Source: Macrostomum lignano (lineage: Eukaryota). Taken from it: 64,000 nucleotides of DNA. Numbering within the stretch: position 1 is the stretch's first letter; each line of letters begins with the position of its first letter. Below, one piece after another: positions 1 to 64,000 of this stretch. Location: positions 62,001 through 126,000 of the forward strand of contig NIVC01002694.1 in NCBI GenBank assembly GCA_002269645.1. Direction: 5' to 3'. The translations under genes were made by a program, and so were the position numbers. Under the pieces are notes generated by a model that made no database searches, was not told the DNA's origin, and saw only the letters and a program-made list of their open reading frames with translations.

Positions 1-869
1 TAAAAACTATTACCCAAAACTGTCTGATTTCAATTGAATCGGCATTCGAGAATCGACCGAATCGATTGCAGGAGCATTGTATTACATTACAAATTAATGA
101 TGGTTGACAAGTAAAGAACTGAACAACTCGATAAGCTTCGATTTGAATAACTTAAAAAATTAAAGTTAAATGATTAGGCGTGCTTCAGAAATGGTGCGTT
201 CAAGTTGTTTTGAATGGCTATTTATTATTAATATTATTATGATTAATATTGTCTTAGCGCGATTTTAAAACACTATCCTCGATAATTAAATTAACGTAGA
301 GTTTACGTTAATACGTGAAGTCAGCCTAATGCAAGAAACATTTTTACTTCTGCATTTGCTTAGGCCTATTCATTTTAATTTGCATTTTGCAAGCCTATCT
401 AAATTACCTATGCTCGAAAAAAATATTTTTTTACAAAGTCTTTATAATTTTACAAATCCTACAAAGTATATATGTTATGTGTGTGATTGATTCCAGAAAA
501 AATGTTTCATAATCTTACTTATTATTTAATTTCAAGCCAATTTGGCATACCTACCTTAGCTACATTAGCAGTTTAAGCTGTTTTTAGTGTTAGCTTTTTG
601 CTTAGAAATTATTTGCAGTAATTTATAGTATCGTATATATCTTATATATATTTAGATTATTAAGCTAATTTCTCATTTTTATTATATTTAGATAATATAA
701 TATTTAGGGCCTCTAGTTCTAATAGTAGTAGACCCATTTTTGTTTATCTATGATATTTATTTAGTTTTTCATAAATTAAAATTGCATGTTTAGATAGGAG
801 TGACACTAATAATAAGGTGCAACCTTAGATTATAATTAATGCTTAGTTTAGTTTAGTTGTAAGTTGACC

Positions 870-1573
870 TATTACATTTGAATGAAATACTAGTATGGTG
901 GCCTCAAGAATAAGCAAAGGCAAATAAATGCGACAGAGGCAAATTTTTAGCAGTAGCACTTGGCCATAATATCAATTAAGTTGATGCTAAAGCAATCAAT
1001 GGTTGCAGACTTGCAGACTTGGTTTATTGTCAACAGAAATACAAGTTGGATTCGTAACAATGCACTGGCAACTATACAACAACTAGTTAGATAGCTTAGG
1101 TAGTAGAAGTGGCATGGCTAAGAGTGGCAGAGGCGTGGCCCAAGGCTATGGCAGAGCAAGGTGGAGAGAAAGAAGGCGGCAAGTAAACAAGTAAAGGCAG
1201 CAAGAGTCTACAAGTCTATAAGGGCTCCCAAGTGACAGCGTGGCGGCAAAGCGGAGTGAAGAGGAGCGGAGCCAGTCTAAGCAGGTTGGAAAAGAGTCTA
1301 AACCCCGAGCGCACAGCTAGACAGAATTGATAAGGAGCAGGCTGGGGGGTGGCACCTGAGAGAATTTAGTATAATTAATGCCTGGCTAAGAAAAACAGGA
1401 ATAGAAATTATTTATCATCTGCTATATGCAGGGTTTACAATTGTATGTAGCTGATTAAAATTCTTTGGGCACTACTTTAAGCAGACATGAGAATATGAAA
1501 CTAGTAATATTAAAGATTGGTACCATATGTCAAAATGACCCTTGGCGGGGCTACGTAAACTGACAATGTCACA
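870..1573 (-). mobile_element. Decayed LTR related to the LTRs of the young gypsy element
   Basis: The right end taaactgacaatgtcaca (1556-1573) matches the young LTR end taaactgacaacgtcaca. Internal gcacttggccataa (956) matches gcacttggcgataa (16686). The left end tattaca could be a mutated tgtcacg. No TSD seen; left boundary uncertain. Confidence 0.55.
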
Positions 1574-1924
1574 ATGATTCAAATAAAATTTTATGTATCT
1601 AATGATATTAGTAAATATAAGAATAATTATGCAACAAGTTAAAGAATAAAGTTTATCTTTTACAAAAATATAATTTTAATTTGAACTTTAATATTCTACC
1701 CTAATCTATTTTTACCAAATATTTTTTAAGAATAAGAATAATTTTTCAATTTTAAGATAATATATTCTAGATTAGAGTTTATTATATATAAAACAATATC
1801 ATATTATGCAAAACTAGTATTGTTGTTTTTTGCTTTTTTATTATCTAAGTTTATCAATGATAAAAAATAATATTGATCTCTCTTTAAACTCTAGCTAAAA
1901 GTACATTAATAAAGAATGCACAGA

Positions 1925-7132
<5,208 letters not shown>

Positions 7133-7781
7133 TAGTGTTCATGCCCGATTCGATCCGAACTTAAACAGTCAGATTAATTGGTTTTAGATTTTAGCATTAG
7201 GGTTATAAAACTTTTTAATTACAAGTTTCTGTTAGTGTTTAAATCTGCTATTTACATTACTTAATTATCCGAGCGCCCATTTGTAATTGAAGTTTTCCTT
7301 CGGTAAGAATCTCGGTAATTATAGCCTTAGTAGAGCGCTATCCCGTTGAAATCGTTACCGTGAGGCCCCAGAGTGGTTTCAGAGTCTCATACAATAAAAC
7401 GCCTCAAATTGAATCTTAGACCACTCTTTCCTATTTCACCTGTGTTACCTGCAACGACTCTGGGGGCGACGCAAGTGACTGTTATTTCGAATCTCTCCAA
7501 TATACTCGTTTTTATTGGGCTATTTTATTTTTTCTAATGAATAAGTAGAGCCTTTCTCTTCTTCACTTTAATTCCAGTAATAATCATATCTGTCTTATTT
7601 ATTACCGTTCACGTTTAACCTGCAAGCTCATTATTGGAACAGCCAAAATCAATATTTCATTATTCTCCTTATTTGTAGAATATAATTTTACACTTTTATT
7701 TTCAAACGATAATTCCATTAGTAATATTTATGTTTATGGCAAAAATACACTACAGCTTCTGATTCCTAACAGTTTGCGAGC

Positions 7782-10700
7782 TCAGTGTGCTTGAAAATGT
7801 TTTTTGTCATCTTTGTGCGCCATCACTGTTTTGTTCTGGACACCATATTTCCTGGTATTTCAGTTTACTTGTTGACATTTTTGTTCTCAATCATTGTGTA
7901 TATAAACAGACTGGGAAATTGGATAAACAGGCCGTGGAATATTGGATAAACAGACTATGGGATATTTGATAAACAGACTATGGGATACTGGATAAACAGA
8001 CTATGGGATATTGGATAAACAGACTATGAGCTATTGGATAAACAGACTATGGGATATTGGATAAACAGACTATGAGCTATTGGATAAACAGACTATGGGA
8101 TATTGGATAAACGGACTATGGGATATTTGATAAACAGACTATGGGATACTGGATAAACAGACTATGGAATGTTGTATAAACAGGCTATGGGATATTGTAT
8201 AAACAGACTATGGGAATATGGGATATTGTATAAACAGACTATGGGATATTTGATAAACAGACTGGGATATTTAATAAACAGACTATGGGATACTGGATAA
8301 ACAGACTATGAGATATTGGATAAACACACTGGGATATTGGATAAACAGACTGTGGGATATTAGATAAACAGACTGGGATAAACAGGCCGGGCAAGTTTCA
8401 AACTCCGCGGTCTGTCACCGCCGATAGAACGCGAGCATCCGTGACACCATGGGCAGGATGAGCAGCACAAGGATCAGTATGCACAGTATGAACACGTCCT
8501 CAAGTAGGAACACGGAAGCCGCAGTCTCGGCGGCCAGTTCGCAGGTGTGGCTGGCAATCTTGCTCAGAGTTTCTCGGCTTCTCATAACGCTAACCAGCTC
8601 GGGCGGTTGGGCATGCCCAGAATCTCGACGACTTCTTTGAGCGGAACAGATGTATAATTCGAGCCCGCGCTGGCGAATAGCTGCTCCAACAGTTCGTCTC
8701 TGCGTACCAAGTTCTTGGCTTGCTCCGCTGGGAATCGTCTGTTAATTTCGACTAGTCTCACCAGGTGCAGCAGTATCCACAGTAGGCTCAGCAGGCCCTC
8801 TGACAAATCAGTTGGGACAGTGGAAACTGCTTTTGCAATGAGACTTAATAATTCTAGGGGGTTAGGGTTCAAGGTCTTTATTGGGGGTGCCAATTCATAT
8901 ATTTGGGACGCCATTACAGTTGGGATGGGGCGCCATTTTATTTGAGTTGGGGCGCCATTTTAGTTGGGTGGGGCGCCATTTCATTTGATTGGGGCGCCAT
9001 TTTATTTGATTGGGGCGCCTTTTTTTGAGTTGGGGCGCCATTTCAGTTGGGTGTGGGGCGCCTTTTTATTTGAGTGGGGCGCCTTTTCATTTGAGTGGGG
9101 CGCCATTCCATTTGAGTTGGGGCGCAATTTTATTTGAGCCGCCATTTCCCTGAGTTGGACGCCATTTCATTTGAGAGGGGTGCCATTTCATTTGATCGGG
9201 GCGCCATTTCATGTGAGAGGGGTGCCATTTCATTTGATTGGGGCGCCATTTTATTTGATCGGGGCGCCATTTCATTTGAGAGAGGCACCATTTCATTTGA
9301 TCGGGGCGCCATTTCATTTGAAAGTTTGAGCCGGGCGCCATTTCATTTGAAAGTTTGAGCCGGGCGCCATTTTAGTTGGGTGAGGCGCCATTCCGTTTGG
9401 GTGGGCGCCCATGTATCAAAGCTCATAATTTTAAGCTAGCTTAACAAGTGTCAAATATGGGTTCACCATCCGCACTTCATGAATCCTTTATGACGACAGA
9501 ATTAACCCGAGGTAGTGTCAAAAACAAAGGAATCTATATATTGATTTTTTCTACGTAGTATAAAGCTAGCTTATTCATATTTGTCGATCTGGTCTATTGT
9601 TTGTTCTGGTCTGCTTATTTAACAAGAGCTTTCTGAGCACAGATATATGCTTAGAAACTGGGTGTTGCTAATGCTGACAGCCACCATAGCAACCAGCTGT
9701 TGTCGGCTATGGTCACCCATAGCAACCAGCGGTTGTCAGACTATGGTTACCCATAGCAACCAGAGCCTGTTGTCAGGCTATAGTCACCATAGCAACCAGC
9801 TGTTGTCAGGCTATAGTCACCCATAGCAACCAGCTGTTGTCCGGCTATGGTCACCCATAGTAACCAGCTTTTGTCAGGCTATGGTCACCCATAGCAACCA
9901 GCTGTTGTCCGGCTATGGTCACCCATAGTAACCAGCTTTTGTCAGGCTATGGGCACCCATAGCAACCAGCTGTTGTCAGGCTATGGGAAGCCATAGCAAC
10001 CAGCTGCTGTCAGGCTATGGGCACCCATAGTAAGCACAACCAGGCTGTTGTTCGGCTATGGGCACCCAAAGCAACCAGGGTGTTGTCCGGCTATGGGCAG
10101 CCATAGCAACCAAGCTGTTTTCGCGTCTAAGAGCTACCATGGCAACCAGGTGTTGGCACAGCAACCAGGGCATTAAGAAATACCTGAAATACCTGATTCA
10201 TACCTTGCCAAGCGATCAGCAGAGTCCTGTAATAAAACGCTGGATGAATGGTCCCGGCAACTAGCTGCTCCCTATCCAGTACGCTCATATCCCGACTGCT
10301 AACGTCGACATCCGGTACCAGAGCCACGGTGGACAGCTGCTCGAGGTAGCTGCGGTGTCGGGACGGACTCGGCCAGATGCGCCGGTTGTAGGCGGGCCTG
10401 CCGACGCATACGCTGACCAGGAGGCGGAGCGGCCCGGACACCAGGCAGGAGGCCACCAGCCACGTGACCTGAGACAGGGGTATGGTGAGAGCTTGCAAGG
10501 CTTCTGACACATTTCTGGATGCTCGAGTCTGTCTTGCGGACTCTGTCTGAGAGGTTTCAGATTGGTTGAATGGGAAATTATGCAGATTCGAAGATCTGAA
10601 GGATGAGGACGGTTGTGAAAGGTAGGGTGGCTTGTGAAGGGTGGAGAATGTTGCGAAGGGTGGGTTGCGAAGGGTGGGGTTTTGAAGGTTGGGGTTGTGA

Positions 10701-11446
10701 ATGTTGGGGTTGTGAAGGGTAGGGTTGCGAAGGGTGGAGTTGTGAAGGGTGGGGTTGTAAAGGGTGGGGTTGTGAAGGGTGGGGTTGTAAAGGGTAGTGA
10801 GGGTTGTGAAGGGTGGGGTTGTAAAGGGTGGAGAATGTTGTGAAGGGTGGGGTTGTGAAGGGTGGGGTTGTAAAGGGTAGTGAGGGTTGTGAAGGGTGGG
10901 GAGGGTTGTTAAGAGTGGGGAGGGTTGTGAAGGATGGGGAGGGTTGTGAAGGGTAGGGAAGGTTGTGAAGAGAGGAGTGGAGGGCGGTGGAAGTATATAA
11001 ACTAATAAATGGTTGTGAAAAGGGTAGTGAATTACATTACCATGCACTGTACAAAGCTGTACATTGGAGACAGTTGCGAGTTATGCGGGTTTTTCAAGAG
11101 CTTGTGCAAAGCAAAACCGAACCTTTTCTGACGCGTCGTTCTCCGCGAAAGTGACGCTGCAGAGGCAGATTCCCAGCTGCAGTGTGATCAGCTGGATCAC
11201 ACCCGAGGTGAGTATATAGGCCGCGATAGACAGGCTGGCCATGTTGATGAAGATAATGCTCCACTGGAGCGGTTTCGTCTGGTTCTTGTCGCCAGCAATA
11301 GTGTCAGCATTGTTGACGTCCTCCACTTGCAGCTGGTCGTAGGGATTGCAAATCTGAGTCCGGTCCCACGCGTTCGAACCCGACGGCTGGTCGGACCCGC
11401 CGCCTCCGTGAGTCCGCCAGCTGCCTAGGGTGGCTGATTTGGGCAT
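7782..11446 (-). CDS. Uncharacterised multipass membrane protein, ~357 aa: complement(join(7782-7851,8419-8550,8595-8799,10204-10546,11123-11446))
   Basis: ORF fragments with hydrophobic segments (WSIIFINMASLSIAAYIL, VTWLVASCLV, GLLSLLWILLHL, VFILCILILVLLILPMV) join through phase-compatible GT-AG introns, one of 44 nt; total 1074 nt. Family not recognised; the last exon is tentative. Confidence 0.65.
7905..8380. repeat. 23-bp minisatellite (intronic)
   Basis: Unit ggataaacagactatgggatatt. Confidence 0.93.
8925..9410. repeat. ~21-bp GGCGCC-core minisatellite (intronic)
   Basis: Unit ggggcgccatttcatttga(t/g)n. Confidence 0.93.
9683..10165. repeat. ~34-bp minisatellite with an internal inverted repeat (intronic)
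   Basis: Unit cccatagcaaccagctgttgtcaggctatggtca; ccatagc and gctatgg are complementary. Confidence 0.92.
10615..10910. repeat. 15-bp G-rich minisatellite (intronic)
   Basis: Unit ttgtgaagggtgggg. Confidence 0.9.
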
Positions 11447-11845
11447 GGAGACAATATCGATGAGAACATGTAGCAGATTAGATTGAATTCAGTATGCCTG
11501 GTAGCTGTGGCCCTTGTGTATCCAGGCATAGAAGAAGTGAGTTGTCTGTGGCCAAGACCGTCTCTGAACATGCTAATTCGTGTTAGAAAAGTTCAAGGAC
11601 TGAACTTAATGGGAAAAATAGCATTTTCCATTCTTTTGCGCCACACCTTCATGCGGAACTGGAAGGTTTCTTTAGCAATACTTCTCAGAGCCTGTCTAAA
11701 TTTTGCGCTGCTAATATTTTTTTGAGTTCAGTTCTTGAACTTTTTCTGGCACAACTTTGTATGTCTTCCCGAACTCAACTAGCTGATTCTAACTTTGCTG
11801 CGCGTTATGAGTGTAAATAAAATAGTATTTGGTGAGGAAGCGCAC

Positions 11846-12222
11846 GCTATCACAATCGCACACTATCACAATCGCACACTATCACAATCGCACACTATCA
11901 CAATCGCACACTATCACAATCGCACGCTATCACAATAGCACGCTATCACAATCGCACACTATCACAATCGCACACTATCACAATCGCACACTATCACAAT
12001 CGCACACTATCACAATCGCACGCTATCACAATCGCACACTATCACAATCGCACGCTATCACAATCGCACACTATCACAATCGCACACTATCACAATCGCA
12101 CACTATCACAATCGCACACTATCACAATCGCACACTATCACAATCGCACACTATCACAATCGCACACTATCACAATCGCACACTATCACAATCGCACACT
12201 ATCACAATCGCACACTATCGCA
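11846..12222. repeat. 16-bp minisatellite
   Basis: Unit aatcgcac(a/g)ctatcac, about 23 copies. Confidence 0.96.
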
Positions 12223-13091
12223 ATCGAGAGTCGGTACAATTCTCAAATTGTCGCAGTCTCATTACAAGTATCAAATATCTAATAGAGTAATTTGTCCACC
12301 AAATGCTTTAAAAACGGCCATGGCGGAAAAAATCATATTGATAGAAAATTTCTCAAGTTACGCTCTATCAATGTAGCGAATTTACCTTCTAATAAAAATT
12401 ATAGAATGCTTCGCCAGCTTTGGTATTTATATGCTCTTCGAATTTTTAAACCAAGGAAATTGAACAGATTTTCATAGCATTGACCTTGCCAAATTGTAAA
12501 ACTCTATTTCAATCGATTAATCATAATTCACAGCTTAGGTTTCAGTTCCAGTCTATGCCCATCTTCAGAAGTCCATGACATATAAAAGCAAAGCAAATAC
12601 TAAGAGCCTATTGTAAAATGTAATCCAGGATGAAGTAGAATGAATGATTCGCGCAGATGAGAGTTACGGAACAGATTGTAAGACTTTAATAAATTTACAT
12701 CAATATTTTTCGCATGGCGCTTATTTTTTCTATTGTTTGTTCTTACATGTATACTTTAAAGAATGAGGTTTTTCAGAACGGATTCGCAGAAGCAACTTTT
12801 AAATCTGATGAACAGATGCTGAGACAGCATGCAAATGTGGTAATCGGAAGGATTAAGAGACGACAAACCGGAACAGGGAAGACTGACCGACCGCTAAATG
12901 AGAAGGAATTATGTTCTGCAGCTGCATGCTACGTTAAAACAGGACAATGTGGTTATGCCTAATATAGGCCTGTTAATGTCTGCTAGTTACATATAGTACA
13001 TAAAAAATAATGTTCGTAAGATGTAAAAAACCGCAAAACTATAGAAGAAGCCGTTTTAGTCACGCTGGCAACGGCGTTGCAAGAACTTTGG

Positions 13092-13426
13092 TCAGACGAA
13101 TGTGTCCTCGTCGAGGTCTGCATCCTCGCTGTAGGCATTCGATACGGCGACTGCGTGGGGACAGACCGAAGCGGCGCTAGGCAGATGAGGCAGCTGTTGC
13201 AGTCGAGCTGTCTGACGTATTGTCGGGCAAGGTGAAGAGTGCACCGTGGACGCTGAGCAGTGATGATGAGTGCGTTGCTGCTGTTGCTGTGGCTGCTGTT
13301 GTTGCATTAGTTGCTGCTGCTGCAGCTGCTCATCAAATTGCAGCAGAAGTTGGACAGCTCTGCTGGGCAAAGTCAGCGTTGTCACAGCACTACCAGTTGG
13401 TGAGTTCATCGACTGCTGCAGCAGAT

Positions 13427-13457
<31 letters not shown>

Positions 13458-14573
13458 TTGCTGAAGCTCCTGACGCTGTCTCCGTCGTCTCCGATGGGCA
13501 GCCCGGAGCCGCCTCCGCCTAGTCAGCAAACTGCGCACCAGTACAGCAAGCAGAGCTGCACACAGCAAACAGACGGCTAATGTCAGAGCCTTCAACAAAA
13601 GTCCCCCATTGTTGTCGACAGCGCCACCGGTACTAACACCGCTGCCGCCACCGCCTCTACCTTTATCAGCAATCTCCCCGCTGGACTCTCGACTGTTGAC
13701 ATTCAGCCAGAGCTGGCGCATGCACAGCGCCAGGGCTTGATCTTCGTCTGCTGCCTGCTGGACGGCGCTGCTGACATTGCCAAATCCGTTGCGATCGACC
13801 GGTTTTGAGCCATTTTTCTTCCAACGAAGCAGCCTGCGGAAACAGCCGCCGGAAGTTTGTCCGTCGTCCTCCGTTGCCGAAGGTGTGAAATCGTCTGCGG
13901 CGTCGTTATTGGCTTGATTGGCTTCTTCTGACGAACTGGCTGTCGAAGCCGTTGAAGCTGCGACGTACAGCATCAAGGAGTGTTCAGTGCCGGTGCACAT
14001 TGGCCGGTCGCGGCACACCAATTGAGTCATTGCGTACCGAGCGACCCGACTGGTGTTGACCAGCTCGTAAAGCTGCAGAATGTCCGACTGGCAGCCAGCA
14101 GAGCGGTTCAGATGCGCCAGCGTCACGCACCACTGATCGCCGGAGGGGCACAGTTTTGACTGGCTGTTCCAGTCTAAGCAGCTGCGCTTCCTGCTACTGC
14201 CGCCGCTGAGGTCTTGCTGCTCGACGCGGGCAAAATTCTCGCCGCTTGTTGGAAGCCACGGCAGTCCCGGCTGGTTGCAGTCGGCCCGGTGTCGACAATA
14301 TCGAAACTCGACGGAAACGGCGAACTCTTCGGCACCGGCGCAGTTCAGCCGCAGCGCCAGCAGCTCGCCAGACGGTCGGGTGTACCGGCGAGACTTGCAG
14401 CCACCCGGGCAGGACTCGACTTTCAAGCAGCCGGGCTTGCCGACGCCGTCTGAACCTGCGCAACCAGCGTTGGTCAGGCAACGAATTTCCGTTGATTCCA
14501 CAATGACTGGAAGCAGTAAAAGCAGCAGAAAGGTTGTCAGGTAGTTGATTCTGCTTGTAGGATGGTGTAGCAT
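13092..14573 (-). CDS. Intronless type I membrane protein (493 aa) with Cys-rich ectodomain, one TM helix and poly-Q tail
   Basis: The first true ATG is at 14573 (the ORF-track start is TTG). It is followed by a signal peptide (TFLLLLLLPVIVEST), two Cys clusters ending CRHRADCN and CRDRPMCT, TM LTLAVCLLCAALLAVLV, then an Arg run and poly-Q. Confidence 0.8.
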
Positions 14574-16579
14574 TTTTGATGTCGGAGTCTGCAATGGCTT
14601 TCTGTGTGCGTGTGTGTTTCCGTTCGCGTTTGTGGCCTCGGGTTTTTCCGCGTTTTCGGGGTTTCCTTTTTTAGTCGACAATCGCCAGAGCAGAATCGAT
14701 TGGTCACCGGCTGCTCAGGGCTTCTCTGCTGCTCTATTCGGCATCTCTTAATCTATATTTCACGGCCTCCTTTTATACCTCCAGTCTCTGGCGTGTTTGA
14801 TGCGGATAGAAAACGAGAAGGCGAGGACAGGTGGGACGGAGCGATCGGTAACCTGCAAGCCCCTATTTTTCCCTTTCTTCTTCCTCTGTCTCTGACCTCG
14901 TCTTCCTGTCCTTGCAGGGCACTAGCGGCTTAATTCTGCACTCCGGACTGGGCTTGAGTAGGTCTGTGCGTCAATATTATAACAAAATGCTACTCAACAC
15001 TTGTGTTTGCAATGAGACTTAACCCGTATGTACTACACGTTTACGGTTATAGTAGGGCGGTCGCCGTAAAGTCCCCATTTCTTTTTCACATGCTGACTCT
15101 CTCGCTCTGATGGCCGGAAACAAGCTGTAGCGAGCTGGGTGGAGTTCGGGGTCTCATCCGAGTAGAGAGAGCGAGAGGGACATGCAGGATGAGCTGAGCT
15201 GGGATCTCTTTCAACTGCTCCAGAGCTAGACGAGTCTGGATTAAGCCTGCGATAATTAATGCTTTTTGTCGTGGCGTGTAGGGCTCGGCCTGCCATGTTC
15301 AAACTGGGATGGAAGCATAGAGGGGAGCAGGGAGGCCAGCAGTGCATGCACAGCGCGCAGTGGAGTGCTGAAACTGGGGGCGAGAGGTGCAGCACGAAGC
15401 TAACAACCAGACCCGCGCGGTTACTCCCGATTTTCAACAAAAACTCGCCCAATCTGTAAACTCCTCGTCCCTGCGTCACAATTCCCCTCTCTCACCAAAT
15501 TGCTTTCGAGTTTTGTAGCGCAGTGGAACAGGGGGCTAAATTCATCAAGTAAATTTGTCGGAAGTAATTTTATAATCATCGCATCGCATTCGGAAATCGA
15601 TATCCGATATTTTTTTGTCGGGAGAACTTTTCCAGTCGATAGTTGGGAAACACTGCATCATGTAGTTAGGGACCAAGCGGAATGCAAAATTACGCCAAAT
15701 AAATTGAAAGTTAAAACATGATAAAATCGGGAGGTTTTTATGCGATCTGATCCCAGAACTTCTGTATGACAAATTTATCATTATTGATATTGCTGACCGA
15801 GAGAGTTTATTCGGTGTGGAAGTCAACGACGAATCCTAGGACAGCTCGACTATCACTTTTGGGAGTCGCAGCTCTTGGTCGGGTTTTCTACGGCTCTAAC
15901 TCACTCACTCAACTCACTAACCGCAGTCAAACCTGCTTACAGGGGCGTTGCCACCGGCCGGGGGGACGGGGGCATGCAAATGCTTTGTCCCCCTTATAAG
16001 GATTAGATATTAGCAAATGATCGGGCAAGCAAACAGAAGATTTGTTAAAGGGCAAATTAAAAAACACATTTAAGTCAAGCAAGTCTAAGTAACACAATTA
16101 GAAGGACATCATGAAAGCGAAGCAAGCAAACTATAGATATGGTAAGAATTAAACTGCTACTTTCCCCCAGATTTCAGGCTAAGCTTTAGAGATGACTTTG
16201 ACGCCAACCGAGGTACAAACGTGCGAATCACTCCTAGAATGAGACTCGCTAATGAACTGACCTTTAACAATCGCCTGATGCGACCAAAAAAATAACCGAT
16301 ATCCAACTATCTCTCTCGCCCCGTAGCAACGCGCTAATCTAATGTTGCTGCGTCTGTTTCTTAGCCCTGCCGTTGCTAATCAGCGGCAGGGGATGGCGTG
16401 TATCTAAAATATATAAAATAGACGCGGCCTCGGTCCCTGAAACGGGCTCTCATTTATAGTCTGGACTCCGTTTGCAGTCCCGCAAACCTCTGGTGCTATA
16501 TTATTATTTTGTGCTAAAGACACATCAGAGTTACGTAAGAGCGATCTCTATTGTAGGCCTTCTGAGATTCGGAAGGTAG

Positions 16580-17405
16580 TGTCACGTTATTGGCGTAGCG
16601 GCCAGCTATGCGGTGACCCTTAAAAGGGCCGTTTTAGTCCCAAAATAAGTTGAAGTCAATTCTTGTAAAGCGGATTTTGTAGCGGAGCACTTGGCGATAA
16701 AGGCAGGAACTGCCGTAGTTGTCTTTATTGTTAATATCAGTATTAAGTTGGTTGTTACTGGCAATAAACAGACTATAGCTTTCTGGGCACTGGCGGCTGC
16801 AGCAATGGGTTGAATATAATTTGGATATGAAGTCAAGTGGCAGGCGAATGACACAATGGCGACGTGACGTGAGCAGTGGCTATGAGCACCGTGAAGGCAG
16901 TGAAACGTAGTGGTGAGTAGGCGTCGGTCGTGGCGTGAAACAGTCAAGTAAGTGTGTGAGCAGGCTGGCCCAGACAGAAGGGCCGTGGTGAGAAATAAGG
17001 AGGCTCGAGGCAGCCAGACAAACAGATAAGACAGCTAAGAGGCCGCAGGGAAGGAAACAAGGAACAGGCGGGGAGAGACGAAAAAGGGTGAGGGGTGCCC
17101 GCCGCCAGGCGGGGGTTTAATAAAAGAGCGCAGAGGGGGGTAGCGCGAGCACGAGTGATTTCATTGGCTGGCGAGAGAACTTAAAATTATCGATCGTGCC
17201 AATTTTATACGGTTGCGAGAGAGGATAGCAAAATATACAATGAATTATAAATTGCCACAAAATCGTTGGGCACTACTACAAGTAAACGTCGCAATAAACG
17301 AATGGAAAAGTTTAGTTGAAACGGTGAAACTGAAGGGTTGAATGACTATGGAGAACAGCAGTCCAACGGCCCTTTTCGGGACCACCTTAAACTGACAACG
17401 TCACA
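16580..17405 (-). repeat. 3' LTR
   Basis: Direct repeat of 25634-26459; by eye it differs only in the length of two G homopolymers. Confidence 0.97.
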
Positions 17406-17420
17406 CCCGCCTCCCTTCCG
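17406..17420 (-). promoter_or_regulatory. Polypurine tract
   Basis: Minus strand cggaagggaggcggg directly abuts the 3' LTR. Confidence 0.85.
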
Positions 17421-17879
17421 AAAAAGGATAGGGTCGCGCAAAAAGAAAACCAACACGCGGGGTGACGGCAAGAAAAACACAACGTGACCGCAGTTTATGA
17501 AATTATAGCAGAGTGAATTACAGTGGGGTTGAGTCAGTTTGTATGAGCATATGATTACCGGACAAAATTACAAAGTTCCAAAGGCTACAGACTATTACGA
17601 GAGCAGAACATTACAGGGCAGTAGAACACGGTGAGCACGAGCAATACAACATGGTGGTGTTACAAAAACATTACAAAATACAACAATGGTTACGGAAAGT
17701 AGTGTACGACGGAGCGCGCGGCGCGCGCGAACACAAAACGACAAAGGACGCGCAGAAGTGATACGATGGATGAGGCAAACACAGAACAAGGATGACAAGG
17801 TGGATGAGGCAAAGGATGCAGAGCAGAGGCACGGAACAGAGGCACAGCCCGGACAACTGCGGGCAAACGACGCCAAGCG

Positions 17880-18300
17880 TCAAGGGCGGCGGGACACGGC
17901 GCGGCGCGCCAAGGCGGAAGGGAGAAACCGGCGCAAGAGCGCCCAAGGCGGAGACACGGCGCAGCGCGCCAAGGCAGAGACGGCGCAACGCGCCAAGGCA
18001 GGAAACGGCGCAGCGCGCCAAGGCAGGAGAACGGCGCGGCGCGCCAGGCGGAGAACGGCGCAGCGCGCCAAGGCGGGAAACGGCGCCACGCGCCAAGGCA
18101 GGAAACGGCGACAGGGCGCCACGGCAGGGGACGGCGCCACGCGCCAAGGCAGAGAACGGCGCCACGCGCCAGGCAGAGGATGGCGCTACGCGCCAAGGCA
18201 GAGGATGGCGCTACGCGCCAAAGGCAGAGGACGGCGCTACGCGCCAAGGCAGAGACGGCGCAGCGCGCCAGGCAGGGACGGCGCCACGCGCCAAAGGCAG
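17880..18300. repeat. GC-rich ~22-bp minisatellite in the element's 3' UTR
   Basis: Unit gcgccaaggcagagacggcgca with length variants. Confidence 0.9.
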
Positions 18301-18754
18301 AGAGAGCGTGCGTGCGGTGCGGTGTGTGTGTGTGTAGTGCTTACTTTTAGTTTACTTTTAGTTTACTTTTGAATATTTGAGCTAAGGCTAATGTCTTATC
18401 TACTATTTGTTTCTAGCGCCGTAGTGTATTCTATAGACTACGGCAACGCCGACCAGGTGCAGTCGGAGTTGGGTGCTGCGATATTATATATATTCTTGCG
18501 TTAGAACAATATAGTATTTATACTGTCGGCATATTATGCTAATTCTGCTAGCGTTTTATTTTTATTTTATTTATTTTAGCTATATAAATTATCAAATTGC
18601 AATGTCGCCGCAGTTTATCCCCTTGACTACGGTGGTTGGCTGTTGGCTGGTACAGCTGTGGAAGTTGTGCACACTAGTATCTGGCAGTGAGTAACAGCTG
18701 TGGCTTGTGTTTTGTGGCTTGCGGCTGGCAGATGCCGCAGGGACCTGTGACCAG

Positions 18755-18962
18755 CAGGTGCCACAGGAGGTAGTTTTACGCCTTGCCCGGGGCGTGAGCT
18801 TGCGGTCTACAGGTGCCGCAGAGACCTGTGGCTGACAGGTGCCACAGGAGGTAGTTTTACGCCTTGCCCGGGGCGTGAACTTGCGGTCTACAGGTGCCGC
18901 AGAGACCTGTGGCTGACAGGTGCCACAGGAGGTAGTTTTACGCCTTGCCCGGGGCGTGAAAA
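18755..18962. repeat. 81-bp tandem repeat (~2.6 copies) just downstream of pol
   Basis: caggtgccacaggaggtagttttacgccttgcccggggcgtga... recurs at 81-nt spacing. Confidence 0.9.
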
Positions 18963-18970
18963 ACTGGCGG

Positions 18971-21900
18971 TTAGTGTCTGCTTCCCCACTGCTGGAGCAG
19001 GTCGGACACTTGACAGGTCCGGTACCTGACAGGCGGGCGGATGGGGCGTCCGTACCTGGATCTGGGTACGTCAGCCGGGGCTGGTGGCTCAGCTGCTTGC
19101 GCAGCGACTGGATTCGCAGCAATCTCAGGTGGTTCTAATTGCTCGGAGGAAGGGTCCCCCAAGGAAGCCGTGTACAGCGACTCTGAGCTGTCTTGGCTGT
19201 GGCTGGTGTCAGTGTCTGTGCTGTCAGTGTCAGTGTCTGGTTGTGGCTGTCCCTCAATAGCTACAGCATCGCCAGCTTCGGCGAATGGTTGGCCTTCTCC
19301 CGCTTCAGCTCCCGCCCCCTCCTCAAAGGCGCCTGAAGCTGGCGGTGGTGGATTTGGCCCTGGCGCTCTGCGTGGGCTCTCTGGCCGGGCAGAGGAAGGC
19401 TGGGGAATGGTGACGAGGCTAAGCTCGCTCGCGGGTCCGCTGGGCGGGTTCACACTAGGCGCTGGAGACCTGGCATGGGTGGCCTCACCATACCGGTCAA
19501 CTACGTCTTGGTAAGTGGGCTGTCTGATGCACGGTTTGAGGCGGTCAATGTTGTAAATGTTATGGCGCGGATTTGGCACCCGATCTGCTGGGTTTAGGAG
19601 ACCATACTCGGGGACTAAACGGTAAGTCCGCTCGGAGCAGCGCTGCACTACTCGGTATGGCCCCAACCACACAGCGGGTTCTATGCCCTTGTGGTTCGGG
19701 TTCAAGACCCAGACTAACTCTCCCTCGTGGAACTCAGCGCGGAGGGCGCGGCGGTCGTAATACCTTTTCTGCCTCTCCTGGGCTTTACCCCTAGTGCGGC
19801 GGGCTAGGGCAGAGGTTTCGACTAGCGTGCGGTGCAACTGGTGGGCGTACCTCTCCGGCTGGTAGTGTTCATTTGGCGGTGGATTGTGACAGAGGTCGAG
19901 CGGTAGTTCGAACTCACGCCCGAAGAAAAGTTTGGCTGGAGTAAATCCGGTGGATTCGGCGACTGTGGCACGGATTGACAGGGCGGCCAGGCGGCTGGCA
20001 AGGGGCCAGTCGCATTGTCTCTCAAGACAGATGGCTCTAATCTGGGCTTTCACCGTCTGGATCATCCTCTCAGCTTTACCGTTAGCCTGAGGGCGACGGG
20101 CTGTGATCCGACCCATGTCAATCTGTAGGAGCCTAGTTAATTCTATCATGGTACTATTGATGAAGGCAGTTCCGTTATCAGACACCAGCTGCTCCATCAC
20201 CCCATACCTGGCAACCCATTCAGTCAGGATGGTTGTGGCAGTGGTCTCTGCGCTGACGTCGGGAACAGGGACTACTTCAACAAACCCGGTGAACCTGTCG
20301 ATCATAACCAGCAGGTACTTGTACCCGTCACACTCTTCGAACGGGCCTGCGTGGTCCACGTGGACAACCTGGTTCGGGTAGCCGGACAGTTCTGGTTGCA
20401 TAGGGGCCTTGAGCTTACGCTTTGACTTCTTAGTCTTAGCGCAAACGGTGCATTCGGCCAGGACCCCCTTGACTATAGTATCTAAGTCGGAAATAACGAA
20501 GCGCGCCTTCAGGGCGGCCATCGTCTTGGTGATACCGCAATGGTTCAACTGGCCATGATACTGAAGGACCAGATGACCGACGTCTGCGGTCTCAGGCACC
20601 ACCAGGCGCCTGTTGGCAGTCTTGGCTTTGGAGGATTTGGCTAAGTACAATAGACCCTCGACTACTTCAAGGTCATTGAATTGAGCCCAGAGTGAGCGCA
20701 TTTCCCGGCTACAACCCTGCAGTTCGGCCTTGGACAATGGCTCAGTCTTACACTGGACACTGGCGATTAGGCGCGCCATGTCAACACAGGAGTCCTGGGC
20801 ATTCTGGGCCCAGATGAGCTCAGGTGGCACTTGGGATTCGGTTTCAGGTTGACGGGATTCAGTCTCTGGGCTAGGAACAGCACCGCTAGCAGTAGCGCGG
20901 ACATTCGGCGTTGGTTCAGCCGGGGCATCTGTGTCAGTCTGACACGCTACGCTAATGCCTATGGTCTGGACGCACACCTGACGCAGTTCTCTAGAGGGGG
21001 GCGTACGCCGGTGCTTTGGGTCTTGGTCCAGGAATTTCCCTTTAAATTCCGGAATCTGGCTGCACGTCGGGCAGTCAAAGTGATCGGCTCTGAATTTTGG
21101 CAGTCTACTAAGAGCGTCAGCAGGCACGTGGTCAACGCCTGGACGGTACTGGACTGTGAAATCGTATTCGGCTATTCGTTCTAGAGTGGACTGCTGGACC
21201 TTCAGCGGGTACAGTTCAATGGTGGCAAGCCATTGGGCCAGCATACCAGTGGCATGCTTCTTAGAATGCAGCCATTTGAGCGCGGCCGCGTCCACCCGGA
21301 CAGTGAAAGGCTTGTCTAATAGATAAGGACGGAAATGCTCGAGCATCAGAACGAGCCCTAGCAACTCCCTCATGGTGGCGCAGTAGTTTCTCTGGCTACT
21401 GTTGAATTTTTTGGATGCGTAAGCTATAACTTGCTCTTGGCCATCTGGCCCGAGCTGGTACAGCACACCCCCAGTGCCGTCAAGCGAGCTATCGCAGTCC
21501 AAAATAAATTCGCGCCCTTTGGCAGAGAGGTCTGGATACGCCAGAATCGGTGGTGAACAGAGGCTATGTTTGAGTTCTTGGAAAGCCCGTTCATGATGCG
21601 GTTGCCATAGAAACGGAGCATCCTTTTTGGCTAAGGCATACAAAGGCGTGGCGATGATTGAGAATCGCGGCACGAATTTCCGGTAATAATTCGCAAATCC
21701 CAAGAATGATAGAAGCTGTTTCTTAGAAAGCGGTTTAGGCCAGTCTTGGACAGCCTGAGTCTTCGCTGGGTCAGCCTCAATGCCCCGGCTAGACACAACG
21801 AACCCCAGGAATGCGACCTTGTCCTTAAACAGCTCACACTTAGACGGCTTAATTTTGAGACCGGCTTTTCTAAGCTGCCAGAGGACCAGCGCGAGATGCG

Positions 21901-22945
21901 CGATCATTTGGTCGTTGTTGACAGCCTTAATGATAATGTCGTCTAAATAGATGAGGCTGACCTTCATCAGGAGAGGTCTAAACACCTTGTGCATCAGTTT
22001 CGCGAAATTGGCAGGTGCCGTCTTGATCCCGAATGGTACTACCTTCCAGCGGAAGGTGCCTTGGGGGCAGGCAAAGGCGGTGTAATCTCTAGCCTCCTCT
22101 TTGATCCCTACCTGCCAGTACGCGGAGGTCAGGTCAAGGCTAGAGAATACAGTGGCCCCGGCAAGGCTGTCAAAAGATTCTTCTATGAGTGGCAGAGGGA
22201 AGCTACACGGCTTGATGAGCTTATTGACGGCCCTATAGTCTATGCAAAGGCGTTGAGTGCCGTCCTTCTTCTTGACCAGAACGATAGGCGACACCCAGTC
22301 AGAGTCACACTCCTCAATGACCCCCTGTTCGAGCATCTGCGCTATGTTCTGGTCTAAGAATTCTTTTTGTGCTGGCGTGGTGCGCCTGTATGGTTGCGCA
22401 ACAGGCTTGGCCTTAGGATCTATTAACTCTATGCCCATCTCGTGTAAATTGGTGTGGCCTAAATCTGCGTTTGATCTAGAAATTTGGCTATTGAAGTAGT
22501 TGAGCAGTTTCAAAACGGTGGCGAGTTGGCCCCTAGACAATTTGGCTTGGTCTAGTTGGAACTGCGTTGTCAGCCATTTGGCTAACTCCCTACTAGGCGG
22601 CGGCAGCTTACTGAGTTGGCTGGTGAGGTTAGCTACATTGTCCAGGCTAAAGTCAGACTCCTTCAGGGTCGTCTGAGCTATGACCTCATGACTATCTAAT
22701 TCCTGGAATGAGGCAATTTCTTGCCCCCTAGTTATCTGAATAGGCTGTTCCCCACTGTTGAGCACGCGCACTAGTATGTGGTTAGTATCGCTAACTGAGT
22801 CTAGAGTCTTGGCTACCAACTGTTCGGTCTCTGGTCCGAGGATCCGGGACATGACTATACCGGAGGTGTACGGCGAAGAGTCGAGGACACGACTGGGGAT
22901 CAAGGTTTCCGAGTGCGGGGGCAATTCTACGGTGCCGGCGGCCAT
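18971..22945 (-). CDS. pol: Pol polyprotein (dUTPase-like N-terminus, reverse transcriptase, RNase H, integrase; no protease, no chromodomain)
   Basis: RT motifs SPIVLVKKKDG, LCIDYR, YLDD; RNase H CDSS...YASK...RELL; integrase HHCC, VDHAGP, SDNG, AER and GPY. ATG at 22945 (the ORF-track start at 22948 is GTG). Confidence 0.97.
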   Translation of the reverse strand: MAAGTVELPPHSETLIPSRVLDSSPYTSGIVMSRILGPETEQLVAKTLDSVSDTNHILVRVLNSGEQPIQITRGQEIASFQELDSHEVIAQTTLKESDFSLDNVANLTSQLSKLPPPSRELAKWLTTQFQLDQAKLSRGQLATVLKLLNYFNSQISRSNADLGHTNLHEMGIELIDPKAKPVAQPYRRTTPAQKEFLDQNIAQMLEQGVIEECDSDWVSPIVLVKKKDGTQRLCIDYRAVNKLIKPCSFPLPLIEESFDSLAGATVFSSLDLTSAYWQVGIKEEARDYTAFACPQGTFRWKVVPFGIKTAPANFAKLMHKVFRPLLMKVSLIYLDDIIIKAVNNDQMIAHLALVLWQLRKAGLKIKPSKCELFKDKVAFLGFVVSSRGIEADPAKTQAVQDWPKPLSKKQLLSFLGFANYYRKFVPRFSIIATPLYALAKKDAPFLWQPHHERAFQELKHSLCSPPILAYPDLSAKGREFILDCDSSLDGTGGVLYQLGPDGQEQVIAYASKKFNSSQRNYCATMRELLGLVLMLEHFRPYLLDKPFTVRVDAAALKWLHSKKHATGMLAQWLATIELYPLKVQQSTLERIAEYDFTVQYRPGVDHVPADALSRLPKFRADHFDCPTCSQIPEFKGKFLDQDPKHRRTPPSRELRQVCVQTIGISVACQTDTDAPAEPTPNVRATASGAVPSPETESRQPETESQVPPELIWAQNAQDSCVDMARLIASVQCKTEPLSKAELQGCSREMRSLWAQFNDLEVVEGLLYLAKSSKAKTANRRLVVPETADVGHLVLQYHGQLNHCGITKTMAALKARFVISDLDTIVKGVLAECTVCAKTKKSKRKLKAPMQPELSGYPNQVVHVDHAGPFEECDGYKYLLVMIDRFTGFVEVVPVPDVSAETTATTILTEWVARYGVMEQLVSDNGTAFINSTMIELTRLLQIDMGRITARRPQANGKAERMIQTVKAQIRAICLERQCDWPLASRLAALSIRATVAESTGFTPAKLFFGREFELPLDLCHNPPPNEHYQPERYAHQLHRTLVETSALARRTRGKAQERQKRYYDRRALRAEFHEGELVWVLNPNHKGIEPAVWLGPYRVVQRCSERTYRLVPEYGLLNPADRVPNPRHNIYNIDRLKPCIRQPTYQDVVDRYGEATHARSPAPSVNPPSGPASELSLVTIPQPSSARPESPRRAPGPNPPPPASGAFEEGAGAEAGEGQPFAEAGDAVAIEGQPQPDTDTDSTDTDTSHSQDSSESLYTASLGDPSSEQLEPPEIAANPVAAQAAEPPAPADVPRSRYGRPIRPPVRYRTCQVSDLLQQWGSRH

Positions 22946-24735
22946 CACTCGTCGAGTTGGAAAATCCCCTTGTCCCCCTCAATGACTGGTACCGACACCC
23001 CTGCTACTAAAGCTCGGCCAGAGTTGAAGTCTAGCAGCATCTCGAAGCTGCGCAGGAAATCCATGCCTAACAGGGCTTCCGTGGTACAGTAAGCAGTGAC
23101 TAGGAATACATGTTGTTTAGTCGTATTACCTAAGTTGATTTCGCAGCGTAGCGACCCTAGGATGTCTACCTGAGAGCCGCCGAAGGCGGTGGCACGCTGC
23201 TTATTGGCACTAGGCGTGAATATGTTATTGACGGGGTCAGCTGCGACCAGTTTGGCTTTCACGTCAGCACCCATGATGCTGGCATTGGCGCCTGAGTCTA
23301 GACAGGCCAGAACTTTAGAGTCTCCTACTCCTAGCTGCACGAAATAGCTAGACTCAAAGGTGTCAGCTGTGTACCCCCCTTGTCGGCATTGTGGATCACT
23401 GTCCCCTGGCTGAGGTTGCACATTACAGGCCTTGTCGTGCTGGCGCCCGGGGTCGACCTGGCGCTGGAATTTCACCCTAGTCCCCCTAAGGCGGTGCTGC
23501 TCGACTAGGCTACGCAGGCTGGGAGACAGTTGGCTAATGTGAACGAACAATTTCTCTGGCAGGTGCTCAGATTGGATGAACCCGTAATTCTGAGACCATG
23601 TGGCAATGGTTCCTAGTTCAGTCGTGACTTTTCCACGGCTGGGCTGCTGATTTTGGCTCCCCCGGGGCTGCTTTGGCGACTGTGGCCTCGGCGAGGGCGA
23701 TGGACAGTCAGCGATCAGGTGATCGGTCTGGCCGCATCGATGGCAAGCCCGCGGAGGGCGAGGAGCTGGCCTAGGTTGTCTATAGGTTTGGCTAACTTGT
23801 GGTGGGCCCCCAGTGGGCTCTGTGCGAGCGGGCCCCTGATTGGTAGTGACAGGCGGAGTGGTCTGGCTTAATCTATTGGCTTGGTCGGTCACCATCTTCT
23901 CAAGCTCAGCGACCCTCTGTTCTAACGCTTTCTTCTCAGCGTCAGGTTCTATGGCACGAACCTTGGCTATAGTAGAAGGCACGTTCAGAAGCTGGCGGAC
24001 CCCGACAAGATCTTTGGCCTTCTGCATCAGCTCTTCTGCAGAGGTGGCACTGTCGGTTTCCTGATCCCATAAGAGGAGCTTTTCGGCGAGGTCCTTATCC
24101 CTCAGCCCATGGCAGAATCTGGCCTTGAGTAGGGGCTTCGCTTCAGCGAGCGAGAGACCCGCTAGTCTAGAATAGGAGACCAGTCTGTCGAAGAAATCAG
24201 ACATCTGCTCATTATGAGATTGGGCGGCAGCAACTAATTCTACGTAGGCCTTGTCCTTCTTCTTGGCATCGGTGTACCTTTCCCTGAGCAGCCGAAGCGC
24301 AGATTCGAAAGGCAACTGGTCACACCGGTAATTAAGATATACCTCTTGGCATTCGGCTGACAGCAAAGATACGAGAATGGCGGACTTCTGGTCCTCAGGA
24401 ACGCGGCAAGTGGCTAGATACGAAGTAAGCTGAGCTTCCCACGTATCAAAGTTCATCTTCGGCTGATAAGCGATTGGAGGGCGAAGGCGTATGTCTGGCT
24501 TCGCAGGCGGCGAGGAATTTGGCGCTAATGGCGAGGAAACAGCGAGACGCTCTTCGAGCATCCGGTGAAGAGAGGCTAAGGTTTGAGTCAACAAGAGTTG
24601 CTCACTAGGAGCTGGCGCGGCGGCAGCAGCTGCGCCTGCTGGCTGCTCGCCGGCATCGACTGCGTCCTGATCTGGCACGGCGGCATCTCCGTCAGCCAAT
24701 GACGCTGCGGCATGGTTGTCCCCGTTGTCGGACAT
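22945..24735 (-). CDS. gag: Gag-protease (capsid-like region, CCHC knuckle, cold-shock domain, aspartic protease)
   Basis: ATG start; CHRCGQTDHLIADC (23704-23745); GTIATWSQNYGFI...LFVHIS (23413-23619); protease LDSGA (23290-23301) and LLGMDFL. Confidence 0.95.
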   Translation of the reverse strand: MSDNGDNHAAASLADGDAAVPDQDAVDAGEQPAGAAAAAAPAPSEQLLLTQTLASLHRMLEERLAVSSPLAPNSSPPAKPDIRLRPPIAYQPKMNFDTWEAQLTSYLATCRVPEDQKSAILVSLLSAECQEVYLNYRCDQLPFESALRLLRERYTDAKKKDKAYVELVAAAQSHNEQMSDFFDRLVSYSRLAGLSLAEAKPLLKARFCHGLRDKDLAEKLLLWDQETDSATSAEELMQKAKDLVGVRQLLNVPSTIAKVRAIEPDAEKKALEQRVAELEKMVTDQANRLSQTTPPVTTNQGPARTEPTGGPPQVSQTYRQPRPAPRPPRACHRCGQTDHLIADCPSPSPRPQSPKQPRGSQNQQPSRGKVTTELGTIATWSQNYGFIQSEHLPEKLFVHISQLSPSLRSLVEQHRLRGTRVKFQRQVDPGRQHDKACNVQPQPGDSDPQCRQGGYTADTFESSYFVQLGVGDSKVLACLDSGANASIMGADVKAKLVAADPVNNIFTPSANKQRATAFGGSQVDILGSLRCEINLGNTTKQHVFLVTAYCTTEALLGMDFLRSFEMLLDFNSGRALVAGVSVPVIEGDKGIFQLDE

Positions 24736-25126
24736 TGTGTAAGGTTGAGTGAGACAAATGAATCAAGCGTGAACGAAAATAAGGCTCCAGAGAAAACGAA
24801 TTGAGGTTGATGACGCGAGAGAGACGAGAGAGATTGCGTCCTACTAACAAAATACGTGCCTGACAGGGGCAAACCGCAAAAAGCCTATAATAGGGGAGAG
24901 TCCTATCACGCAAACCACCCAGACTAACTGTCAGGCAATAGTCCCTACAAACAATCAGCGCACAGCGTAACCTGGCGTGGCTTGGCACACGCAGCGGAGC
25001 TATCTTGGCAGAGCGTAAGCTCGAGCTCAACGCAGTTGACAGCGCGCGTTGCTCAGGGCGACGACCAGCGACGACTCGCGGCGACGAGCGAAGACCGGCC
25101 GAGCAGTCAGGACCCCTGGGCCTGAC

Positions 25127-25620
25127 GTGGCACAGGCTCTCGCAGCCTTGCGGACCGAACCTCAGGCGTGGCACAGGCTCTCGTAGCCTTGCGGACCGAA
25201 CCTCAGGCGTGGCACAGGCTCTCGTAGCCTTGCGGACCGAACCTCAGGCGTGGCACAGGCTCTCGCAGCCTTGCGGACCGTCAGGCAGAAACGTGGCAGG
25301 CCGGCACTCAGTCACGAGCCGGCAGAGCTGAGCAGAATCTTGCTGACGCTTGGTTGCGAGCTGGCAGGGCTGAGCAGAAGTCTTGATGGCGCTGATTACG
25401 AGCTGGCAGGGCTGAGCAGAAGTCTTGATGGCACTGACTTAGTTGCGAGCCGGCAGTGCTGAGTAGGAGTCTCGGTGGTGCTGACTTAGTTGCGAGCCGG
25501 CAGTGCTGAGTAGGAGTCTCGGTGGTGCTGACTTAGTTGCGAGCCGGCAGTGCTGAGTAGGAGTCTCGGTGGTGCTGACTTAGTTGCGAGCCGGCAGTGC
25601 TGAGTAGGAATCTCGGTGGG
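25127..25620. repeat. Tandem arrays (41-bp, 42-bp and 47-bp units) in the element's 5' leader
   Basis: 41-bp cgtggcacaggctctcgtagccttgcggaccgaacctcagg about 4 times; 47-bp gacttagttgcgagccggcagtgctgagtaggagtctcggtggtgct 4 times from 25436. Confidence 0.93.
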
Positions 25621-25627
25621 ACCTCCA
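25609..25627 (-). promoter_or_regulatory. Primer-binding site, tRNA-Gln
   Basis: TGGAGGTCCCACCGAGATT is complementary to the metazoan tRNA-Gln 3' end (...AATCTCGGTGGGACCTCCA, recalled); it lies 6 nt from the 5' LTR. Confidence 0.88.
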
Positions 25628-25633
25628 AAATTA

Positions 25634-26459
25634 TGTCACGTTATTGGCGTAGCGGCCAGCTATGCGGTGACCCTTAAAAGGGCCGTTTTAGTCCCAAAAT
25701 AAGTTGAAGTCAATTCTTGTAAAGCGGATTTTGTAGCGGAGCACTTGGCGATAAAGGCAGGAACTGCCGTAGTTGTCTTTATTGTTAATATCAGTATTAA
25801 GTTGGTTGTTACTGGCAATAAACAGACTATAGCTTTCTGGGCACTGGCGGCTGCAGCAATGGGTTGAATATAATTTGGATATGAAGTCAAGTGGCAGGCG
25901 AATGACACAATGGCGACGTGACGTGAGCAGTGGCTATGAGCACCGTGAAGGCAGTGAAACGTAGTGGTGAGTAGGCGTCGGTCGTGGCGTGAAACAGTCA
26001 AGTAAGTGTGTGAGCAGGCTGGCCCAGACAGAAGGGCCGTGGTGAGAAATAAGGAGGCTCGAGGCAGCCAGACAAACAGATAAGACAGCTAAGAGGCCGC
26101 AGGGAAGGAAACAAGGAACAGGCGGGGAGAGACGAAAAAGGGTGAGGGGTGCCCGCCGCCAGGCGGGGGGTTTAATAAAAGAGCGCAGAGGGGGTAGCGC
26201 GAGCACGAGTGATTTCATTGGCTGGCGAGAGAACTTAAAATTATCGATCGTGCCAATTTTATACGGTTGCGAGAGAGGATAGCAAAATATACAATGAATT
26301 ATAAATTGCCACAAAATCGTTGGGCACTACTACAAGTAAACGTCGCAATAAACGAATGGAAAAGTTTAGTTGAAACGGTGAAACTGAAGGGTTGAATGAC
26401 TATGGAGAACAGCAGTCCAACGGCCCTTTTCGGGACCACCTTAAACTGACAACGTCACA
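25634..26459 (-). repeat. 5' LTR
   Basis: Direct repeat of 16580-17405; the minus strand carries a CCAAT box, a TATA-like motif and AATAAA. Confidence 0.97.
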
Positions 26460-28317
26460 GTAGTAAGTAAATCAGGTAAGATTAATCCGCTAGATAAAAG
26501 AACATAAAGAGAAATAGCCGGAGACCAAGAAGGGTCTTACACCCCCAGCCCCACCTTGTGACCCGTTGTGGAAATCTATAATTTTGCTTCAGGCCAAAAT
26601 GCTTTGCCCCCCTCCACACCATAAAACCCATGGCGACGGCCCTACTTAACTTGTCAATTGGTTTCTCAAAAAAGTGCAGAGCTGAATTACTAAATTATAG
26701 TTGAAGTTCTTTCAAAATTTCAGTTTCATATCGAAAGAATGAGAAGGAAATTAACGCATTTTAAGGAAATACATCGGTATAATATAATTTGCCTTAGCTA
26801 CAAAACATGAGCTCAGAATCCAACTGGTTCATAGCTATTGGACAATTGCAAGGACAATGGCAATTAAAGTATGGTCGCAGGTGAATATTTATTACTTTCT
26901 AATATTATAATCAATGACACCAATATGAATAAAATTTAATAATGCATATATAAAAGTGTAAATGCCTTTCAAATAAACAAGCTGGGATGAAATGCATATT
27001 TGCCTAGTGGCTAATATGCATTATCCATTCAATATTGACCACGCAGCCATGGGGCTTTTAATAGGTGTTCCCAACATCCCACACTAAAAGGATTTCTCTG
27101 TTCTCAATCGATATGATTAAAAAATAGTTAAGGGACAATAGAAGGTGCATGAATCCCTCCGCGTTTGCTAAGGTGACTATTCCAGTAATAAAGACGCGCA
27201 TGCAGTACCTGTAATCGTAGGTTTGATTTTTAGTTCCTAATTGCACAGAGGAATCGTATTTAGCAAATTTGCTGCTAGTTTAAGTGCGTCACGTGATCGA
27301 TTGAAAAATGTAAACAATTAAAGCAAAGATAAAACTACGCTCGTAATCGTATTAGTTTAAACTTATTTTAGAGTCTACAAAAATATTTCCAAAAAACAGA
27401 AAAACCAAATTGACCAAAAAATGCTAAAGCAATGCAAAATAATTGGATTTAAATGATCAATATTGGCTATGAAAATGCTGATAGCCATGATATGCTAATG
27501 GAGAGAAGGAGCAGAGGTATGATTCGATGGAAGTTGGTGACATCGTAAGGCATTCTGGGCTTGGCCGAATCAATACAGCATCGATCCGATTTGATTTTGG
27601 TTTTTTGATTTTATTTCGAATGGCTCGATTCTATGTATACTACTGACAGTGCACTATAAGAGAGATTGAACCAGCAATTTAGCGGGCAGTTAATGGTATA
27701 TTGAGTACAATGAGTGCATTGTCTAGCAATACAATGAGTGCATTGTCTAGCAATTTTACAATCATTATTCACATTTTTATGCAGAACAATATATTACTAC
27801 AAAAATGCATTGTTTAGCAATTTGAAGATCACTATTCACATTTTTAATGCAGAACAATCCATTACTACTACAAACAATACATTGTTTGTAGGATCGTCAA
27901 GCAGCATAACAATGCAAAAAATCAGCGGTCGCAGCACGCGACAACGATTTGTCCTACTATATCAAGCATTAATAATAACCACATATCCTTAACTAAAAAA
28001 ATAGAATTTTTTAAGCCACAAAAAGCTGATAAAAAGATTTTAGTTTGTTTAATCGTCGCTCGCGCCTACCGGCGCTCGCCAGACAATCGTTGTCACGCAC
28101 TGGGACCGCTGATTATTTTATTGATCCATTGACTAGTGTTTCCCTATAGACTAGTCTATGGTCTGGAGAGACAATAACACGCAGCCTTGGAAGAACTTCT
28201 TGGGGTGGGGAGTTTATGGCCATAGACATTTTCTGCCCGAAAATTTGTGGGCATTGAATGACAGTTTTGACTTTGACTTAGACCTTAAATGTAGTCTATT
28301 CGTACATATAATATATT

Positions 28318-28412
28318 AATATAGTTAGGCTGTCTTGGGCAGAAATGAGCTGTCTTGGGCTTCGCGCCTCGTCTGTTTCGCTCATTTCTGCCCTCAACAG
28401 CCTAACTATATT
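28318..28412. repeat. 33-bp-arm inverted repeat (hairpin)
   Basis: Arms 28318-28350 and 28380-28412 are complementary except for 3 central positions. Confidence 0.85.
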
Positions 28413-28649
28413 AGTATTGTAGCCAATCTAAGCCTGCCAACGCAGCGGGCGAGAAATACCATTTCACCCCCGCTGAATCCATTCTATGGTCAAATTCCAC
28501 TTGAAGTAAGCTATTGGCTTCATTTCTCGCCCGCTTCTTCTTCACTTGTCTATGACCTAAGCACTCGAGACCTGTCATATTAAGTCATGTTGAAGTCATG
28601 TTAGAAAGAAAAATCCATCGTGTTTTTATTCCTTTACTGTTTGTTGAAT

Positions 28650-28960
28650 ATGCTGCGTTATTCTTCAATACGCGAAGACGAAATTAGTGGATTGAGCTCA
28701 GATGAGCTCGATTTCATCACGCATCTCGATCCTCGGGACCATGTCGACAGAATCGGTCAATGGACAGGGCTGACGGATGAGCAAGAGAGGCTAATTGATG
28801 AGGAACTACGCAATCCTACACCGGAAGATCACGTTGGAAACCTGTTTCGTGAATTGACACACTATTATTCGTCGACTGGCTGTTCCAGGCCGGTCTGAAA
28901 CAAGCTTTACCGGATCGAACAGGTCGGTTGTATCGACTGGAGACGTAATCGAGAGATCGG
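28650..28960 (+). other. Coding-like fragment, possibly death-domain-like
   Basis: GC-richer island translating to LSSDELDFITHLDPRDHVDRIGQWTGLTDEQERLIDEE..., continuing after a frame change as WLFQAGLKQAL. The resemblance is by eye only. Confidence 0.25.
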
Positions 28961-31451
28961 CTACCGACTACTCTATTGCAGTCGGTAGTTCCCAGAGTGC
29001 AAGCTCACTGTTTGTAAATTGCAAGTTTGAAAAATGTACGTTTAATTTTAATCAATCAAATTAAGGTCAGAAGGTATTCCGCGTGAGAAATCTAAAGACT
29101 TTCAACGGACTATATATCTAATGTTTATCTCATGTTAATGTTAATATCTCATGTTAATGCAAATATTAGCTCAAAATATACACATAGTTTCTTTGTGCCC
29201 CTTGGGGCCATAGACAACTTTTGCTGGCGGGCAGACATCGTTGCTTTCACCCTCGTTTCGGCAGGCTTAGGACTGCTACAATAAAGGTGATTGATTGTCT
29301 GCCGGGCAAAAAAGATCATGGCACAATCGGACTTCTGTCCAAGGCAATCCTCTATGGTTGCGACCATTGCAGTCTGTCCTAACTTTCGAACTCGTTGCTG
29401 ATAATGGTACGGGCAAATGCAAACGACTCATTACACAATATTTTAAATTCACTAAGTGAACAATTACATTGTATACTCAGCAACATTGAAAAGTCGCCAC
29501 GCCAAAGTCAGCATCTATCACCTGGCCAACCATTTTAATAACTAAGCTAGAATTTACTGCACACTTTCAAAGGTGGCGACTTTTTAATGTTTTTGAGTAT
29601 AATTCTTGACAAAAGAATTGTCATAAGCGATTTGATTTATGCTTCCTATTACACAAAGGTAAAACACAATGCACTTTTCACATTAAATATATCACCTTTG
29701 AGCATTTCTAATCTATACTTTAAAATTATTGGAGTCATGCCTATTCAATATCTTTTCGTGGTCCTTGTGTCTTCTGTTGGTTGTCCTTAATCCTTAATCT
29801 CAGTTAGTCCGAATTATCATTTGATGTCAATTTCATTGTTGAGCAGTCATTTTGTAATTGAGACTGTCACAAATTTAAGCAGCTTTATGGCTATTGAGGT
29901 CTATTATCGTCAAGGTTTACTATGGTGATTAAGGCTAATTATTTTAGTTTGATCGTTAGCTAGTCGCATTTGCTATTGCTACTGCTATTTACTGTGCTGT
30001 TTAACTATATCTATTGCTGCCGTTATTGTTAGGGAAATGAAGAGTATAGGACTTCCGCCTCTGCAGACTAAATTGCGATGCGTTTTAAACAAACGCTTCC
30101 ATCTTGTTTTGTCGCAGGCCTGAGCTGGCGAAATCCCTAATCCGGAAATTTTACACTACTAATTTAAAAAAATTACACAGAATTAAAAACTACCTTAAAA
30201 CTGTGTCGCAAATTTAGAAACTGACGTCAATAAAAACAGATAGATACTGGATACAGGATGCTACATATATTTCATTGCTGCATTAAAATAATAAAAATAA
30301 CCGCTTCAGGACGGAAAACGTCAATGGATTGTAAAAGTCTTATAACTCAATTTGGCACATATTTTTTGGCTCTAAACTTTGGTGACGTCAATAGAATGAT
30401 AGGCAAAAATTGCAATTGCAATTGTCACGAAAAAGTATACATAAAAGTGCAGATGTAAACTCGTAAAAGTGGCTAATTATTAGATAAAAATTGATTGATA
30501 AGAAGCATAAACTTAGAAAAGCCACAGAAAAAAGTCACAGCAGCTTACACGACACTTCAAAACGAACGCAAAATTTGTGCAAAGAAAACAATTCTTGTTA
30601 CAAGCTTCTTAAAAAATAATACTTGTATGAAACACAGTTAAGGATGTTAAAAGTCCATCAATAAATTCACACTATTTATTATTATTATAACAAACCAAGA
30701 TTCTTCAGCTGAAATAAAATAAATAATACTCTGAACATGAGAGGTCAAAACCAAATAAAGCTGCTGAGATATTTGTACTATGAGGTACAAAAGAATTCAA
30801 AAAGTATAGCCGATGCCTTTTAGTCATAGAAAAAAATAAAGCAGTACAGATTAATAAAGTTACTGTAAAGTGTCAAACATGTTTTAAAATGTGCAAAACT
30901 ACATGGTGCAGCTGTGAACTATTGATAGGTGTAGGACAAGGTGTCGCAAGAGTAAATTCGATTAGAAAAAAGCTTGTGTTTTAATGTAATAGTAATATCA
31001 GACAATTCATAAGAGATTTTAGATCCCAAAAAACTTAATTCAAAGACAAATATTTTTTAGCCTTTGATTTGGATAAACGAGCAGATGCACAAATTTGAGA
31101 ATTTTACTAAGCAGAGCAGTTACTTGTATTGAAATTCCCCGAGTATAAATTATGCGCGGAAAAAGTTGGGTACTGCTAACAGTTCTACATTCGAAATAAA
31201 GATTACAACACAAGCACAATCGATAGTGCTACCAAACACTTAACAGTTATAGAAAAACAACTAACCTAAAAAGTTCCAATTATTAAAGTAATTATTATGG
31301 AGAGGTTAAAAACCAGCACTTAATTCAACTCGGCTCGGCTAGATCAACTGACGACTTGCGTCTGAAAAAAAGATTTGAAACGTCGTTAGCATATTCTTTA
31401 CAATACCAAGTTAAAGGTGACAAAAATTAAGTCGCTACCTGGTGTGCTTAC

Positions 31452-32754
31452 CTGGAAAATAGATAGGTGGCTAGAAACAAAATAGAAAAGAGCACCAGTA
31501 CTCCACAATAGAGAAGATTAATTTTGGCATTCCTATCGCTTCGTACAAAGAACCACCCACTACTGGTCCCATAAAAAGGCCGAATGAAGTGGCAGAGTTC
31601 GACGTGCTCGAGATCAAATTGATAGTGGCAGCGTTGTCTTCAAAGCCATGTCTGCACGCCTCCTCTAAACAAAGTGCGTAGATCGGAACCATTGAAGCGC
31701 TAACGCCAATACCCATTAATATCAGGCCGGCAATCAAAGTCACGAGGCCGAAGCGAACTGGTATTAGAAGTCGAGGAGGATCAATTAAGAACATGCTTAA
31801 TGCGCAACACAGAATACCAAAGAAAGCGATGCCGGCACCCCATTTCATGTAGTCAGATAGATATCCGAACAGAATAGCGCAAAGACTCAAAGAAAAAAAC
31901 GGAATCATTAGCAGCAGCCCAATAACGGAATGCGAAAATTCAAATTTATCTAGCAAAAACGGCTCTATCACTACGCATATTGTGTCCTCAAGTATTCCGA
32001 TGATAAAAAACGTCAACATAATAACAACTACTAGTGGGATGCGTAAAAAACTGACGAAAGAAACTGGCTTCTCGTGTCCATCATCGCTGACACTTGGAAT
32101 TACGACAATCGCTGCAAATGCCAATAGTAAGAGAAGACCGCCAACTGTAAGCAATGGCAGTTTGAACCCACCAACATCAAACAGGACGCCACCAATTCCT
32201 GGTCCCAGAGTGTAACCGATCGATAATCCAGTTTCCACAACGCCATTGACAGTTGACAAACGGTCTGGGAAGACGCTGGCAAGGGTGGCAAAGGCGGCCA
32301 CGAACAATATAGAAGCACCAATAGCTGATACGGCACGGAGGATGATGACCAGCACAGCGAATAGAACGCCGTTAGGACAGTACTCCAGAAAGGCGAATAG
32401 TAGCCAACAAACGCTACTAATCAGAAGTCCTCCCACGAAAAGAATTTTGTTTCCTATTTTAGTGCTAATGAAGACAACAAATGGACTGAATATGAAGTTA
32501 ACAAGCTCAAAGACTCCGAATAGCAGTCCAGAGACAGTTATTGATATTCCTTTGGACAAACATACTCCGGGAAAGAATGGCGAAATCACAGAGGAGGACG
32601 CGCATACAAGCATGAATGAAAAGAAGCTTGTGGCCAATATTAATATTGAAGAGATGCTGAATCGCGATGGCCTTAGCTTAGTCAAGCAGTGACAACATTG
32701 AGACAAGGTGTCCTCACTTTTCTTATCAACCAATAGAGCTGTCTCCGTGGACAT
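31452..32754 (-). CDS. SLC18B1: MFS transporter, SLC18B1-like, copy 1 (apparent 1-nt frameshift near 31511; terminal exon not found)
   Basis: 427-aa ORF of MFS helices with SPFFP, ETGLSIGYTLGPGIGG, GGFKLP. The paralog-matching last helix and the AG|gtaagc donor are in a shifted frame. Confidence 0.8.
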
Positions 32755-33266
32755 TGCTGATTATTTACATGTACTGTCTTCGTCCGAAAAGACTGAAATA
32801 TTAGTCTGGATAGAACTTTTTCTATGTTATGCTACTGCTGCTAGTTAAAGGCTCTGATCGTCTATTTATAAAAAAAACTAGTTTCTGCTAAATTGGCCTT
32901 GAGACTTCAATTAAAAATGCAGTTTGGCGTTTTTACCGTTGACAAATGTCGATGAACTGTTGAAGGAAAAAAGGTCTACATTACATAAAATTCTTCAAAA
33001 GAACACCAAAACCTATATATTCCCTTTATATATACACCAGCTATTTTCATACACGTAGACACTATTTAACAGTAGAAACGAGCTACTAAATACTATAACT
33101 ATAGTTGTACGCTCGTATCCATATATTGTAGTGACTGGCTGCTAACTAGCTATTCAGCAGCATTCACTAGCTTTCCCTAAGGGTGCTGTGATCCGCTGCA
33201 CAGTAGCTCAGTCCACCTGATCTAGTGAGAGAGATACCCTGTGCTGGGCCTAAGTGTTTACTGCCC

Positions 33267-33628
33267 GATGACTCATCGCCTGAGCAGGCGCGGGCAGCCA
33301 CACTCAATGTATTCCCACTCGCGCTGAGGAGGCGTAGCAGGATAACTCATCACCTGCGCGGAGTGTAAGGGCTGCCTAGAGGGAGTAAACAGGATGACTC
33401 ATCCGCCCAAGTTCTATTTTTAGCACAGAAAAGCACGTGACTGTGCACGCACACTGTGCGTGGCCACTGACCTTGAGTCACGCCACTGCTGCGTGACAGG
33501 GTTGCCTTATTTGGAAGTTGGCCTTGAATCACGCGTCGCTCGCATGATTTTAGTGACCAAATAAGGAAGTTTCACGCGCTCACCGCATAAATTCACGTGA
33601 CTTTTGGGGGTTCGCTCGGCTATAAATA
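33267..33628 (+). promoter_or_regulatory. Promoter-like cluster: AP-1, CArG+ETS, E-box, TATA
   Basis: GATGACTCATC at 33267 and 33393, TGAGTCA 33474, CCTTATTTGG 33505, CCAAATAAGG 33557 (each CArG ends in GGAAGT), CACGTG 33434 and 33594, TATAAATA 33621. Confidence 0.6.
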
Positions 33629-35415
33629 CGGAGCATCTGCGATCCATTATTCTCCAGATCGTGGAGCAACGCGGAGCCGATCGCGTCGTCCTGCCTAGGC
33701 TCGACCGGAGCTGCCTCTCTGCCTCCAAGCTCTCCTCTCTCATTTCAGGTTTTACAGGTTTTCAGGTTCGAGCAGCATTCAACTAAGACGATCGACTGTC
33801 GAGACATTTTTCAGATTTGCCTTTGCTCCGAGCGACTTCGTTATTTTATTTCTGGTGACGGATAGACAACTCTGCCGATGCGTCGAGTCCGCACACCAAG
33901 GTGGCAGCAACCCTACCAAGTCAAGGCTAACGTTTTAGGTTCTTTTTCAGGCAAATCGATAGGTAGTACAACGGTGCTATCTAGCTACTTCAGGAGCAGC
34001 GGGTTCTAATTCTAGAACACCTTCAAGAACCCGAGGAGTAGTACTTCAATATCTATAAAATTTCAAGTCGAATCTATTGCTACTTCAAAATTCAAACAAA
34101 AAATACAAAAAGTAAATAAAAAAGCTGCAAAATTAGTTGCAGCAAAAACTTGTATACTTTTTTAAAATCTAAAAACGTAATTTTGTCAATTATAAATTTG
34201 CTATTGTGAAAACAATTCTGAGACAAAGCAATAAGCAGAAAGTGAGCAATTGAAGATTATAAAATGAGTAGTCGAAGTTTTTTCGTGGATATAACAAAAT
34301 CAATTTATTGTAAAGGGCATCAACTTGCGCCATTTGTGTTTCCCGTAGCAAAGCAATAGAATTCGAAGAATTTTTGAGACAGAAATTTGCAATAAAACAG
34401 CTGCATATGTACACAATTACTACTCGTAGAATACATTTAATATACGCACACTACGCAGTAAATATAAATTTTCTTTGAAAAAAATAAAAGCACAGCAAAC
34501 TAAAAAGGCACTAATAAAATGGTGTCACTGCAGACACTGAGTTTAAAGTGTAGAAAAATTGGCACAATGGAATGAAACAAAAACAGTGTAAAATTCCTAA
34601 CTATATAATATTATCGATATTCAAACGGTAAAACGGCAAGCACAGAAGTAGGCATTTCAACAAGTACAGGGTTTTGTGTAGATCGAAAATATTAGAAGCA
34701 CAATCTGATTAAGTGATGTTAAAATTCTAGCTTAAACAGGAGTTAGTATGCGCATTAGTATGCGCATTATTATTATAAAATGCGCATACTAAGGCCGCAG
34801 ATTATTTCTGATCTTATTTAAGGCAAATTAATACGAAAAAATGGGTAAATAAAAATATTCGTTCGATGTAACGTTCGATATAATCTCGTGTGCAAACCGA
34901 GTATTCAAGTTTTTTCAGTACCAATTTAAAGCCTAAGGGCCTCAGGAGTTTCTACTGTCTCAATTTCCTTGAGTCAATAGGTAAAATACTTTATCCTCTG
35001 CAGTAATTTAGGTTTTTAAAACTTTATCCGAGATTTCCTGTTGAAATTTATCACGGGGAGCACTTTAATAGCTAAGAGTACGGGTACTCTAAGGTAGGAA
35101 ATTATAACTTCTCCGACACGAGCTCATTCTACTTAAGTCATTTTAATAAATCATTAAATGTTCAGCGTTAAAGAAAAGTAGCTTCAGAATCAGCTGAAAA
35201 TCTATTAAGGATTACAATATACCTTATAGGACATAGTTTCGCACAATAGAAGTATATTGATATTTTATAATCACTCTTGATTTCCATTTTGTGCGGCGGC
35301 TTTATCCATCAACTTGATATCGGGCGAAATTCGTCTAAAGTTCGAACAATAAAATTGTTTGCTTGCAGGAGTGCAGAAACATTAAATGACAATGAAAGCA
35401 ATTGCGTATACCTAC

Positions 35416-36718
35416 CTGGTGATAAGCAAGGTGGCTAAAAGCACAATAGATAAAAGCACATGAACTCCGGAATAGATGAACAGTAACGTCTGCAAGCCAA
35501 TTTTCTCGTACAAATATCCACTGACTGTTGGTTCATAAAGCAGCCAAAAAAATAGGTGGAGTTTGCTACGCTTGTTATTAAAACGAATGTAGCAGCGTTC
35601 TTTTCGAATCCATGCTTGCAGACCTCCGTTAGGCACAATCCAAAAATTGGAAATAGAGTAGAACTAACTCCAATTCCAATAAAAATTAAAGCGGCCACCA
35701 AAGAAGCCATTAATAAACGAACAGGAATGTTTGATCTTGGTGGGTCGATGAGAAATAAGCCTAAAGCGCTGGATAGTATTCCAAAAAGCGTGATACCAGC
35801 ATTCCACCCAGTATAGTCCGATAGGAAGCCAACGAAAATTTCAATAATACTCTCACTAGAAAAGGTATCAGAAGTAAAAGACCAATTACAGAATGTGAAA
35901 GCTTGAAAGTTTCAATAGTATAAGGCTCCATCACAACGCCAATAGTGCCTTCCAGTACCCCCACATGCTAAACGTCAACATAATAACAACTACCAACGGG
36001 ATGCGTATAAAACTGAAGAACGAAACTGGCTTCTCGTGTCCATCATCGCTAACACTTGAAATTACGGCGATCGCAGCAAAGGCCATCAGTAAGAGAAGAC
36101 CGCCAACTGTAAGCAATGGCAGTTTGAACCCACCAACATCAAACAGGACGCCACCAATTCCTGGTCCCAGCGTGTAACCGATCGATAATCCAGTTTCCAC
36201 AACGCCATTGACAGTTGACAAACGGTCTGGGAAGACGCTGGCAAGGGTGGCAAAGGCGGCCACGAACAATATAGAAGCACCAATAGCTGATACGGCACGG
36301 ATAATGATGACCAGCACAGCGAAGGTAATGCCTTTTGGTCTGTTCTCCAGAAAGGCAAACACCACCTACGATAAGCTGCAGATAAAGAGCGAACTAACAA
36401 CAAGATTTCTTTTTTGAACTCTTCGGGCAATAAAGACAACAAATGGGCTGAAATGAAATTAACAAGCTGGAAAACACCGTATAACAGTCCAGTGGCAGTC
36501 ATTGACATTCCTCTTGACAGAGAAACTCAGGGAAAAAACGGCGATATTACAGAGTAAGCTGCTGTTGAAAATAAGTCTGAGCAGAAGCAAGTAATCAATA
36601 TTAGAATAGAGGTAAGACCAAGTGTTGAAAGCTTCATTTTTGAAAATATTTTGCAGCATCCATTTTCTTCGTCATTGTTATTATTTATTAACCAGCGTTT
36701 CGAAGTTTCGTTTGACAT
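35416..36718 (-). pseudogene. SLC18B1-like MFS transporter pseudogene, copy 2
   Basis: Collinear with copy 1 but has in-frame TGA (36527-36529, Gly in copy 1), TAG (36366-36368) and several frameshifts. Confidence 0.85.
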
Positions 36719-37903
36719 GTCTCTTGTCGGCAAGATCGGCAAAAACTCATGAATAATAATTTAGAAATATAAACTAGTATAACACTATAATTAAGCAATC
36801 GATTTTATTTAAAAAGAATAATGAAACTATTTACTAATTTTAGGTTTTTTCGTTCTTCAATGCATTGTGTCGATTTTTGTTTCTAAAGATATCATGCTCA
36901 GCAATGCAATTGACAATTAAAAAAGAAGTTAATTTTTTAAGAACCTTTTAAGCTAAGACTTTACAGTAAGATTTGTGGGAGAAACGAGAAAATATTCCTT
37001 ATAAAAACACTATAATTATTCATATAAACTAAAGAAAAATAGCAAAAAGTTTTCGATAGTTCTGCAATCATCGCTTATAATTTATTGAAATTCTTTAAAA
37101 TGTATATTTTGTAGAATATCACAAATACGAAAAAATTAAAAGTCAAGTTGAAACAATAAAAAACTAACGCCGCATTACGAGTATTGTGGCTATGGTTATG
37201 ACTGTTTGAAAATAGCTCGAAAATAGAAGTCTTTGTACTACGATATAACAAAGACAAACTGGTAGATATTAACCATGCAATACGTACGAATGTGAGACGG
37301 CCGGTAGCGGCACGTTTACTTAAAATAGTTACATTTAATATGTGGAGAAGAGAATAAAAACTCAATTTAATACGTAATACTGCACAATATACAGCATACG
37401 TTTTTAAAAGTACAAAAGGATTAGTAAAGAAAATATGGAAGTAGAAAGACTACGTAACAAACTTCGGGTTATCAGTACAGGGATGAAGCAAAAATAGTAT
37501 TTAAAAAAATTAGTTCATCATCTATATCTGAATGATTAACTATCATTAAAGTTAGCTTTGAAGTGCGCACGAAGAATATATGTAAATTTGCGAGGCATTT
37601 TTTAATCTATAAAGCCTTAAAATTTGATACATCAACGTAGGACTGAAAATTATTCTCAATATCTGCAAAAACTTGTAAAAAACTGTTTGGTAAAAATCAT
37701 GACTTTAAACATAGGTAAAAACTGTGCATTGTATAATTAATTTCAGATCAGATACGTCTTGCACGATTTGATTGTTCAATTTAAGACAGAATTTGCTATA
37801 ACAGAAAGAATTATTATGCCGTCATACCAGTTTCAAGTGTAGTTTTTTTTAATATAGTTTGAATGTGTTAATAATTCTAAATATTATTATATAAATCCAT
37901 CAG

Positions 37904-39523
37904 TCAGGCACTTGATGCAGCAGCACCAAAGCCACCAAAGCGATTGGCGCGAGGTGACTCAATAATTTGCACAGTATATTGATAGCTATAATGCGACGCT
38001 AGGCATGAGATGCTGGATCGTCGACTGCGCGGAAATAATGAATGTTCAATAGCTGCTGGGCTGTCTACTGTACTGGCTGGGCATGGTACATCTGCTGAAG
38101 CCTTCGGAGACTCAGCCAGTTTGACATTCTTATATCTATAATGTATTGGCGACTTCAAGTAAGGATTTTGCAAACTAAGCGTTATAACGACAGGAAACTA
38201 TGAGGACAAGGCTTACCTGCTATAAACACGAGCAATTCCAAGCAGTACCGCGCACACAACAAAGAGTCCAGAGTAGGCAAACAAGAGTTTATCGAAGCCT
38301 ATCGTATCGTACAATCGGCCACCAAGAGTCGGACCAATGAATACGCCAAGAGAGTAAGCCGAATTCGTAACGCCCGACACTAAATTTATTGTTGCAATAT
38401 TTTCATCCATTCCATTTGCATAGGCGGCGTCAAGGCAAAGTCCGTAAACGGGAATCATCACTGCCGAGGAGCCCAAACCGACCAATACTAGAGCTGGCAA
38501 CAAGGTGAAAAGTGTCGGCTTGATCGGCAGCACAAAACTGGCAGGATTGATGAAAAACACACCGATAGTGCAGCCGATCAGGCCAAAAATGAGAACTCCA
38601 ATGCCCCAGCCCATTGAGTCCGTCAGCCTTCCCCATAAAACAGCTGACAATGTGTAAACTAGACTTGGCGTTAGAAAAATCAGACCAATTATTGTGGACG
38701 AAAAGTGGAAAGCTGCAGTCAAATAGGGTTCCATAGTGGCGTCAAGCATACCATACATTGCTCCAGTAGCGGCATAAGAAATCAAAATAGCCAATGCAAT
38801 CGGAATGGAAAAGAACTTTAAAAACGATGCCGACCGATTATGTCCTCCGGATTCCGCGGGTAGAGCTGGCGTAATAAGGTACGCAGCCACTGCCGTGAGA
38901 AGTACTAATCCACCGACAGTAAAAAATGGCAGCCGAAATCCTCCAAGATCATAAAATGCCCCGCCAAGCGCCGGTCCAACCATGTAGCCAAGGCCCAGAG
39001 CCATCTCAACAATACCTGTCACTGTGGACACTTTATCTGGGAAAGAGTGCGCCAAAATCGCAAACGACGATACAAGAAATATTCCGCCACCAAATGCACC
39101 GATTCCTCGAGTTAGGAGGCACATTATTGCAAATGTGGACCCATTAGGACAGTACTCTAGCACTCCGAACAGAACTGAGCACGTGCCGCAAATGAACAGG
39201 CCGCAAATGTAGACAAACCTATTACCGACATGGGCAGCAATGTGCACAACAAACGGACTACTAAGAAATATCATTAGCTCAAACTCTCCAATAATTATGC
39301 CGGTTAGTGTCAATGATATACCTTTGGCTTCCGCTGCGCCTGGAAAAAATGGACTCAAGACTGAGAAGGATAGAGCGGCAAAAAAGTTCGAGACTGACAA
39401 AGTGATTAACAGAAATATGTTGGCGCCGCGATATGTCGATGATGATTCACTGTTCTCGGCGCTTTCACTGATGTCACTGGCACCGTTTGCAATCAGGGGA
39501 GATATCTCGTCTTTGTCCGCCAT
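37904..39523 (-). CDS. SLC18B1: MFS transporter, SLC18B1-like, copy 3: complement(join(37904-38174,38217-39523))
   Basis: Intact MFS ORF (SPFFP, EMALGLGYMVGPALGG, GGFRLPF). A 42-nt GT-AG intron joins the C-terminal ORF in phase. An upstream in-frame ATG at 39634 is an alternative start. Confidence 0.88.
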
Positions 39524-40345
39524 TGAAGAGGAACATCCTGAAACAGTCAGTTGGATTGATTGACGATAAAGTTTAGTAACTACACTGAAGAAAACAGAAA
39601 GTAATTCAAGCCTAGACGAACACAATTCTGACATCAAGTGGAATATTATGAGATATTTCTATTATTAAGGTTCTTTTTTACGAATTCGAAAGTTGTGACA
39701 TTCAATAATAATAAAAAAATAATACGAAAATCGTCGAAAAAATAATGTCGAGTATATTTTATTCAAAATGTAGAAAAATATATGAATTTATCCGAATACA
39801 CTCTAGCATAGAAAGAACATTGAAAATAGTTTTTAATTTGGTCTCAAAGTCACAGACAATTATTCGCGGGTTTATTCATTGCTTTGTTGTCGTAGATTCG
39901 AATCACAAGAAAAAATGCACTTTTAAATGATATTTGTGAATTGATATATGTTCCGACACTTAAGAAATTTTCTTCTGACAAAATGCCATTTCTAATGCTG
40001 AAATTTTGAGCTACAGTTTGCTAAAATGATTGGCAAATAGCAAATACGATTATTATTTTTATGCGCACCGAGGAATACCGTACCGTACAAGCATGTAGAT
40101 AGTGAATTCAAAATAAATAATCACATTAGCTACACGAGAAGAGATAGTTCAGTCCGACGAAGACATGAAACTTGGAAGTCTCGATTAGATAGAGGCAAAA
40201 CGTAGAAGAAAAATTGTCAAGGATTAAAAACTTCGCAAAATGTATCAAAACTATTGATTAAACACCAAGCATTTTCTTTTTGAGAGACTAAAATTTTAAT
40301 AAACTATATATTAAATTACACGATAACGCACTTAAGTTACAAACT

Positions 40346-42662
40346 CTAGACCGTATTACCAATTGATCCATAATTATTATTTGCCTCGTTGCGACCATCG
40401 CGATCAATTAAGCAGTCAGCCGACTGACTAACTGGGCCAACTATCGCAGGTGAGCGGCCGTCCTCGCCCTCTTCGTTAACTAAAAATGACACGCCTCGCG
40501 TCTCGCGGCGCATAAAGCCGCGATTCTGCCGCACTGGCCCAATTAGGCAGATCAAAGTTGCCAGGCCGAATAGGCCGCTGTAGCCGGTGAGGACCCAGGC
40601 TAGACCGAATCTGAGCATATTGTTTAATAAAACTGTGTCAGATTACGTTAATTCACCTCAATTGGCACTTTTTTTTATCAATTGGCAAAATCAGACATAA
40701 CTTTATTCCCCATAGAAAAGCTGGAATGAAAAGCACTGATTCGTAGAAAGAGCCAAAAACATAAATGCCCAAGGGTGAGTTCCCAGATTATCACAATGAG
40801 CAGGCGGGTTGTAGGACGATGTGGTCGCTAATGCAAGAGTGTGTGTACTATACGCAGGCACACATTGATGCATAGACAGACTCAAAGAGGGACTCTAATC
40901 GTCAGCCATGTAGTGTTTGGACTTTAAGAGGGGAGCTGGCCATCATGGGTGTGAAACGCACGACAAACCCCCATAGCTAATTGTCGTGCTCAAGCCCCAA
41001 ATGAATGTGACCAAATGGAATCGAACCAGGGGTCGTGACGCAATAGTGGGACGCGTTTATCGTCTGCCTATTTCCTTATCGCGATGGCATGTAACCTAAC
41101 TTTTTAGACTTATATATAATAAACTTATTGAGTAACTCTTTAACCTGAAGGAATAGCTTATAAACTAAATGGCCTCACGGTGTTCTCTTACTGTTTTCCT
41201 AAATTTTGGGTCGTTGTAAAAGTAGCAGTAAGCTGAGGTTTGGTGGAAATTAAATGAATATTCATCTTAAGTGCACTATGCAATACTTAATTGGATTGAT
41301 AGAACTAATCAGTGTGCGGTATATAGTAAAAACCATTTATAAAAACGAACTTTTTTGGACTATATATTTATCGGTTTTTTACATGGTAATGGTATTCCAG
41401 CCATAAGATTAGGTAATCTAGCTTAGTTCCGAACTTGAGTTTGACCAATGTCAAATGGTTTATTCCGTGCTAATGAAAAACACTCACTTGTCTAAAGCCA
41501 CACCACCAAGAGTTGGGCCAACAAATGCTCCAAAGGCGAATGCAGTATTAACTAATCCAGAAACTACAGAGTAAGTTGTTAAACTTCGATCAAAGCCTCG
41601 CTTATAAGACTCCGTAGCAATCAAATTAAACACTGGCACAACAACAGCCGAGCAGGCTAAACCAACCACGACAAGAGCGGCAATAAGTGATGGCAAGTTT
41701 GTATCGTAAGGTAGAAACGGTGCCGGATAGACGAACAGCAAGCAAACAGAGAATGCTGCCAAGCCGCCAATCATAATAGGCAGACCGGCGCCGCGCGAAT
41801 CGACTAGGTAGCCCCATAGAGCGGCAGATATAGAATAGATCAAAGCGGGCAGGAATAGCATCAGCCCAACAATAACTGGCGAGAAATGAAATTTGGCGGT
41901 TAAAAATGGTTGAAAGCTGACATCTACGAAGCCAAGAAAAGAGCTAGCAACGCACATTCCAAATAGAGTAGCAAGACAAAAGGGTTCTCTAACAAGCGTC
42001 CAGACAGATTTTGGTCGAGAACCATCAATGTTAGGGTCGTCGTTTACAAGCGACGGCATAACGCACAACGACAATAGTACAACCAGCAATAGGAAGCCGC
42101 CAAGACTAACAAATGGTAATTTAAATCCGCCAAGTTGAAATAATGCGCCGCCAATAACTGGGCCAACCATAAAGCCAAGTCCGCCAGCGGTCTCCAGCAG
42201 ACCGAATACTGTTGACAATCGATTTGGAAATAGTCTGGTAGCTATGGAGAATGAGGACACAACAAACATGCTAGTGCCAATAGCGGACACGCCGCGGGTT
42301 AGTAGGCACATAACGGCGAACACAATTCCAGGAGGGCAGTACTCCAATGCGCCAAACAGTATTGAGCAGACGCTGCATATGACAAGACCCCAACTGTACA
42401 CGAATCGTCCGCCAATGCTGCTGGTGAAAGCGCCAACAAGTGGACTGCACAGACAGATTACTAATTGAAATTCGCCAACTATAATACCTGTCATAGTAAC
42501 CGAAAGGCCTTTCAAATTGGCTTCTCTGGGAAAGAACGGTCCGAGAACTGAGAATGCTGTTGAGGTAAAGAAGTTTACTAAAGCTAAGCTGGCTAATAGT
42601 ACATTGCGTCGAGCTCGACTGAGGCCAGCCACCTCACCGCTAGTTGAAGCCAATTGGATTGC
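40346..42662 (-). CDS. SLC18B1: MFS transporter, SLC18B1-like, copy 4: complement(join(40346-40610,41488-42662)); start exon uncertain
   Basis: GPFFP, ETAGGLGFMVGPVIGG, GGFKLPF. The AA|gtgagt donor and ctcag|A acceptor are phase-compatible and supply the last helix. Confidence 0.85.
40880..41075 (-). mobile_element. tRNA-derived SINE-like element in the MFS copy 4 intron
   Basis: The minus strand has an A-box-like taggcagacgataa and B-box ggttcgattcc (41017-41027), but no cloverleaf. Confidence 0.45.
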
Positions 42663-43383
42663 CTGTAAAATAAACAAACGGGTTGAATGATTGCAGATTT
42701 TCTGAGGGTGCTGTAATTCTATAATGCTGTACTTATTAGTATTGCTAGAGTAAAGTTCAAATCCTATGTGAAACCGATTGAAATTGAGTCGATTTCTCGA
42801 ATTAGGCTCTCGAATTATCTCAGTCTGACAAAACTCCATGGTCATGCATTGGAAATCTGGATGCCCAATGGTTAGATTTGCTTGTCAATTAGGCCAGTCT
42901 CATAGTCAGAAATTCGCACGCATGGCCCAACCTATCTTTATTCTCTTCTCACTGATTTTACAGTTGGAACTATTTCTAATCAATTTTGAGGCTAAAAAAG
43001 ATTGTTAAAAACGATAGTGAAAAGTCGATGCTGTTAAAAGTTACCTTTGTGTATATTTAGCATATTAATTAATTATCATTAAACTGACTGCAACCGATCG
43101 CACACTTCTAAACCAATTGCAATTATGCTATTGCGGCTCCTAAAGTGGAAAAACAGATAAACTGCAGTGAAATACAACATACATAGATACGCTCGTATTG
43201 TACAATGCAAAATTAATAATTTGTTTCTTTATACATCGCTTTGCCTTGCATGAGATGAGAGCAGACAAACAATTCATAACCGATAATAACAAGCAAGGTC
43301 AATGACAACAAGCCGCGTTAATGCGCTCTACTCGTAAATATAGAGTACGTGCGCTCCACCCTTTCATGTGATTTCATATAAAG

Positions 43384-44083
43384 CATTGGCCAAGGACTGC
43401 TCAAGTAGAAGGACGGGAAACCTCGTTTGCTTAGAAAATTTTGTGAGTCTAGTTTTCGCCGAAAAATACACTACAGACATAGGAAATTTTATATTTTTAG
43501 CACAAAACTGTTACTGCCTTCGATAGGAGGCGGACCCAATTTTCATCTTTTGATATGCTGTGCCTTTCTTAATGCTCCATCGATATTCATAAAGCTTTTC
43601 GTTCAGAAAAGTTTTTATAATTTTTTGTTAATTTTTAATTCCATGTACAATTGCACATTTCCGGAAATCATTAAAATGGCACGGCTCATGTTATTGGTTT
43701 TATAAATCAATTTTATCATTCTTAGCGAACTTTGTAACAATTATTTTTAACAGAGATGATATTTACAAAACCAGAGTCGAGCTGTGCCATGCATTTTTAT
43801 GATTCTTACGCACAGGGAACGTACGTCGAATTAAAAAATTAACATAGAATCCTGACTTTTTGAACAAAAAGCTTTATGAATATCGATAGAGCAATAAGAA
43901 AGGCAAATCATATCAAAAGATCAACATTGGGTCCGCCTCCTATCGAAAGCAATAACAATTTCTGTGCTGAAAAAATAAGAGCCTCCTATCTTCGTAGTGT
44001 ATTTTTCGGCGAAAATCAGCCTCATAAAAATTTTCTAAGAAACGCAGCTTCCCGTCCTGCTACTTAAGTAGTCCTTGGCAATG
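43384..44083. mobile_element. Non-autonomous element with ~225-bp inverted arms
   Basis: 43384-43610 is the reverse complement of 43855-44083 (roughly 80% by eye); non-coding spacer. Confidence 0.85.
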
Positions 44084-44438
44084 GCCCGCGTCTCTCTGCG
44101 AATTAGTTTCGTTACCTGTCTTACATTATTTGTTTAACTTGCTTTGCCAGCCTTTAAATAACTTTTAATCGCTTGGTATAGTTGAATACACGACTTTCTT
44201 CATTAGTTACCCTTCGCTTTAGTGCAGGCCTCTGCTAACATAAATTACTTAATAATAAAATTGGCTCAGTTTTTCAAGATACGGCATAAATGTCTCAATA
44301 CGAAAAACACTGACTTAGCATTAATTGGTATCGACAAAAAGTTGAAGATTCATACATTATTAATTTTTTAATAAATACAACTGCAACACACTTTGCGCAG
44401 TCTTTTTAAAACCGAATAATGTGATAAAACATTGATGA

Positions 44439-45595
44439 TTAATCAGAACCCGTCGACTCAGAAGGCTTAGTAAGTGGCTTGGACGCCTCAACAACACTTT
44501 CAGCTGCAGGAGCATTATCAAACACTTCATCGTCAATGTCTGCCACCGTTTCATTGACTTTTTCGTCTACACTTTTCTCGTCACTCGGTTTCGTTGGAAT
44601 TGCAGCACCGGCTTCAATATTGTCGTTTGTTGATTCTTCAGTAGCAGCGGTAGTTTTAATCGCATCTGCAACTGAATCAGCAGCTACTACTTTGCTAACC
44701 GGAGGCGTATTATTACTAGTAGTAGCAGTATCAGCTTCAGATTCGCAGGCGGCGGCAACTTTGGCGGTTTCTTCAGCAGCTTCCGCTACAGATACAGCGC
44801 CAGTTTTGTAGTCCGCAATCGCAGCATCCGATGAAGCTGTGCAATCGCCGGCTCCGCAACCGCTGCTGCTACCGCCGTCGCTTTCAATATCGTCAGATTC
44901 GTCATCAATTTCAGCCGCAGTTGCGGGCGCCTGATCAAAAGCGGCGCCAGACAACGGCGCGCCAACTTCGCTACCCGAACCGGAACAAGAGCCGGAACCG
45001 GACGCTTCTTCAAGATCGTCATCGCCAGACAGCGAATCGTTAGCCATATGATCGGCGGTTGCCGCGCTTGAAACCGAGGCGGCAGCGGCCTCAGCACCGG
45101 CATGCGTCGAGGCCGAAGCGGCGCCGGCTGCGGCGGCGGCGGTGGAATCCGAAGAGTTCGACACAATCATGTCTTCCTCGTCCTGATCGAATACGATTTT
45201 CTGACCAGCCGGATCGATGCAGCTAACAACGCTCAAGCATTTTAGTAGGCCTCGTAGATACTTATCAACTCGGCGATAGTGCTTATTAGGCGATAGGGCC
45301 AATTCGCAGACGCGTTGAATAGTAAATGGGGCGTTAGTGAACTGGTCCAGTGTTGACAGGACAGTCTGGCGGTAGACGCTCAGTTGAAATGTCTCCATAT
45401 TAGGCCTGGGATAATAATCGTCAATAGAAGCCATTGATGAGTCGCTTAAAAAACTTTCAATAGCGGATTCCAATTTGACGCGAATTAGCGGCTTAACCAG
45501 GTGCCAAGGCGCGTTGGTGATGCCACTGCGAGACAGGTTGACCAGATAGTGCTCCAGGTCTGGCGGCACATCGCTTGTTGCTGATTGGGCAAACT
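44439..45595 (-). CDS. PPP4R2: Protein phosphatase 4 regulatory subunit 2 (main exon; short first exon not found)
   Basis: PWHLVKPL and APFTIQRVCEL...PNKHY...DKYLRGL..LSVVS are the PPP4R2 domain, followed by an acidic tail. cacag| acceptor at 45596. Confidence 0.9.
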
Positions 45596-46226
45596 CTGTG
45601 AAAAGATTGATAAACATAACAATTGAAAAAGGCTGTTGAATTGACAATAGGTACTATGAATATCTAGAATACAATTAAGGTTGGGAATCAAACCAAGCTT
45701 CAGTCTTTTACATAACAACTTTAGTCAAACAATTGAGCATGATAGGCAACAAATTACCATCATGAAATTTCCTATCCTGATTGGAAATGTCAAATTATTC
45801 TTAGCATATTGGATATTAAATTCAAATGACATTACAGTATATACCCTATTAGTGGATTGTAGGCCCATATGCAATATTCAAATTGTACAGAAACCCTGCT
45901 TTTATTGCTCAATAGGCAAAAAAACTGAATAAATTCAACTGTGGAAATTTAAATGTAAAAAAAGACAAACTAATATCCAATTCAAAACATTGATCTTATT
46001 TAACCCTTAAAATTACATAGGTACAATAATATAATTTTAACTTAGATCTAAATATACTAGTATAGAAAAGTAACAAAAATCAAGACTTTAGCTTTTTAGA
46101 CAATTGAGATATTGAATGATTCTACCAAAAGGTTAGATTTTTTCATAAGCCCGGCCTAGTATATTCAATAAGCCCCTATCTCAGTGCAACATTGATGAGC
46201 CTTTAAATTTTATTAGCAGTTGAACA

Positions 46227-46825
46227 CATGTTCTTGCATTAGCTCTTTTTTGGACATTGGCCTTTATCTAGATAGAGCTTTTAAACCCTCAACAGGTGGC
46301 ACTAGATGACTGTGGTTATCCAATTGCAATTTTTTTAGTCTTCTAACCAAGCCTTGATAGTGGGCAAACCTCAACAGCTAGATATCCTCAGCTAGTGTCT
46401 TTTCATTATCATTCAATACCATTAGTACCTTTTGTAAGTAGTATTAGGTGACCATGGACACCTTGTTGCAAATTTTTCTAGTTTTATAAATCAAGCCTTG
46501 ATAGTAGACAAGCTACAAATATTGGATAGTGTAAGCATTTCATTATCTCCTAACACTATTAGCATCTTTAATAGATAGTACTACTAGGTGACTATGGATA
46601 TCTTGACTACAAATTTCTCTAGTTTTGCTAATCAAAATGCAATAGTAGGCAAACCTCAACTGTTAGATATCCTTAGCTAGTCTTGATTAAAGCTTGTTTA
46701 GCAAAACTAGAAAGATGCACAATAGGGTAACCATAGTCACCTAGTGCCACTTGTTGAAAGTCTAGAAACTATATCTGGGTAAAGGCCAATGCTTAAAAAA
46801 GTTGGAGATAATGCAAACATATGTG
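46227..46825. mobile_element. Decayed foldback-type element (~140-bp inverted arms, internal tandem copies)
   Basis: 46227-46370 versus the reverse complement of 46690-46825; differences are mostly transitions. Confidence 0.7.
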
Positions 46826-47394
46826 GTTAATATGCTAATGAATTTTGGAGGCTTGGCAATATTGCACTAAGGTGCAATGCTAATTGGCACACAGGGAAAT
46901 AATGAATATATTAGTGCATATAGGAAAAATATGACCTTTGGTAGGATTGTTAAATATTTTTGATGATCTAAAAGGCTAGTGACTTGGTTCATGCTTACCT
47001 GGTAAGTGTTAAAAATATTACAACAAGTTAGCCAATTATCTTGAATTTTATATGCTTGCATTGCTCCTTTTTGGTATATCAAAAATTGGCGAGGAAAGAT
47101 TTTTCCTTTTTATTGGTAGTTTGAAAGGCAAAAATATATATAATGTGTATATAGAGTTAAAAATCTATTGCTTGAGTCTTTAACCCTAAGGACTTAAGAG
47201 TTTCTCTTATAGAAGCTTATGCAAGGACACATTAGAGACAAAGATTAATGCAGATAACAAAAAAAATTAATGGCTCATGAAACTTTTATATTCATTTATT
47301 TTTATTGTTCAATCCTTTGTACCTATTTAATCAAATGTTCCAATAATATTTTTAAGTCTTTAAAGTTTTTAAAGTTTATTATTGAATACATACC

Positions 47395-48520
47395 TATCAA
47401 CCTCTTTCAAAGGACTGCCTGCTATCCTTAATTTGCCTTTGCTTTATCTGCTCATTGAGATAGAGGCTATGAAATCTACCTCTTGACTCATTAGAGATAA
47501 ATGTTAAATTAAGTGTCCTCTGGCTTTATGCCAATAAAAACTATAATCTTATATATGTACTTTGTCCACTGCAACCTTACCAATATCTACATTGACCTAG
47601 ACAATGTCCACCTTCCACTCTCAATATTAGAAGGGGCTTTTTAACTACTATCCTTAGTCAAAACAGAATTCCACTGAATATCAGCATAAACTGACATAGC
47701 CAAGGCATTCACTGTTTCATTGATAGCTCACTGTTTAATAGCCATGCTAGAGTGGGTATTGCTATCTTTCATGAGGATAAAATGCTTTTCTAGGAAAGTC
47801 TACACCTCAGTTTTCTAATCTAAAATGTGTGCCATTGAGCAGTGTATCTAGCACTTGCTCTAGGCAAATATTAATCATTTTGATATTAATTTTTACACTA
47901 ATAGCCAAGTTGCTATCAAGGCCTTAACTACTAACAAAATCTCTGCTGTTACAGTATCTTAATGCCACTGTAATATGCAATCTCTTTTAGTCTTTAATAG
48001 GATTAAAACTATTTAGATCTCTAGTCAAAGCAATATCCCAAGTAATAAGCTTATAGATTCTTTTGCCAAAGAAGGTAGCAACCTTAATGGCAACTATTAT
48101 GTAATAAGGCTATCCCTTCTCAGTTGCAAGTCACTTTCTATAACAATAGGTGGCTCTATCAGCAACATGGGAATAGTTGCATTGACCATAAGCAGACCTA
48201 ATCTGCATAGCCTGAATAAGAAAGTCTTTGAATATTTAATCTCACTTAATAGAACCAACCTTAAGGAGATATGCATAGTCTTAACTAGCCATAGATTCTT
48301 CTAAAGATATCTCATTGCAAACTGGCTGCCTTCCTACTTGTCCTTTCTATAGTATATGAGAAGACTATGGAGTATCATATCATCTTTTGCCCTTATTTAA
48401 TAAAGTATAGTACAAATATCTTGGCCACTCCCAATAGATAGACAAGTTGACTATCATAGACAATATCCGTAGCCTGTGCTCTTTTGTCTAAGATACTGCC
48501 AGATAAGGGTCACTGATACT
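47395..48520 (+). mobile_element. Decayed non-LTR retrotransposon 3' part (RT thumb, RNase H, C-terminal Cys region)
   Basis: Remnants LPAILNLPLLYL, HCFIDSS (FTDGS), YTNSQ (TDSQ), [21 protein letters not shown] (WIPGH..IPGNELAD.LAKEG), LTSH (LTGH); many stops. Confidence 0.8.
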
Positions 48521-48869
48521 TCTTCTATGAACTTGCTAAATACTAGTGGGGGCTAGGCAGACTCCCAAGGTTAATCCTTGGTCTCTTACTCTCTTTTTTA
48601 TTTTGGGGTTGCAATAGGGGCCTCATGGCCTTTTTTGTGGCACTTGTGGCCTTTTTATTAGTAGGTAATAAAATAAGTAAATAGCCTAAATGATACAAGT
48701 GAAAACAGTGTAGTATATCTAGTCTTATAGAATATTTTGCTATGTGTACAACTTTCTTTCTTAGAAAATACAGTATTTAAATGTCCGCCAAATAGTAATA
48801 ATTTTGTTTAACTGTTGTGCACTCAAATAATATTCTACAAAATTTAAAAATTTGTTATAAATGCATTGT

Positions 48870-49477
48870 CTGATTGGTATAAATAGGAGCCTAGAATGGG
48901 CCAGGAAAAACAACCGCTTGCTTGCTCAAGTAAGATCGTGACAATTAATCCACTTAATAAAAATCCTAAGCATTCTTACTTGGCTTATTCATTTCTATAG
49001 TATTAAGCCCCTTGTTGGGAGTATCAGAAACCGCTAAAAGCGAGAATCGCCTCAGGGCAAGAAGCACTACAGAATAGTAAGATTGCTTCAAGGCAGGAAA
49101 AATGTCTAAGGGCAGGGAAAACACATAAGGCTGTTGACCCTCTGATCCAGGGAACACCTAGGACTGAGAGAAAACTTATAGGAGTAAATAGAGTAAATAG
49201 TGCCATTAGACTGCTCAAGCCAAAGAGTACAGTACATGTACAGACGCTACCAATAAGATAAGTAGACTACCAATATAGAAGTAGATAGAAAAGTAGTCAC
49301 ACTACCAATAAGTAAGGTAATAAAGTACAAAGTAACAAAGTACATTTGTGCAAAAATATATTTTAAATTAAATTAAGTATAGGGGAATTAGTCCTGTAAT
49401 AATAGGTAGTGGCATTGTGAGATTATTTATAGATAGAAAGTCAGCCTTTTTGACAACTTTGGTGTCAGCGGTAGGAT
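48870..49477 (+). mobile_element. Possible decayed LTR end with tRNA-Leu-type PBS
   Basis: ...gaca, 4 nt, then TGGTGTCAGCGGTAGGAT (49460-49477), similar to the known Leu PBS TGGTGTCAGAAGTGGGAT; ATTGG plus TATAAATA upstream. Left boundary unknown. Confidence 0.4.
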
Positions 49478-49819
49478 AATTTCAGTGAGAACAATCATGC
49501 CTGTTACAACTTTGATGGCTAATTAGTGAGATTTTAATAGAGGGAAGCTAAACCCTTATCACATAAGATTTAAAAACTTAATAGCTAAAGCACTAAACTG
49601 ACTAAGTTCAAATTTTAAGACATTATTTTTTAGATTATTAATTAAAGCTGCAACTAGTCTAAGTTACTTTTTGATAAAAAATCTAAGCTTTGCTTTTGCA
49701 TATTAGAGGGCCTATTAATTAATCATTTCTAGCTATCTATTATAATAAGAATAGGATTTAAAATAAAACATCTTGAATAAAAGCTTGGCTCCAAACATTT
49801 AACCTATGCTATCATACTT

Positions 49820-49977
49820 GGGTGCAACCTTGGGATTCACTCAGCCATTTCTATTGGCAACACACACATGTATATCGCTATTGGACAGAATAGTAGTCAC
49901 GTGACTGCTCTCAGCCAATAGCAACTTACATGTGTGTTGCCAATAGAAACGGCCAGGTGATTCCCAAGGTTGCGCAC
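49820..49977. repeat. ~155-bp imperfect palindrome centred on GTCACGTGAC
   Basis: The arms are complementary over about 75 bp with no loop. Confidence 0.88.
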
Positions 49978-51881
49978 GTATGTATGCTATACTAGGATGT
50001 ACTGGGTTTATTTTTTGTGCACAGAGTATTCATATATGTAACCTAAATTTTAAAATTGCACTTTGAGATTAAAAGTTGGATGCAGTTTGGGTGCAGTCTT
50101 CTAACCTATTTTTCCATTGAAGCCTGATTTGCACTGCCTTAAAAATAAGAAAAAAGAGAAATTGCACTCTGAGCCTTAAAATCTTGTCCCTGGCAAAAAC
50201 CCTAAGGGTATACTATATATAGCAAGTATGCAGAACAAACAATTTGGCCACAAGACACACAGAACAATAGAGGATTTTTTGCTAGAAAAGTGTGCATATT
50301 TTTGCATTAGATTTAAATGGCCTAATACTAATATTAATTTACTATAGCTCTTCTAGAGCCATAGAAGATTTTTTAAATGAAGTTGTGTATACATGCACAT
50401 TTATTTAATTTTTACTTTCTGCACAGAATGCATTATTTGTAGGGATGAATTTTGCCCTGGCCCTGGATGCCATGGTTATTTTATGTTTTGAATAGGTCTA
50501 TAAATACTATATATATATCAAAATTAGTTGTCTTATCCCAATATATTATTTTTAGATAGTTTGTTACATTACAATTGTCATTGAGTCAAACAACAATACT
50601 TACCACTTAATGAGTTTACCAAGTCATTACTTTGACCCATTGTTGAAAGAACCATTGCTAAGAGGGCCTAAGCAACCTTTAGTTTAAGCTTTCTTTGGAA
50701 AAGACTTCTTACTTTACTAGGTGTCACTATCGAAATAGTAATCTTAGTAGCACATACACTAGACAGAATCGCAAATTCGATAAACAGTACAGTGGTCGTG
50801 GAAACACGCAAACGTTCAAACACTAAGCTTAGAATTCCTAAAAAATGAAGAAAATATAGCTAAACTAGGTGTAGAGTAAAGCTGATCCTGATAATACCTA
50901 CAAGGGCTACTGAATTAATTCAAAGATTAATCATATTATTAAAGAAAGTATAAAATCATCTGCAATGGGTACTTGCTCATGTGATTTTTAAATTTTCTGA
51001 GTAGTGGTGTTACGCCTGCTCCTTCCAAATTCGACCTTCGGAATTGAATAGTAGATCATTTCTCTGTCGTATAAGAAACAGCTAAAATACTAAATAATTA
51101 CAAATGAAGGATAATTTTAATTGCCTAAATTAAAGTACTACAGTCGTCTTTATTTAACTTAAAATTAACTTTTGTTAATACTGTTAAAATAATGTTTTGA
51201 CTGACAACAAGTATTTTAACATTTGATTAAGGAAAAATTAATTGAATATTTTTTGCAAGCATTTCAACTCGACGAAAGTCGACGGTATTTGTGTATTTTG
51301 TGGGTGAGTAGTTCATTGAATTTGTTTTTGGAATTTAGTTAAGAGTTTCTCTGTAATCTAAATTAAAAATCTTGCTTCTGTAAAAGTTTAGTAGAATAGC
51401 AGAATGAGTAAAGTAACACAACTATCGTATGTATAGTCCATGGTTTTAGGATTAGGATGATAAAAAGTCCTGCATGGAAAAATAAAACAAATTAAATCGT
51501 TTGCTTTCTTGCCAAAACATGTTTGGAAATCTATCAAACTTGTTTAGATCCGCTCCTACAGTTTGAACTCAGATTAATTTTTGCAAACTAATGTTCTTTT
51601 GCTTCATCTTATATGCTTTCGAAACAAAAATTGACGAATACAACCGCATTTTATAAAATTTATTCTATTCCAGTATTTATTTTCTTTTTCCATTAATTAA
51701 AACTTTAAAATATCTAAAATTTTGACTCTTATGGATTGTAAAGAATAAAAAATAAACGCAGTATGAATACATTTAAGGAGAATTGCTCCATAACCAATAG
51801 ATAAATTTTCGTTGTATCAACCTTTTAATATTATGCAGGTTCTTCTTTTTGGTCGAATACAATTACCAACTTATCAACGGA

Positions 51882-53961
51882 ATGGATCGCAATATGCCAG
51901 TACAGTCGGGTGGGTTGTGGAACTCAACTCCAGTGCAGTACAGTGCTCAAACCCAGCAGCTGCTTAAAGGTAAAAACCGCACTCAAGTACAGCTTGAAGT
52001 TCACTTTAACATACTATATTTAATTTATAATGCAAGCAAAAATTATAAAAAAATCTTGTACTTACATTTCAGACATGATGCAAGAATCAAAGCTTACTAA
52101 TTTGCAAATGAGAAAAGTGTCAGAGACAATGAAAAGTAAGGATTAAGCTTTTGCAAAAAATGGCCTAAGACTTTGCCAACACATACCATTTCATTACAGC
52201 TACAATTTTTTATATCTGCATTTTTTTCTAAATTCAGAAGGCTCCAGTCTGCCGACAGATCTGCCTCCGACGTCATCTGCCAGGCAAAGGTCAAACTCTG
52301 CCGGTAAACCGAGAGGTCCAATGCCGAAAGTTCTCAATCCAAAGTGAGACGTAGTTTTGTTTCCTTTACCAACCGTCTTTACAACATACTTGACCTCTAG
52401 TGCCATATCAGGATGAGGTCAGAAAGTTCAGGGTTCAAAGTTCATTTACGAGCTAACTTTCATAAGCGCTTCTGGGCCATGGTTACTCGTTTATCATATT
52501 GTTGATCAACTAGCTTCTTACTCTTGGTTAATTTAGGAAGTTGTTAAGGTTAGAATTCTGAAAGTATTTTAGAGCTACACAATTATTTTTTTAATTATTT
52601 TTATGAGATTTCTAAAACAGGATTGTTTGAGTTTTAGAGCACAATCAAATGAATACTATCATTAGAAAGAAAACATACGAACCGTATTTTGGCAAAGCAT
52701 CTTTTAACGCCGATTTAACAAAACGTTATTCCGTAAGTTTCGAATCATGCTTTAACAAAAAGCACCTTTTGTAGATCTAAGAGACAAGGGGCGCACGTAC
52801 TTTAAGTCACGTGATCCCCCCCGATCCAAATGACAAATTCCTGCGTATGCCTCTGTGGCTCAGCTTTGTCAAGCAGTCAGAATAGAGGCCACAGTAGCTC
52901 AGTTTTACAAAAGAAGCTGAAATTTCCCTCACCCACCAGAAACTATCAATCGAGTCTGCGTACGCGCGAACAAATCGTTGCTACGGGAGCCTACGAAAAG
53001 CCGGCCTACCGGCCAACGGGCCCGTCCGGTCGAAATCAGGACGCTGAGAAGCGACGACTGGCGAACCGCATGGCCTTCGGTGACGAGTGCCCGCCAGACG
53101 ATGGACGCGGGGACGTCGGCGGCAGCGGCGGCAGACGCAAAGGCGGAGTGAGGCGGATGACTCTGGAAGCCCCCGCTCCGGAGCCGACGCTGGACCGGTT
53201 CGACGAACTGGCCGAGGAAGTTGAGGACAGGCGTCGCTTCCTCGACCAGATGGAGGCGGCCGGGCAAGGCGCCAAGTATCGGGCCAAGATTCAGGCGGAA
53301 ATATCGCAAGTGCGTGTCCACGGGGTTACGAGTAGATTATCTACCGCGGTCATTCCCGATGGGCTGGAAAAATTATATGCATCCTATACTTAAGACAGCT
53401 TCGGGCCCCCAGGAACCGGCGGCTCTATGCATGATATGGGGCCACTGGTGCTGGCGCCCCTTTGGTGCTGGCGCCCCTGATGCTAAAGATTCTGGTGCTA
53501 AAGCCCCTAGTGCTAAAGCCCCTTGTGCTGACGCACCTGCTGTATAATAAGCTTAATGTTAATATAATAAGCTTAATGCTTAACGTATAATAAGCAATTA
53601 CCGATCGGTTTTTTAAAAGCCGCCCTACAACGGAAGCAAATTGAAGATATTTTTTGTCTTAATTATAAAAACTTATGTCTGCTATACATGTAAATTTTAA
53701 ATCGGCTCAATTTTATAACAGTATATTTCAATTACTAAAAACTTTCTAGATATGCTTTACCATATAGCCGGTCATATTTTTTTCCGTTGAATATTTTTTG
53801 CGAACAATACTACTGTAGACACTACTAAATAGTAGCAAAACAGGTAAATTTAAGCCATGTCGCAATTTTCATTCCAGCTCGTCAGAGAGATGGAGATTAT
53901 TGACAAGAAGCGCAACGAAGAGCTGGAACGAATGATGAGGGCGGAGCGGAGCGGTCAGTAG
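51882..53961 (+). CDS. C22orf23: UPF0193/EVG1 family protein, 236 aa: join(51882-51969,52073-52135,52238-52343,52940-53309,53878-53961)
   Basis: MMQESKLTNLQ, GAYE, EKRRL, DRFDELAEEVEDRRRFL..ME..GQG..Y...I.AEISQ, REME.ID match the EVG1 family as recalled. All introns are GT-AG and in phase; total 711 nt. Confidence 0.88.
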
Positions 53962-54403
53962 GGAACTTCCAGCCTGCCTAAGTCTGAGTGCCTTGATCGC
54001 AAGCTGACATCATCACTGCCAACTGCTTTTAAATTGATTGTGTTTATCTGACAAGAGCATGGATAAGGGAAGTAGGAGCCGACAGCCGCACTCTTGCAAC
54101 TCTAAAATGAAAATGAAACAATTTTATGTTTTGTCCAAACGTTGGTTGACATGTTTATCAAGTTTAGCCATTTAAATGCGACAGGAGATTAGGAGCAAGT
54201 AAGAAAAAGGTTCGAGTGAAATTTCTGCTTTTCCTGGCTCTTGATTGTATTTTTTCCGATGATTTCTGTAGAAGATTATGCATGGTTTTTAGGGTTGTAT
54301 TTGTTGTAAGTTAAAACAAACTGTAGAAACCATGCATTACCTCAATTAAATCCCTGCTTTCAAACTCCGGGATTTATTCAGATACAACCCGCAAAACAGT
54401 TTA

Positions 54404-54515
54404 GACCATAGACACTGAATGCAGTGCAAAGAGGGGTCAAGGGGACGCAGTTCCTGTGCGGGTGTACGGGCGGAGCCCCACATGTAGCATCTCACTTTAT
54501 TAAATGTCTATGGTC
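54404..54515. mobile_element. ~110-bp mini-element with 11-bp TIR GACCATAGACA
   Basis: gaccatagaca...tgtctatggtc; the CCATAGAC word recurs at about 28220, 29208, 54938, 56186 and 56479. Confidence 0.55.
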
Positions 54516-56145
54516 CGCTTTCATCTCGGAAAGTCGACTAGAAAGGATTTAAGCGAAACATGGGAGAAGTATTAAGATATTCTATGGTTGAAGTTGGGGA
54601 TGGGGGTGTGGGGGCGAAGCCCCCACATTCTTTCCATAAACAAAATACGAGCTATTATTAAGAAATTTCTCGAGTCACGAAGGAAGAGAAGAGAGAAGCT
54701 CGCTTATTTAGATACATGCAATAATCCTTGCAATATGTCCGGGAAAGTGATCGATTAAATCCCGCAAAATAAAATCTATGTCAATAACCTCCCTGAAAGT
54801 GAGCTTTAAAGTGGTTTAAAATTCGTTGTTTAGTTTTGTGAGTAGGTGAACTGCGGAAACTTATGTGGAAGTTAAATAGAGATAAAACAAAGAACACCAA
54901 AAGTGCATTTTCTAAGGTAGTTGCAAGTACTTTTTGACCATAGACGGCAGTTAGCCAAGTACACAGAAGTTTACTTGGTGATTTAGCGCAAGAAGAAGCT
55001 TTAGCTTTGGCAGCTTAGGTCTGTGGTCAAAAAGTGAATACCTGAAAAGATGCACTTTCAACTTCATGAAGTTGGCATTCTATCTTATTCTCTGTATTCT
55101 TGGGGATAAACCTGTCAATCAGTTTTGAGAACAGAACCTGCACAAAAATTCTGAAGTTCAGATATCTTTAATTTACAACTCGCTCGGTTTTAAAGTGTTA
55201 GGCGTCCAGCTACTCCCAACTGTTCATATAGATCTGAGATGGACTTTGTACTAATTAGTTTTTTATTTTAGTCCGTCCATTGAATCTGCAATTTAATTCT
55301 TTTAACAATTATACAATGTAAAAATGAACTAATGAACTACTCTTGAACTGCATAGTATTGTGCATGCACCGTTCTTTGTTATTCGTTTTAAAACTGTTCT
55401 ATTGGGTATAGTTGTAATTCTCACCTGATAGCATCAAGTCGAATAATAATTAATTAATGAAAAAGCAAATAAAATTCGGATCAAGTCCCGTTGTTGAGAT
55501 TTAGTCTCCGAAACACTATAAAATCGTCAAGCTGCTTTTTTAGTAATTGCTTTTTACGGCCAGTTTGGGCTTACCACCATACATCTTACTCGTATATTCC
55601 CATAGATAGGCTGCTCTCAATGAATTCAATAAAAGAAGACCGACCACGCAAATTGCAAGAAAACATTAACTAAGCCGACAGCGTTTGAGACAATAAAATA
55701 TGAGAGGTGAGATGAGAGAAAATGGGAGAGTAGAGAACGGAGAGACGGGGAGAGAGGAGAGGCGAGAGAAAGAGAAAGAACTGCATGAGAAGAGACACAA
55801 ACCTTGAGCTATTTCTAATATATTGCTATTTCTAAGTTTCAAAAGACCCGCGAGGGCCGGATTGAGAGGCTTCACGGGCCGCAGATTGCCGAGCTCTGCT
55901 CTATGGGGCATGCTTGTGGTCGCTGAGTGGCTTATTTAGGGAATATAAGATCTATATAGGCTTACCTGAATTGAATTTAATCCAAGATATGTTTGCCAGA
56001 GTAACGGAGCTTTTGTCTATAGTAGAAATTGGACCGGGGCACAGCAGCATTTAATTTGGTCCAGCAAGCATCGCTTTGGTCCATAGCGGCTCCATAGCTT
56101 CCACTCTTAGAGTTCATTTGCAACTGCATGCAGATTCGTGGACCC

Positions 56146-56627
56146 CTGGGGGGGGTCTTTCTCGAAAGCAACTTACGATCGGCCATAGACGTAAGTTGGG
56201 TAAGCTACACTTGCGGGTTGCTCGAAGTGCTCGGAGTGTGAATGTGATCGGAGAAAATAAACGTACAGGCGAAGAATGTAGGAAGAAGTGGTGCGACGTG
56301 AAGTCCAACGTCAAAGCAAAGACAGCCCTAGTACGGAAAGACAAAATGGCTACTGGCGGGCGGTGTACAAAAAGAATCTATATAACTAAATCTAAATCTT
56401 CTACAGAATTCGTTATAGTCTAATTGCTAGTATATACTGAAGCAGACAAAAACCATTGGAATCGTTGCCCACTTCGGCCATAGACAACATTTTTCGCTTT
56501 GCGATAACTTGCGAACTGCGTAAGTTGCGAGAACTCTAGGTTAGCTTCGAGAAACGCAAGCGCAAAGTTCTGACTTACGCCTGCACTTACCATAGAACTT
56601 ACAATAGTTTCGAGAAAGACCCCCCAG
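56146..56627 (+). mobile_element. PIF/Harbinger-like non-autonomous element with a Myb/SANT-like fragment
   Basis: TIR ctg(g)ntctttctcgaaa / tttcgagaaaga(c)nag; internal VNVIGENKRTGEECRKKWCDVKSNVKAK...TGG resembles Harbinger Myb/SANT ORFs. Confidence 0.6.
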
Positions 56628-57949
56628 ATTATTGCATAGCATTTTCAGATTGAATTTTTGACGTCACCTTGTATTGGAATGGAACAGTGATCAAAATTGA
56701 TGTACATCTGATTGACAGCGAGCTAATATTCCTTTATCCATGGCTTAAACTATCAACTAAGCTGACAAATGCAGCAGACTGACTGGATTTTAGCTAAATC
56801 CAATTAAAACATTGGGTGTCTCCGAGCGCTCTTTGACTGCAGATGAGCCTCCCGCTAACTTAGAGAAGTTCAAATTCTTAGTAGAAGCCATGATAAAAGT
56901 GCGCAGACAAGCGTGCGCGCCAGCAACATTATATATACTTTCTTTTACAAATTGAACTTTCTCAGAACTGTACAGCGCTCGCGGAGTGTAAAATATAGGA
57001 CCTCTCGGATCGCTGCATCGGCACTGTACGTCTCTATTAATGCATAGCCAAGTGTGTCTGCAATGGTAGGGGAGGCTGCGAGTCGGCTACAAGCCGACAA
57101 ATTCATCATCTACGAGTGGAATCAATATACATATATATATATAACTGTGAAGCTTCACATGGAGCTGGCTGTCAATAAGATTGCATTTACGTCCATAACA
57201 GTAAAGTCAAGAGGTCTATAGCCTGCTCTAGCACCAGACTTATTTGCTTCTGTGTAGGATTCGACTTTTTCTCGCGGGTGACGATAGATCCTTTTCGTCA
57301 GCTAGGAAACAACAGGCGCTAACTCCTTCTGCGTCTCTATTACACACACCACATACAGACACACACACGCACATGCACCGTTCTACCAAGTCTTTAGTTC
57401 GTCTTGCTATATACATGTAACTATCCTTGACAGGTCGCGCTCTCCTAGGCTGCTTGATTCGTCTCAGACGTAGGTCGACTTAATTATAAAAGTTTTTTAA
57501 TGCCTGATAATTTTTTAATGCTTGTTCAGCTCACCAATAAGTTTAATAATTGCAGCCAAGCAAAGCAACCTGTGACACAGAACTCTCTGCATGGGCCAGC
57601 TAGCCAATTTTCCATGGACTCCTAAGCATCCCTGGATTGGAAGTCAGCGAAATAAACAGAAATTAGAAATCGACGACTGGAAGAACCCACCAAACTGTTG
57701 TGGTTTTCATTGATACGTTAAAAACCATGAACTTTAATTCAGTCAAGCCTAATATGATCATGAATAAACAACATTACAGTAGCTGAACATTTAAAGGTCA
57801 CTGTTGAACAAATGTTAGCTAAGTATTGAATTATTGATTATGGGACAACTTCGGTTAATTCAAACGATGAAAAAAATAGTTTAATCGGTTGGTTCAATGC
57901 ATTGTCAGAAGTACACTTGTTAATGGCTTAAAAATTGTATTGTCCACCT

Positions 57950-59010
57950 CAATACAAATAAAATCTACTTGACAATGACAATGGCCATTTTGAGAGGCCA
58001 TATTTAAACCCCAACACAAATAAAATCTACTTGACAATGACCAATTTGAGAGGCCATATTTAAACCCCAACACAAATAAAATCTACTTGACAATGGCCAT
58101 TTTGAGAGGCCATATTTAAACCCCAACACAAATAAAATCTACTTGACAATGGCCAATTTCAGAGGCCATATTTAAACCTCAATACGAATAAAATCTACTT
58201 GACAATGGCCAATTTGAGAGGCCATATTTAAACCCCAATACGAATAAAATCTACTTGACAATGGCCATTTTGAGAGGCCATATTTAAACCCCAATACGAA
58301 TAAAATCTACTTGACAATGGCCATTTCGAGAGGCCATATTTAAACCCCAATACGAATAAAATCTACTTGACAATGGCCATTTTGAGAGGCCATATTTAAA
58401 CCCCAACACAAATAAAATCTACTTGACAATGGCCATTTTGAGAGGCCATATTTAAACCCCAACACAAATAAAATCTACTTGACAATGGCCATTTTGAGAG
58501 GCCATATTTAAACCCCAACAAAAATAAAATCTACTTGACAATGACTAATTTGAGAGGCCATATTTAAACCCAAATACGAGTAAAATCTATGACCAATTTG
58601 AGAGGCCATATTTAAACCCCAATACGAATAAAATCTACTTGACAATGGCCAATTTGAGAGGCCATATTTAAACCCAAATACGAATAAAATCTACTTGACA
58701 ATGACAATGGCCATTTTGAGAGGCCATATTTAAACCCCAATACGAATAAAATCTACTTGACAATGGCCATTTTGAGAGGCCATATTTAAACCCCAATACG
58801 AATAAAATCTACTTGACAATGGCCATTTCGAGAGGCCATATTTAAACCCCAATACGAATAAAATCTACTTGACAATGGCCATTTTGAGAGGCCATATTTA
58901 AACCCCAACACAAATAAAATCTACTTGACAATGGCCATTTTGAGAGGCCATATTTAAACCCCAATACGAATAAAATCTACTTGACAATGACCAATTTGAG
59001 AGGCCATGTC
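57950..59010. repeat. 56-bp satellite, ~19 copies
   Basis: Unit aataaaatctacttgacaatggccattttgagaggccatatttaaaccccaa(tacg/caca). Confidence 0.96.
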
Positions 59011-59784
59011 TAAACCCCGAATAGATTGGGCAGCCTATTTTCGAGCTCGCTACCACTCTACCTGAGAATTGTTGAAGATTACCTGACGAATTACCCAATA
59101 TCGTTGTCCATCGAGTTTCACACGGTCAAATGTCTGTCGATATAGCATAATAATTAATTCACCATTCTGCTACTCGTATATTGACACCGGAAGACTGCTG
59201 GTTTCTGACACGCTGGCTGCAAAAGCAAATGGTTTCTTGTGTACTTCATTATTATCGTCCCGGACTATATGTAATGAGCGTAGTAAGTGCTATAAGCTCC
59301 ATATGCATACATGTAGAGCGCCAAGCAGCCAGTGTGCAACTGCCGCCTAGCATTTCAGAACTGCCATGGCCGACCTTTTGGACTGCCGAGCGCCAACTCT
59401 GTAGGGGCTGGCTGGCGGTTCTGTTCTGCAGGGCGGGAGAATTATTAAATCGTAACATTCGGTTACTTAGGATATGCTGGATCGCTGTCGAACTCTCAGT
59501 GGATTTGTCCTCCTCAATGAGCTAAGAAATCCTTGTTTGTGTTATTCCTATTCAACGCGGAAATTTTTAACAAAACTTATTGACACGTTTGACACAATTA
59601 ACTCAGCAAAAAATGGCGCATTTGTACGCAATTTTTACGCACTGTGCACGTTGATTCATATTTCTACGAGTAGTTTGTTTTATTATGCTTAACAGTATCG
59701 AAATTCCACTCTTTGGAATGCGCATCGCTGTGTCCATATTCTCTATTGCTCTCTAGTTATCTGCCATTCTCTATCTGCGTGTCT

Positions 59785-60282
<498 letters not shown>

Positions 60283-60876
60283 TAGTGTCTACGCTCGCAG
60301 ATGCTACTGTCTGCTGTAGCGCCCATGTATGTCCTATAGTCAGCTTCAGTTTATTTATTAAGGTGGTTTATTCATTTCAAGGTGTCGGAACGCGAAAATT
60401 CGATATCAAACAGCGCGCCCTGTTAGCGGCACTACAGCGCTACCGCTAAAGCGGAGTTTAACACATCCAAACCCTCGTTCTGGTTGACTAAGAGAGAGAG
60501 AGAGAGAGAGACCAGGACCAGCCAATGGCGGGGCAGCTAGTAACAATACTCTGACTACGATTGCACCATTCGATAAAGCTCACAGTTTCGCTCGAAAACA
60601 CGGTCCCGACCGCTAGGAGCAAGGCCAGCTTTGCAGCAGAAAGGAGCTTACAGACGGATTTCCACATGAGAGCAGCCGGTGTTTCACTGCAATTTTGGAT
60701 TGACAACTTTCAGAATTTTAACTGCTCTGTTCACAAGTAGATCTTTAAATAAGCAACTACAACCCGACAAATGTTCCAACCTTATTTGGGTAAGTGTTTC
60801 CACTCTCCTAAACGCCTATTTCAATTTCTTACCTAGTAATTTATACAGAAAATCTGCGCGATAAAAACTTTTGCAG

Positions 60877-61117
60877 CTACTAGAAGAAGAAGAAGAAGCG
60901 GTTCGATTTCTGATTGCCGGCACCATCGCCGGAAGCATCAGCAGCTACTTCTGCTACTGCTCTGGCTGGCCGCCTGTCTGACTCAAACCGAGGCGGCGGC
61001 GATTTCGGACAACCGGCTGTCCTTGACAAGAACGGAGAGGATTCTGCAGCGTGGGAAAATTGTGCGACTGGCTGACGCGCTCAACAGGCAGCTGCTTTTC
61101 AACTTGCACAGCAACAG
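60877..61117 (+). CDS. Probable exon of a secreted protein precursor
   Basis: ttttgcag| acceptor and AG|gtgagt donor flank an open frame RRRRR...RKHQQLLLLLLWLAACLTQTEAAAISDNRL... that looks like a signal peptide. Other exons not found. Confidence 0.5.
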
Positions 61118-61198
61118 GTGAGTGGCTTTGAGCACTGCCGCGAGTCAAGGCCCCTGACTTTCCAATCGCCAGGCATTTAGCTCTCACTGGGCCTTGGG

Positions 61199-61712
61199 CA
61201 GGCGCGTCGCCACCGGGGGACAGGGGGACATGCCAGTGCTTTGTCCCCCCCCACACTCCACCTTGTAAGTCGTTGTGGTAATCAATAATTTTTCTTCAGG
61301 GCGCCAAAATATAGCGGCTGCGGCGCCAAAATGAGTGCCTGCGGTGCCAAAATGAGTGCCTGCGGCGCAAAAATGAGTGCCTGCGGCGCCAAAATGAGTG
61401 CCTGCGGCGCTAAAATGAGTGCCTGCGGCGCTAGAATGAGTGCCTGCGACGCTAAAATGAGTGCCTGCGGCGCCAAAATGAGTGCCTGCGACGCCAAAAT
61501 GAGTGCCTGCGACGCCAAAATGAGTGCCTGCGGCGCTAAAATGAGTGCCTGCGGCGCTAGAATGAGTGCCTGCGGCGCTAAAATGAGTGCCTGTGGCGCT
61601 AAAATGAGTGCCTGCGGCGCCAAAGTGAATGCCAAAATTTAGTCATGTGCATGTACACGTCAAATTCTTGGCTTTGTCCCCCCCCACCATAAAATCGAAA
61701 GGGATGTCCCTG
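61199..61712. mobile_element. Small TIR-type element carrying an internal 21-bp minisatellite (61309-61624)
   Basis: Ends cagg.../...ccctg; related to the split element at 15940/26643; internal unit ggcgccaaaatgagtgcctgc, about 15 copies. Confidence 0.65.
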
Positions 61713-63257
61713 ACGAATCGATAGGGATCGATAGGGATTGCTACGAGTAATTTTCGTCAGCTAGCGCCAAATTTATGCGCGCGGAATCGAGCATAGCACA
61801 AGATTGCATCAAAACCGCGAAAGCAAAATCAAATCGACTTCAGCTTCTGCAAATTTGATTCCCAAATAATGAGAGCCCATGAGTAGATCTCTTCCCCGTG
61901 CACTGGCTTTTGGTGCCTGGAAAGAAACGAGACAAGTGCATTGCCTGGATGTAACAGACTTTCTCGTTAGCCGCACCTGGAGGCGATTAATAATTGTTAG
62001 GGATTGGCCGAAGTCAAAATTTTAGGACAGAAAGGGGGCAAGAAAGCGTTGCGGAGGGTTAGGAAAGTCGGCAAGAAAAAGTGGAAAGTCCCAGCAGTAT
62101 GCGGTTGTCCACTCTGGAAGCGTGTATCATCCGGGACGTACGAGCATCTAATTCCACTACTGTGTCTGGGTCGCCTCCCCAAACCGCCCACCCCATCCCC
62201 ACACTCATTTCACTTTTTTGGCCAGAAATTAGGGGATGAAGAGAATTGAGGGCGGCGGCGGCGCCTAGTTTTCAAAAGCGGCCCAGGAAACAGAAGAGCA
62301 AAAAGAGGGAGAGGGGAGAGAGAGACAGAAAAAGGAAGCCCGAAAGAAAACTAGCTTAGGTAGAAAAATGACCAGAAGACAGAAGGGCATCAGCTGCGTT
62401 TTGGCATCGGGCAAGCGACGTCTCGTTGCCAAGGGGCTTGTGATCCACTTCTCCGTAGCCGCTGCCTCCCCGCCCCGTTCTGACAACGTCAAAAGATGCC
62501 GCCTCGGCTGGTCAAAGAGGTCCAGCCTGCATTGGGGTATACGCTGTCCTTTAAAACAGGCGGCGGGCGAAGGTTGAACGAGTCTGTGTGTGTGTGTGTA
62601 TTGCGAATACGTCTGGAGGAGAGGAGAGGTTGCCTCTTCTCCATCCAGGGGCTATATCCGATTCTTTTCCTCTCTGTTTCCCGGGACAGAAACTCCGGGC
62701 GGAGGGAGTTTGGTGGGTTCTTCAAGCCTTGTCTTCTTTGCTACCCTACACATTACCGTTTAGGCTCACAACCTAACTATTACATTGCTACAATGCTGCA
62801 CATACACGCGGTCTCTGTGTGAGCCTCCCCCGTCTCTGACCTTTATTAGTTCATCAGTCGGTCGGGTCGCTCTGTGTGTGCGCGCTCGTGTGTGACGATT
62901 TTCTCCTCTAAATTTTGGACGAATTAGTTTTCTAGATGGGAGCGACAGAGAGAGAAATCGGTATTATTTTTGTATTACCTTTAAACCCGATGGATACAGC
63001 GATTGCTAGACGGGGTTGAGGGTGCACAGTACAAGGGGGGAGGCTAAAACCGCGTCTGTCACTTTGTGTCCTGTCAATGTAGTAATAATGAGTTTCTAGG
63101 GTCCCTCGGCAGTGATCGGTTAGTCAGTGCCCTGGATGCAATTTCTCTGCTGGAATAAGCTGAACGGTGAGCCTAAATTGTTTTTCTTACCAGAGTTTTA
63201 AGTATCAAATTTGAAGTACGGTCTGTAAAAATGATCAACGCTGGTGGTCATTAGAGT

Positions 63258-64000
63258 TTGGGTTGGTGAAGTGTCTGGTTGGAAAAGTGTCTGGTTGGTG
63301 AAGTGTCTGGTTGGTGAAGTGTCTGGTTGGTGAAGTGTCTGATTGGTGAAGTGTCTGGTTGGTGAAGTGTCTGGTTGGTGAAGTGTTTGGTTGATGAATT
63401 GCCTGGTTGGTTAAGTGTTTGGTTGATGAATTGTCTGGTTGGTGAAGTGTCTGGTTGGTGAAGTGTCTGGTTGGTAAAGTGCCTGGTTGATGAATTGCCT
63501 GGTTGGTGAAGTGTCTGGTTGGTTAAGTGTTTGGTTGATGAATTGTCTGGTTGGGGAAGTGTCTGGTTGGTTAAGTGTTTGGTTGATGAATTGTCTGGTT
63601 GGTGAAGTGTCTGGTTGGTGAAGTGTCTGGTTGGTAAAGTGTTTGGTTGATGAATTGCCTGGTTGGTGAAGTGTCTCGTTGGTGAATTGTCTGGTTGGTG
63701 AAGTGTTTGGTTGGTGAAGTGTCTGGTTGATGAATTGTCTGGTTGGTGAATTGTCTGGTTGGTGAAGTGTTTGGTTGATGAATTGTCTGGTTGGTGAAGT
63801 GTCTGGTTGGTAAAGTGTTTGGTTGATGAATTGCCTGGTTGGTGAAGTGCCTCGTTGGTGAATTGTCTGGTTGGTGAAGTGTTTGGTTGATGAATTGCCT
63901 GGTTGGTGAAGTGTCTCGTTGGTGAATTGTCTGGTTGGTGAAGTGTTTGGTTGGTGAAGTGTCTAGTTGATGAATTGTCTGGTTGGTGAATTGTCTGGTT
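63258..64000. repeat. 16-bp satellite running off the window end
   Basis: Units ggttggtgaagtgtct and ggttgatgaattgtct. Confidence 0.96.

Follow-up and report, generated by a model that had tools for sequence, protein, structure and literature searches.

Copies of the host histone stem-loop in the LTRs of a Macrostomum lignano retrotransposon branch and alongside the host's histone genes

The stem-loop at the 3' end of histone mRNAs is regarded as exclusive to those ends (PMC10388802). The locus described here raises the question of why a retrotransposon should carry this motif near both ends of each of its long terminal repeats (LTRs), in opposite orientations. The locus lies in a stretch of 64,000 nucleotides from Macrostomum lignano (contig NIVC01002694.1, 62,001 to 126,000 of the forward strand), here called the window, and all coordinates are window positions. 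Neither the element type nor the histone stem-loop is new. Among the titles and abstract starts of the open-access literature, no paper was found on histone stem-loops in LTRs, including the case of this species, whose LTR retrotransposons have reportedly been classified in print.

The element occupies 16580-26459 on the minus strand, as delimited by its LTRs, primer-binding site, polypurine tract and reading frames. It belongs to the Ty3/gypsy group, as the LTRs, both priming sites and the order protease, reverse transcriptase (RT), RNase H, integrase are all present. The 3' LTR (16580..17405) and the 5' LTR (25634..26459) are each 826 bp long, lie on the minus strand and have TG...CA ends, and a 4-bp target duplication, GTAG, flanks the element. 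The polypurine tract (17406..17419, minus strand) was recognized by its sequence and is found at the same place in sister families, and the primer-binding site (25610..25627, minus strand), which we take to be tRNA-Gln-like, is common to the clade. On the same strand, Pfam places a PNMA-type capsid region, a CCHC knuckle, a cold-shock domain and an aspartyl protease in the Gag-protease frame (22945..24762), and RT, RNase H and integrase in Ty3/gypsy order in the Pol frame (18971..22978), the RT region of which matches a database protein labelled Macrostomum lignano at 100% identity. In the window copy the two frames differ over their overlap at 22945-22978; the database protein and several other copies have a single frame of about 1,920-2,060 codons. 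The leader at 25396-25630 contains four copies of a 47-nt unit, including part of the primer-binding site. The neighbours of the element, all on the minus strand, are three MFS transporter frames and a PPP4R2 frame (31471-32760, 38213-39658, 41484-42884 and 44439-45653).

With other Ty3/gypsy (Metaviridae-type) elements it thus shares the LTR ends, the target duplication, the priming sites and the Gag-to-integrase order; it differs in belonging to a clade with a cold-shock domain after the Gag CCHC knuckle, one branch of which has histone stem-loop copies. The cold-shock domain scores 30.7 bits with PF00313, for a Pfam cut-off of 27, and follows the knuckle within Gag residues 338-450. This region is present in 28 of 29 elements tested, all of which had been chosen by that region. 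Lin28 comprises the same two RNA-binding modules, with the order reversed in Gag. A literature search for a Gag combining a CCHC knuckle and a cold-shock domain returned nothing related. The element family is young; the two LTRs differ by two 1-nt indels and no substitution, and the 40 LTR copies scored, of 670 candidates in the host genome, are 97-100% identical.

In the 3' LTR, the sense copy of the stem-loop lies in U5 on the minus strand at 16612..16635 (AAAAC GGCCCT TTTA AGGGTC ACC), and the antisense copy lies at the start of U3 on the plus strand at 17363..17386 (CCAAC GGCCCT TTTC GGGACC ACC). The 5' LTR repeats this arrangement. Its sense copy, in U5 at 25666..25689 (minus strand, hairpin core 25669-25684), precedes the primer-binding site by about 40 nt, and its antisense copy, at 26417..26440 (plus strand, hairpin core 26422-26437) at the start of U3, faces out into host DNA. 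All four motifs were found where an earlier note on this DNA had placed them, and so was an AATAAA, here the predicted poly(A) signal (16724..16729, minus strand), which the note had put about 90 nt upstream of the sense copy and which lies 88 nt from it.

Comparison with the species' own histone genes, proposed in the same note, identified the LTR motifs as copies of the host element. The 24-mer AAAAC GGCCCT TTTC AGGGCC ACC ends all 16 independent H2A, H2B, H3 and H4 genes, obtained by clustering 43 records by flank. The U5 copy is identical to it at 22 of 24 positions and the U3 copy at 20 of 24, so that a deviation at one or two positions, as claimed earlier, holds for U5 (2/24) but not for U3 (4/24). 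Chance would supply 1.3e-8 matches per LTR at up to two mismatches and 4.6e-6 at up to four; a search of the window with the host 24-mer gave two matches at three mismatches or fewer, compared with none in 100 shuffles. Calling the motifs plain subterminal inverted repeats, the fallback of the note, leaves this match to the host element unexplained.

The LTR copies follow the host variant of the stem-loop and not the Rfam consensus line, from which the host histone version departs as they do. With the metazoan histone 3' stem-loop (RF00032, the element of SLBP and U7) they share the 6-bp stem, the U-rich 4-nt loop with U at its third position, the A-rich 5' flank and the ACC 3' flank. They differ from it in lying inside an LTR and not behind a stop codon, in one copy being antisense, in having no downstream element, and in their stems: pair 2 is G-U in the U5 copy, which has A at loop position 4, both in 8/8 LTRs, whereas the U3 copy keeps G-C at position 2 and has its third pair broken by a C-A mismatch. 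The suggested check with Rfam Histone3 came out negative, as the two copies score 20.6 and 19.0 bits, below the gathering score of 34; at that threshold Rfam finds no match in the window. A 1-kb Rfam scan returned four matches, the two best being Histone3, and elsewhere in the host genome 36 of 68 Histone3 matches, among the matches listed, reach 34 bits. The U5 hairpin folds in context (-8.8 kcal/mol, compared with -11.4 for the host element), with pair probabilities of 0.84-0.98 in a 200-nt leader fold of the 5' LTR. The U3 copy forms no hairpin when folded in context. The G-C at stem pair 2 is described as diagnostic in metazoans (bioRxiv 10.64898/2026.10.14.759114).

Both motifs are present in all of 30 near-identical LTR copies, which are too young to reveal selection. 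Conservation was instead read from eight LTRs that are 51-89% identical, came from a protein search or from chance encounters, and belong to elements with RTs 96-100% identical to that of the window; LTRs found by means of the motif pattern were kept out of the test, given their ascertainment bias. The 16-nt U5 core is invariant in all eight and is the second-longest invariant run in the LTR; from there to the LTR end the sequence varies. In the U3 copy, a 10-nt run that takes in the 5' arm and three loop bases is invariant in all eight LTRs, and three LTRs have a 1-nt insertion. These figures are to be read against an LTR in which 36% of all positions are invariant, and by 24-nt windows both motifs are only in the top 11-13%. 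As the U3 copy falls within a conserved terminal zone of the LTR, another cause may preserve it. On the sense strand, every U5 stem variant observed still forms six pairs, Watson-Crick or G-U, and folds in context. Covariation across LTR families, for which the note had asked, is absent in the strict sense, the stem changes being one-sided. The longest invariant run, of 18 nt (16678..16695, minus strand), lies 29-46 nt after AATAAA and is invariant by alignment, a string search finding it whole in 7/8 LTRs and missing L205. Sister family B and a family of solo LTRs share its CCGCTAC part in their LTRs.

The sister clade was collected by protein search with the cold-shock/protease region of one sister family. 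Among 20 element loci, with LTR pairs in 16, a match to the stem-loop within six mismatches occurred in variant N only. Further loci gave no motif at any of five sister loci and both copies at all three family-A loci, and the 393,993 bp of sister-element sequence contain no match to the exact 5' 11-mer of the stem-loop. The RT tree, of 29 rows (drawn without rows D, G2 and X_L202, and with L196/197 and L200/201 not entered), groups the seven motif-bearing elements on a single branch (100/97) that is nested within relatives lacking the motif. Given that the sister families lack it, the stem-loop pair is a derived gain on one branch. Sister families with near-identical LTR pairs manage without the motif. 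The related family known only as solo LTRs has a U3 copy, nearer to the host element, and no U5 copy; a pattern search for its full-length element gave 12 matches, all of them, by contig, at places of another family. Since the histone stem-loop is conserved across animals (bioRxiv 10.64898/2026.10.14.759114), the match to the host element alone gives no capture date.

The motif-free sister families would also fit a neutral capture, in which the LTR picked up scattered pieces of histone 3' ends through template switching and these then hitch-hiked in a young family. The mosaic nature that LTR subfamilies may have could mimic conservation, and two other repeat families of the host also carry the stem-loop, one a dispersed repeat of about 280 bp and the other an inverted-repeat family. 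We nevertheless consider neutral capture unlikely: the U5 core is invariant down to 51% LTR identity while its flanks change, there are two copies, both pointing outward, and the 5'-biased decay and the orientation seen at histone genes, described below, would be left unexplained.

With at least two further host repeat families carrying the stem-loop, its uptake by mobile DNA has occurred more than once. The repeat of about 280 bp (L031, L033-L035, L043, L078, L141, L143, L149, L152, L153, L221, L222) has TGTTG...ACA ends and, about 30 nt in from one of them, a near-perfect stem-loop, the flanks of which match those of the U3 copy over 37 nt at 84-86%. It shows a 5-bp duplication at L153, one copy lies about 180 nt upstream of an Rcd1 gene, and the repeat is possibly the solo LTR of another group. 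The second repeat (L032, L042, L044) has terminal inverted repeats of about 100 bp and contains an H3-like 3' end, in which a perfect stem-loop is accompanied by a word resembling the downstream element. Capture of a whole histone promoter or gene by the element was considered and rejected, as BLAST of the element against 10 stem-loop loci found the motif and simple repeats only.

The copies could in principle be SLBP/U7 cleavage sites that yield non-polyadenylated, S-phase-coupled sense and antisense element RNAs. The flanks and the loop are correct, the U5 hairpin folds, and an SLBP gene is present in the host genome (nine matches, 88 bits). These nine matches (L128-L135) score identically and may represent assembly redundancy or gene amplification. 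At true host ends, ACA or AAA is followed by a GATGYY-like word 8-13 nt after ACC. Allowing one mismatch, this word, derived from the same 16 histone genes on which it was scored, is found at 12/16 true ends and at none of the eight U5 or eight U3 copies. The sequence 3' of the U5 hairpin is not conserved, stem pair 2 of that hairpin is G-U, and AATAAA is kept 88-127 nt upstream of the U5 copy in six of the eight LTRs, with AATAAT in the other two; moreover, an efficient cut in the 5' LTR would sever the genomic RNA before the primer-binding site. Cleavage of this kind is highly improbable in our judgement. A search of the host genome for U7 snRNA with RF00066 gave no match at E values up to 1; U7 is short and fast-evolving, and the missing match is not taken as absence. 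Of the histone-3'-end mimicry proposed in the earlier note, what is supported is that the motifs are derived copies of the host stem-loop, kept across diverged LTRs in a host with an SLBP gene; the U7-type, poly(A)-independent ends find no support, in view of the missing downstream element, the G-U pair in U5, the mismatched and unfolded U3 copy, and AATAAA.

A closer counterpart of the LTR copies was found around the histone genes themselves. Extra, degenerate copies of the stem-loop lie within 1.4 kb of 15 of the 16 histone genes, 510-990 nt before the ATG on the upstream side and 320-1170 nt after the stop codon on the downstream side. An outward orientation, with the upstream copies antisense and the downstream copies sense, is found at 15 of 18 gene sides (p 0.0075); the figure becomes 15 of 19 if the copy between a divergent H2A/H2B pair is scored for both genes, and the rule is broken at 3/18 sides. 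Counted by distinct copies, 20 of 23 point outward (p 5e-4). The loci with oriented accessory copies are L051, L055, L061, L081, L136-L139, L144-L146 and L151. We found no paper on such copies among open-access titles and abstract starts.

The decay of these accessory copies is uneven. In 20 of them, selected on total mismatch alone and irrespective of half, the 5' half has five arm mismatches and the 3' arm has 27. Genome-wide, sites with an intact 5' half and a broken 3' half number 167 (29 in the control), and the reverse 16 (7 in the control); since the 167 include many array members and duplicates, fewer of them are independent. In 19 of 25 extra copies the top of the 3' arm survives. The GATGYY word is present at 1/24 extra copies, and A at loop position 4 is found in 14/24 of them, in none of the 16 true ends and in all eight U5 copies.

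The LTR copies are of this accessory type, with an intact 5' half, a degenerate 3' arm and no downstream element. Judged by the predicted positions of a CCAAT box (17163-17167) and a TATA-like box, TTTATTAA (17117-17124), they also share the outward layout, as this putative LTR promoter (17117..17167, minus strand) lies between both stem-loop copies; each box recurs at the matching place in 7/8 diverged LTRs. Measured from the TATA-like box, the antisense copy lies about 240 nt upstream and the sense copy, with the loop-position-4 A of the host accessory copies, about 480 nt downstream. The LTR copies are thus nearer to their promoter than the accessory copies are to the histone start and stop codons, and the U5 stem has decayed less than most.

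The part of the stem-loop that is kept in the accessory and LTR copies is also the part that SLBP reads. According to PMC10388802, SLBP recognizes the hairpin from its 5' side, G7 being the sole base-specific contact, and its binding weakens about 100-fold when the stem is truncated or G-U-based. For this reason weak SLBP-type sites are the most likely of the readings considered, and we tentatively propose that the LTR copies are weak SLBP-binding sites on nascent RNA that damp transcription out of the unit, a proposal to which we would give somewhat less than an even chance. The antisense U3 copy would then halt divergent transcription from the LTR promoter, keeping it out of host DNA at the 5' LTR and, at the 3' LTR, out of the coding region, where double-stranded RNA would form. 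The sense U5 copy lies about 90 nt beyond AATAAA and would serve as a fallback for the poly(A) site. Given that AATAAA precedes the U5 copy in most of the diverged LTRs, a normal poly(A) end is predicted before the hairpin, and the mature element RNA would end at that ordinary site and not at the hairpin. The weakened U5 stem may permit the full-length genomic RNA to read through the 5' LTR. The element would have gained the copies as a brake both on antisense RNA running into its coding region and on read-through to the host DNA. Such termination would, we infer, proceed by SLBP alone, without U7 cleavage; no supporting paper was found.

Contigs from six sequencing runs (X1, X5, X6, X8, X9, X15), which no record identifies as RNA, were compared with this part of the element, with no separate silent stretch as a control, and are not used here as evidence on expression or 3' ends. 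Single contigs of X1, X5 and X15 span the whole U5 hairpin into the primer-binding side. Among the loose contig ends listed, none was a poly(A) end.

The same conserved 5' half may also be explained by a DNA site, namely a near-palindromic core, AAAA-CGGCCC-TTTT, bound by a host factor that brackets histone genes, so that the LTR would borrow histone-like control of chromatin or transcription. Such a factor might act as a directional boundary, as a road-block terminator or as an activator. We know of no candidate DNA-binding factor for the core. A DNA-binding factor is nonetheless a serious rival, because the full 6-bp stem is present in only 7 of 25 extra copies and because hairpin-less arrays occur in mixed orientation. 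These are tandem arrays of the stem-loop 5' half, in units of about 29-40 nt, between and inside non-histone genes (L238 4738-5146, L239-L243, L245, L253); away from histone genes they are found in intergenic and intronic DNA, in mixed orientation to the neighbouring genes, an arrangement that a linear DNA site explains at least as well. The U3 copy, without a stable hairpin, keeps exactly the core. However, the top of the 3' arm survives in most extra copies and the U5 variants retain pairing on the sense strand only, which argue against a site read in DNA. Furthermore, the core is the part of the histone element read by SLBP (PMC10388802), so no second factor is needed. On balance we regard the DNA site, taken as a whole and with any of these roles, as possible but rather doubtful. 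A general outward rule at non-histone genes was not retained, since the examples, which were not counted, point both ways: antisense copies lie upstream at the Rcd1 gene and downstream at a Hikeshi-like exon and an ankyrin/RING gene, and a sense copy lies between cadherin exons.

The inverted arrangement of the two LTR copies also allows another function, in which the U5 copy at the 5' end and the U3 copy at the 3' end of the genomic RNA would pair to cyclize it for reverse transcription. As with CYC5/CYC3 of Ty1 (PMC7969010), complementary sequences lie near both ends of an LTR-retrotransposon RNA, and here the copies adjoin the primer-binding site and the polypurine tract. The predicted U3-U5 duplex has an energy of -41.4 kcal/mol (z -3.5) in family A and a z of -3.0 in variant N, compared with z values of -1.3 to 1.7 in seven sister families. 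Such complementarity is, however, expected from any two inverted copies of one motif, the U3 and U5 changes in the eight LTRs, read by eye, are not compensatory, the solo-LTR family has a U3 copy only, and the sister families have no such duplex. Set against the Ty1 sites, the copies differ in lying both in the LTR, in originating from a host cis-element, in being absent from sister families and in showing no compensatory change. We consider cyclization very unlikely as their function.

Returning to SLBP, a wider version of that reading can be stated, with appreciably more reserve. The weakened histone stem-loops might form a second, U7-independent fence of histone transcription units on both strands that retrotransposons have taken over; the SLBP of cycling stem and germ cells would bind the LTR copies, stop antisense and read-through RNA that would otherwise feed piRNA silencing, and tie element activity to S phase. 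We hold this version to be conceivable, though on present evidence improbable. In planarian stem cells, stem-loop histone RNAs and a Ty3-like RNA both feed PIWI-bound piRNAs (PMC10954484). By analogy, such a feed would make control of stray LTR transcripts a plausible selective reason for the copies.

Whether the reader is SLBP or a DNA-binding protein, these results point to an undescribed cis-element at histone loci that has been copied by a mobile element. One retrotransposon branch acquired the stem-loop pair and retained it through LTR divergence of up to half, and the oriented accessory copies at 15/16 host histone genes merit a study of their own. Macrostomum lignano is a stem-cell model with RNAi and transgenesis (PMC5730564), so the question is directly testable in the host. 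Libraries of poly(A) sites also exist for the species (PMC5730564). If an SLBP fence has indeed been taken over, this would be the first mobile element to exploit the histone-mRNA machinery, and SLBP would have a new role outside 3'-end cleavage.

What the first reader, a model, noticed from the sequence alone, without database searches (positions are those of the whole stretch)
47395..48520. RIP-like hypermutation (CpG to TpA, CpA to TpA) of an old LINE in an animal genome
Seen: conserved RNase H motifs are altered in a consistent direction: ATT GAT AGC for T-D-G (47719), AAT AGC CAT GCT AGA GTG for N-G-R-A-G-A (47737), ACT AAT AGC CAA for T-D-S-Q (47897), TAG for Trp (48014), AGT AAT AAG CTT ATA GAT for G-N-E-L-A-D (48041). 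I found about one CpG in 1.1 kb, TpA is abundant, and the young gypsy element is CpG-rich. Inference: several changes need both bases of an ancestral CpG to mutate (AAC GAG to AAT AAG; GCC GGA to GCT AGA). Known: ordinary methyl-CpG decay mostly stops at TpG/CpA, whereas onward conversion to TpA is the fungal RIP signature. This may be an undescribed repeat-targeted mutation system. Ancestral codons are reconstructed by eye.
Basis: partly seen in the sequence, partly recalled or inferred. Interest (0 to 1): 0.88.

Follow-up and report, generated by a model that had tools for sequence, protein, structure and literature searches.

The report
Methylation-type decay of old flatworm LINE
A dead LINE fragment in the flatworm Macrostomum lignano sits in a 5-kb intergenic block that has lost almost every CpG and is riddled with C-to-T changes, which looks like the footprint of local germ-line DNA methylation rather than a new RIP-like defence.

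Summary
The window comes from Macrostomum lignano. Window 47364-48633 (+) is a 5'-truncated LINE fragment with an RNase H domain, about 20 stop codons and about 12 frameshifts. Against them, 68-74% of 194 inferred coding changes are C>T or G>A, on both strands alike. The per-site C>T:T>C ratio is 12, against about 2.4 in recent mutations at this locus. Fifteen of 16 CGN codons lost their CpG (5 TG, 5 CA, 5 TA).

The RIP reading is not supported:
- CpG loss covers the whole intergenic spacer 45594-50730, not only the LINE.
- The context order is CpG (about 14x baseline), then CpA/TpG (37% mutated), then other contexts (about 20%).
- The share of double hits (TpA) matches independent second hits.
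- The fungal RIP substrate and composite indices are negative, and CpA/TpG is not depleted.
- C>T and G>A changes are randomly interleaved.
- Young copies of the same family are not hypermutated.

M. lignano keeps DNMT1 and DNMT3. Residual CpGs in the block still vary about 6x more among three homeologous copies than CpGs outside it. Best reading: long-standing local cytosine methylation with deamination. This is a known kind of process, of modest interest. A residual non-CpG C>T excess remains unexplained.

The parts
45594..50730 (.). CpG-depleted, AT-rich block that fills the spacer between the divergent PPP4R2 and UPF0193 genes. Depletion is strongest in 45594-48785 (CpG o/e 0.04) and weaker in 48786-50730 (o/e 0.24).
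   Evidence: The block holds 16 CpGs in 5.1 kb where about 125 are expected. Control windows of the same GC (0.33) have CpG o/e 0.90. The block is present in all three homeologous loci.
47364..48633 (+). 5'-truncated, heavily decayed non-LTR (LINE) retrotransposon fragment. It covers the end of the RT-linker region, the RNase H domain and the C-terminal Cys/His region.
   Evidence: A frameshift-aware alignment to intact M. lignano family proteins gives 415 aligned codons, 249 of them identical, with about 12 frameshifts and about 20 stops.
47707..48079 (+). Remnant of the RNase H domain (IHCFIDSS ... SFAKEGS).
   Evidence: It aligns to residues 406-534 of P0005, which match Pfam PF00075 RNase_H at E=4e-13. 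The decayed translation itself no longer hits Pfam.
46245..46801 (.). Decayed foldback-like repeat. It has 82-nt inverted arms (46245-46326 and 46720-46801) around degenerate units of about 142 bp.
   Evidence: Found. The arm mismatches of this and the other inverted pairs in the block total 32 transitions to 7 transversions, showing that the transition excess is not confined to the LINE.
45820..46938 (.). CpG-free segment of 1119 bp that is present in this locus but absent from both homeologous loci.
   Evidence: There is no target-site duplication and no terminal inverted repeat, so a deletion in the other haplotype is the likelier reading.
49824..49973 (.). Hairpin with 43-nt arms that are 88% complementary, inside the weaker part of the block.
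   Evidence: Four of its five mismatches are transitions.
44439..45593 (-). PPP4R2 gene. It forms the left boundary of the block and is CpG-rich (o/e 1.1-1.3).
51245..53961 (+). UPF0193-family gene. It forms the right boundary of the block.
   Evidence: Gene call in L001, converted to window coordinates, and Pfam.
16580..26459 (-). Young Ty3/gypsy LTR retrotransposon, used as the CpG-normal contrast.
   Evidence: Its LTRs (16580-17405 and 25634-26459) are 99.76% identical with no substitutions. The gag and pol ORFs are intact. CpG o/e is 0.7-1.05.

Best explanation
An old LINE copy inserted 5'-truncated into the spacer between PPP4R2 and UPF0193, before the three homeologous copies of this locus diverged. 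The whole spacer has since been subject to cytosine methylation in the germ line or neoblast lineage. This step is inferred, on the ground that M. lignano retains DNMT1 and DNMT3. Deamination of 5-methylcytosine removed nearly every CpG, at roughly 14 times the background C>T rate. Each former CpG first became TpG or CpA. The remaining C or G then mutated independently at the rate of ordinary CpA/TpG sites, so about a third of former CpGs are now TpA. A lesser excess of C>T at CpA/TpG, and possibly at other contexts, adds to the AT drift. It would fit the known CpG >> CpA side-preference of DNMT3-type enzymes, but its cause is not established. The young gypsy element, the genes and the other AT-rich spacers of the window are not affected. 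Shown here: the directional mutation spectrum, its context dependence, its confinement to the block, its gradual and unclustered character, and continuing CpG hypermutability in the block. Inferred: that methylation is the cause.
For: Organism and enzymes:
- The organism is M. lignano.
- DNMT1 and DNMT3 are retained and 5mC is present at low levels (PMC11292947 and PMC9246332, read).

CpG loss confined to the block:
- CpG o/e is 0.04 in the block and 0.90 in control windows of identical GC.
- CpG is not hypermutable outside the block (17/1245 CpG positions variable against 67/4542 non-CpG). Inside it, 3/35 residual CpG positions vary among the homeologs, against 19/1321 non-CpG (p=0.016-0.017).

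Mutation spectrum of the LINE:
- There are 132 C>T/G>A changes among 194 inferred substitutions. The share is 72-74% after outgroup polarisation.
- The strands are symmetric, at 61/204 C>T against 68/199 G>A.
- The changes are spread evenly along the element.
- C>T and G>A are randomly interleaved, with 61 runs observed against 61.0 expected.

Context dependence:
- CGN codons ended as 5 TG, 5 CA, 5 TA and 1 CG. Mutated fractions are 37% at CpA/TpG, 19% at CpC/GpG and 23% at CpT/ApG.

Block-wide effect and controls:
- Non-LINE inverted repeats in the block show Ti:Tv of 32:7. Repeats elsewhere in the window show 0.5-1.0.
- Young copies of the same LINE family show 32% C>T/G>A against 23% for the reverse transitions.

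Precedent:
- TE-targeted methylation with CpG loss in the TE and its flanks is documented in animals (PMC8857917, PMC7431005).
Against: - No methylation data were examined, so methylation of this block is inferred only from its mutational footprint.
- Invertebrate methylation is usually on gene bodies. Here the genes are CpG-rich and the spacer is depleted.
- Non-CpG C>T is also raised, at about 20% of sites in CpC/CpT contexts against 2.6% for T>C. That is a ratio of about 8 against a baseline of about 2.4, which pure CpG methylation does not explain. The confidence intervals nearly touch, however.
- The baseline spectrum rests on only 38 polarised transitions, partly in coding DNA.
- Ancestral states come from proteins, so third codon positions and many neighbouring bases are unknown.
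Confidence: 0.7

Rival explanations
1. A RIP-like, homology-dependent deamination system mutates repeated DNA (CpG and CpA to TpA), as in fungi.
For: - There is a massive, both-strand C:G>T:A excess.
- CpA/TpG sites are mutated about 2x more often than other non-CpG cytosines.
- TpA o/e is raised by 0.15 over controls.
- The block is made of several old repeats.
Against: - CpG, not CpA, is the dominant target.
- CpA/TpG is not depleted, at o/e 1.11 against 1.10 in controls. The RIP substrate index is 1.39-1.43 and the composite index is negative, no different from control DNA.
- Double hits are no more frequent than independent hits predict.
- There is no strand-coordinated clustering.
- Thirty-three near-identical young copies of the same family are not affected. 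The identical gypsy LTRs and a mariner insertion in L003 are also unaffected.
- The literature searched here describes RIP only in fungi.
Confidence: 0.07
2. Plain old age under the genome-wide AT-biased mutation spectrum, with no local targeting.
For: - The recent spectrum is AT-biased, and the predicted equilibrium GC of about 28% is close to the block's 33%.
- The element is old, with non-C>T divergence of about 7% of sites.
Against: - Equally AT-rich spacers in the same window keep CpG o/e of about 0.9.
- CpG is not hypermutable outside the block.
- The per-site C>T:T>C ratio is 12.4 in the LINE against 2.4 at baseline (p about 1e-5 to 1e-10).
- Ti:Tv is 2.9-4.6 in the block against 0.5-1.4 elsewhere.
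Confidence: 0.08
3. AID/APOBEC-like editing of the LINE cDNA at the time of retrotransposition, or of single-stranded DNA later.
For: The changes are dominated by C>T/G>A, and the target is a retroelement.
Against: - First-strand cDNA editing would give G>A on the sense strand only. Here C>T (29.9%) and G>A (34.2%) are equal and unclustered.
- The effect extends to non-LINE DNA across the spacer.
- CpG hypermutability continues long after insertion.
Confidence: 0.03
4. The copy derives from an older, natively AT-rich and CpG-poor subfamily, so the differences reflect evolution of the master lineage rather than decay.
For: Only proteins of the modern family were available as the ancestral proxy.
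Against: - The copy carries about 20 stops and about 12 frameshifts.
- The bias persists (72-74%) at positions where the modern family agrees with outgroup LINEs.
- Apparent reverse transitions number only about 12.
Confidence: 0.02

Closest known systems
Methyl-CpG decay of methylated transposable elements and their flanks, as in vertebrate Alu/L1 and TE-targeted methylation in cnidarians and other invertebrates (PMC7431005, PMC8857917)
   Same: - CpG loss is local and runs at about 10-15x the background transition rate.
- The products are TpG and CpA.
- The loss spreads to DNA around the TE.
- Young insertions are still CpG-rich.
- The organism has DNMT1 and DNMT3.
   Different: - The genome is otherwise CpG-normal, gene bodies included, so the depleted block stands out as an island.
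- Decay has gone far enough that a third of former CpGs are now TpA.
- There is an additional non-CpG C>T excess.
- No methylome was checked here.
Fungal repeat-induced point mutation (RIP), including the CpG/TCG-biased RIP-like patterns of basidiomycetes (PMC3318451)
   Same: - C:G>T:A transitions occur on both strands of repetitive DNA.
- The result is an AT-rich block full of stop codons.
- There is some CpA preference.
   Different: - No depletion of the target dinucleotide CpA/TpG is seen.
- The RIP indices are negative.
- There is no evidence of dependence on duplication.
- Young multi-copy elements are untouched.
- The accumulation looks gradual and unclustered.
- It is an animal, and no RID-type enzyme is known or was examined.
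APOBEC3-type editing footprints in retroelements of vertebrates (from my own knowledge, not checked here)
   Same: There is a G>A/C>T excess in a retroelement copy.
   Different: - The pattern here is strand-symmetric and unclustered.
- It is dominated by CpG.
- It extends beyond the retroelement.
Non-CpG (CpA) methylation by DNMT3-family enzymes, and C>T enrichment in all contexts in methylated plant TEs (from my own knowledge, not checked here)
   Same: The context order CpG >> CpA > other matches the side-preference of DNMT3.
   Different: Whether M. lignano methylates CpA at all is unknown.

Membership tests
Fungal-type RIP | C:G>T:A transitions dominate and affect both strands | tested here: met
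   C>T or G>A make up 68-74% of changes. The two strands are alike, at 61/204 C>T against 68/199 G>A.
Fungal-type RIP | The preferred target dinucleotide (CpA/TpG) is depleted and the RIP indices are positive: TpA/ApT high, (CpA+TpG)/(ApC+GpT) below about 1.03, composite index above 0 | tested here: not met
   The substrate index is 1.39-1.43 and the composite index is about -0.3, the same as in control DNA. CpA/TpG o/e is 1.11 against 1.10 in controls.
Fungal-type RIP | It acts on duplicated sequence only (homology-dependent) | tested here: inconclusive
   The effect covers a whole spacer containing several different repeats. Young multi-copy family members and identical LTRs are unaffected. 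Genome-wide copy numbers were not available.
Fungal-type RIP | A RID/Dim-2-type cytosine methyltransferase homologue is present, and action falls in a premeiotic stage | not testable with these tools
   The M. lignano genome could not be searched.
Methylation-driven CpG decay | CpG is lost selectively relative to base composition and to neighbouring DNA | tested here: met
   CpG o/e is 0.02-0.04 against 0.90 in GC-matched controls. Fifteen of 16 CGN codons lost their CpG.
Methylation-driven CpG decay | The products are TpG/CpA, and further change occurs at the background rate | tested here: met
   CGN codons ended as 5 TG, 5 CA and 5 TA. The 33% TA share matches the 37% mutation of ordinary CpA/TpG sites.
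Methylation-driven CpG decay | The organism has maintenance and de novo DNA methyltransferases | not tested
   Taken from the literature only: DNMT1 and DNMT3 are conserved and 5mC is low in M. lignano (PMC11292947, PMC9246332, PMC10658182).
Methylation-driven CpG decay | The region is actually methylated | not testable with these tools
   There is indirect support only. Residual CpGs of the block vary about 6x more among homeologs than CpGs outside it (3/35 against 17/1245, p=0.016).
Non-LTR (LINE) retrotransposon with RNase H | An RT plus RNase H ORF2 architecture in the family | tested here: met
   P0010 has RVT_1 plus RNase_H, and P0005 has RNase_H. The fragment aligns collinearly to these proteins.
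Non-LTR (LINE) retrotransposon with RNase H | 5' truncation and a 3' end at the ORF2 terminus | tested here: met
   The alignment starts at residue 92 of the composite (the post-RT linker) and runs to the C-terminus. There is no RT core upstream. The exact clade was not determined.

The most novel reading that the evidence does not exclude
Macrostomum lignano has a locally targeted cytosine-to-thymine mutator that acts on selected repeat-rich intergenic blocks. Its context order is CpG >> CpA > other. It could be DNMT3-dependent non-CpG methylation or DNMT-catalysed deamination, functionally akin to fungal MIP/RIP. It would still be active today, and it would spare gene bodies, which is the reverse of the usual invertebrate methylation pattern.
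Probability: 0.12. Interest if true: 0.75.

Novelty: new member of a known kind. Interest (0 to 1): 0.33.

Why it matters
A 2022 review states that genome-wide methylation patterns are unknown for any free-living flatworm (PMC9246332). This locus gives a sequence-only indication that in M. lignano cytosine methylation, or something with the same mutational footprint, is aimed at particular repeat-rich intergenic DNA and not at gene bodies. It also suggests that the process is still operating. If that holds genome-wide, CpG-depleted islands would be a cheap map of the methylated compartment. The extra non-CpG C>T load would then deserve a mechanistic look. It does not, on present evidence, reveal a new RIP-like defence in animals.

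Tried and rejected
- Pfam on the decayed translation gave no hit.
- Exact-protein look-ups of two window MFS ORFs found nothing, because the start codons were wrong. The PPP4R2 protein did identify the organism.
- DNA of an intact family member could not be obtained. All close relatives are UniRef-only gene models without contigs, and the window holds no second copy. Ancestral states therefore had to be inferred from proteins.
- I checked whether the private insertion in L003 was a younger copy of the same LINE. It is a mariner-like element.
- The other long CpG-free stretch of the window (5055-5974) is a satellite whose unit lacks CpG, so it is irrelevant.
- TRF found no tandem array in the block. 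The degenerate 142-bp units were found by seed extension instead.
- The first polarisation of homeolog differences, with L002 as outgroup everywhere, was wrong for the upstream half, where the genealogy differs. It was redone by region.
- Wasik et al. 2015, the primary source for M. lignano methylation, is not held in the library.

Full report
**Origin of the window**

A PPP4R2 ORF at 44439-45647 (-) is identical to a gene on contig NIVC01002694.1 of assembly GCA_002269645.1. Its cluster mates are named Macrostomum lignano. Two further contigs carry near-identical homeologous copies of the locus, L002 and L003. They are about 99% identical to the window.

**Checking the observation**

The interval 47395-48520 holds a single CpG, at 48468, at GC 0.353. 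About 34 would be expected. The probability of one or fewer is about 1e-12. Most of the rest of the window has CpG o/e of 0.7-1.3.

A conceptual translation of the interval, with stops as X, found three M. lignano proteins at E=1e-65 to 9e-23.

| Intact family | Decayed copy |
|---|---|
| CFTDGSLFNGRAGAG | [15 protein letters not shown] |
| YTDSQAAIKAL | [11 protein letters not shown] |
| IIWTPGH | TI*ISSQ |
| LGNELADSLAKEGS | [14 protein letters not shown] |

P0005 matches Pfam RNase_H, and P0010 matches RVT_1 plus RNase_H. The family is therefore a non-LTR retrotransposon with an RNase H domain. The decayed translation itself no longer matches Pfam.

A frameshift-aware protein-to-DNA alignment places the fragment at 47364-48633 (+). 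It has 415 aligned codons, of which 249 are identical, with about 12 frameshifts and about 20 stops. It is 5'-truncated just after the RT core.

**Direction of change**

The ancestral codon was taken as the codon of the intact residue closest to the present codon. This gives 194 substitutions:

| Change | Count |
|---|---|
| G>A | 73 |
| C>T | 59 |
| T>C | 6 |
| A>G | 5.8 |
| A<>T | 22.5 |
| Other transversions | 27.7 |

- C>T and G>A together make up 68% of changes. The share rises to 72-74% when the count is restricted to positions where the intact family agrees with one to four outgroup LINE proteins. The polarity is therefore not an artefact of master-lineage evolution.
- Per site at codon positions 1-2, C>T is 61/204 and G>A is 68/199, with no strand difference (p=0.39). 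A>G is 5/245 and T>C is 6/182.
- The per-site ratio of C/G transitions to A/T transitions is 12.4.
- The load is even along the element.
- GC at codon positions 1-2 fell from about 0.49 to 0.34.

**Baseline spectrum**

Singleton differences among the three homeologous loci were polarised region by region. They give 23 C>T and 15 T>C changes, a per-site ratio of about 2.4. The predicted equilibrium GC of about 28% is close to the actual spacer GC. Outside the block there is no CpG hypermutability.

The LINE is therefore about five times more C>T-biased than recent mutation at the same locus (p about 1e-5 to 1e-10). As a second control, 33 young gene models of the same family (at least 88% identical) carry 37 unique derived single-nucleotide amino-acid variants. 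Of these, 32% are C>T/G>A and 23% are the reverse transitions. This control has a survivorship caveat, because only copies with open reading frames become gene models.

**Context dependence**

Some neighbouring bases are fixed by the ancestral amino acid, and these give the cleanest context estimates.

| Context | Mutated |
|---|---|
| CpG (CGN Arg codons that lost the CpG) | 15/16 |
| CpA/TpG (Gln, His, Cys, Trp, Met) | 22/59 (37%) |
| CpC/GpG | 10/52 (19%) |
| CpT/ApG | 6/26 (23%) |

- The 16 CGN arginine codons are now 5 TG, 5 CA, 5 TA and 1 CG.
- CpA/TpG against the other non-CpG contexts gives p=0.035.
- Codon-boundary data agree. G at position 1 is mutated 11/11 times after a present C, 25/50 after T, 5/20 after G and 2/22 after A. 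C at position 2 is mutated 7/7 times before G, 8/18 before A, 4/15 before C and 9/50 before T.
- I scaled these fractions by the non-C>T divergence of the copy. On that rough scale CpG mutated at about 14x the baseline C>T rate, CpA/TpG at about 4-6x, and other contexts at about 2-3x. For the last class the confidence intervals nearly touch those of the baseline.
- The 33% of former CpGs that are now TpA is what a fast first hit followed by an independent second hit at the CpA/TpG rate predicts. No concerted CpG>TpA mechanism is needed.

**The effect belongs to a block, not to the LINE**

- CpGs are almost absent from 45594 to 48785 (3 sites) and sparse up to 50730 (16 sites in total, against about 125 expected).
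- The block is exactly the spacer between the start codon of PPP4R2 (45593, minus strand) and the UPF0193-family gene, which begins at about 51245.
- Symmetrised dinucleotide ratios for the block and for GC-matched control windows are shown below.

| Measure | Block 45594-48785 | 31 control windows |
|---|---|---|
| GC | 0.327 | 0.332 |
| CpG o/e | 0.04 | 0.90 |
| TpA o/e | 0.99 | 0.85 |
| CpA/TpG o/e | 1.11 | 1.10 |
| ApG/CpT o/e | 1.26 | 0.96 |

- The fungal RIP substrate and composite indices are negative. The substrate index is 1.37-1.43 and the composite index is about -0.3, the same as in the control DNA. TpA/ApT, at 1.05-1.10, exceeds the usual 0.89 cut-off, but the control DNA does too (0.91).
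- The non-LINE part of the block contains a decayed foldback-like repeat (46245-46801) and a hairpin (49824-49973). Their arm mismatches total 32 transitions to 7 transversions.
- Diverged repeats elsewhere in the window have Ti:Tv of 0.5-1.0. One example is 32008-32593 against 35970-36554, with 33:42 and CpG o/e 0.91.
- The only other long CpG-free stretch, 5055-5974, is a satellite and is irrelevant.

**Tempo of the process**

- The LINE fragment and the CpG-free state are shared by all three homeologs. Most of the decay therefore predates their divergence.
- Among the homeologs, residual CpG positions of the block differ by transitions at 3/35 sites. The figures are 17/1245 for CpG positions outside the block (p=0.016) and 19/1321 for non-CpG C/G inside it (p=0.017).
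- Ti:Tv among the homeologs is 22:8 inside the block and 84:77 outside it (p=0.044). The numbers are small, but they suggest the process continues.
- Along the LINE, C>T and G>A changes are randomly interleaved: 61 runs against 61.0 expected, and the longest run has p=0.37. This argues against processive single-strand deamination and against a few RIP-like bursts.
- Young insertions within the block in other homeologs are CpG-normal or nearly so. They are a mariner-like element in L003 (CpG o/e 0.67) and 300-bp GC-rich inserts.
- The gypsy element at 16580-26459 has LTRs without a single substitution and normal CpG.

**Mechanism**

M. lignano is reported to retain DNMT1 and DNMT3 and to have low-level 5mC (PMC11292947, PMC9246332, PMC10658182). 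The primary paper is not held in the library. TE-targeted methylation in invertebrates, and CpG loss in methylated TEs and their flanks, are both documented (PMC8857917, PMC7431005).

The most economical account is long-standing methylation of this repeat-rich spacer, with deamination. The rate excess of about 14x at CpG is in the range I recall for methylated CpGs in vertebrates (not checked here). The CpA excess would fit the CpG >> CpA side-preference of DNMT3 enzymes, which is general knowledge and was not tested here.

Two points remain unexplained. One is the modest C>T excess at CpC and CpT contexts. The other is the ApG/CpT enrichment of the block.

**Rival explanations**

- A RIP-like system is disfavoured. 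CpG is the dominant target, CpA/TpG is not depleted, the RIP substrate and composite indices are negative, the changes are unclustered, and young multi-copy relatives are intact.
- Pure age under the genome-wide spectrum is contradicted by the CpG-normal, equally AT-rich controls and by the transition excess that is specific to the block.
- APOBEC-type cDNA editing is contradicted by strand symmetry and by the effect on non-LINE DNA.
- A natively AT-rich subfamily is contradicted by the stops, the frameshifts and the outgroup polarisation.

**Verdict**

The data point to methylation-type decay of a discrete block, not to a new repeat-induced mutation system. It is a new instance of a known process in an organism whose methylation landscape is poorly described. 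Interest is modest. A small residual chance remains of a more unusual, locally targeted cytosine mutator.

Noticed in passing
window 16580-26459 (-): Apparently intact, very young Ty3/gypsy element. Its LTRs of 826-827 bp are 99.76% identical with no substitutions. Its gag-protease ORF gives weak Pfam hits to a cold-shock domain and to PNMA, alongside the zinc knuckle and aspartyl protease.
   Followed up: partly
window 31471-32754, 38213-39637, 41484-42845 (all -), plus a fragment at 35970-36554: Tandem array of single-exon-looking MFS transporter genes. There is also an 86%-identical extra fragment (Ti:Tv 33:42, CpG normal), which I used as a mutational control.
   Followed up: partly
window 2417-2972, 3917-4440, 5053-5968, 6757-6982 and 59770-60290: Several satellite or microsatellite-like arrays. 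The 5053-5968 array is CpG-free simply because its unit has no CpG. The arrays at 6757-6982 and 59770-60290 share the same short-period repeat.
   Followed up: partly
L003 7855-9202 (inserted at about window 47394-47511): A 1348-bp mariner-like element is present only in this homeolog. It has terminal inverted repeats of about 30 bp (TACGAGGTGTATTCAAAAAGTTCTTTTCGG...), GC 0.48 and CpG o/e 0.67. It sits inside the 5' end of the old LINE.
   Followed up: partly
window 45820-46938: A 1119-bp CpG-free segment is present in the window but missing from both homeologs. The breakpoints are clean, with no target-site duplication and no terminal repeats. Whether it is an insertion or a deletion is unresolved.
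   Followed up: partly
L001/L002/L003 alignment (window about 34.5-55.6 kb): The genealogy of the three homeologous copies switches along the locus. L001 is closest to L002 upstream of PPP4R2 and closest to L003 downstream. Divergence is 0.3% in places and 2.3% in others, which suggests recombination or gene conversion between the copies.
   Followed up: partly
window 45594-48785: ApG/CpT (o/e 1.26-1.41) and CpC/GpG (about 1.2) are enriched relative to GC-matched control DNA (0.96 and 0.98). Simple CpG decay does not explain this.
   Followed up: no
window 48786-50730: The right-hand part of the spacer is only partly CpG-depleted (o/e 0.24), and its content was not identified. It includes a 19-bp tandem duplication at 49247-49285 and the hairpin at 49824-49973.
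   Followed up: no
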